The notes beneath the pieces were generated by a model, which was not told the DNA's origin, did no database searches, and saw only the letters and a list, made by a program, of their open reading frames with translations. 64,000 nt of DNA from contig MU008173.1 of the NCBI GenBank assembly GCA_010909165.1, positions 992,001 through 1,056,000 on the forward strand, written 5' to 3'. This DNA comes from Anthoceros angustus. Lineage: Eukaryota; Plantae; Anthocerotophyta. A program made the translations under genes and the position numbers. Shown here in pieces: positions 1 to 64,000 of this stretch. Position 1 is the stretch's first letter; every line of letters begins with the position of its first letter.

Positions 1-299
1 CTCTTTTTTTTTCCTTCCCGTCGCAGCGGTAGTGGTCGTAGGTGGGGGCTCCCAGCTTGCAGCGCCTCCTCATCGTCCGACTACCTGCATCTGGTGGAGG
101 AGCGAGAGAAGACGGTGTCCCCGGTGCCCCAGCCCCCGGAGTAACGGCCACTGATCCTAACGGAGCGGAACACCTCGCCGTCCAACGGCACGGAGGCGGC
201 CATCCCCGCCTGCAACCTGTTCTTAGCAGCAGCACCTGGCCGCCTTGGTTGCGCAATGCCGAGCTGGTCCAGGCAGGTTTGGATCTGGGAAGGCAGAGC

Positions 300-1280
300 T
301 GCCTGCACAGAAGGAACTGGAAGATGCACGCCAGGTTTTCGACAGCTTGTCCACAAAGAATGTGGTGACTTTGGCCGCCCTGATATCTGGGTATGGTGCT
401 TGTGTAAGGCACTAGCTTGTTTTAAGTAGATGTTTGTTGCCGGAATTCAGCTTAAAGATGCAACTTTTACGTGCCTTCTAGTCATACAGTCATGAGGGAC
501 TGGTGGATGAGGGTTGCAAGGACTTTGATTCCATGGCTGGATAACGCTCTGGTGGAGAAATCTCTGGTGGACATATGGCCAGTATTTTGACAGCACGAAC
601 ACAAAGAGATGTGGTGACATGGAACGTCCTGATATCTGGCTATGGTGCTAACGATGATGGTCACACAACCCTGGCTTGTTTGCTGGAGATGTTAGTTGCC
701 GATGTTCAGCCCGATGGTGCTACTTTTCTTGCATTCTAGCAGCATGTAGTCATGAGGGACTGGTTGGAAGTTGTCCGTTTATCAGATTCGAGATGCCAGA
801 CTTCCAGATGCTGCACAAAGGAAGGCGGGGTGCATCAGAGCGGAGGCATTCTGGATTACGTAGTGGTCACCTGCCTGGTGGACTCGTATGCAAGATGTGG
901 TGAATTGGAAGATGCGCGCTAGGTTTTTGACAGCTGGAACACAAAGGACGTGTGACATTGAATGCCTTGATCGCTGGGAATGGACCGCAAGGGCTCGGAC
1001 ATAAGGCGCTTGTCGTGTATGGTCAAATGGAGCAGGAGGGTGCTGATTTTAGCTGTCGCGGTACCATTGCTTGCCTTATGAAGGCCCGTGCAAACACTGG
1101 TGCCTTGCATAAAGGCAGACAACTGCACTCAGCAGATTCTTGAAGGACGCTGGTTGATGTAGTGGTGGACACCTGCCTGGTGGACATGAATGCCAATGTA
1201 CTAATCTGGAAGATGCACTCCAGAACAACATGAACACAAGGAATGTGGTGGCATGGACCGCCCTGCTATCTGGGTATAGG
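300..1280 (+). pseudogene. Degenerate PLS-class PPR protein fragments
   Basis: Hand translation gives broken PPR motifs: LEDARQVFDSLSTKNVVT, DVVTWNVLISGYG, DVQPDGATF..ILAACSHEGLV, LVDSYARCGELEDAR*VFD. In-frame stops and frameshifts, no long ORF. Confidence 0.8.
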
Positions 1281-1528
1281 AGGGCAGCGAGCAACAAAAA
1301 GAAAAGAAAGTGATAACCGCGAATGTCCCTTTCGGAGCATAGGAGGGGGAGGGCAGACTTTCGATTCTTAACACCTAAGACAAAAAAATGATCCGCGATT
1401 CGATCTCAGCAGCATTTTCTCAACCAAGAGTTCGGCACCACCCTGTCCAAGCTGTATGAAGACACTAAGCACCCGCCATTACTAGTAGCATCCCATCTAA
1501 GTGATGATGATACATCTGGCCAGGAACC

Positions 1529-1994
1529 CTAAGCCTTCACTGCATACTTGCGGAGAGGGAAGTATGCTTCCCTCTTCTTCTGTCGTTCCGTCTTGGCAGC
1601 AGCCTGGCCGCAAGCATAACATGCATGAGAACAAGCAGATCATTTGCAGCGACCGCGCGGATGCAATCACAAACGAGAAACCAAAAAAAACACAAACCTG
1701 GTGCTTTGTAAGCCGTCGCCTGATGGCCCGAGTCTTCTTGGGCCTCAGGTCCAGCGGTAGGCGCTTGCTCTTGGCGTAGGCGGCCCGCAGGGCTGCCTTC
1801 TGAGTCTGAGAAATGACGGTGAGCACTTGCGCAATGGACAAACGCACCACCTTGATCTTGCTGAGCTTGTTCGGGGCACCGCCTGTGACCTTGGCGACGC
1901 GCAACAGTGCAAGCTCGGCCTTGAGCTCCTTCAGCTGGTTCAGCAGCTCCGCCTTGCTCTTGCCCCGCAGCTCGTGGACCTTGATCTTGGCCAT
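1529..1994 (-). CDS. RPL35: 60S ribosomal protein L35 (uL29), copy 1. Exons 1994-1698 and 1603-1529, 94-nt GT-AG intron
   Basis: [48 protein letters not shown]...RRRLTKHQ spliced to [23 protein letters not shown] gives 123 aa. Confidence 0.95.
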
Positions 1995-2353
1995 CGCGTC
2001 GATCCAGAGAAAGAGTACAATGATACAGCTTAGACCTATTTATTATAAATATTTAATTCTATTTAATCTTAGCTAATTAATCTTATATATGGACCCTAAT
2101 ATAGCCTGGTCGCGTGGGGCCATATTTTGGACCGAACGGCTACGGGACTGCCGGTCCCCGTTGAAACGGGAGGACTGGGACCGGAACCGGAACCGGCAAC
2201 CCCGTGAACCACCGGTCCCCAAGGATTCTTTACACATGTACGCAAGCCGGGATCGGGACCGAGTTACAGAGTTTCAACCCCAGTGCCCAGACCTAGGCAA
2301 GCCCTTTTCAGAGGTTCAGCAGTGTCGTTGTATTCTTTCTCTGGATCGACGCG

Positions 2354-2821
2354 ATGGCCAAGATCAAGGTCCACGAGCTGCGGGGCAAGAGCAAGGCGGA
2401 GCTGCTGAACCAGCTGAAGGAGCTCAAGGCCGAGCTTGCACTGTTGCGCGTCGCCAAGGTCACAGGCGGTGCCCCGAACAAGCTCAGCAAGATCAAGGTG
2501 GTGCGTTTGTCCATTGCGCAAGTGCTCACCGTCATTTCTCAGACTCAAAAGGCAGCTCTGCGGGCCGCCTACGCCAAGAGCAAGCGCCTACCGCTGGACC
2601 TGAGGCCCAAGAAGACTCGGGCCATCAGGCGACGGCTCACAAAGCACCAGGTTTGTGTTTTTTTTGGTTTCTCGTTTCTGATTGCATCCGCGCGGTTGCT
2701 GCAAATGAAGTCTGCTTGTTCTCATGCATATTATGCTTGCGGCCAGGCTGCTGCCAAGACGGAACGACAGAAGAAGAGGGAAGCATACTTCCCTCTCCGC
2801 AAGTATGCAGTGAAGGCTTAG
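2354..2821 (+). CDS. RPL35: 60S ribosomal protein L35 (uL29), copy 2. Exons 2354-2650 and 2747-2821, 96-nt intron
   Basis: Same 123-aa protein as copy 1 after removing GTTTGT...GGCCAG (2651-2746). Confidence 0.95.
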
Positions 2822-3709
2822 GGTTCCAGGCGAGATGTATCATCATCATTTAGATGGGATGCTACTAGTAATGGCGGGTGCTTAGTGTCTTCGTACAGCT
2901 TGGATAGAGTGGTAGCCGAATTCCTGGTTGAGGAAATGCTGCTGAGATCTCATCGCGGATCATTTTTTTTGTCTTAGGTCTTAAGAACCGAAAATTTGCC
3001 CACAACCGTTTGGCCACTGCACTAAAATTTGGTCTCCGATCTGGGGCCTGTGGAGCAGCCAGCCCGACCCGTTCGACACGTTGGTAGGTGACGGGCTGGC
3101 TTCGGAACGTGACGGGCTGCTGATCCTGCTCCGGGCGTCGACCATCTCTGGAAAATCCTTCCCCTCCCACCCATTTTCTCGGAAGTGGACGTGTTGGGAT
3201 CTTACACTGCCGCATGTCAAGGCTCGGTTGCTGTCAGGGGTGGACTCCCTGAGGTGAGGTCAGCCGGAGTTCCTTCTAGACTCCCAGAGAGCACACACAC
3301 CAATTTGCTGGTGCCATAAGGGGTGCTGTTGCTATACGACGGCGTGTTCAAGGACCACTATCGGAAGATGACTCTAACAAAAGACTATGGCAGGATCCCT
3401 GGTTGCTGTGTATGAATGACCACACCACCGTGACGGAGTGAGCAGAGTGGTTTGCATTACTTACCTACGCAGATTCTGTGCGTTCGGTTCTCTTTCGTCA
3501 CATTAGTTGAGGTGCTTCCATCATTTGGTGGGGCGCTTCTCAATCTGCCGATGAGGTCGTTACGCTTGGGCAGGCCGTCCCAGGCTGCCTCAGAGGCCCC
3601 GCGGGCTGTCAGATTTGTCTCGGGTTCGTTTGTAGGAGTCATCTCATCCGAAAGGGTTGAAAACTTCCATCTCCTAAAAGGTAGGTGAAGCTAGTGCCTT
3701 GTGACCTTG

Positions 3710-4120
3710 GTCACAACTACCATACCCAGATATCAGGGCAGTCCTTAACACCACATTCTTTGTGTTTATGCTGTCAAAAATCTAGCGTGCATCTTCCAGA
3801 TTACTACATTTGCATTCATGTCCACCAGGCAGGTGGACACCACTACGTCAACCAGCAGTCCTCCTTCAACAATCTGTTAGTGCAGCTGTCTGCCCTTCTG
3901 CAAGGCACCAGTAGTTGCCAGGGCCTTCAGAAGGCAAGCAAATGTATCACGGCTAGCTTAAATCAGCCCCTCCTGTTCCAATCGACCATACACGACAAGC
4001 CCCTCATGTCCGAGCCCTTGCTGTTCATACCCAGCGATCAGGGCATTTCATATCACACATTCATTGTGTTCCAGCTGTCAAAAACCTGGCGTGCATCGTC
4101 CAATCCACCACATCTTGAGA
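3710..4120 (-). pseudogene. Degenerate PLS-class PPR fragment, inverted paralog of ~890-1280
   Basis: Reverse strand reads RCGGLDDARQVFDSWNT..., DTFACLLKALATTGALQKGRQLH*QIVEGGLLVDVVVSTCLVDM. Confidence 0.78.
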
Positions 4121-4133
4121 TCGCTAGCTACAC

Positions 4134-4852
4134 ATGGAAGCCAAGCGTAAGCGGGATAGGGTAGCCCAGCAGCAGAAGGCAGCTCCCGATGCAGGTGAGC
4201 AAAAGACAAGCGGGCGGGGCCGCTCCGCTGCTCTCGCTTACCGGGGAGCAGGGAGGCAACGACGAGCTTGTGACAAGCCGGTGGACGAGCTGGAGCGGCA
4301 GAGCAGGGAATTCCGAGCTGGGTTGCACCCTCTGCAGCACCGCTTTGTGTGCTGGTACACCCGACGAACTCCCAGTTTTCGAAACATCACCACGTACGAG
4401 GACATCATGAAGAAGATTGCGGAATTCAGCACGGTTGAAGGATACTGGGTATGGGTGTCATCTTACCAGGGCTGTGAACTTGCCGGTTCCCACAGATCTG
4501 CATGTGTTCAAGGAGGGAATCCGCCCTCTGTGGGAGAATGCAGCTAACCGTAATGGAGGCAAGTGGATCATCAGGTTAAAGAAGCTGGTGTCAGGGAGAT
4601 ACTGGGAAGACTTGGTGCTGGCAATGGTGGGTGATCAACTAGAGCCAAGTGACACTGTCTCCGGTGCTGTACTGAGTATCCGATTTGGCGAAGACATCCT
4701 GAGCATCTGGAATCGAAATTTGCAGACAATCAGGCAGTGATGCTACTGAGGGACTCCATCAAACGCCACCTGCACCTTCCTCTCAGCTATCCCTTGGAGT
4801 ACAAGCCTCACGAGTCATGTCGTCCTTCCACAAAACGTGGTTGAGAGGCTAG
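4134..4852 (+). pseudogene. NCBP: Intronless, frameshifted nCBP (class II eIF4E, novel cap-binding protein) copy, probable processed pseudogene
   Basis: LHPLQHRFVCWYTRRTP...FSTVEGYW, then LHVFKEGIRPLWE.AANRNGGKWIIRLKKLVSGRYWEDLVLAMVGDQL...VLSIRFGEDILSIWNRN, then RDSIKRHLHLP...EYKPH...TWLRG*. Frameshifts near 4455 and 4720, no introns. Confidence 0.82.
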
Positions 4853-5213
4853 ACACCTAGGTGCAGAGCACGAGCGTGATGCGGACCCCCACTGTTGCCG
4901 ATTGAGACATTTTTTTTAATAGCACGCAACAGATAGAAAAATAAGCACGGAAAATTAGGCGCCGTGTCCCGACTGCTGAAGTGTCCATAATGCACGCCAT
5001 AATGGAGACCATTCAGTTCATCTGTTATTGCGGGCTGAAGAAGAAGAAGAAGAAGACGTCTATTATAGTCCACTGAGCTATCCGATACTTAGCCCGTCAT
5101 TTGGCTTTCATGCATGTACTGTTAACAGTCCACTTAATTTGGGGTGGCTGGTACCGTGCTGCTTTGAAGTTCTCACGAAATGCCAATTACGTGCTTATGG
5201 GAGGGACGGGAAT

Positions 5214-8200
5214 ATGCATAAGCGGCAGGTTCTTACCGGCGTCCTGGTAGTTGGACTTGTCCTAATCCTTGCCTGTGTCGCGGAGGAGTTCTGGAGGAAA
5301 GGAAGCCTGTACCATGGAGCAGCCCACAGAAGCCATGAAGCGTCTGCCTATCAGCAGCATGAATGTTCAGAGCCAACGACTGAAATTCTCACCAGGAGCT
5401 CCAGGGGACGGGAGACAAAAGCTCTTACTCTTGTTAAGACCCTAATGTCGGGACAACATGAGAGCCAGTGGAAAAAGAGAGACTATATGCGGACCTCGAA
5501 GGGCAGAAGAGCCACAGAAGGGGGGAGATGTGGCAGAGCATTGCTTAAAGGAAGGAGGATCAGCCAGGAGGACCGAATTGTTTGTGTACCTGAGATTCAG
5601 CTGCAGTTTATCGGTTAGCCCTGTTCCTGTTGCATGTACTTGTTCTCACAGGCAATTTTGGTGGGCAGTCGTAAGCGATCTCTGATTGCCCTGTCTGCTC
5701 TGTGCAATGTGCAGATGAGGAGCATTCACCTCAAATAAGCTTGCTTGCAGTCTTTGATGGACATGACGGGCATGAAGCCAGTGAGCTGGCTGCCACAAGC
5801 ATCTATCCTCTGTTTCTACATCACGTGCACTCTATTGTTGATGACATGGCCAGCAGCTTATGTCTCGCTGACATGGATACCTGCTCGCAGCCAGCTGAAA
5901 CCAGAGGACAACACATTCATTCGGCTCAAGTCTATGACTGGTTCTGTGGTGAAGGGAGAAAAAATGGTTCCTCCATGTTATTGGTAGAACAATGTCTCGA
6001 CATGAAGGCAGCTGCAATGGAAGGTCTGTTCGGTGCAGATGATGCGGTGACTTTCTCAGACGTTGTAAAGACCATGTGGGATGCAACAGCGAAGCAAGCT
6101 GCACACAAAGCGGATTTGCAGAGTGCCAAGAAGTGGGATGGCGAATCTCTTGAGAATGTCAGAAACTGGATGGCATCAGGGAAGATGGAAGGTTCGTTCC
6201 TCAGGGCGGTACTGAAAGAAGCTTTAGCGAAGGCTGTTCTGGAGATTGATGCAATTTTCTCCAATGTAAGTTTTTAAGTTACCTGGTCCACTTTTAGGCC
6301 ATTCATTGCAGTGGAATTTCAGTCTGACTGCATGGGACGTGCTTGAGAGGTTGGCCACTGAAACTTTACCTCAGCACAGTGTGCACTCTTATCTGTAGGA
6401 GAGTCTTTCCTTGCACTGTCCTCTTTCATGTACGCATGTCTGCTCAACAGAAAGCTAGGAGGGACGGGCTTGAAGGTGGGTCAACGGCTTGTGTCGTTCT
6501 GCTTGCTGAAAAGCATCTCCTAGTAGCGAACCTTGGAGACTGCAAAGCTTTGATCTGCTCTTCGTCGAGCTCGTGCTCACCACCCCTGCAACAAGGTATT
6601 GCAGATTTCAAAGCTTGATCACAGTGGTCATGAATACTCTGGTTGCAAGAAGTCTGACATGAGTTCTGCTTCCGTTCTTGTGATGTAAGGTGATTGTCAG
6701 GAGGATCCTAGAATTTGTTTGCACAAGCAAAGGCGAAAAAAATCAAGTCAGAGACTTAGTGCAGAAGGAGATGTTCAGCTCTGTGTTAAAGAGCTAACAA
6801 GTGACCACCGTCCAGACAGGGAGGATGAAAGAATTAGGATTCTAGCCGCTGGAGGTTTTATTGAGAATTCTGGAGGTATTCCCAGGGTCAATGGACGCCT
6901 GGCTGTCACACGATCCATTGGAGACATTGCTTTGAAACGGTTTGTGTCAATCTGGTTGCTTTCAGTTACCATTTGATGGAAAGACAGCCACGTCTCTCAG
7001 TGAAAGATAGCGGATTGTGTTGTGGTGTGTACATATCACTCCTGAAATTGCTTTTTGCAGATTTGGGGTCACTGCTGAACCAGAGCTGAGTAGCTGGCAA
7101 AGAATTGCAGATACCGACAACTTCATAGTTGTTGCATCTGATGGTGTCTTTGACAAGATGACTCCACAGGACGTTTGCAGTACTATTTCGGTTGTCACCT
7201 CTGGAAGCTCTATGTCATCAGTAGCAGAGAAATTCCTCCAACCAGAGCCTGCTATTCCATTGTTCCCTAGGGAGAGCTTCAAGAGTTTGGAAGTGGATGG
7301 TGAAACTTTAGCGGTTCCGAAATTCGCGGTGACAGTTCAGGAGGTTAAAACCGTGTCTGTGATGCCACCCTCTCAAAAAGGAAAAACTGCTTTGAGTTTT
7401 CCTAAGAGTGATAGCTTGCGCTTGGATACCCTGGACTTCAAAGGCACTCAGTCGCTAGCCCTTGCAGAGAGTACTGAGCTCGACACAGTTGTGCAACCAC
7501 GGCAGGATGGAGTACACCAACAGATGGCCCAAGCAGTGGTTGACACTGCCCTTGGTTTAGGAAGCATGGACAACTTAGCTGCCGTTGTGCTCCCCTTAAC
7601 ATCATTGCAGTGTCTCAACTCAGGTATATTGCATGAATGTTGCAAAATCTGGGCATCTTGTCATTGTATAACTGATATTCATCTCCTGCTCATCCCGCTG
7701 ATATTCCTCTAGAGAATTTTGATTTTTGTTTGCATGACAATGTATACGCAGAAGAATCCAGTGTGACAGGGGGCAAACGAGAGGACAGGGTTATGACTAT
7801 TGATAAGGATATGGCTCCTAAGACAGCGCAGATGAATGGTATTATAAGCCCTTCTGCTGATATTAGTCCGGAGGATGTTTCAGAAAAGGTGAGCCTGCTT
7901 TGTCTGGAGTGCAAAACTTATATTAGTACAGGATGCAACTCAAAGAACCCAAGCTGGAAAAACCTAACCGAAGTAGTCATAAATGAATAAGGAGTAACAG
8001 GCATACTGCTATTTAATGCCCATAAATATTATGATTTGAACTTGAGGATAATTCATCTAATGCCCAGAGTAACGTATGGATTTTGATTCCGTGATTCATA
8101 ACCGCTGAAGGTGGCATTGTGTATAACATAGCAGATGTCCATGAGAACAGCATTTAACCATACCTGCACCAAAGCAACAATTTTCTTTTCTTGGCATGTT

Positions 8201-11200
8201 GATGGACATGTTTCCACAGAAACAGAAGCCTAATCTCTGCAAGCAAACCACAAGTTTGCCAACATTTAGATTGTGCAGTGATAGCAAGTAGATGAAGTTG
8301 AGCTCAATATCCACCAGGAAACTGATCTCTTACCTGGATGCTTCTCGCTCAGTTCATTTCTATTGGGTAACAATATGACATTCCTCCTACTGGGTGATTG
8401 CTATTGTAATGTCAGAAATTTTACAGTTGATGACTATGACAGGATCCTGAGGTGCAGGTTAGTAGGCGTGGGCAGTGTTACGAGCTCATAAAGGCACTTC
8501 CACGACAATTAATCATACCTATGTACCCTGTTCCTACAACTATTGAAAGGGGTTTCAAACAGGAGCCTCAGGTCATCACTGAACCTGAAGCCAAGCATGA
8601 GGGTGGTTTGCTTCAGAGCATCCCTGATTACAAGCCAGGCAATGAAGGTTCGTTAGGTGGTCAAAGTTTTCAAGCATCTGAAATAATTGTCATTGAGGGT
8701 TTTGCTTTGACTTCTCCTTACCAATATTGTTTTAGATGCATTCTGCTGTGCTCTTTCAGGGAGAGGTGAGTATGAACTGGATGTCTATCGTGAGCATCTG
8801 GTGTATGCTCCAGGACAATCTGAGATGGGACAGCGTCAGGAAGTTTGCCTCAGGCCCAAAGGCTTGTCACAGTATTTAAGTCTGATCGGATCTGTACCTG
8901 TTGATACTCTCAGCTTGCCAGCTTCTGAGAGGGACTCCATGTTAGGGAGACAAGCCGAGTCGACTATGCTACCTCTATATATGGTTCATCACCATAGGTA
9001 GAGAGTATGCTATGTTGACAGCTCATGCTGTGTATCTTTATTGACACTGCTAGGATCTATTGACTTTCCCGTGGCTGTCCAGGTATTTGCTAAAAAGGAA
9101 TATTGCAAAAGGAGCGTTTGGGGAGATCTGGCTGGGGGTTAGCAGAGAATGCCTCGCAGGGGCAGAGGAGTCCGGGTCCTTCAACTTGCTTCATCCGGAG
9201 AAGGCATGCAATCATTCAAGCTGCAATAGCAACACAGAGGAAAACTACTTTGGCATCTGGGGGGATGCTATGTGTCTTGACAAGGCGGAGACTTTCATCT
9301 TCAAACGTATATTAGTATGGTTACCCCTTTTAACTCTTCTCAGAGTAGCTATACCCTGTATATTTTTTGTCCCTTCAGCTTTTGGATTCTACTACATTCC
9401 CTTGCTGTCCAATGAACTTGGTGAAGGAAAGCGTGCAGACACTTTGCATACTGAGTTCTACTTGGTTTGATGAGCAGGTGGAAAAAGGCAGCAGTACCGT
9501 TCTGAGCGGATATCGTGAGAAGTACTTTGGCGAGCTATTCCTCAATTCCTCTAGAACTCTAGGGGAGGAGCAAACCCTGAGATCTTCAGGTAGCAGTCAT
9601 CTGGGAACTCCAGGTTTTGTCCTTAAGAATGCTTTGTTCATGGAAAGTTGAGGACTGACCTTTGTGCCCAGATGTTGACATTAATCAGCAAAGTGATTAT
9701 CAGAAGTGGAGGGACGAAGGATTAGGACATGTTGCACGGTACATAGAGGCCTTTGAAAGGCCAACCGGCAATGAACTATGGTTGGTGTTCCGGAATGAAG
9801 GCCAATCGCTGTCAAAGCTCTTGTACGTCGCTGATACATCATCAACTAACACGGAAGCGGGACATCATAGAGGTTTTAATGTGCTAAAGCCTTCACCATG
9901 GTGGCATTGGTTGAAGACTACTGATGTTGGGCACAAGGAGATGCGCAACCTTTTAAGACAACTGGTGCGTGGAACCTGGTACACTGTGGTTGTGAACGTA
10001 CTGAGGCCATAGTGTCTTGTCTTCAGTACCTGTCAACTGTTGCATGTCTGAATAAGATCTGTGGGTAGCCATGGGTGATCACTTCTAATTCCTTGGCTGC
10101 ACTCTCTGAGTTGCAGCTCCTGGCTGTGCATGCATGCCATAGTCGCAACATAACTCATCGGGATATCAAGCCAGGTGACAGAGTTGCAGTGTGTGAGGTT
10201 GTAGTGCTTGCTGAATCTTTATCCATGTAGCCTAACATGTCATGTTGTTCCAGAAAATATGATTGTTAAGTCGAGCGGCCTTGCTGGTGGGCCACTGGCT
10301 GACTGGCCAACGAATCTGACAATGTGAGTGGTTGCACTGCTCTGATGGAGGAAGACCTGAGGCAGCCAACTGCATTGTGTTCGGTTTTGTACTTCTGCGT
10401 AATGGGTGCTAACATGAGTATCGTTCCAGGCACCTGATTGACTTTGGGAGTGCCATTGACCCATTCACTTTGCAGAATTTATACGGCCGCTCCGGTCCGA
10501 CTCAGTAAGTAGTCTGCACTGGCTTGCTCGTAAATCCTTGGTTTCAAACAGTTATGTTTCATCTCTGAACATCTCCTGTGGTACACAGAGATGAGCAGAC
10601 TCTTGAGTATGCTCCTCCTGAAGCCTTATTGGGGAGGCACTGGATCCACTTTCACGCGCACAAGGCTCATGTGTAAGCTAGGACTATCCACTTATCGCTC
10701 ATCGGAGTAACTCGTTTAGTATGGTACTGTTCATGTGATAAGGGCTATCTCTGGGTTGTGTGGAGCAATTAGTCGTCAGATTGTGACACTGCAATGCTGC
10801 ATGTAAAAATTGATCCAAAGGTATGACATATGGAGCGTGGGAGTCGTGATGCTGGAGCTGGTGTTGGGGACGCCCCATGTCTTTCAGATCAGTGCTCGAA
10901 CTCGAGCGCTCCTTGATCACCGCTTGAAAGGCTGGGATCAGGCTGCTAAAGAAACGGCTTACATGTGTGTCTTCTGTTCAATCCACTTTGCATGTTTTTG
11001 AGTGACACTTTTACCAAATTGGAGTTGGCAAGCAGGATGTTTCTGCCAAGCACTGTGGTTTATTCGCCCTTTTCGCGTTCTAAATACTGGATTCTGGTGG
11101 TGTCCGTCATGTGCAGGCTCCGGGCTTTCATGGAGATGTGTATTCTCCCACCAGGGATACCCCCACATCGTCATCATCGTCACGGTGACAATCCAGTTGA

Positions 11201-11799
11201 CCAAACCGTATGATATCTCTTCACTCAACCTACTCAGCTGCTTGGCATTTCTGTATCGTTCCTGTAGAACTTGCAGGTTTCTCAAGACAGCATGCAAATG
11301 CAGGAAGATGCTCGACTTGTATCATTCGAATGCAGTGACGCTGCCTTCAGCGAACAAATAAAACAGCGGGATCCCCTGGGCATAGGGTCTTCTCTCCTCC
11401 TCCCATCATTTTGCTTGTCAAGCAACAGTTGATTCTGCTATGTTATTAGTTTCAATTCTGAAACCTCAACCTTATGTGCAGGATGCCGGATCTGTCGGCC
11501 ATGCGCCTAGTTCGTCGCCTCCTAGAGTGGTATCCCGTAAGTGACCGTGTTGGTGCTTAATTATCGACCTTGAATGGCAATGTAGTCATTGCAGAAATGC
11601 TTGTGAGTTTCTTCATTTTGTTCATAGACATTCAACAATTCTGGTCTCCTATGGCAGTATATCTATGCAATGCCTGGTGGTGTAACAGTGAGAACTGACC
11701 ATGGGAGTTGAATTGCGGCAGGATGATCGGATCTCAGCTTTGGAGGCTCTGCAGGATGCTTATTTCCACGAAGCTGAGGACAGTACAAATGGATTCTGA
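5214..11799 (+). CDS. Multi-exon PP2C phosphatase - protein kinase fusion with N-terminal hydrophobic anchor (At3g63340/PP2C51-like)
   Basis: PP2C motifs [69 protein letters not shown]. Kinase motifs [38 protein letters not shown]. Exon boundaries only partly traced. Confidence 0.88.
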
Positions 11800-12485
11800 A
11801 GAAAACCCGAAACTAAAATCCTTATGGATACTCATAATACCTACTGAAGCTTCGGGATTTGTATGTACCGCGTTCCTGGACTCCTGATGTTAATGACAAT
11901 GACCTTTTAAAAAGATTATTCAGATACATCGGTGTATTTAAGTAGCTATTTAGGCACCTGTCGTTGTCTGTTCCGAACACGTAGCTTTGTATTTAGCATA
12001 AGCCATACAGCGGAATGCTCACCGGATCTTCATCGCCATGGCTTTACGATGAGCATGGACTCTACAAGCTGAGCTGATACGGAGGGATGGGGTTATTTGG
12101 ACATTATAGGGACGTGTCAGTAGAACAGGGTTGTGGATGATGCAGCTCCAGCTGTCTCGCCTTCTCCATCAGGGCTGTCCTCCGACAGGCCTTCCTTTGG
12201 GATGCGTTGTACAGAGTCTATTTCTGAGGCTCAGAGTCCTCCCGATGCCATCTGCCTCCCAGGCTTAGGGCAGAGTCTCGCTGTTCCGTCTGCCTGCCTC
12301 GCCGCAGCGACACCAGTGTGGGGGCATGTGGATTCTGCTGTGGAGCATGCGGCTTCAGCATCCCACTATGGTGTTCGTACCCTAAGGTAAGCCTTCTTCC
12401 CTCCCCTAGCAAACGCGAACTGCGGGTTTTGGCCAGAGGCCTGCCCAAGCTATACACCAAGGCACAGAGATGCACAGCTCATCCC

Positions 12486-12625
12486 TTTTGATTGAATGAT
12501 GGCCAGCTTGGCCTTGCGATTGAATGATGGGGCAGCTTGCCCCTTGCGATTGAATTGAATGACGGGGCAGCTTGTCCCTTGCGATTGAATTGAATGATGG
12601 GGCGACTTTCCCTTCGAATGACGGG
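12486..12625. repeat. Short minisatellite, ~30-35 bp unit (CCTTGCGATTGAA(TTGAA)TGA[TC]GGGGC...)
   Basis: About four consecutive degenerate units are visible by eye. Confidence 0.75.
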
Positions 12626-13297
12626 GCCCCGTCCTCGGCCAAGGAGTCATGGTTCCTCGGGGGGCATACGACAGGCACCCATGTGCGTATCCAAAGAAAC
12701 GCGCTAAGCTCATCAACACAAGCTGGCTTGGAGCTCATCAACACATGCTGGCTTGGCCGTCGCTGGAACATTAGTACAGGCATTTGAGGCTCCCCTTATT
12801 CAGTGCGGTACCGGTGCAGAAAGTTGGAAACCAGAGTGCATGTTGACGCCGGGAATCACTTGGAGTGGCATGTGCAGTGCAAAGAGAGATGCAAACGCGT
12901 CACCTTCATGCTAGTGGGTGGAAAATTCTCCTGCCTTATCAGGCACCCAAGTCGCTGCAAAGAAGAGTTCATTGTACAGCTTCGAGGTTCAGTGGTTAGG
13001 CTCCAACAGAATCTGCCTGCGCTAGAGATTCCAAGGCTCTAACAGCCTCAGAAAGTTCCCCCGCTCACGGTTCCAACGCCCATTACACGAATTGCTTTCG
13101 GTATACAAATTGATATAGGTGTGTTTAAAAGATTTATATATGCATACCAGATTCAGAGCATCGTGCATAGTATAATTCGCCTATCATCTTCGACAGCTCA
13201 AAGTAGGCTTGTTTTGACAGTGCCGCGAATCGGCTCTAAGCTTGTGGTTTAGGGCAGGGTTGATAACAGGCGCTATAGCTCCTTGTCTGCACCGAAG

Positions 13298-13876
13298 ATG
13301 GCGAGCCTCACGATCCGCCTTAGTAAGGGGAAGGGGGTGGCCAACGCCCGAGGAGCTGTGAGGGAGGGGAATGATGTGCCAGAAGCTGCACCTGCTGTCG
13401 AGTCCCCTGCTGGCGATCAAGGAAATTCAGAGCTCCCCGTGGCAAGGGGTATCTCGAGTTCGTTGGTCAATCTACTGTCCGAAGTACGCGTGATGGGACG
13501 AAAGGCTGACAGGATGCCTGGGAATAAGGTTCACTTCTGCATTCGCTGTGATTTTCCCATCGCTGTGTACGGACGGCTGGACCCTTGTCAACATGTCTTC
13601 TGCTTGACTTGCGCAAAGAAGGCGCCCGAGTGCTACCTATGTGATGGGAAAGTTGCGCGGATACAGAGGATGGATGTGTTGGAAGGCATGTATGTCTGTG
13701 GCGCTCCCTCCTGTTTGTATTCTTTCCTTACTCAATCAGAATTCGAGTGGCATATCAGAGAATTCCATGCGGATCTCCTCAACATGCCAGATGCAAGCCA
13801 GGCTGCGCTGCCCCCGACCAATCAAGAGTCTTCTCAGCAGTATTACTACCAGGCTCAGCAAGCCTCGCGCCAGAGG

Positions 13877-13907
<31 letters not shown>

Positions 13908-14131
13908 TTCAGATGCAACAACAGGAATTGCAATCAGAGAAGCGTCAGAAACGAAAACCACAGGAAAATCAGCAGTGGGTTGTTCCTGGCCCGGGGGAGG
14001 GCTATGTCATCGATCAGTGGAATCACATGCCTTTGTACCCCCAGCAGCGGCATGATGAGGCACAGGGACAGCGTCATTTCAACCCCTATTTTGATCCTCC
14101 CGGGTATGAGTCCTCTATGCATGTTCAATAG
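13298..14131 (+). CDS. HAKAI: HAKAI/CBLL1-like RING E3 ligase (m6A writer complex subunit), single exon, poly-Q tail
   Basis: KVHFCIRCDFPIAVYGRLDPCQHVFCLTCA...CYLCD RING followed by a C2H2-like VCGAPSCLYSFLTQSEFEWHIREFH, matching the plant HAKAI architecture. Confidence 0.82.
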
Positions 14132-14354
14132 CGTTGAGGTCTGAGCTGCGAGTGCGTATCTGACTGAACATATCTGCTAGGGCCAGGAACCTGGGCAAAA
14201 ACTCCGCGGTTGCTAAGTTTCCACATTATGTATTATTCAAAGAATTACAACAAGCTGGTCGTCTCTGAACTGTAATGAACCTCCTCTTTCTGGGCCGCAG
14301 AAATGTGATGACTGGTCAACAGGTTCTGTAGTGTACTTCTCTGAAACTATGCTT

Positions 14355-24119
<9,765 letters not shown>

Positions 24120-24823
24120 GGTAGCGCAGAGCAGCGCCTCCTCCCATGCAATTCAGCCCAGCAACTTCAGGATCCTGCCTCATCAATCCCCGGAGAATCT
24201 GCAGTCCCGGTTGCTTCAAGACCGAGACGACGTCTGCCCCACTGTATAGCCGAACGTTTAGCCATAACAGAAGGCACCAGAATTTGTCCACGATAAACCC
24301 AGCTCCCACCAACTCTTCAGCTTATTACACTCCTCTTGTCTTAGCCTCCACAATCTAATGGGCAATCTCCCTCTCGCTCACCCACCGATCCCGTTGTACA
24401 TTTGAAATTCCTGTTGGTAGTCTCCACAAATGTGGAGCAAGTAGTTGCTCACAGTAACAGACAAAAACGGGCCCACAAAAGACAAAATATTTCCCACTTC
24501 ATTAATTCTTCTCGGCATTCCCAAACACACCTGCGCAGTCCCAGATCCAGAGACGCCCAGACCTAAAGATGTATATACTGTAATGAATAACTAGGCTGCC
24601 GAACCTGAGGAACCGAAGCTGCCATTCGAATTCAAACAAAGGAGCCAAAGAAGCGCTTGCGGCCGGCTGCGGGAGGAGCTCAGAGCGCTGAGAGCAGCTG
24701 TGTTGTGCGAAAATGCGTGGGCGGGCAGGGATGTGATCCTCTCCTATGAACTCAGTAGGGCTCATTGCAGGGAAGCTGTGGCAAATGGGGCTGTGAGGGA
24801 AACGTTTCTTGTTGAGCTGGGGA

Positions 24824-26913
24824 ATGGCTGGAAGAGTGGTGCTCACGGGGCAGGTGAAGAGAGCCAGGGGAGGGGCCACATGGATGCTGCAGGAGGAAAA
24901 GGGGGAAGCGAGTCATGCCAATGCCTGCCACAGTTACAACGAGAATGCGTCTCCCAACTTGCAACCCGGCGCTGGTGAGTGGGAAACGTCTTTCAGGAAG
25001 CTGCAGATCGGGGCGCTCGAGAGGGAGGAGGAGGCCAGGCTGAGGCGGATAGGAGAGCAGTACCGGCTGCCGGCCAAGGAGCTGCTGGGAGCGGGGAGCC
25101 AGGGGGAGGACAGTCTTGGAGCCATCTTGAGCAGGCAGAAGCAGCTGCTGTCGGAGCTCCGGACCCGGCCTCTGCGGGAGGTGGACGGGGACGCGGGAGG
25201 GAGAAGTCCGGCGCTTCTTGCTAGGAAAGCAGGGGATCAGAATGTGGCGTCTACGGGCAGGGGAAAGGCCGCGAGTGGGCGCGAGAATCCCAGACCCTGG
25301 GCCTCGTCGTACAAGCCGGCGGCTCCGGCTGGAAAGGAAGGAGGGAGCTCCAGAGCTGTGAAGGCGGGGGCACGGAAGGCCAAGCCGGTGCCGGCGTCGG
25401 ATCAGCAGCAGAGTGAGGGAGAGGTGAAGAAGGATGTGAAATTGGAGGCCGGGAGGCCGGGAGACGGCCATGCGTTGCAGGAGAAGCATGTGATGGTGTT
25501 TGCGTCACAGGCCGAGGAGTGGGAAGCGGAGATGAACAGCATGGCGTCGGAGCCGCCTTCGCAGGTGTCGTTGTGGAAGGACTCGTCGACCTCGGTGTCG
25601 GTTTCGGTGTCTACCAGCTCACAAGGGCATAAGGGAGGCACCACGGGGTCGGAGGGAGAGAATGGGATAGGCAGGTACACCATGGGAAATCTCACGGACC
25701 TGCACAAGGAAATTCTGTCTCTTGCGGGGGATGGAGCTTCGTCCGGGGTCAGGAGCGGTGACAGGATACCTTCAAGAAAGGACATCCTCACCCGGACGGG
25801 TCGGAAGAGCAGAAGGCTGTCGCAACTGCTGAGGAGTGAGGAAGATTTGTTGAGGCAAAACAAGCATTATGCTGTGGAGTTGCAGCTTTTGCAGGATCAA
25901 TTGGATACCAAAGACAATGAAGTATGTCGCCACACCTTTAGCCCTCATTCAATGATGCGTTTGCCTCCTTCCAGCTGACAGTATCATGTGGCAGATACAA
26001 AGTGTTCGCACTGCAGGGATGCTGCTTAAGAGCTTGTACTACAAGCAATGTGAGGAGTTGAAGGCGTTGAAGGCCTCCTACCCGGCCACTTTTAAGGAAA
26101 CCACAGAGTTGAGGGAGCTCTGCAGGAAGCAGGAGCACGAGATGAATCTCAGCCGTGCTCAGCTTTCTGCATTCAAGTCACAGGTTTCCAGTTTAACTGC
26201 AGAGCTTGTGTCCGAGAAGCACAACCTGGCCAAGGTACTGATCCTGGCCAGCAGCCCTCATCTGTTGCTCTCTTACAAGGCTTCCACTGACCAAGTTGAA
26301 ATGCACAGTTGAAAGTCGAAAGAGATCTCCTTCAACAAAAGGTTGAACGAGGTGAACGAGCTCTTCAGACTACGTGTAAACAATGTAACACTGAGCCCAA
26401 CGCTGAGGTAAGCAACACAAGACTGGCAATACAGTTTCTGATCCTGGCAAAAGGAAGCGATGGTCCTACCACTAAGGTTTCATTGGCTGGGGGCCTTAGT
26501 GCTTGCAGGAAACTGGCCGAACGACGGTCAGGAAGACCTATCGGAAAGGAATCAATTCCAGCGCTGTGCCCACCCTGGTGCCGTATAGCGAAGAACACTC
26601 CCAGGTACCGTATTCCATCCCACTGCAAAGATGCCACTCACGAGGCTCCTGCGTCACAGCCTGTTTGTCATTGTCTGAGGACTTGCAGGGTGTGCGGAAG
26701 ATTGGTGAAAAACTAATGAGCGACAGGGAATTGGGAGACATGCTAGTGAAACTACACAGCTATGCAAATCGTGAACAAGCAAGCTTGCAAGAGAGGTGCG
26801 TCCACGCTTTCCAACAGCTCCGACAGTCTTCCCAATCAGATGGCCCAGATGATCTGGATTCTGTCAAGTCCAGGCTTGGAAGAATATTGGGTCCTGTGGG
26901 TCGGTCTAATTGA
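24824..26913 (+). CDS. Uncharacterised multi-exon coiled-coil protein, divergent from TEB
   Basis: A ~370-aa first-exon ORF plus downstream exon-like ORFs with heptad character (LLRQNKHYAVELQLLQDQLDTKDNE; ELRELCRKQEHEMNLSRAQLSAFKSQVSSLTAEL). No family recognised. Start could be 24824 or 24884. Confidence 0.6.
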
Positions 26914-27768
26914 GAGGCTAGGACACGGCACGCATTCGTCCGATGTACTTGTATTTTTGGAAGAGACTGAGCATATCGATAAAGGCTTAGAACACCCCCT
27001 TTGCGGCATCACGTGAGAGGAGTCACTCCTTGCAAGGATACCAACCGGCCAGCTAGCAGAACAGGCGTTTATCGATCAATCAAGCTCCACGGTCACGAGA
27101 ACCTTCCAAGCACAATGAAATAAGGGGAAGCCACCAGCGGCGGCCAAAACAACACACAAGACTCTTTACGGTCTATAGACAATGATAGACATGCAAGCTC
27201 TAGAAATCGGATGTACATAAATCATATGGTGAAGTCCGCCATCAGGACACGTGAACGAAGATGCGAAGGAAAGCTGCATATATTGATCACAGCCATCTAG
27301 AGGACAGCAATATACGGAACAACTCATACCACCTCGCAGAAGCCCTTTCACAGAAGCTGAGGCTGATGTTCCTCCAATAGAGTTAAATATACCAAACCCA
27401 TCCAAAAATCAAACCACTTCTGAAGCGACAGAAGCTATCAACGAGGACATCAGCCTGAAATCAAAGCAGCTGGCCAACATCAAATCCAACTCACCTGAGG
27501 TCACTCATCCCTCCAACAAGTATCAGCTACTCCCCCTACCCTCTTCTCAGGCTCATACCACAACGGTTGAACAAGGTTCTCTCAGCTTCAGTCCCTTCAA
27601 GGGTTAATTGCCCAGGAGAGGTTCAGCATACCTTACTACCATTAATTTACAGTTCAACACCATCACCTTATCTTCACTAGAGGTCCTCTTTCTGCAGGCC
27701 TATCAACATTTCAGGGATGTCGTTCTAACATCTTGCTCAATCTTTCAAAAAAAAAAAGAAAGCCTAGT

Positions 27769-30379
27769 TCAGGGTAGCAGAAAACTAAGCCCTTCTTGTT
27801 CAGAAATACTCTGAGCTGCAGCCCTGTCAGCAGCACCGAAGATACTGACAATATCAATAGATGATTGCTTTACCCCAGCCACTACTGAGTCCTCACCTCG
27901 CTTGGACTTCAGAGTCTTCAGAGCAGCCACAGATACTGCTCGTCGGTTCAGCTCATCTTCAAGTTTGTCAGTGGCCGATCGAAGGACGGTCAAATCAAAA
28001 ATATTTTCGGCAACAAGCTGTCCGATAAGCTCTCCAACATGCCTGCCTGCCAAGGGAATATCCATCACAATGTCATCTAGCTGCTCGGCCACCTGCACCA
28101 CACCTCTGAGAACATCAGGACCTGAGATTGTCTTTTTTCTACTCAGGTGGATGATAAGCTTGGTCAGCAGTTCCCGATCTCGATCCTTCTTCTCCAAAGC
28201 TGTAAATACGGCCACCTCAACAAAAGTAGCATGCCATGTGGGTGCACGAAGCTCTTCGACACACAACGTAGCCTCATTAAGGTCTGCAATGGAGAAATAC
28301 TCAGACAGCAGGGAGCCTGTCTTCTTCCTCAACACGGTATCCGATGGGGCCTGTCCCTCCGCAGCTGCTCGTGGTGGTGCCGCCGGAGCTTCAACCCTAG
28401 ATGGCACCGCGGCAGGGGGGGCTACAGGCCCTGACCCAACTGGCCCCCTCTCCGGCACCCGCAAGCTCGATGTCTCAGGAACAGGTATACCTGCAAGAGC
28501 AGTCGTGGGAGGACGGGCTTGATTACCCAATAGCGCACTTGTCTTCCCCAAAAATGACCCACCACTGCCCTGAGGCAACACCCTGGAGGGCATGCTCGAA
28601 TACGCAGCAGGCGGGGCCCTGCCCTGAGGAAGAGGGAGCACACCTTCCCGCTTCCCCTTCCGTCCAGCAATCTCCCACCCATCCATCTCCACGCTGGGAA
28701 ACCCGGAAGACGGAAGGCCAGGCATGGCATGTGCGGTTGGCGGCAAGCCCGGCATGCCAGGCATCCCCGGCATCCTCCCCCCAGCTCTCGGAGGGAAGAA
28801 GAAGTCCGGCCCAGGTGGACCTCCAGAACCACGCCCCCCATTCCTGAAGCTGGTAGACCCAGGACGGATACCCAACTTCTGCTCTGCCTCAGAGTGGATC
28901 TCATTAATAGTCTTAGCCTTGAGCTCCTCCCGCCTAGGCACCCACTTATTAGACCGCAGATCAACAACATCCCTGCACATGAAACGAATACGGGAGGCCA
29001 GCTTGGGGTTGTTGCTGAAGTCGGTCAGCGCCCGGAAGTAAGAATCCATCACCTGCCTCGACTTCACACTCTCCTCCAGCTGCTTCCCCACAGTGACCAT
29101 GAGCTGACACAAAGCCTCCACGTTCTCCTCCGCAGGCACACTCGACCTATCTTGCCCTAGCAGCTCGTTGATGCACGCATGCACTATCTTCTCCGGAATC
29201 ATCTTCTGCTTGAAGAGCTCTCCGATAAGCTTGATGTTCCCCAGCGTCCGCAGCTTCACATTCCGCTCCTTCTCGGCCCGCAGCGCCTCCTGCTCCGGAG
29301 CCACAAGCTGCCTCACCTCATTCCGAAGCGCGTCGGCGCCCTCGAACTCTTCCTGACACGTGTTCAGCAGGATCCTCCTGAACGTGATGGGCTTCTCCCC
29401 GGGATCCTCCGCCGGGAATTCCGGCAGCGCTTTGCTAAGATTGACGCACAGCTCCGCGTACAGGCTGCAGAAGGACGGCTCCAGCACCGCCTTGTCGAAC
29501 ACCAGCGATATCACGCCCTGCAGAATCTCGGCCGAGTCGATCCCCGCCGCCAGCATCTGCTCCAGCAGCACATCGAACTTCTCCGGCGTGAGCTTGTTGA
29601 GAATCCCCTTGACGATGCGGAACACCTTGTCCTTCTCCGACTGCGCCCCGCGGCGGGCCGACCACGGACTGGCCGCGCGCACGATCCCCGCCGGCACCTG
29701 CGGCCTGGGCTGCTGCTGCCCCGGCTGCTGGCCCTGCTGCCCCGCTGCGGCCCTGACCCACCACCGCCCTGCTCCTGCGATCTCCGCCCTGCTGCCCACC
29801 GGCCCTGCTGCCCCTGCCCACCAGGGCCGCCCTTGCCGTCTTTCTTCCCGTCCCTCCCCGCGCTGCTGCTCGGGCGGGAGCGGGGCAGCGGGAGCGCAGC
29901 CGCCAGTCCCTCCCGTCCTCCTGAGGGACGGGCGCCGGCGCGCCCTCGGCTGCAACTGCGAGGAAGTTGCAGCGGCCCCCACTGGGCCTCCTCCGGGGCC
30001 CCCGCCAGTTTGCCCTCCAGATCCGCCTGCAGAAGCTCGGGCGGGACCTGCCTGCAACTGTCCTGGAACTCCAGCAATTGCTGCCGGGTGTAGCGCACCT
30101 TTCCTTGCGCCTCCGAGAACCCGCCTTCGCTGTTCTTGGCCACCGAAGGCTCCCCGCCCGCCGACAATCCCGCCCGGGCGCCTGCCGCAGCCCGGACCCC
30201 CCGATGCCGCCGCCAGCCGCCCCGCCCGGCCTGAAGGAGAAGGCCCCGTACTTCCCCCCTCCCGGGCGGAGGTTCACGTTCTCCTGCTGCAATGCAGGCG
30301 CCTTCGACGCCACCCCCACATCCACGCCCGAGGAGGCCGAGAATTGGTTCGCCGGCGACATGGTGTCCATTGTTGCCAT
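27769..30379 (-). CDS. EIF(ISO)4G: eIF(iso)4G (MIF4G + MA3), apparently intronless, with apparent frameshifts in the GC-rich N-terminus
   Basis: N-terminal NLRPGGG, eIF4E-binding motif RYTRQQLL, GRDWR, PWSARRG...VKGILNKLTPEKFD (MIF4G), LLSEYFSIADLNEATLCVEEL (MA3). The N-terminal motifs are split over three frames between ~30200 and ~29750. Confidence 0.88.
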
Positions 30380-30382
30380 TCC

Positions 30383-30535
30383 GCAGAGCCCCGACTCCCT
30401 CAGAGCCCCGACTCCCCCACAGCCCTGACTCCCTCAGAGCCCCGACTCCCTCAGATCCCAGATCCCCAGATCCGCACCCCGCCGCCTCTCCTCCCCACAC
30501 ACACACACCACACCACACCACACCACACCACACCG
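30383..30535. repeat. ~17-bp minisatellite (CAGAGCCCCGACTCCCT) x4 and (CCACA)n microsatellite just upstream of the eIF(iso)4G ATG
   Basis: Directly visible in sequence. Confidence 0.8.
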
Positions 30536-31945
30536 CCGCAGATCCTCTATACCTCTACCTCACCTCGCCTCTACGGTGCCAATCAGGGTTGGTGGAAACC
30601 CAACAAAGCAAGGCAGCAGAGCAGCGCAGAGTCTGCAGAGCAAAACCAAGCAAAGCAAAGCAAAGCGCAGCTAAAACCCTTGCACCCTTCACGCATATAT
30701 AGGCCAGGCAAATCAACACAGAGGCGAGGCTGGGCGAGGGCGAGGGAGAGGGCGATTCCGCCGGGGCATCTGTATAGCCTAATGGACGGGATCACACCCC
30801 TTGCCCGCGCTGGAACCTGGAACAGGGGGCCGGGAAAGGAAAGGGGGGAGAAGGAAAGGAGAAGAGAAAGGGAAGGAGAAGGCAAGAGCCTAGGGGTGAG
30901 TTGCTGTGCCAACACTGCTCTCACACACCGTCTTTCCCATCCATTCTGGCCCTCCTTCACATACTCCTCTCGTCTGCATGCCCCAACCCTAATTCTATCC
31001 CTTTCAATCAACTTCGCTACTGCATACACCTCTCACATATTTTGGCCCTCGCTTCCTTTCCGTTCCGTTCCCTCTTCATACGGAGACCCCTCAAGTTTTA
31101 CACATATAAAATACTACCCATAAAAAAACTTGGATCCGCTATAGTAATTCAATTCAATTTAATAAGAAGTTATGAAACGCACACAACTCCCATCTGGAGT
31201 GGACCCAATTTTCTTTTCTTCTTTCACAAAAACTGTTTATATATATCAGCTTAAGTAAAAGCTTTAGAGCAAAGAAACTAAAGAGTTTTCAAGATGTATT
31301 AAAATATGCTCAAGATAAACAATTTATAGACCATAACCTTCTAATATAGATAGAGGACTAAACATATTCCAAGTATAAATTAAAGTTGAAACTTCTTTTT
31401 ACACTTTCTATATAGCATAGAATATATAAGTCCAAATAGTTCGTTTCTATTTTAAATTATTTTATTACTAATCATTTCATATGTGATTTTAAATACGCAA
31501 CATACCTAGTTACCTAAATCCTTGGGTCTCCTCGGAGCTTTCCTATAGTAGATGATTGGTCCCCATCTTTTTTTATGTAATAAAATGCTTACCAACTTAA
31601 GTAGGTACAAACTATGTGTTCAATAGTGTATAAGATGTCACTCATTACTTGTTTGTAGATTTGAAATTATAAATTCTGCCCCAACCCTAATTCTATCCCT
31701 TTCTTGTAGATTTACTTCATACAATACTATATAGGAAATATTTATATTTTGACTTCTTTTTCTATTCATGTATGAAGTTAAAGTTTCTGGAAGACTTTAT
31801 AAAATAAGCAGAGATGGAAACCACCATATGTTAAAGTTTTCTAATAAAAGGAACGATAATGTTGATTTGTATATGTGATGGATCTTATTGCTCTTCAGCA
31901 ATAGCAAATCCTAAGAGGTTATAGTAAGGGAATATGTGATGAATC

Positions 31946-32838
31946 TTACTGTTCTTCTGCAATTGTAAATCCTAAGAGGTTACAGTAAGGGAAGTCTCGA
32001 TAGTCTCGGGAATCTCCTTGTGCGCATTTCCATTGCAACGTTGGTGGGCATACTCTTGTCACATGGAAGCAAAGGCTACGACAAGGTTTCACAAGCACGT
32101 AATTATAATTTCCAGGAAAGTCATCGGGACCATATATTGTTCCTTGTCCTTGTGCAGGAACGTTATTCGTTATGATGCATTCTTTGAACATTGTCCCACA
32201 TATCCAGTACTTGTATGCTTCCAAGCATTCATCACATGTATGCCTATATTGTGAGCATCCTCCTTGGGTAAGAAGGTTGTTCACTCTTGAGTACTCACAT
32301 TCTGGATGAAAAGACAAGTTGAAAGGAATGGTCTCTGACCTTCTAATTTTCTTGAAAGATGATAAATATTTTGTAGTAACTAGCAATTAGTAAGGTCTTG
32401 GTACAAAAAAAAATGATAGTTACCAGCAAAAAAATCCTCCTTTTTTCCAAGAGGCCATCCTGTGTTTTGTTCCACCCTAGCTTTTTGGAAGTTGATCATA
32501 GATGAGTTGCAAAACCATGGTGGCACATACCTCGTAACTCCTGAAGATGGATCTATGTAACCTTGTCCCACATTAGATGGACTTACTTGCGTACATTGGT
32601 GAGAAGTACAATCTTCAAGCAATGATTTGTACCATACTTTCCCTTTACTATCATACAATGGTAAAATTGTGCAAGGCAGTGGCTTAAAATTAGTACAATT
32701 TTCTAAGAGGTCCACACTATATTCATCTATTATTATACCTAAGATCTGTATTTTGTGTCTACCTTCTCCACATACAATAGGAATGCATAGTACTAAGAAA
32801 AGACAAGAACTTGTTAGTGACAAAACACTTGATTCCAT
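31946..32838 (-). CDS. Secreted cysteine-rich protein with Mid1/FAM155(NALF)-like domain, ~282 aa if a 44-nt intron (32380-32423) is spliced
   Basis: Signal-peptide-like N-terminus (MESSVLSLTSSCLFLVLCIPIVCG). C-terminal CDECLEAYKYWICGTMFKEC...VKPCRSLCFHVTRVCPPTLQWKC...CNLLG fits the Mid1/FAM155 pattern CxxCxxAYKxWxC...PCxxxCxxVxxxCP...C...CN. Family assignment is by motif recall only. Confidence 0.66.
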
Positions 32839-33171
32839 GCGTTTCAACCAGTCTAATTTTTTTTCTTATGCTAAATATTTAAAAATATGCTATGATACTT
32901 GATATTTTTTTCAATTTATCTATGGTAGATAGGTTCAATTTTCAGATATAATAAATATTTACATAATTATTAATTAAATAGAACATATTTAATAATAAGA
33001 GCGTTCTAGGTATACAACATCCAAACCCATAGTTTTTGTGCAGTTAACAAAGCTGCCGAACCATTCGAACCTAAAACTGTTTTTTTTAAACCTCCCAGGA
33101 GAGACCTTCCCCGTCCCAAAGCCTGCAGGCCAGAGCCAAAATGGTGCGCCTGCTATGTCTGTCGTGTTCAG

Positions 33172-33218
33172 AAACCCTAGTCGCGGAGGACCACTACTAT
33201 GTCCAAGAAATGTGGGCC
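33172..33218. promoter_or_regulatory. Telo-box (AAACCCTA) plus site II (TGGGCC) in the divergent intergenic region between the Mid1-like gene and AP5Z1
   Basis: Motifs at 33172 and 33213. The pairing is a known plant promoter module, but both motifs are short. Confidence 0.3.
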
Positions 33219-33652
33219 AAGGTGGCGGGACCGCATTTTGCACTAACATCGCCTCTCGTCACGGGTTGTCACGGGACGTCGAGTGTTTTCGCAACTGTAC
33301 CTACCGTGGTGGGAACCACGCACCCACCCGCGGCCCAGAGAATTCGGACGGGAAGGGGGCGGCCGAGCCGTGAGCCATCCCATTCAACACTCCCCGTTAC
33401 ACGCGATTTCGGCCGGCATGGGCAATTGGTAGCGGATAAGGCTACACGCTGGGTACGCTACACGCGCCGTGGACGTCCACCGGGTAGGACACTCTCGCGC
33501 ACTAGCGGCAGGGGCGAATGCGCGCACACAAGGCGGCCAGGCAACGGAAACTGTTCGTGTTCTGCGTGTGCACAGGCTTGGTTTGCAGGCAGGAGCACAG
33601 TCCCTGATGTGCTCTGAGGGCGGGGGCTGTTGACGGAGGAGGATCGGGTGGA

Positions 33653-36600
33653 ATGGAATCCGTTCCGGCTGACGAGCTGGATCGGGCTGCTTATCTGCGG
33701 ATTCTTTCTCAGAACGTCAGGGCTACACTGGGAGGTGTTGCAGATGAGAAAGGGGATGCTGCAGCTCTTGATGTGGTATTTTTTTAAGCATGCATCCTCA
33801 TTTTTCTTGTTTCTGCACAGCCGCGGTGTTTGTGGCTGAGCGTGTGTTTTGCGCTGCAGCTCGGCAAGTTGCACGCAATTTGCGACGATGCTGGAGCAGA
33901 AGATTTGGTTGGAAGAATCTACCCCTCCATTTTGAAAGTGTTTCAAAGATGCACGTCCTCTGGATCTGTCCCTCGTACTAGTACGGCCAAGCTCTCTCTC
34001 GTATGTTGTCTCGTTTCTTTTTACCAATGTGACAAAGGTGGCTGGCATGGTTATAATGCCATTGTGGCTGTACAGAAGTGTTTGATGGGAATTCTGTGTT
34101 TGGATTTTGACAGGCAATCTTGCAGTACTTTCTGGACTATGGAGACTTGGTGTTACATGATTTTGATCCAAGTCTTCGGTCCTTTTTCCGACTGAATCTC
34201 ACCAGGTTGTTGCTCAGCCGCCGGTTGAGGAGCTTGATAACTGGTTCATGTGTATAATTGGTTGGCTCAGTATGGAGAGAAATCTTGCAACCAGAAGTTT
34301 TTTTTTTTTGGCGTGCCTCATCAGAGCAATGTGCTCACAAGAAGTATGCTGGTGCAATAATTCCGCAGGCAGTATGCTGACACAGAGGTTGGCATGGCAA
34401 CTCTGGATTTCCTGAATGAAAACAAGGTGAAACTCTTGGCTTCTCATGCAAGCGTGCTTGTACAGGTCAGTGCCATTTACATACTTGCAATTTCTTGCGT
34501 TGTGTTTGTGTTTCTGTCCATTTTACCAAAGAAAATTTTGGCTAAGAATGACCTTGCTTGCAGTTTTACCCTCTATTATTCAAGGTAGCAGCATGGGGAG
34601 GCAAAGTGTACGTGTTCTGTTTGTCCGTTGAGTGTAATTGTGAAAATTTTGTCCAGGAGCTATCCCCAAGCCTGGTAGACATTTTTTGTTTCATGAAGAC
34701 TTCCTGAAGATACTCTTGTAGGATACCTCTTTACATAGGATTCTCTGAAACGCTGAAGCAAACCCACGCCGTGGTTGCAGGGTCAGCAAGCCGTTCCTCA
34801 AGCTACTTCCTGCTTTGATTGGGCCGTCTTCGTTCTTGTCCATATTCCCGGCTATACTGGACTTTCCAAGTAAGTTGAACACCCAAAGTGAGTACGCATG
34901 GTCTTTGTCATGCTGGAATCGTACGTCTCACTCAGAAGGCAAGTGCATTCCAGTCCTCGGATCCCTCTCTGATTTCATACTTTTTCATCTCATTGCAGCG
35001 TTGGTGCTTGCACTGGAGGGCCTGGAACAACGAAGTGGAGGACTTACCACCGCATCCTTGTCTTCTGTTCGGACACGGCCGGAAACAGCTGATGTAAGGG
35101 AAAGAAGCTTTGAGGCCCTCCTGTCAAGAACTTTGAGGTCCTATCTGAGATTTTGTTTCTCAGGCATTTTTGAAAATAATGGATCAAGCATACATTGGAG
35201 CACCCACCTTTGATGATCGAGGGACAGACTCGGAGGAGGACGAAACCAGCTTTGCAATGAAGGAAACACGTTCTCTGTTTGCTGACCTCTTGAAAGATGA
35301 AAACGAGGGCCTTCCTGTAAGTAATCCTGAAGAGGTCATGGTTACTTCTTACCTGTTCTTGTATGTGGCTTTTCTCCTGGAGTAGGGTGATACACTTTGC
35401 CAGTTCTGATCAAGTCTCAGCAAACTTATGTTAAACAAGCAGGAGCGGCATTGGTCCTTCGAAGGAATGGCTGAAGCTCTAGCAGTAGTTAGGGGATCCA
35501 AGACATCTGACAGACTTCAGTCTGGCCTGGACCTGTCACCCCTCATGCTTGATGTCTACTTTGCTATTTCATTACGGGATGCCAATGAGCGTATGGTGCT
35601 TACCTTGTATGGTGTTTTATTGGTATGAATTCTACGGGATGTATTTCGAATTCTAAGCATTGATTGCGTGTTGTTAACAGCATTGCAGTGTGCAGTACTA
35701 CCTCTAGTGTTCACTCGTGTGAATGCCATGTTCCCCGATGAAGTACTCTCGAGGGAGGTACAAAGCTTATCGTCGTGGCTCTTTTTTTCTGCAATGCAGT
35801 CTGCTGATGTGGATTCTCTTCACGTGTTTGCTTTCAGCAACATCTACTTCGAAAGCAACTCACAATTCAAGTCGGTTTTTTTTTCCTTTTGGCACCAGGT
35901 GCATCGACGGTGCATGGAGTTCATCTTGAAAACATTTAACAAATCGCCACATTTTGTAGCAATCTTAAAGGTTTCAGCCCGCCAACCTTGTGATAGCCTA
36001 ATCGTAGCTGTGTGTTTCTCTCAGACTGCAAGAAAATTGTACCATACATGTATGCATGTTACCTGGCTTGGAACGTGTTTCATGTTCAGTAGATATTGGA
36101 AGGTTTGCTATATCCCGACATGTTGGTTTGTGTTTTCCCTAGTTGTACTCTTGAACTGCAACTGTGTGTTGTCTTCCCCGCAGAAGCCGATCATAGACAG
36201 GCTTGGGCATCAACACACAGATGCTGATAAGGTACTTTCTTCCTCGTGTTTCTCACTGATCCCTCTTTTCCTTTTTGACATACATATATCAATGGCATCC
36301 TTTTGCTTCTGTTTCCCGCGAGTGGCAAGAATTAAGTAGGCGTTGCAATTTTGGCAGGCAGAATTAGCTTTGCAGCTTTGTTGGGCGGTCGGGGAATATG
36401 GAGGTGGGGGAGATTCCTACAAAGCTGAAGCTCGGGAGTTGTTCGAGTCCTTGGAACTACTGTTGTACGAGAATCTTTCTTCAAGGTGTTGCCGTAACCA
36501 CGCTCGTTCAGTGTTGGAATGTTGCGTATTCCTTGCTCATGTCGGTTGTGTTCCGTGTCCACAGTCGAGTAGCCAGAGCAGCAACAGCGACCGCGGTTAA

Positions 36601-37252
36601 AGGACCCCTTGCAGGCACAGCAGTAAAGGGCGCCCTAATAGGGACGCCCGCCCAGGCACGTCTGCTTTGTTTCCTCGTCACAGCAATTGCAAAACTGGCA
36701 ACCCGGCACAGGGAGCTTTTTGCGAGAGCTCGCGTGTCTGTTCAAAAGGTGGGTTTTATCCATCCTCTATGTATGCCGGTGCTTTTCATCATTTTTCACG
36801 TCGGATCGTTCACAATCGATTGCATCTCGTTGACTTGGTGTAGTCGGACTGTTACAACCGTGGCAGATCGCCCGATCTCAACAGGTGCTGGACGAAATTG
36901 TGTGGAGGCGGGCGCAGGATCTCCTAGGCCTCATGCAGGAACCCGCCATTTGCGCGTCCATGTTGGGCCCATCAGAAGGATCCAATCGGCCTGGAAGCAT
37001 ATCATGGATGGAGGGCAGAACGAAAGCAATAGCGCACGTTCCGTTCCACATCCTCGGCGACAGTGACGGTAAGGCCCGTGTCGTTTTGCGAACATGTTGG
37101 TGGTGAGAGAGTGGGGAGACACAAATGCACCTCCCGCACCTGCACCTCCTTCCTTTATGTTCTGATACCTTCTGTGCCTCATCACCCGTACGTATGCAGG
37201 CCCACCTTATCACGACTACTCCTTGTCAGATATAATCGGGAGGCGGATGTGA
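33653..37252 (+). CDS. AP5Z1: AP-5 complex subunit zeta-1, multi-exon
   Basis: AYLRILSQNVR; LHAICDDAGAEDLVGRIYPSILKVFQR; QLCWAVGEYGGG...ARELFESLELLLYENL; AIAKLATRHREL; terminal PPYHDYSLSDIIGRRM*. Confidence 0.87.
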
Positions 37253-37916
37253 TATTTTTTTCCAAGCGGGCTTGTCGGGGTCAAATATAGGCAGAGAAAA
37301 AAGCGGCCTCCAAAATTTGTAGAAGCTCTCCTATTTCGGAGGCGGAGTCCGATCCCCGATCAGGATCACGCACCGTTTGTGAAGCCTCGGCTGACAGTTG
37401 TGAGACACTCCTCGCTTCCATATCTTCCTTTCTCCTTACCGAAAGTGCACCAGTCTACATTCTATTTAGACCTGTGTGAATGTTGTATGTAGGGAAAGCG
37501 TAATGCACGTAGGTAAAGGACAGCACAAGAGCAAGAGGTACACAGTGTGTGTGTGAACGGGTGCAGGTGCTGCAGTGCTGAAGGGATCTTCCCGAGATTG
37601 AAGGAATCAGGAGTCGGTTCCAGGTAAATGAAGTGTTTTTTTTACCCGGCGGGCCGTCCGCGCGGTGGTTGCTTGTTACTTCCGTGGTGTGATTGGTGGC
37701 CGCGTGAAGAAGCAAGGCAGCGTAATAAGGCAAGTTGGGAAGGCAGAGGCTGTCCTGACTCCTGACCGAGTTTGTTCTCCCCGCCCTCCTGTCCTCAGGA
37801 GGCTCCTTGGTAGACGGTACCTGGCCTGCAGCTGCGTCGCTGCGTTACGGGGGCCGTTTCGGAGTGGACAGGTGTACAGAATGCCACTTCCCTCCTGTGG
37901 GCTGAGCGGGCTCCTG

Positions 37917-37975
37917 CGCTGGGGCTGGGGCTGGGGCTTGGGCTGGGGCTGGGGCTTTGGCTTGGGCTGGGGGCA
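37917..37975. repeat. (GGGGCT)n hexamer repeat upstream of the F-box ATG
   Basis: About nine degenerate hexamer units. Confidence 0.8.
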
Positions 37976-37980
37976 AGGGA

Positions 37981-39242
37981 ATGGGAATTGGTGAGGGCAT
38001 GGACGCGGGAAAGGCGCGTGAGATGGAGCAGAGGTGGGGCGGGCGACGCGGGGAGAGGTGGAGCGAGCTCCCGGAGCCGCTGATAGACAGGGTGATAGCG
38101 CGGCTGTTGCCGTTGTCTCGCCTCTTCCAGGCGCGGACGCTGTGCAAGAGGTGGAACTCGTGCTTCCTGTCGCAGGAGTTCCGATCCATGTTCGCGGAGC
38201 GGTCGGTGCAGAGCAGGTATCTGGGGCTGTTTGTGCTGCTGCGGGCGGACGAGGTCTCGAGGGCGGACGGGGAGGAGGGGCCTGGCTGGGGCGAGGTCCC
38301 CTGGGGAGGAGGGTGGAGCTGGGGAGGCGGGACTCGGTGGCGTACGACTTCGTGCACAGGAGGTGGCAGAAGCTGCCGCCGCCCCCGCGCTTCCCGCACA
38401 CTCTGGGCCACGTTAGCGTCACGGGGGCGGGGGGATTGCTGCTCTTCACCTACGTGAGCAGGGAGAAGCGGATGCTGCACGTGGTGTGCAATCCGCTCTC
38501 GGGGCAGGTGCGGGAGCTCCCCGACACGCTGCACAGCCCTGTGCCCGTGGATTTCCCGGAGGACTATGGGTTTCTGGTGAAGGAATACAGCCTGCTGCGC
38601 CTCATCCCTGACAAGGGCCGTAACAGGTACTGGATTGTGGTGGTGGACGACGACGACGAGCAGCGCACGCATGTGTTCGAGTCCACGGAGAACGTGTGGG
38701 CTGTGGCGGGCCGGCCCCCGCTGCACCCCCTGGTGAAGTGCAGCAGCGCCTACTGCAACGGCATCCTCTACTGCCTGGGGATGGACGCGGCGGGAAATTG
38801 CGGCATCATGAGCTACGACGTGCGGAGGAGGCAGTGGGATGCCGCCCCCAGGATCATTCCCCGGGAGCGGGCCCAGTCCGTGACCAACGTTCTGGACTGG
38901 GAGGGCCATCTGCTGTTTGTGCTGGAGCGTGATGAGATGCCCGCCAACCTCAAGCACATCTCGGTGTTCAAGTGGGATCCCGCTTCGCAGGCGCTGGACT
39001 GGGATCTGCTGGCCGAGATGCCGTTCGAGGTGTGCGGGCCTTGTGGGGATAGCTTCATGTGTGTTGCCGACAAGGAGCGCCTTTTCTTTTCCAGGATCTT
39101 TGTTGGCTCCCTGCAAATGGCTGTGTATAATTTTGGTCAGGATTCCTGGGAGCGCTTGCTGTTCGGGCCCTACCTTGGCCAAGGGTGGGCGTACCAGTTG
39201 GTCCGCTTTCCCTTCGAACCCGATTGGCTGGCATCTGTGTGA
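37981..39242 (+). CDS. F-box protein with C-terminal beta-propeller (kelch/FBA-like) domain. One apparent frameshift or short intron at ~38250-38330
   Basis: F-box WSELPEPLIDRVIARLLPLSRLFQARTLCKRWNS in one frame, then AYDFVHRRWQKLP...GGLLL...VVCNPLSGQVRELP...CNGILYCL...YDVRRRQW in the next. Confidence 0.82.
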
Positions 39243-40218
39243 CGGACAGACTTGAGTGTGTTAGACACACAGGCTTGTCATGTCAATTCTTCCCACAGCC
39301 AAGCTCCGAGCTTCCACATCTCCTTTCCCATCTGACAGAGAACACACTTGCCTACCTTCTTGCTTCTTGGCCTGGAACGGTATGTGCACAACGGTGTTCG
39401 ATCGCCCGTAACCGTGTGTCCCTCCTAGACCCTATGTTGTCTAGACAGACTGTGATTCCGAGCAGCTGTACACATCTTTCTGAATTTTGATTCGTGTTGT
39501 AGAGGATAGCACGTGAGGATGGTCTCCTTCTATTGTGAAGATGACTTTTGAAGGAACAAACTTTCAGGTTTCAGGTTTCACTAGAGGGTACCTTGGTGAC
39601 CAGGACTGGCTGATGACAACTCTTGCACAAATTTCCAGCTTGCTGCTAGATTATGCAGATTGTATGTTGAAGCTCTTGATTTTCCTTCCACCAGGTACAT
39701 GCATAACGTGAAATCCTTGAAGACGGTAAGGTACCACCCTCCACTCCACTCAGCACATGGACGCTTCTCGAGGATCTGTATTGTCTCCAGTTCATGAGGT
39801 GAATCTGACCGTAAGATTTCATCTGTCAGAAGTGGATATTTATGTAAGTGGCCATGACCTGTGGTTGCCAGCCAGCAATGGCAGTTGAAGGATTCCATTT
39901 CTAAATGATGCCTGTCATAGTTCTAGCGTGGAGTCACATTTGTCATGGCCAGGCCGAATTGCCACAATCAGATGACGCCAAGGGAGTACCGTGTTGACCT
40001 ATTTGTCTGATGCCTCTGACAGGTTGCCTTCACCAAAAAATAAAATATTCCAGTGTACAGATGCAGATATGCAGATTGTATCCGATCACAGAGGCGTATC
40101 ACACCAATAAATGTCGAATCCAGCCCCTGCAGTCGGAAGAGGGAAGAAATCGAATAAGAGAAGAAAATTATGCCGTGGTGCAAACTTGGCTTTTGCTTTC
40201 CGTGCTTTCATAAGCTAT

Positions 40219-42416
40219 CTAGTGGTGGGTGATAAGCGACGGCTCGTAACCCGCCGGTGCCTCAAAGCCCAGCAGGTTCATATACGTTGCCGTCACATTA
40301 GCCAGTCCTGCATTTGGTAAGTCAGTACGGAACTTGATGGAGGGTGGGAGCCCCGGACCCCCAATGGAGATGGGAACCTACAAACACAAGCCAAGGATTA
40401 TCTTCAGAGACTTGTCTCAGAAAGGGCTGCCCTGACAGAAACGAGGAGGTTTAAGGACTGGAATGTACCGGTGCTAAGGTATGAGAGGTCAAAGGTTCAA
40501 CTTTGCCCTCTGCATTGCGTAATGGAGAGCCATCCTTCTTTCGCTGAGCCATGTCGTCGCAATTTCCATGGTCAGCCGTCAAAAGCCAGATGCCTCCTGC
40601 CTTCTCCACTGCGTCCAACAGTTCCTGCATCATAACAATCAGGCAATCTCAGGGAGCCTGGTAGCTTCTCAGCCATGGCAGTGGAGAACCAGAAGAGAGA
40701 GACACATACCTTGACACCTTTGTCCACTGCTTCACAAGCCACAAGGACCGCCTCCAGGTCGCCCGTGTGGCCAACCATGTCGCCGTTTGCAAAATTGATA
40801 CGAACATAATCGTATTTCTTTGAAAGAATGGCATCCCTTGCAGCCTTAGTGATCTCGGCAGCCTTCATTTTGGGTAGTTGGTTGAAGGGAACATTGTCAC
40901 TGGTCACTTCGTAGTACTGCTCCAGCTCATCATCCAGCTTTCCTGATCGGTTGCCATTCCAGAAGAAGGTGACATGTCCGAACTTCTGAGTCTCACTGCA
41001 CCATATCCCGAGCGTTAGCAAACCAACATCACCAGTTTGTGAGCAGGAAAACGCACGACGTGCTGCATCACCCTCACCTGCAAGCAAAAGTCCTGACTTT
41101 GTTCTTCACCAGGTACTGTCCAGATGTCTTCTCAATGACGGGAGGCGCCACCAGGAAACGTGAAGGCAGCTTCAGATCCCCATCATACTGCATGAGCCCT
41201 ACAAAGTGTGTCTTGGGAAATCTCTTCCGATCAAACTTGTCGAACTGAGGGTATTCAAAAGCCTTGCTGATCTCAATGACTCTGTCAGCACGGAAGTTGA
41301 AAATGACCACGGCATCTCCATCCACAATGGGTCCAACTGGGTTCCCTTTCTTGTCCACAATCACAAAGGGGGGGTAGTACTGGTCATTCACTTTGGGGTC
41401 TCTGTTCTTGATCACCTCCAGGGCATCCAGAGCGTGCTCGAACTTGTAAGGTGCCTGCCCCAGGACGTGTGCATGCCAACCACGCTCCACAATCTGCCAG
41501 TCAGCCTACACAAGAATGCGCAAACACTTGTCATCACATGAATGGCATGGGTGCTCAAACAAACCACGGATGGAAAACCCAAGCAGGCACACTGTGAGCT
41601 GCATGGAAACTCACCTCGTAACGATCCATGGTGACATACATACGTCCCCCTCCAGAGGCGATGAGAGCATCACAGCCTTGACCCCGGAGGTGCTCCAACT
41701 CCTTCTCAAGCTTGCCCACGTACTGAACACTGGTTCCATCAGGCACATCCCGACCGTCTGTCAGCACATGAACCCTGATTTTCTTGCACCCATGATCGAA
41801 AGCCCCGTGTATGATGCCCAGCAGCTGGTCGCTCCGGGAGTGCACACCACCATCACTGAGGAGGCCAATGAGGTGCAACGTGCCCCCCTTGTCCCATGCC
41901 TCTTTGATGTAGTTGAAGCCAGCGTCCTTAAAAATTTGGCCCGACTCCAGCGCGGCATCCACAAGGCACGCCCTGCAAAGAACCGCCCATGTCAGACCCC
42001 AATTCAGGCCATGTCCATGAGCTAGAGCGGCATCCCCCGGCCCCGGCCCCCACCCACAATTCCACACCAATTCAGCGCCCAGTAACAGCCCGGGCCCCCA
42101 GCTGGCAGCATGCAGGAGGCACAGCTCACCCTTGCTGGATGATCTTGCCGGCGCCCATGGCGTTGTGACCAACCTCGCTGTTGCCCATGTCGGAGTCGCT
42201 GGGCAGGCCCACAGCCTTCCCGTGGGCCTTGATGGTGCGCCATCGCTCAGGTGCGTGGTCCTTGAGTGCGCGGATGGTGGGAACATTGGCCTTGTACACC
42301 CCGTTCCAGTCGTCCTCCACATTCTCCCCCCAGCCGTCAAGCACCATGAGCAGAAAAGGCTTGCCCCGCGGAATCACGGGGTGCGGCTGCAGTGCCCATT
42401 CCGTCGACTGCACCAT
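40219..42416 (-). CDS. iPGAM: 2,3-bisphosphoglycerate-independent phosphoglycerate mutase (iPGAM), multi-exon
   Basis: VLDGWGE, DMGNSEVGHNAMGAG, LSDGGVHSR, TDGRD, ASGGGRMYVTMDRYE, FNFRADR, SETQKFGHVTFFWNG, NFANGDMVGHTG, TADHGNCDDM, HTLAPV-PISIGG...FEAPAGYEPSLITHH*. Confidence 0.95.
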
Positions 42417-43149
42417 CTCGGCCCAATCTCGCAATTCCCGATGCCGCGCAGATCGTTCGGAGCAGCAGCAGAAGACGCAGACGCGGACGCGGACGCACAA
42501 GCGAAAGCCGAGGCGAGGCGCCCGGACGAGAAGGTAGGTAACTTCAATGCGCCAATCAGAATATTCGGACTCCTAAATTCCAGCCATCGCACTTCACAGT
42601 TCACACGCCTCTAAATTCTTTACTCTTTTCATGCCACACCTCTCACTGTGCAACTCTTCTTGCCTACGTAGGTAATCGTTCCTCGTTACCTTTATTCTCT
42701 CTCCCAAACTCCCTGGCGATAGCTCCCGACTTTCCATTCAACAAATAGAAAGCCTCTTTTCCTTGTGGAATAGACGAGGAGTAAGACCTTTCACTAATCC
42801 AACAATTCATCTATTCTCGAAACAAAAACAAAGAAACCCGACAATTCATCGATACATTTCTAGTTCAACACCCTTAAACATAATTGTATCTTCATGCTCT
42901 CGGAAAAATAGACATAACTCCTATCCAAGGGGATTGACCCTCATAGGCGAATAGAGGCGCGAACACCTAAGATATCATTCGAACCCTTCATGCCTTCATT
43001 CGTTTCCACTCTGGTCTTTTCATAAGCCGAAGAAGCTTTCTCCTCCAAGGTAAAGCCAGAAAAAGCATCTTCAATGTTTTCTCTCTCTCATTTCAAGTTC
43101 TATGGAGGTCTATTCCATCACGAGCTCAAGTGCTTATCAAAAAGGCTGC

Positions 43150-43400
43150 AAAGAGACGAGGTGCCTTAGATTGTATCGTTCTGCCGGGATAAATATCGTT
43201 CTACTGGAATAAATAAGCGCTCCTTACAAAAGCAAATGCTTATAAAAAAGATTGGACAAAGACGGGATGCCCTAGATTGTATCGCTCATAAATAAGCGCT
43301 CCTAACAATGGCAAATGTTGATCAAAAAGACTGGACAGAGACGGGGTGCCCTAGATTGTACCGTTCTACCGAGATAAATAAGCGCTCCTCACGAGAGCAA
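43150..43400. repeat. Tandem array A: 3 degenerate ~80-110 bp units (GACG.G.TGCC.TAGATTGTA.CG...ATAAATAAGCGCTCCT)
   Basis: Units start near 43150, 43258 and 43337. Confidence 0.8.
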
Positions 43401-43914
43401 AACAAGCACGTGAGATCCCCATTCTTGTGGGTTTTTTTTAAAAGATGATCAAAAAAGTAGAAAAGCAAGTCAATCTCCATTCTTATGCGTTTTTTCTTAT
43501 CATGTGGGCTTGTTGAACAAAAATGTGGAAACTTTACACAGCAAAAGAAATCTCATCTACACTGCGTGATGAGTAATAACCCTCTAGAGGGCCGCGAGCC
43601 TTGGGGTCTAGCCCCTGCGATATTCTACCCGGAAAATACCAAGGATATTAAAGTCAGGTTTTTTCTTACAGGATGAGTAAGCAGAAAAAACAAGCAAGAG
43701 GAATCCCCATTTTTGCGCGTCTTTCTTATAGTTAGATAAGTACTTAGAGCAAAACAGGCAAGTGTACTTCTCATTCTTGTTGTTTCTACTTATAAGATGA
43801 ACAAGGAAAAGAGAACAATGAAGTGGGATCCTAATCCCATTACCGATTCACTGAATTGAATTGAGTTTCAACCATGAACGAAACTCCACTCGTCTGTCCA
43901 TTTTTGCTTGTTCT

Positions 43915-44695
43915 ATTGTGAACGTGTAGCCCGTAAGGCCATAAAGCCGAGGATGGATGGCACCCCATCCGAGCACTCATGTGTCCGTTTTTGCTTGTTT
44001 TTTTGTGAACGGGTATGACCCCATCGGGTCATAAAGCTGAGGATGGGTAGCGCCCAATCCGAGCACTTATTTGTCCAAAGGTTGTGAACGGGTATCATCC
44101 CACAGGGCCATGAAGTTGCGGATGGGTGGCACCCCATCTGAGCACTTATATGTGCGAAGGACGCTTGACTATAACAAGTGGCCTCGTAGGGCCATCAAGT
44201 TGAGGATGGGTGGCACCCCATCTGAGCACTTACTTGTCTGAAGGATGCTTAACTATAACAAGCAGCCTCATAGGGCCAACAAGATGAGGATGGGTGGCAC
44301 CCCATCTGAGGATGAATCGCAGGCTCAGAGACGAGGCCATGATGTGTATAGCAGATGGCCTTGTAGGACCATGAAGTTGAGGATGGGTGGCACCCTATTT
44401 GAGCACTAATCCATCCGTTCTTGCTTAATTTTTTGTTGTGAATGTGTATGGCCTTGTAGGGACATGAGGATGGGTGGCACTCCATCCGATTACCAATGCG
44501 TCTCTTTTTGCTATAACTGTCTGATCAATCCTTAACTATAATAGGGTGGCACTTTAGAGAGGAGGGCATGAAGTTGAGGATGGATGGCACCCCATCTGAG
44601 CACTGATGTGTCCATTTTTTGCTTTTTCTACTATAAACGTGTATGGCCCCATAGGATCATGAAGCTGAGGAAGGATAGCACCCCATCCAATGTTT
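43915..44695. repeat. Tandem array B: 9 units of ~79-110 bp with a conserved hairpin core GAGGATGGGTGGCACCCCATC(C/T)GAGCAC
   Basis: Cores at ~43949, 44039, 44118, 44202, 44286, 44379, 44466, 44576 and 44667. Confidence 0.88.
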
Positions 44696-44698
44696 AAT

Positions 44699-45110
44699 TA
44701 CCTGGAGTTCCAATGAGCCTATGTCTAGATGCCAACCCTTGATGGGAGGATTGAATGATTATTTTTGTTCACTAGGGTGGACGATCATCCAATGACAGTA
44801 ATCATGTTTTTTAGCTGTGCTTACTGACAATTACTCTTCACACGCTTACCTGTGGAGGTCTAATGAACCCATGTCTAGATGCCACTCTTTAAAGAGAAGA
44901 TTGAAAGATTATTTCTTCTGTCCACTAGAGTGGATGATTATCCAATGATAATAATAGTGCTTTTTAAATGTGCCCACTAACAATTACTCTTTGGAAGCTT
45001 AATTGTGGAGTCCGAAGAAACCCATGTCTAAATGTCACTCTTTGAAAGAGAGGGCCGAACATTATTTTTGTTCATTATGGTGGATAATTATCGAACAACA
45101 ATAATAATAC
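44699..45110. repeat. Tandem array C: 3 degenerate ~150-bp units (..GGAG..ATGAACCCATGTCTAGATGCCAC..GATTATTTTTGT..)
   Basis: Units start near 44699, 44847 and 45000. Confidence 0.78.
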
Positions 45111-45355
45111 TCACCAACAATGGAAGAAAAACAAAAAGGAAAGGATACATAGTGGTAAAAAATGGGATCCGAGCTCATGCCCTTTCAGACTAGTATCTGA
45201 AACTATGCCTTAGACCAGAAAGAAAGGAAGTGGAAACTTTATAAAAAAAGAAGAGATGGGAAAACCCATCTATCCCATGGTGATGGGGAACAACCCATTA
45301 CAGGGCCAAGGGCTAGGAGGGGCTAGGAAGGGCTAGCCCTCCCCGCCCTCCCCCC

Positions 45356-47510
45356 CTAAACGTCGATCCCGAAAGTACCAACGGCCCCGAGTATGTCGTG
45401 GTTAGAGATAAGAAAAGGCCTACCTCTGATTGGAGCCGTTGATGCCACATCTCCCGTGCTCATTGCCGTCCAGTAAACAGCGTTGGCGAATGCCCTCCGT
45501 AGGGCGATGGAAACCCGTTGTCGAAAGAAAGCCACCATAGAGGAAAGGGGGAGATCCACCCCGTTTTCGTCGATCGTGGTAGGCTTTAGCACAATCCTGT
45601 ATGAGTTGTCCGAAATCCTTGCCCATGGCCCCGTGGGTCTCGATGGCGAGGGGAATGAAGGCATGGCCGTCCTGCATAGGCGTCTACTTGTGTACTTTCG
45701 TTTTTGCGCATCCCTCCCCCGCCCAAACTGGAGGGTTGATGATGACATGTTCACAAACGGTGTCCCGGGTAGGGTCCGTTACGATGACATCCACAATAGA
45801 GATTTGATCCTCCCTAGTCAGAAATAGATCCGCCCTGAGTGACATGCCATTGCGCAGGGTGTGTTGGGGTTCCCTATGGAAGAAATCCGCTCTCCTTGGC
45901 CATCGAGAACATGACGTCGCGAACGGCATCATGTGTAGCAATACGCTGCCCTCCAGCTGGATAGTGAGCCATGTAGACCCAAAGGCGTCGAGTGGGACCC
46001 CACTGCTGCAAGATGATAAAGAACAGGCCAAAGGCTGGACCAAGCCCGGGCGGAACCTCATCGTGGTAGAAAAAGAGGCTGATGCGATTCGGAAAGCCTG
46101 GATGCATGGTTGAGCCAGAAGCCAGTAGCCCTTTCCCTTCCCTCAGCAAGAGCAAAGGCGAGGCCAAGCAAGCCGGGGAATAGTAGAATCCAAAAGAAGG
46201 GTTCTCTGTGCCTGCCCGAACTGCTTCTCCTAAAGAGAGGCCTAAAGGCTGTGTAGCCTATCCACAGAAGCATGGCCGCCCTGGCCTCCGAGGATAGGGA
46301 ATCCCTAGCCAACCTTAGGGAAACCTGCAAGGGGAAGGTCCCCTCCTCAACACTTGAGACGAAGGCCTCTAAAATGGGAGAATCTCAGATTAAGAACCAA
46401 AGAGGGCCTAGCTCCTAAGGAAGTCCACTGACGCCGAGGCCTCCATGGCCAGCAAACTAGTGTCCCCGAAGGCTACCGGGTAGGGATGCTTGCCGTCTCG
46501 CCAGACCCTCTACAGCACACTTTAAGGTGCCTGGCCCAATGATGTCCCAACACGCTTGCATAACCTGTTTATCAAACTTCCCCAACCTTGATAGAAAAAT
46601 TCGGGAGGGAGCAACCTTTCTAGTGAGGTACCCTGGCTGACACGCGAAACAGGAAGAAAGGATGCCAAATGTCACATGAGGGTCCCCTAACTAAGAGAGG
46701 TCGCTGATGCGGGCCAATTCCTCCTCTAAAGCAACATCGACAAAACCTTGAATAAAGTCTGGGGGTCCCACTGGAACCCCCCAGACGTGAAGTCCTTGCG
46801 CGGAAGCAATGTTCCCCCCAGGATATTGAAGAAAGGCAGTGATGTCCGACGGGAACCAAACCTTGCACTTCAGGATCTTGACCCTCAAACCCAGGCGGGA
46901 TAGCTCTGAGAAGAAGAGTTCGAACTCTTCCCTAACCTCGTCCCCTGGTCCTAAGATATGAGTGTCATTCACCACGGACGGAAAGAGACACTCCTCGAAC
47001 GTGGAGGCAGTAGTGGATAGTGTCTTAAAGGGCGTCATGACGAAGAGGGCACCCCCAAGGGGTCCCTCTGCCGGTCGTCGAATCGACGGAAAGAGACACT
47101 CCTCGAACGTGGAGGCAGTAGTGGATAGTGTCTTAAAGGGCGTCATGACGAAGAGGGCACCCCCAAGGGGTCCCCCTGTCTCGTGCCAGTCGTCGAATCA
47201 AGTACGGAAACCCCTTCCGTAGATGGTTCATGCTGAATTAATGTAGAGGTTAGACGGAAAATCGCAGAAAGAGCGGACAAATAGAATAAGACTTGCCAGG
47301 TGCCTGCCAGCATCCTTGAGCTCCATAATAATAGGCATCCTAGAAACATTGTTGAAAGCATTCTCGACGTCCAACTGCAAGACAACCCAATCCGGAGGAA
47401 CCTCGACTCCAAATGCTGCTGACTCACAGCCCCCCGGAGTGGCAATCCCAAATTGATGGGGGCAAAGGTGCATGTCATGACACGGAGCGGTGCGTCTACA
47501 GATATCCAGG
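45356..47510 (-). mobile_element. 5'-truncated, degenerate non-LTR retrotransposon, CRE-like (RT + Cys/His motif + restriction-like endonuclease)
   Basis: RT: HLCPHQFGIATPGGCE, DWVVLQLDVENAFNNVSR, TTGTRQGDPLGGALF, VVNDTHILG, GLHVWGVPVG. C-terminus: GGQRIATHDAVRDVM, RADL..IVDVIVTDP..AKTKVHK, FIPLAIETHGAMG. Internal 108-bp-period tandem duplication at 46977-47176. Confidence 0.78.
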
Positions 47511-48257
47511 TTAATGTGTGTATGTGCACCATGCGCATGGTCGGCATGGTATGTGTTCCTGTGAGCATGTGTGACATGTGCGATATGTGGTGTATGTGTG
47601 ACTGGTGTGTGAGGACAGCGGGCATCAAGGGAACGAATCGGCTGTGAGTCACGGCGGCATTATTGCCCAAACGCCGGCAGCGGGCAATATGGCACGATTT
47701 CGGATTGAGCGTCACGGCGCCCGATGCGGGCGCCCGCGATTCAGCGAGAACGCCGAGTGCGTAGGTAGATAAAAGGGGCATAGGTCGTGTAGAAAGTCGG
47801 ATTGCTGATGTTTGTTCGATTGGGCAGCCATACGGATCCCAAGGGGTTTTTCCGTGCATGAGCTTTGGTAAAGGGGCAGTGACGGGTTTGTGCCTGGACA
47901 GGACAAGAACTGTCACATTTTGCACATCAGCAATCCCTTACAAAGCTCAGCCTGGCAGTTGTGCGCGTCAAAGAGCGGCGGAGCACCCAGGCGGAACGCC
48001 GACGGAAGAACCGTGACCCACTCGAGATAAGTCAATGGTGGAGATTGCTGAGAATGCTATAGATTATTCTGTGCTGTTTTATGCGGGTCGATCCATTCTT
48101 CACCTAGCCGCCTTGGCGGAACTAGAACCTCGTGCATGGCGGGCATGGGACGAAGTGATTGACAAGTGGCACAGCTAGCGGATTGGGTGAAGGCACCAAC
48201 ACTGACTTTGATGGAATGCCGTACATAGTCTCTCGCAGGGGAAGAGAGTGAGAGGGT

Positions 48258-51200
48258 GATGGTGTTCTTGCGCTCTGGCTGGACAAACGAGAATACACCT
48301 ATCCAAGAAGCTCGCATCCCATTCAAAGATCCATCGCCCCATGATTAGGAGGTCGATTCGAGTGGAGTCAAAGTCCCATTCGCCCATCGCATTTGAAGAA
48401 AGTGGTGGCGGAGCAAGAATGGAGTACGAGTCGGCGCCCAACAAAACGATGTGTTCACCGGTCGGCATGGTAGCATGTCGCTTGCCGACTTTGAAGAGAA
48501 GTTCAGGTGGGCAATCGATGAGATGGTGCTCAAATACAAATCGAGTTCACACCCGAGATGGCGAAAATGAGCACTTTCCTAGCGGAGAAGCGCCGACTTT
48601 GAAGAAAGTGGTGGAGCTAAGGAAAAGGACCAAATTTTGCAGGATGCACGGACTTTGGCGAGGGCGAGAAGGGCCAAGAAGGCGTCAAAGGGAAGTGAAG
48701 AGGAAGAGGCGTCAAGCTCCATGCAAGGTGATGCAATCACGTATTTAGTGGATGAAATGTTTGCCAAGTTTGGGGAGATGTTTTCGGTGTCCTCCATAGA
48801 AAAGATCCAAGAACTGTCAAAGTTCGTCATCAAGCCCAATGAACCTCTCAGGTCCGCCTATCTGAGGCTAAGGCAACTGGTGAAGGACACACGGGTGAAG
48901 ACGATGCGGGAAGCCGCCCAAATATACATAGCCGCGCTTCCGGGCAGGCAAAGGAGAGTGATTGCCAATTTCCTTCACATGATGCACGGTGCTGATTATG
49001 AGTTGGAGCAGGCCTACGAGATGGCTGAAAGGGTCATGAAAGGTGATGCTGTGACCAGCGCGTACTGGGAAGAACATAACCTGGTCAGGACGCATCAACC
49101 TGCCTCGAACACGCACCGGTTTCAAGGAAGAAATATGCCTCGGGAGACGCAGCAAGCGCTATGCGAGGAGTTCACCCGCTAAGGAGAGTGCGATCAAGGC
49201 AGCCACCACCAAGGCAACGGTGAAGTGCCTACGCTGCAGGGGGCCGCACAAAGCTTACGAGTGCGAATATCGACTCGGTGGAGCTAAGGAAAAGGAGGCA
49301 TGCAGAGCCTGTGCCAAGACAGGGCACACGGAGGCAGCATGCTGGCAGGCCCACCCCGAGCTTAAGCCTAGGGCGTCTGGTGAGCGGGTCGCCGACAAAG
49401 CTAGGCCGACAGTGGGTTATACCCGGAAAGCCTTGCTTAGCGAAGTACATAGGCTGCAAGAACAGTTGGCAATTGGCATGAGTGCGACTGGGAGTCCTGC
49501 TGCCGAGAATGCTATAGATTATTCTGCGGCCGCTTTTATGCGGGTCGATCCATTCTTCACCTAGCCGCCTTGGCGGAACTAGAACCCGCACTGCGGGTAG
49601 ATTGTGGGACGGCAGTGATTGACAAGTCGGCCCGGCTAGCGGATTGACCGGGAGGCACCAACACTCACTTTGATGGAATGCCGCATATAGTCTCGCAGGG
49701 AAGAGAGTGAGAGGGTGATGGTGTTCTTGCGCCTGGTGGACAAACGAGAATACACCCATCCAAGAAGCTCGCAGTCCGCCATTCAAAGATCCATCGCCCA
49801 CCGATTAGGAGGTCGATTCGAGTGGAGTCAAAGTCCCATTCGCCCATCGCATTTGAAGAAAGTGGTGAGCAAGAATGGAGTACGAGTCGGCGCCAAAGAA
49901 AACGATGTGTTCACCGGCAAGATAGTAGCATGTCTCTTGCCGACTTTGAAGAGAAGTTCGTGGGCAATCGATGAGATGGTGCTCAAATACAAGTCCGAGT
50001 TCACACCCGAGATGGCATCGAGAAAATGAGCACTTTCCTAGCGGAGAAGCGCCGACTTGTTACGGACCGAAGGACCAAATTTTGGCAGAAGGGCCAAGAA
50101 GGCCAAAGGGAAGTGAAGAGGAAGAGGCGTCAAGCTCCATGCAAGGTGATGCAATCACGTATTTAGTGGATGAAATGTTTGCCAAGTTTGGGGAGATGTT
50201 TCCTGTCCTCCATAGAAAAGATCCAAGAACTGTCAAAGTTCGTCATCAAGCCCAATGAACCTCTCAGTCCGCCTATCCGAGGCTAAGGCAACCGTGAAGG
50301 ACACACGGTGAAGACGATGCGAAGCCGCCCAAATATACATAGCCGCGCAGGCAAAGGCAAGGAGAGTGATTGCCAACTTCCTTCACATGATGCACGGTGC
50401 TGATTATGAGTTGGAGCAGGCCTACGAGATGGCTGAAAGGGTCATGAAAGGTGATGCCGTGACCAGCGCATCGGAAGAACATAACCGTCGACGCATCAAC
50501 CCGCCTCGAACACGCACCGGTTTCAAGGAAGAAATATGCCTGGGAGACGCAGCAAGCGCTATGCGAGGAGTTCACCCGCTAAGGAGAGTGCGATCAAGGC
50601 AGCCACCACCAAGGCAACGTGAAGTGCCTACGCCAGGGGCCGCACAAAGCTTACGAGTGCGAATATCGACTCGGTGGAGCTAAGGAAAAGGAGGCATGCG
50701 AGCTTGTGCCAAGACAGGCACACGGAGGCAAAGGAGGCGTGGTGCCCGGACTTTGGCGGGCCCGAGCTTAAGCCTAGGGCGCCCGTGAGCGGTCGCCGAC
50801 AAAGCTAGGCCGAGTGGGTTACACCGAAAGCCTTAGCGAAGTACACAGGCTGCAAGAACAGTTGGCAATTGGCATGAGTGCGACTGGGAGTCCTGCTGCC
50901 GAGAATACACCCATCCAAGAAGCTCGCAGTCCCGCCATTCAGTATCCATCAGTCTACAGATTAGGAGGTCGATTCGAGTGGAGTCAAAGTCCCATTCGCC
51001 CCATCGCATTTGAAGAAAGTGGTGGCGGAGCAAGAATGGAGTACGAGTCGGCGCCCAGCAAAAACGATGTGTTCACCGGTCGGCATGGTAGCATGTCGCT
51101 TGCCGACTTTGAAGAGAAGTTCAGGTGGGCAATCGATGAGATGGTGCTCAAATACAAATCGAGTTCACCCGAGATGGCATCGAGAAAATGAGCACTTTCC

Positions 51201-52020
51201 TAGCGGGCCGACTTGTTCTGAGGAAAAGGACCAAATTTTGCGGGATGCGGACTTTGGCGAGGCGAGAAGGGCCAAGAAGGCGTCAAAGGAAGTGAAGAGG
51301 AAGAGGCGTCAAGCTCCATGCAAGGTGATGCAATCACGTATTTAGTGGATGAAATGTTTGCCAAGTTTGGGGAGATGTTTTGTGTCCTCCATAGAAAAGA
51401 TCCAAGAAGCTCAAAGTTCGTCATCAAGCCCAATGAACCTCTCAGTCCGCCTATCCGAGGCTAAGGCAAGTGAAGGACACACGGTGAAGACGATGCGGAA
51501 GCCGCCCAAATATACATAGCCGCTTGGCGGCAAGGAGAGTGATTGCCAACTTCCTTCACATGATGCACGTGCTGATTATGAGTTGGAGCAGGCCTACGAG
51601 ATGGCGAAGGGTCATGAAAGGTGATGCCGTGACCAGCGCATCTTGGGGAAGAACATAACCGTCGACGCATCAACCCGCCTCGAACACGCACCGGTTTCAA
51701 GGAAGAAATATGCCTCGGAGACGACGCAGCAAGCGCTATGCGAGGAGTTCACCCGCTAAGGAGAGTGCGATCAGCACCACCACCAAGGCAACGGTGAAGT
51801 GCTTGCGGGGGGCCGCACAAAGCTTACGAGTGCGAATATCGACTCGGTGGAGCTAAGGAAAAGGAGGCGTGCAGAGCTTGTGCCAAGACAGGGCACACGG
51901 AGGCAGCATTCTGGCAGGCCCACCCCGAGTTTAAGCCTAGGGCGTCTGGTGAGCGGGTCGCCGACAAAGCTAGAGGCAGTGGGTTACAAAGCCTTGCTTA
52001 GCGGCACATAGGCGCAAGAA
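48258..52020 (+). pseudogene. Three tandem gag-like segments (~48258-49560, ~49715-50900, ~50900-52020). A fourth lies at ~53553-54570
   Basis: Repeated KNDVFTG..MSLADFEEKFRWAIDEMV, GDAITYLVDEMFAKFGE, and a double zinc knuckle CLRCRGPHKAYEC...CRACAKTGHTEAAC. Confidence 0.78.
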
Positions 52021-52312
52021 CAGCTTGGCAATTGGCATGAGTGCGACGAGTCCAAGTGCGCCTGTCAAGAATACGACTCGGACACGGTGTACGCATTGAT
52101 GGCCCCAAGGGCAATGGACGCATGAGCTTGGGGAATTCTATTCAAAGAAAGAAGTCCGAGGAAGAAACCAACTCAAGATGCCCAAGTCCTTGAGCAGTGA
52201 GGAGAATGAAGGAGTGTCGTCTCAAGCTAAGAAGGCATCAAGTCAAGTCCTCCTTGAACGGGCAATGGATGCACCCGGTGAGCGGTCGCCGACAAAGCTA
52301 GGCCGACAGTAG

Positions 52313-53100
52313 GTGAAAGCCTTGCTTAGCGGGCACATAGGCCGCAAGAACAGCTTGGCAATTGGCATGAGTGCGACCGAGTGCGCCTGTCAAGAATACG
52401 ACTCGGACCAAGTATACGCATTGATGGCCCCAAGGGCGTGGACGCATGAGCTTGGGGAATTCTATTCAAAGAAAGAAGTCCGAGGAAGAAACCAACTCAA
52501 GATGCCCAAGTCCTTCGTGCAGAGTGAGGAGAATGAAGGAGTGTCGCCTCAAGCTAAGAAGGCATGGCGTCAAATCCTCCTTGAAAGGGCAATGGATGCA
52601 CCCATGGTGAGCCTGCGAGATCTGGGAGTAAGAACACAACCTTTCAAGCAAGTCATGCAAGCCTGGATGAGGAAGGAGTCTATGGAAGGAGGCGTGGTGC
52701 CTGGATTGGCTAGTTTACGAGGAGAGCATCTGAAACCAACAGCGCGAGGCAAAGGAGGCATCGCCATGGTGAACAATCAGAACCGGGAAGTCACCGTTGA
52801 TGGCTTCGCACCAGAATGCGTGTTGGTCGACACCGGTGCGGATCCGGTGTTGCTTGGAGCAAGGGTGCAGCAGGCGCTTCAGCTGTATGGAAGTAAGCTG
52901 AAGCCATGCGAGGTGCGCATCACCACCTCCGCAGGGACTAAGGAGCAGGTGATGGGCATAACCCGCGATCCAGTACGAATTGAGCTCAAACCCGCATCAA
53001 GATTCCACCGCCATCGGCACGATGCTTGGTGTCCGATGCCGACGTGTTGCTCGGTCGATGCCACTCATGGTCCGGCGATGGGGTGGACCCATTGCACTCG
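52313..53100 (+). pseudogene. Retroviral-type aspartic protease region (damaged second copy at ~54570-55200)
   Basis: ECVLVDTGADPVLLG, with the catalytic DTG at 52829-52837. Confidence 0.8.
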
Positions 53101-55639
53101 ATGGCGTTTTACGCGATGGCAAGAGGGAGATTTCACGCATGTAGCAAGGATACCGCTGGACATGTGCCGACGTGATGAGCGTGGGGCCATGATGGCACTC
53201 ACGGCATGTGGCGGCGCGAGGCGAGATATGGGAAGAAACCCAAGAACCGATGAGGGAAGAAGTGCCGAACGGCAAGTAAGGGATGTATGTATATCAAGAA
53301 CACTCCCATGCCGTCACTAGCATTGGCAAGAGAGCATGTTCGAAAGGACAATCAAGGCATGGCGGATGGCGTGGGGCCACACCGCCACATCAATAAGGCG
53401 GAGCTGCGTATCAACAATGAAGTACGAGGGCAAGCGGACGTCCGTGGGATCCACCTCATGGAGCTATGCTCGGCATCGGGTGGAAGCCGTGTTGAAAAGT
53501 GGCTTGCGGGTAAAAAATACACGCGTTGAGTCGGATGAGAAGACACGCGGTGTGAGCAAGAATGGAGTACGAGTCGGCGCCAAAGAAAACGATGTGTTCA
53601 CCGGCAAGATAGTAGCATGTCTCTTGCCGACTTTGAAGAGAAGTTCGTGGGCAATCGATGAGATGGTGCTCAAATACAAGTCCGAGTTCACACCCGAGAT
53701 GGCATCGAGAAAATGAGCACTTTCCTAGCGGAGAAGCGCCGACTTGTTACGGACCGAAGGACCAAATTTTGGCAGAAGGGCCAAGAAGGCCAAAGGAAGT
53801 GAAGAGGAAGAGGCGTCAAGCTCCATGCAAGGTGATGCAATCACGTATTTAGTGGATGAAATGTTTGCCAAGTTTGGGGAGATGTTTCCGGTGTCCTCCA
53901 TAGAAAAGATCCAAGAACTGTCAAAGTTCGTCATCAAGCCCAATGAACCTCTCAGGTCCGCCTATCTGAGGCTAAGGCAACTGGTGAAGGACACACGGGT
54001 GAAGACGATGCGGGAAGCCGCCCAAATATACATAGCCGCGCTTCCGGGCAGGCAAAGGAGAGTGATTGCCAACTTCCTTCACATGATGCACGGTGCTGAT
54101 TATGAGTTGGAGCAGGCCTACGAGATGGCTGAAAGGGTCATGAAAGGTGATGCTGTGACCAGCGCGTACTGGGAAGAACATAACCTGGTCAGGACGCATC
54201 AACCTGCCTCGAACACGCACCGGTTTCAAGGAAGAAATATGCCTCGGGAGACGACGCAGGCAAGCGCTATGCAGAGGAGTTCACCCGCTAAGGAGAGTGC
54301 AGTCAACAGTGCAGCCACCACCAAGGCAACGGTGAAGTGCCTACGCTGCAGGGGGCCGCACAAAGCTTACGAGTGCGAATATCGACTCGGTGGAGCTAAG
54401 GAAAAGGAGGCGTGCAGAGCCTGTGCCAAGACAGGCACACGGAGGCAAGACGGGCAGCCCACCCCGAGTTTAAGCCTAGGGCGCCCGTGAGCGGTCGCCG
54501 ACAAAGTGCGGGTTATACCCGGAAAGCCTTGCTTAGCGAAGTACATAGGCTGCAAGAACAGTTGGCAATGGCATGAGTGCGACAGGGAGTCCAAGTGCGC
54601 CTGTCGAAGAATACGACTCGGACACGGAAGTATACGCATTGATGGCCCCAAGGGCAGCGGACGGCATGAGCTTGGGGAATTCTATTCAAAGAAAGAAGTC
54701 TGAGGAAAGAAACCAGCTCAAGATGCCCAAGTCCTTCAGGCAGAGTGAGGAGAATGAAGGAGTGTCGTCTCAAGCTAAGAAGGCATCAAGTGCCGAAGTC
54801 CTCCTTGAACGGGCAATGGATGCACCCATGGTGAGCCTGCAAGATCTGGGAGTAAGAGCACAACCTTTCAAGCAAGTTATGCAAGCTTGGATAAGGAAGG
54901 AGTCTCTGGAAGGAGGCGTGGTGCCTGGACTGGCTAGTTTACGAGGAGAGCATCTGAAACCAACAGGCAAAGGAGGCATCGCCATGGTGAACAATCGTAA
55001 CCGGAAATCACCGTTAATGGTTTCGCACTGACGCGTTGGTCGACACCGCGGATCCGGTGTTACTAGGGGCAGGCAGCAGCGCCACCGTATGGAAGTAAGC
55101 CATGCGAGGTGCGCATCACCACCTCCGCAGGACTAAGGAGCAGTGATGGGCATAACCCGCGATCCAATACGGATTGAGCTCAAACCCGCATCAAGATTCC
55201 ACCGCCATCGGCACGATGCTTGGTGTCCGATGCCGACGTGTTGCTCGGTCGATGCCACTCATGGTCCGGCGATGGGGTGGACCCATTGCACTCGATGGCG
55301 TTTTACGCGATGGCAAGAGGGAGATTTCACGCATGTAGCAAGGATACCGCTGGACATGTGCCGACGTGATGAGCGTGGGGCCATGATGGCACTCACGGCA
55401 TGTGGCGGCGCGAGGCGAGATATGGGAAGAAACCCAAGAACCGATGAGGGAAGAAGTGCCAGACGAACGGCAAGTAAGGGAATGTATGTATATCAAGAGC
55501 ACTCCCATGCTGTCACTAGCATTGGCAAGAGAGCATGTTCGAAAGGACAATCAAGGCATGGCGGATGGCGTGGGGCCACACCGCCACATCAATAAGGCGG
55601 AGCTGCGTATCAACAATGACGTAGTACGAGGGCAAGCGG

Positions 55640-56600
55640 ACGTCCGTGGGATCCACCTCATGGAGCTATGCTCCGGCATCAGCAGCGGGCTGGAAGCCGT
55701 GTTGAAAAGTGGCTTGCGGGTAAAAAAATACACGTGCGTTGAGTCGGATGAGAAGACGCGTGCGGTGGCCAGAGCAAGAATTGTTAGATTGCAAAGGAAG
55801 TATCCTGAATTGCTGAGCATCGAAGCAATCAAGGGTTGTCAAAGCAGAGTGCCCCCGGACATCATGTTGGTGGGGAAACGACAGCTTGAGGCAATCAGGT
55901 GTCGTGTGGACATGCTAATCGCAGGATGGGAGAGTCGAACTTTTTCCAGAGCCGGGCGCGGTTATGGCAACAGTGTAGAGATGGCCGCCGAGGTGATCCG
56001 AATCCTAAGGGAAGTGCAGTTGCGCAATCCAAGTTGCTGGTACATTTTGGAGAATGTATGTGGGGCATTTGATAAACGTGAGAACGTCAGGAGGGACTAT
56101 GAGCAGCTCAGGTGATGGTTGGGTGAAGAATTCATCATCGATGCAGCCCAGACTGGGTCATATGCTCACCGAGTACGGAGCTTTTGGACAAACATGGCTG
56201 AAGTGGAAATTCTCAGGCATTGACGATTCCGGTGGAAAAGTATGTGGATGAAATTCTGGAGGAAGGGCGACGCTCGCAGTCAGTACGCAGAAAGGATAGA
56301 CCGCCACACTTCCCAGTCAACGTAGTAGGTGCCGCCAAGGGCCTGGCCCACACTGGTAAGGACTGCACAATCATATGCGTTCCGAAGGGGAGGGGATGGC
56401 ATGGTGCTGGATGTGAACGGAAATGAAATCGGGGAACCCACCATAAGGGAACGAGAACGGGCCATGGGATTCGATGCAGGCGGTACCTTCACACACGGTA
56501 TTTCCGAAGCATATCGATGCAAACTGGTGGGGCAGGCTTTTGACCTTAACTGCTTACAATGGCTATTAGCTGTGGGCATGGCCACCCAAGTGACCGGGGA
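55640..56600 (+). pseudogene. C5 DNA cytosine methyltransferase domain embedded in the retrotransposon polyprotein. Second copy ~57040-57890, motif I-II fragment ~53440-53550
   Basis: Motif I IHLMELCSGISSGLEAV, motif II VESDEKTR, motif IV VDMLIAGWESRTFSRAG, motif VI YILENV, motif VIII DAAQTGSYAHRVRSFWTN, motifs IX-X PTIRERERAMGFDAG...RCKLVGQAFDLNCL. Frameshifts after ~56110. Confidence 0.85.
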
Positions 56601-58048
56601 TAACAGCTTTTGCCATACTTGCTGAAGGCGACGGTTTTCCAGTAGAGCCAAGCAAGGGGCACCGCGCCATGAACGCCGCGATGGCAAGAGGGAGATTTCA
56701 CGATGTGGCAAGGATACCGCTGGACATGTGCCGACGTGATGAGCGTGGGGCCATGATGGCACTCACAAAGATGTGGCGTAAATCGCGACCAAGCGAGATA
56801 TGGGAAGAAACCCAAGAACTGATGAGGGAGGAAGTGCCAGACGAACGGCAAGTAAGGGAATGTATGTATATCAAGAGCACTCCCATGCTGTCACTAGCAT
56901 TGGCAAGAGAGCGTGTTCGGAAAGGACAGTCCAAGGCATGGCGGATGGCGATGGCGCCGGAGGGTCACGCGCAAAGACCGCCACATCAATAAGGCGGAGC
57001 TGATCAACAATGAAGTAGTACGAGGGCAAGCGGACGTCGTGGGATCCACCTCATGGAGCTATGCTCCCAAGATCGCCGCTGGAAGCCGTGTTGAAAAGTG
57101 GCTTGCGGGTAAAAAAATACACGTGCGTTGAGTCGGATGAGAAGACGCGTGCGGTGGCCAGAGCAAGAATTGTTAGATTGCAAAGGAAGTATCCTGAATT
57201 GCTGAGCATCGAAGCAATCAAGGGTTGTCAAAGCAGATTGCCCCCGGACATCATGTTGGTGGGGAAACGACAGCTTGAGGCAATCAGGTGTCGTGTGGAC
57301 ATGCTAATCGCAGATGGGAGAGTCGAACTTTTCCGAGCCGGGCGCTATGGCAACAGAGATGGCCGAGGTGATCCGAATCCTAAGGCGCAATCCAAGTTGC
57401 CGGTACATTTTGAGAATGTATGTGGGGCATTTGATAAACGTGAGAACGCGAGGGACTATGAGCAGCTCAGCGATGGTTGGGTGAAGAGTTCATCATCGAT
57501 GCAGATCGGGTCATATGCTCACCGAGTACGGAGCTTTTGGACAAACATGGTCAAGTGGAAATTCTCAGCAAAGATTGGCATTGACGATTCCGTGGAAAAG
57601 TATGTGGATGAAATTCTGGAGGAAGGGCGACGCTCACACGAGACGGGATAGACCGCCACACTTCCGATCAACGTAGTGGGTGCCGAAGGGCCCGCCACAC
57701 CGTAAGGACCGCACAATCATATGCTCCGGGAGGGATGGCATGGTGCCGGATGAACTAAATGAAATCGGGAACCCACCATAAGGAACGAACGGGCCATGGG
57801 ATTCGATGCAGGCGGTACCTTCACACATGGTATTTCCGAAGCATATCGGTGCAAACTGGTGGGGCGCTTTTGACCTTAATCGCATAATGGCTATTAGTGT
57901 GGGGCATGGCCACCCAAGTGACCGGGATAATTTTGCTTTGCTTGTCAAGGCGACGGTTTTCCAGTAGAGCCAAGCAAGGGGCACCGCGCCATGAACGCCG
58001 CAATGACAGAAACGCCACCAAGGGACAAAAATGATCTAAGGGAAACAC

Positions 58049-58843
58049 ATGAGTGGCAGATTTGTGAAGAACTGGAGGAGGTCGATCGGCAAAAGATTCG
58101 GAGTATGCTGCAACACAACCGGTGCTTTCGCGTTCAGCTGGGCTGAGCTGGGGCGGTATGACAAAGTAAAATTCAAGATCACCACCACCACTCAAGAGCC
58201 CATATTTCGACGAAGACATAAGTTGAGTCCCATGGAGTGGGAGATTGTGGACAAGCGATGCAAGGAGTTGGCAAAGGCAGGGCTGATTAGGAAGTCAACC
58301 TCTCAATACGCTGCTGCCACGGTGTTGCCGTTGAAGAAGGATGAGAATGGTGAATGGAAGGACAGGCGAATGTGCGGGGATTATCGCACGTTGAACGAAG
58401 TCACACCTATGGAGCGGTACCCCATGCCCACTCCTGATGAAATTTTTGATGCCATAGGGCAAGCCAAGTATTTCACTACAGTGGACTTTCGATCTGGGTT
58501 CAACCAGATTGTCATTGAAGAGGGAGACAAGTGTAAGACAGCGTTTTGGGGCAAGGATCAACTTTGGGAATGGGAAACGATGCCGTTTGGCTTGAAGAAC
58601 GCATCTATATACTTTCAGCGGGTAGCTGACTTAGAGCTACAAGGGCTGCCCTTTGTGAGGTGCTACATAGACGATATTCTGGTATTTAGTAACACATTAG
58701 GGGAACATCTTGAACACCTGGAAGTCCTGCTGCAGAGATTGGCCAAGTCGGGGTTGAAAGCACATCCCAAAAAGTGCAAGTTTGCCTACAAAGAGATAGA
58801 GTATTTGGGACATAAGATTGTTCCAGGTGGGGTGCTGCCTTAG
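58049..58843 (+). pseudogene. Ty3/Gypsy reverse transcriptase
   Basis: GLIRKSTSQYAAATVLPLKKD..RRMCGDYRTLN..YPMPTPDEIF..FTTVDFRSGFNQI..KTAF..WETMPFGLKNA..FQR..YIDDILVFS..KKCKF..IEYLGHKI. Stops and frameshift at the RT-RNase H connection. Confidence 0.95.
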
Positions 58844-58869
58844 TTGGCCAAGGTATAGGCGGTGAACCT

Positions 58870-59340
58870 CATGCCCAGCCAAAGATGTTGCCACCTTGAG
58901 GGCCTTCCTGGGGCTTGTCAACTACTATCGTCGTTTCATCAGAAACATGAGTGGAACCTGCAAAGTGCTGTATGACTTGCTCAAGAAAGGTGCCCGCTGG
59001 CAGTGGGGTCATGCACAGGAACAAGCATGGCAGGAGCTAAAGAACCAGTTGACGGAGAGACCAATGCTTAGAAGGCCCAACTTTGACAAACTTTTCATCT
59101 TATATACGGACTGGAGTGCAGCCGGGATTGGAGCAGTGTTGGCACAAGCAGATGAAGAGGGGAAGGAGCGGGTTGTCGCATACGCAAGTAGGTCCAACAA
59201 TACAGTAGAAACAAATTATTCGTCTTATGAAGGCGAATGCTTAGCAGCAGATATGGTGTTGCATTTCGGGTATATTTGTTTGGCCGAGCTCACGGACCAT
59301 CACCACCACCACATTGGCTAATGACGATATGAAGTTAAGC
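58870..59340 (+). pseudogene. Ty3/Gypsy RNase H (partial second RT-end/RNase H copy at ~60330-60900)
   Basis: LRAFLGLVNYYRRFI..FILYTDWSAAGIGAVLAQ..VVAYASRSNN..NYSSYEGECLAA. Confidence 0.9.
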
Positions 59341-62300
59341 GGAAAGCTTGCTAGGTGGGCACTCGCCTCATCACGCAAGGTGTTCAAACGATCGTGGATT
59401 CTCAAAGAAGTTCCACTGGAAGATGTAGAAGCCGGTGACCAAGGTGCATAAACGCTTGGCCACTTTGGTGTCAAACGGACGCATCACATGCTCAAGAACA
59501 CATACTGGGTCCGTATGTATGGCGTTGAGAAGGTGGTTGCCAAGTGCGCGCTTGTGATGCCGTAAAAGCCGTGTTTAATAGTCAAGATGTCATGCGCACT
59601 CATTACCTATCGGGGCTTTTCTTCGATGGTCCGTAGACTTGATGCCCGAGCCGCCGGTTACAAACAGGCAATCGACATCGTATGCTCATGATAGAACACT
59701 TCTCAAAGTGGGTTGAGCTAGCCTTCCTTCCGGCCGGAAGCTCACGACAAGGTGTTCGTAAACGATCGTGGGATTCTCAAAGAAGTTCCGCCCGTGGAAG
59801 ACAGAAAGCGGCTGGTGACCAAGGTGCATAAAACGCTTGGCCACTTCGGTGTCAAACGAACGCATGATATGCTCAAGAATACATATTTCTGGTCAGGTAT
59901 GTATGCTGACGTTGAGAAGATGGTTGCCAAGTGCGCCGCTTGCGATGCTGTAAAAGCCAGATTTAACAGCCAAGATGTCATGCTGCACTCATTGCCTATC
60001 AGGGGGCTTTTCTTCAGGTGGTCCGTAGACTTGATGCCCGAGCCGCTACCAAACAGGCAATCGACATCGTATGCTCATGATAGAACACTTTCAAAGTGGG
60101 TTGAGCTAGCCTTCCTTCCGGCCGAGCTCACAGACACAAAGACGAGCCTTCTTGCAGTGTGTTCTTAGTAGATATGGGAGTTGTCAAGTATTAGCCGGCA
60201 GGCAATGAGGTGAGTTTCAATATTTGCTTAATAGTAGCCGATTGATCACGGACATCACGAGATCATCCACAAGTGACGGGTTGGCGGAGCGGTTGGTTCA
60301 AACCTTCAAGGATTCGCCGCAATCGCATCGGGTTGAAAGCACATCCCAAAAGTGCAAGTTTGCCTACAAAGAGATAGAGTATTTGGGACATAAGATTGTT
60401 CCGTGGGTGGCCACCAAGGTGGCGGAACCTCATGCCCACTCCAAAGATGTTGCCACCTTGAGGGCCTTCGGGCTTGTCAACTACTATCGTCGTTTCATCG
60501 AAACATGAGTGGAACCCGCAGTCGTATGACTTGCTCAAGAAAGGTGCATAAACGCTTGGCCACTTTGGTGTCAAACGGACGCATCACATGCTTAAGAACC
60601 AGTTGAGAGACCAATGCTTAGAAGGCCCAACTTTGACAAACTTTTCATCTTATATACGACCGGAGGCACGGATTGGAGCAAAGGTTGGCACAAGATGAAG
60701 AGGGAAGGAGCGGGTTGTCGACACGCAAGTAGGTCCAACAATACGCCAGAAGCAAATTATTCGTCTTATGAAGGCGAATGCTTAGCAGAAGATGGAAGTG
60801 TACTGCATATATGTATTTAGCCCAATTGTCACGGACCATCACCACTACATTGGCTAATGACGAATATGAAGTTAAGCGGAAAGCTTGCTAGGTGGGCACG
60901 CTGTATCACGACGGCAAGGTGTTCAAACGATCACGGGATTCTCAAAGAAGTTCCACTGGAAGATGTAGAAGCCGGTGACCAAGGTGCATAAACGCTTGGC
61001 CACTTTGGTGTCAAACGACGATCACATGCTTAAGAACACATACTGGGTCCGTATGTATGCCGACGTGAGAAGGTGGTTGCTGGCGCGCCGCTTGTGATGC
61101 CGTAAAAGCCGTTTAATAGTCAAGATGTCATGCCGCACTCATTACCTATCGTGGGGCTTTTCTTCGATGGTCCAGTAGACTTGATGCCCGAGCCGCTACC
61201 AAACAGGCAATCGACATCGTATGCTCATGATAGAACACTTTCAAAGTGGGTTGAGCTAGCCTTCCTTCCGGCCGAGCTCAAAGACACAAAGACGAGCCTT
61301 CTTGGCAAAGGTGTTCTTAGTAGATATGGGAGCAGCCGGGCATTGATGCATCAGTGGCAATGAATTCGAGGTGAGTTTCGCGCCGCTTGACCGTAGCCCG
61401 ATTGATCACAGTGACATCACGAGATCATCCACAAGCCGACGGGTTGGCGGAGCGGTTGGTTCAAACCTTCAAGGATTCGCCGCAAATACCGCACTGTTGA
61501 GCCTAGTTGTTGGGATGAGTTGCCGCCATATGTGGCATTGGGTTCTGGATAAGCGACAGCGCCTTGGGTAACTTCACCATATTACATCATGTTCGCCGAA
61601 ACGCGTGATGCCAAACATTGTAGCGGATACATACCCAAGCCGCTGAATCGGGCACAGGACCCCGAGGTGTGCCTTTGAGTTGCAACAGAGAACGGTTGTT
61701 CCAACGGTAATGCCAATGGCGATGGACAATCCGCCATAGCACAAGACCGGACCAACTTAGATATGCATTCACAAGAGGTGGTTCGTGGAAACCAAAAGCA
61801 AGAAAGTTTGAAGTGGAGATTTCGTATTTACAAAGATCGATGGTCCAGTAGACTTGATGCCCGAGCCGCTACCAAACAGGCAATCGACGTATGCTCATGA
61901 TAGAACACTTTCAAAGTGGGTTGAGCTAGCCTTCCTTCCGGCCGAGCTCACAGACACAAAGACGAGCCTTCTTGCAGTGTGTTCTTAGTAGATATGGGAG
62001 TTGTCAAGTATTAGCCGGCAGGCAATGAGGTGAGTTTCAATATTTGCTTAATAGTAGCCGATTGATCACGGACATCACGAGATCATCCACAAGTCGACGG
62101 GTTGGCGGAGCGGTTGGTTCAAACCTTCAAGGATTCGCCGCAATCGCATCGGGTTGAGCCTAGTTGTTGGGATGAGTTGCCGCCATATGTGGCATTGGGT
62201 TCTGGATAAGCGCATGTGCCTTGGGTAACTTCACCATATTACATCATGTTCGCCGAAACGCGTGATGCCAAACATTGTAGCGGATACATACCCAAGCCGT

Positions 62301-63160
62301 TGAATCGGGCACAGGACCCCGAGGTGTGCCTTTGAGTTGCAACAGAGAACGGTTGTTCCAACGGTAATGCCAATGGCGATGGACAATCCGCCATAGCACA
62401 AGACCGGACCAACTTAGATATGCATTCACAAGAGGTGGTTCGTGGAAACCAAAAGCAAGAAAGTTTGAAGTGGAGATTTCGTATTTACAAAGATCGATGG
62501 TCCAGTAGACTTGATGCCCGAGCCGCTACCAAACAGGCAATCGACGTATGCTCATGATAGAACACTTTCAAAGTGGGTTGAGCTAGCCTTCCTTCCGGCC
62601 GAGCTCACAGACACAAAGACGAGCCTTCTTGCAGGTGTTCTTAGTAGATATGGGAGTTGTGTCAAGCGCATCGGCAATGAATTCGAGGTGAGTTTCGCTA
62701 CCGCTGACCGTAGCCCGATTGATCACGGACATCACGAGATCATCCACAAGCCGACGGGTTGGCGGAGCGTTGGTTCAAACCTTCAAGGATTCGCCGCAAC
62801 ACCGCATCTGAGCCTAGTTGTTGGGATGAGTTGCCGCCATATGTGGCATTGGGTTACGGATAAGCGACAGCGCCTTGGGTAACTTCACCATATTACATCA
62901 TGTTCGCCGAAACGCGTGATGCCAAACATTGTAGCGGATACATACCCAAGCCGTTGAATCGGGCACAGGACCCCGAGGTGTGCCTTTGAGTTGCAACAGA
63001 ACGGTTATTCCAACGGGTAATGCCAATGGCGATGGACAATCCGCCATAGCACAAAGACCGGATCAACTTAGATATGCATTCACAAGAGGTGGTTCGTGGA
63101 AACCAAAAGCAAGAAAGTTTGAAGTGGAGATTTCGTATTTACAAAGATCGACCGCACCTT
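59340..63160 (+). pseudogene. Integrase in about five overlapping partial copies (~59340-59750, 59750-60300, 60900-61830, 61830-62490, 62490-63160)
   Basis: HHCC motif VHKTLGHFGVKRT..YFWSGMYADV..CAACDAVK; core WSVDL, SKWVELA, GNEFEG, GLAERLVQTFK; C-terminal GGSWKPKARKFEV. Confidence 0.87.
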
Positions 63161-63257
63161 AGACGCCAAGACAGTCGCTTAATCTACGCCAGAAAAGGAC
63201 GGAGAGCAAGGTGTAATTGAATTAGAGGGACAGGATGGTCGCCGATGCAAAGAGCAC

Positions 63258-63557
63258 ATGCGGCATCTGGCGCCTTGTCACCTACCCAACCTTGACACAA
63301 GGACGCAACCACAAGCGTGGAAGCCACCAGTTGACCTACCTTGCGGCTCTTGTGGTCACATCACAGATCCTGAGCTGATGCTCCTTTGTGACCAATGTAA
63401 CGGTGGGTATCACATCTTTTGTTTGCGTCCGCCGCTCAAAGAGATTCCAGATGGAGATTGGTTCTGCCATCGGTGCCTTCCACAGATGCTGAATTCGCGA
63501 GCTGGGGGGCTCAGCATACCACCCGCCCGCGAGTCGGGCTCGTCCACAAAAAATTAG
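63258..63557 (+). CDS. PHD finger at the C-terminus of the retrotransposon integrase (C4HC3 at 63342-63476)
   Basis: CGSCGHITDPELMLLCDQCNGGYHIFCLRPPLKEIPDGDWFCHRC. Confidence 0.92.
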   Translation: MRHLAPCHLPNLDTRTQPQAWKPPVDLPCGSCGHITDPELMLLCDQCNGGYHIFCLRPPLKEIPDGDWFCHRCLPQMLNSRAGGLSIPPARESGSSTKN

Positions 63558-64000
63558 GGTTACCCCACATAAGCCCGGCCGCCGTTGTCCGGCAACAAAC
63601 GCGGCAGGTGGAGAGTGAAGGGTGATCAAGCGGTAATATGAAGGAGAGTGTGAGATTTGTTGAAGAACCAGGTTCCTTGTCTAAAGTGGGGTTTCGGGCA
63701 GTCTTGGGTGTGGCCGATGGTGAAGGGACAAGTACGGTGGAGTGAAGAGGTCTTGGGGCGAAGAAGCACCGACGGCAGCCGGTCATAGCCCAATCTGAGA
63801 GTTGCACAGCTCTGTAAGGGATTGTCGAAGCTACCAACAAGGCGTATCCACCGATCCTGCGAAGGAGCAGCAAGTTAGCGAAAGGGGGTGAAGGCGCGCA
63901 AGCATCGATTGGTGCAATTGCCGTGTTTCAAGGCGTCAGCGCTTGTGTGCGATCTCAAGTAGGTCAGTGTACGTGGCGCAGTGAAGGCCTAGCTAACGGT

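Follow-up and report, generated by a model that had tools for sequence, protein, structure and literature searches.

The 64-kb window (the whole stretch of DNA analysed here) combines gene-dense streptophyte DNA with a single Ty3/Gypsy family, which occupies the plus strand from about 47.5 kb to the end of the window. The order protease–reverse transcriptase (RT)–RNase H–integrase and a Ty3-like RT place the element in the Ty3/Gypsy class. Between protease and RT lies a DNMT3-type C5 DNA methyltransferase (DNMT) domain, and the coding region closes with a PHD finger:

47473..48035, plus strand: 5′ terminus, likely terminal repeat A plus leader, beginning TGTCATGAC and interrupting a LINE fragment
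48046..54490, plus strand: putative gag region, about four overlapping tiles; longest frames 48583–49182 and 53729–54490; a Cys/His-rich stretch
52754..53071, plus strand: aspartic protease, DTG at 52829–52837 (PF13650, E=0.0011; tblastn with L060 ORF1, E=1.5e-9)
53440..53553, plus strand: DNMT fragment with motifs I–II, stopping at a piece junction (weak match to the relatives' HMM, iE 1)
~54990–55280, plus strand: second piece of the protease, frameshifted
55645..56590, plus strand: DNMT3-type C5 methyltransferase, copy 1; the whole domain, split over four frame pieces, with a TGA at 56113
55921..55950, plus strand: motif IV, AGWESRTFSR, Ser (AGT, 55933–55935) for the catalytic Cys and Arg for the next Gln
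57040..57900, plus strand: DNMT copy 2, more eroded than copy 1 (41 gaps relative to it), same Ser-Arg at 57321–57326
58124..58860, plus strand: Ty3/Gypsy RT with YIDD (PF00078, E=7.8e-30)
58880..59330, plus strand: RNase H (PF17919, E=6e-27)
59725..63150, plus strand: integrase, H2C2 zinc finger and core, several overlapping tiles (PF17921, E=2e-17)
63340..63480, plus strand: C-terminal PHD finger (PF00628, E=2e-11), frame end 63557

The 9-mer TGTCATGAC occurs once in the window, at 47473, where the LINE fragment breaks off. The terminal repeat of metagenome relatives, including L032 and L068, starts with the same word. A second copy of 47473..48035 was not found in the window (63100–64000 gave no match), nor was a terminal repeat pair for the element found within it; the window ends 443 bases past the stop of the PHD frame, and in three relatives the 3′ terminal repeat lies ~284 bases after the PHD match. 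The gag assignment was made from position, the region having no gag match in Pfam. The best PDB matches of the RT are RT/RNase H 4ol8 (E=1.6e-37) and Ty3-G Gag-Pol 7q5b (E=1e-36), and those of the PHD finger are the PHDs of ATXR5, KDM5B, WSTF, CHD4, KDM5A, ORC1b and BAZ2A. We take the PHDs of ATXR5, KDM5A/B (PHD1), BAZ2A and CHD4 to be readers of unmethylated H3K4. Rfam and tRNA searches of the window gave no matches.

The interrupted LINE fragment (45356–47472, minus strand) is a non-LTR element in which RT-like and endonuclease-like motifs can be recognized by eye. It has no Pfam match, is presumably CRE-like, and contains an internal duplication of ~108 bases (46977–47199). Upstream of it, 43200–45100 holds degenerate tandem repeats of ~80–150 bases. 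Elsewhere in the flanking DNA there are two RPL35 genes, an inverted pair 96% alike (1351–3001), and a Mid1-like gene on the minus strand (31949–32865; PF12929, E=4.6e-8; Atlas 0.85, a lead only), which is AT-rich and poor in CpG and CWG, like silenced DNA. Two regions (16000–24000 and 5675–9470) carry long multi-exon genes with CpG o/e of 0.28–0.47 and an excess of CWG; for exons of long host genes the values are 0.30–0.47 for CpG and 1.4–2.0 for CWG. This pattern of CpG depletion and CWG excess resembles gene-body methylation, which has been reported in Klebsormidium nitens (PMC5890265) and is reportedly lacking in bryophytes, Anthoceros agrestis among them (PMC10952607), so it favours an algal host.

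An eIF(iso)4G gene with no intron over at least 700 codons lies on the minus strand at 27772–30379; frame breaks in its GC-rich 5′ part indicate that some indel errors occur in host genes too. When rooted on Coleochaete scutata, the gene branches next to a clade of the 16 land plants included (94/97), in one-gene trees of 45, then 18, of 120 matches and a set with no named hornwort or zygnematophyte. AU tests narrowly rejected its placement with a clade of mosses and liverworts (p=0.031) and with the tracheophyte clade (p=0.025). It departs from columns invariant in land plants at 3 of 162 positions, none in common with Coleochaete, which has 14 departures. These few departures favour a hornwort, as does the absence of named zygnematophytes from the 120 matches. 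The host is a streptophyte near the land plants, with a hornwort and a zygnematophyte alga about equally probable, so the land-plant host suggested in the earlier note is one of two readings. Published work on Zygnema genomes (PMC11096116) and on 123 bryophyte genomes (PMC12513842) did not tip the balance.

The earlier note had claimed a C5 methyltransferase domain between protease and RT, and this is upheld: motifs I, II, the IV region, VI (ENV), VIII, IX and X follow in order on the plus strand. The check proposed with PF00145 succeeded in part. The best result was E=0.016 and 15.1 bits, under the 22-bit cut-off, and Pfam recognized none of the remaining DNMT frame pieces; the identity is carried by other profile and fold evidence. 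A 60-relative HMM from which the window sequence was left out covers copy 1 over positions 3–332 of 335 in four frame pieces (iE 4e-42, 2e-12, 2e-6 and 3e-29). All 30 of 30 ESM Atlas matches are PF00145, and a profile search of the PDB ranks DNMT3A (4e-21) ahead of HhaI (1e-11) and DRM2 (3e-11). An AlphaFold model of the N-terminal half of the domain has a pLDDT of 87, and its fold search returned DNMT3A/B/C in every listed row. Searching 1.84 billion representatives with phmmer produced 467 matches to the DNMT domain. With a 164-aa DNMT piece, a word-based search found no match among longer proteins and phmmer against the PDB gave chance matches only; a single-sequence fold of this piece was poor (pLDDT 53) and was excluded from the analysis.

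Part of the polyprotein argument made previously from the ORF 55402–56115 also stands. The frame begins with a GTG and has 237 uninterrupted codons, which extend from the linker to a short way beyond motif VI, between a stop just before 55387 and the TGA at 56113. It reaches neither the protease nor the RT, so membership of the domain in the polyprotein rests on relatives and not on the window sequence. At the DNMT–RT junction, two window pieces disagree by indels on the common reading frame. The domain is intronless, non-rearranged, DNMT3-related and inside the Gypsy coding region, as in streptophyte Gypsy-DNMT3 elements.

Motif IV reads AGWESRTFSRAG. It had been listed as present, overlooking that its catalytic Cys is replaced by Ser (AGT at 55933 in copy 1 and at 57321 in copy 2). 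Both DNMT pieces have AGT-CGA (Ser-Arg) where relatives have Cys-Gln, and thus neither copy has the nucleophilic Cys of a competent C5 methyltransferase. Cys is present in 144 of 147 protein rows and 62 of 63 DNA loci among the relatives, and Ser in none. Copy 1 keeps 31 of the 32 columns conserved at 85% or above, the catalytic Cys being the sole miss; the chance of one random miss hitting this column is ~1/32. The motif I glycine loop, the Glu-Asn of motif VI, the RxR of motif VIII and motifs IX–X are all retained, and about three residues just downstream of motif IV (motif V region) are absent or eroded. Cys mutants of DNMT3A retain some activity, a point for which the literature search gave no confirmation. 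Because C5 is activated through a covalent adduct with the motif IV Cys (PMC5062992), the DNMT domain of the element is likely to be inactive or much weakened. The Ser codon is seen in two pieces of one noisy assembly, and both could derive from one insertion.

Self-comparison divides 48046–63151 into ~10 staggered, overlapping pieces of 0.6–3.1 kb that are 85–98% alike. The two methyltransferase copies and fragment described in the earlier note are present as sequences, in the form of overlapping, indel-ridden pieces and not of internal domain duplications. DNMT copies 1 and 2 differ by 39 mismatches and 52 gap openings, mostly of 1–2 bases; the RPL35 pair, a real host duplicate, has 25 mismatches and 3 gaps. 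Gag, protease and DNMT lie within one unbroken piece (53554–56686), and DNMT, RT and RNase H within the next (56677–59749). Of 73 unique substitutions that separate the pieces away from gaps, 35 hit the third codon position (p=0.007) and 34 are silent, a bias that would not come from read error alone. The DNMT pair by itself has third-position changes at 7 of 13 (not significant), so its two pieces could be one insertion. Overall, the tiling has most likely arisen in assembly, as a mosaic of error-prone reads that stem from several young copies of the family under selection.

Domain orders in relatives were read with Pfam from 30 long matches among the 150 listed of the 467. Sixteen have the order RT-RH-DNMT-INT, three have DNMT-INT-PHD only and three carry the DNMT before the RT; the rest comprise four with gag/protease before DNMT and no RT, and four other arrangements. 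P0189 and P0278 encode CCHC-protease-DNMT-RT-RH-integrase in one open frame (2188–2327 aa), and the DNMT is in the same reading frame as the RT in P0189, P0140 and P0134. Named members with protease/gag ahead of the DNMT come from K. nitens, four Closterium strains, Mesostigma viride and Calypogeia fissa. The named protein of the last shows the DNMT, with the protease supplied by unnamed members of its 90% cluster, and this cluster has the best identity to the window DNMT (42–45%). Nine named C. fissa proteins sit on scaffolds of five sizes (1.6–24 Mb). The Gypsy-DNMT3 family therefore occurs in land plants, as these named proteins show. Neither such a family in a land plant nor a form of it lacking the Cys was found described in the literature searched, from which most subscription papers fell outside scope.

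A large clade (including P0131, P0149, P0194 and P0216) has the DNMT between RNase H and integrase, together with a PHD and, in two, a G-patch; no mention of this arrangement was found in the literature searched. In Closterium NIES-53/54 (P0165/P0303), a related DNMT lies inside a Copia-type polyprotein (RVT_2, SH3), and in P0210 a C5 DNMT is joined to a Dam domain.

Among metagenome loci, the full PR-DNMT-RT-RH-INT-PHD order is present in 12 of 80 and PR-DNMT-RT in 32 of 80, shares that are biased, as the query was picked from the PR-DNMT-RT type. Metagenome contigs searched with a single protein gave no close relative, and 30 viral-contig loci gave partial-domain matches only (28–48% identity). 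Relative L068, near the Calypogeia protein by identity, has A-coding-B-A-B split repeats (1676–2017 and 10238–10805, 92–94% alike) on a Gypsy body. This layout fits the repeat structure of KnitGypsy-Dnmt3, which is compared with DIRS in the legend of Fig. 4c of PMC5890265.

In the Calypogeia-like clade, the DNMT and RT are in the same frame, separated by a stop. An in-frame stop followed by CAR lies 44–51 codons before the RT in 24 of 41 loci (among them L032, L040, L060, L062, L071 and L085), which are related copies and not independent; the full CARYYA is present in five, with a background of 0.2% for CARYYA. L099 has TGA-CGG directly after the DNMT. An in-frame stop with CARYYA is a readthrough context, and in this clade the stop-CAR is likely to separate gag-PR-DNMT from RT-RH-INT-PHD via stop-codon readthrough, which would make the DNMT as abundant as Gag. 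By contrast, no stop-CARYYA signal was found between DNMT and RT in the window.

Trees were built from near-full-length domains only, with 78 proteins for the DNMT and 28 for the RT, and without host DNMT3 genes. In one DNMT tree, a group of 26 rows (SH-aLRT 86) unites the window with Klebsormidium, Closterium and Calypogeia, and the RT-RH-DNMT-INT group is separate (SH-aLRT 97). A second DNMT tree puts it in a five-row group with Klebsormidium (82), the DNMT-before-RT elements forming an unresolved base and not one clade. In the RT trees the window joins the DNMT-before-RT elements (92 and 94). The supports of 86–94 for the window's groups are quick SH-aLRT values under 95, and hence moderate, as is the support for grouping its DNMT with the K. 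nitens retroelement DNMT3. The window forms a deep branch of its own (length 0.8–1.0), outside the Calypogeia-like clade. Of the two origins offered in the earlier note, the surviving streptophyte lineage is supported by the domain order, the terminal 9-mer and both the DNMT and RT trees, and one old capture inherited through streptophytes appears to fit best.

The closest published system is KnitGypsy-Dnmt3, a Ty3/Gypsy element of K. nitens with a DNMT3-type domain (de Mendoza et al., 2018; PMC5890265); streptophyte Gypsy-DNMT3 is named again in PMC12344493, and as known in bioRxiv 10.64898/2026.05.21.726589. Like the window element, KnitGypsy-Dnmt3 has an intronless, unrearranged domain in the Ty3/Gypsy coding region. 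The K. nitens protein GAQ93235.1, which we infer to be a copy of it, has the CCHC-protease-DNMT order of the window and falls in the same tree group. Unlike the Ser of the window, the key residues of KnitGypsy-Dnmt3 are reported as conserved (PMC5890265), and the window comes from a host other than Klebsormidium. The relatives from Closterium spp., M. viride and C. fissa also have the protease-DNMT(-RT) order of the window, and the Cys is retained in the domains shown at full length. Dinoflagellates likewise have retroelement-borne C5 DNMTs, SymbioDIRS-Dnmt3 and SymbioLINE-Dnmt, but these belong to a tyrosine recombinase DIRS element and a LINE and are described as independent acquisitions (PMC5890265). 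SymbioDIRS-Dnmt3 methylated CG de novo in yeast; KnitGypsy-Dnmt3, the sole Gypsy DNMT tested, gave no methylation in yeast, a result that the authors regard as inconclusive (PMC5890265).

Taken together, the window probably contains a gag-protease-DNMT3-RT-RNase H-integrase-PHD Gypsy element of an old streptophyte lineage, assembled as a mosaic and bearing a Ser-containing DNMT3 that is likely inactive or weakened. It seems unlikely that the family instead encodes an active DNMT3 methylating its own cDNA, the Ser having come from an error of assembly or from a mutation confined to a single insertion. Such an explanation would draw on the abundance of indel errors in the region, the intactness of every other conserved column, the near universality of Cys among relatives and the TGA of copy 1 versus the CGA of copy 2, which indicates that decay or error does strike the domain. 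However, both pieces are identical across the Ser codon despite their 39 differences elsewhere, two substitutions would be needed, one of them a transversion, and no reading frame has Cys at this point. The element also has no overall CpG loss (0.87–0.88), against 0.28–0.79 in seven of eight Cys-bearing relatives, although this comparison is weak and confounded by host methylation.

That the tiling is real, with one decayed insertion having expanded from within through successive microhomology jumps and its domain being a fossil, is improbable. Piece junctions do carry common short words of ~6–12 bases, and no 3′ terminal repeat occurs within 443 bases past the last stop, where three relatives have theirs after ~284. 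Assemblers too would be expected to join at common words, however, while short gaps outnumber substitutions, the opposite of the RPL35 pair, and the silent-site bias between pieces is unlike post-insertion decay. That a land-plant Gypsy captured a host DNMT independently, the other origin raised earlier, or that a host DNMT gene merely lies inside the element, is highly improbable despite the window's long branch outside the Calypogeia-like group in trees that contain no host DNMT3 genes, since the domain is intronless and occupies the place that it has in algal and liverwort elements, its nearest sequence relatives are retroelement polyproteins, its DNMT and RT both join same-order elements of Klebsormidium, Closterium and Calypogeia, and the terminal motif is common to the family.

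If the window element is an old Gypsy-DNMT3 with a changed motif IV, it may depart from the cycle that can be proposed for its Cys-bearing relatives. In these, the DNMT would be packaged with RT in the particle, where the protease would free it. It would then methylate CG on new cDNA before integration, as proposed by de Mendoza et al. (2018; PMC5890265). A methylated new copy would arrive resembling host DNA, and the PHD finger, judged by its likenesses, would guide integrase to nucleosomes with unmethylated H3K4. The window lineage appears to have kept the SAM-binding, base-flipping and DNA-contact motifs and lost the nucleophile, so the domain likely folds and binds DNA without efficient writing of the mark. 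The Cys to Ser change weakens, as far as this lineage goes, the earlier idea that the element sets its epigenetic state by itself.

It is possible, if doubtful, that a young multi-copy family dropped the Cys while the fold remained under selection, yielding a pseudo-methyltransferase that would shield cDNA or divert host DNMT3 as a DNMT3L-like decoy. DNMT3L and inactive DNMT3B isoforms have the DNMT3 fold without catalysis and act via an active DNMT3 partner (PMC5062992); they serve as an analogy for the decoy reading only, and differ in being host chromatin cofactors and not retroelement domains. The element is CWG-poor (0.68), with CpG o/e of 0.87–0.88 overall and 0.55 in the RT, the reverse of the long host genes. 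This composition is weakly consistent with host CHG silencing and carries no footprint of CG self-methylation.

Absence of such elements from land plants 'such as tracheophytes' is stated in PMC6338049. The relatives described here indicate an old streptophyte family whose range, with Mesostigma at one end and a liverwort at the other, exceeds that of the published Klebsormidium case. For bryophytes at least, this range conflicts with that statement. Should the Ser prove to be an artefact, the element is another copy of a family already known from algae, seen in a noisy assembly. Otherwise, the missing nucleophile is a new, testable twist on a known kind of element, and a whole fold kept without it would provide a natural experiment on which of the two, catalysis or binding, selection favours in retroelement DNMTs. 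A hornwort host would extend the Gypsy-DNMT3 lineage to all three bryophyte lines.
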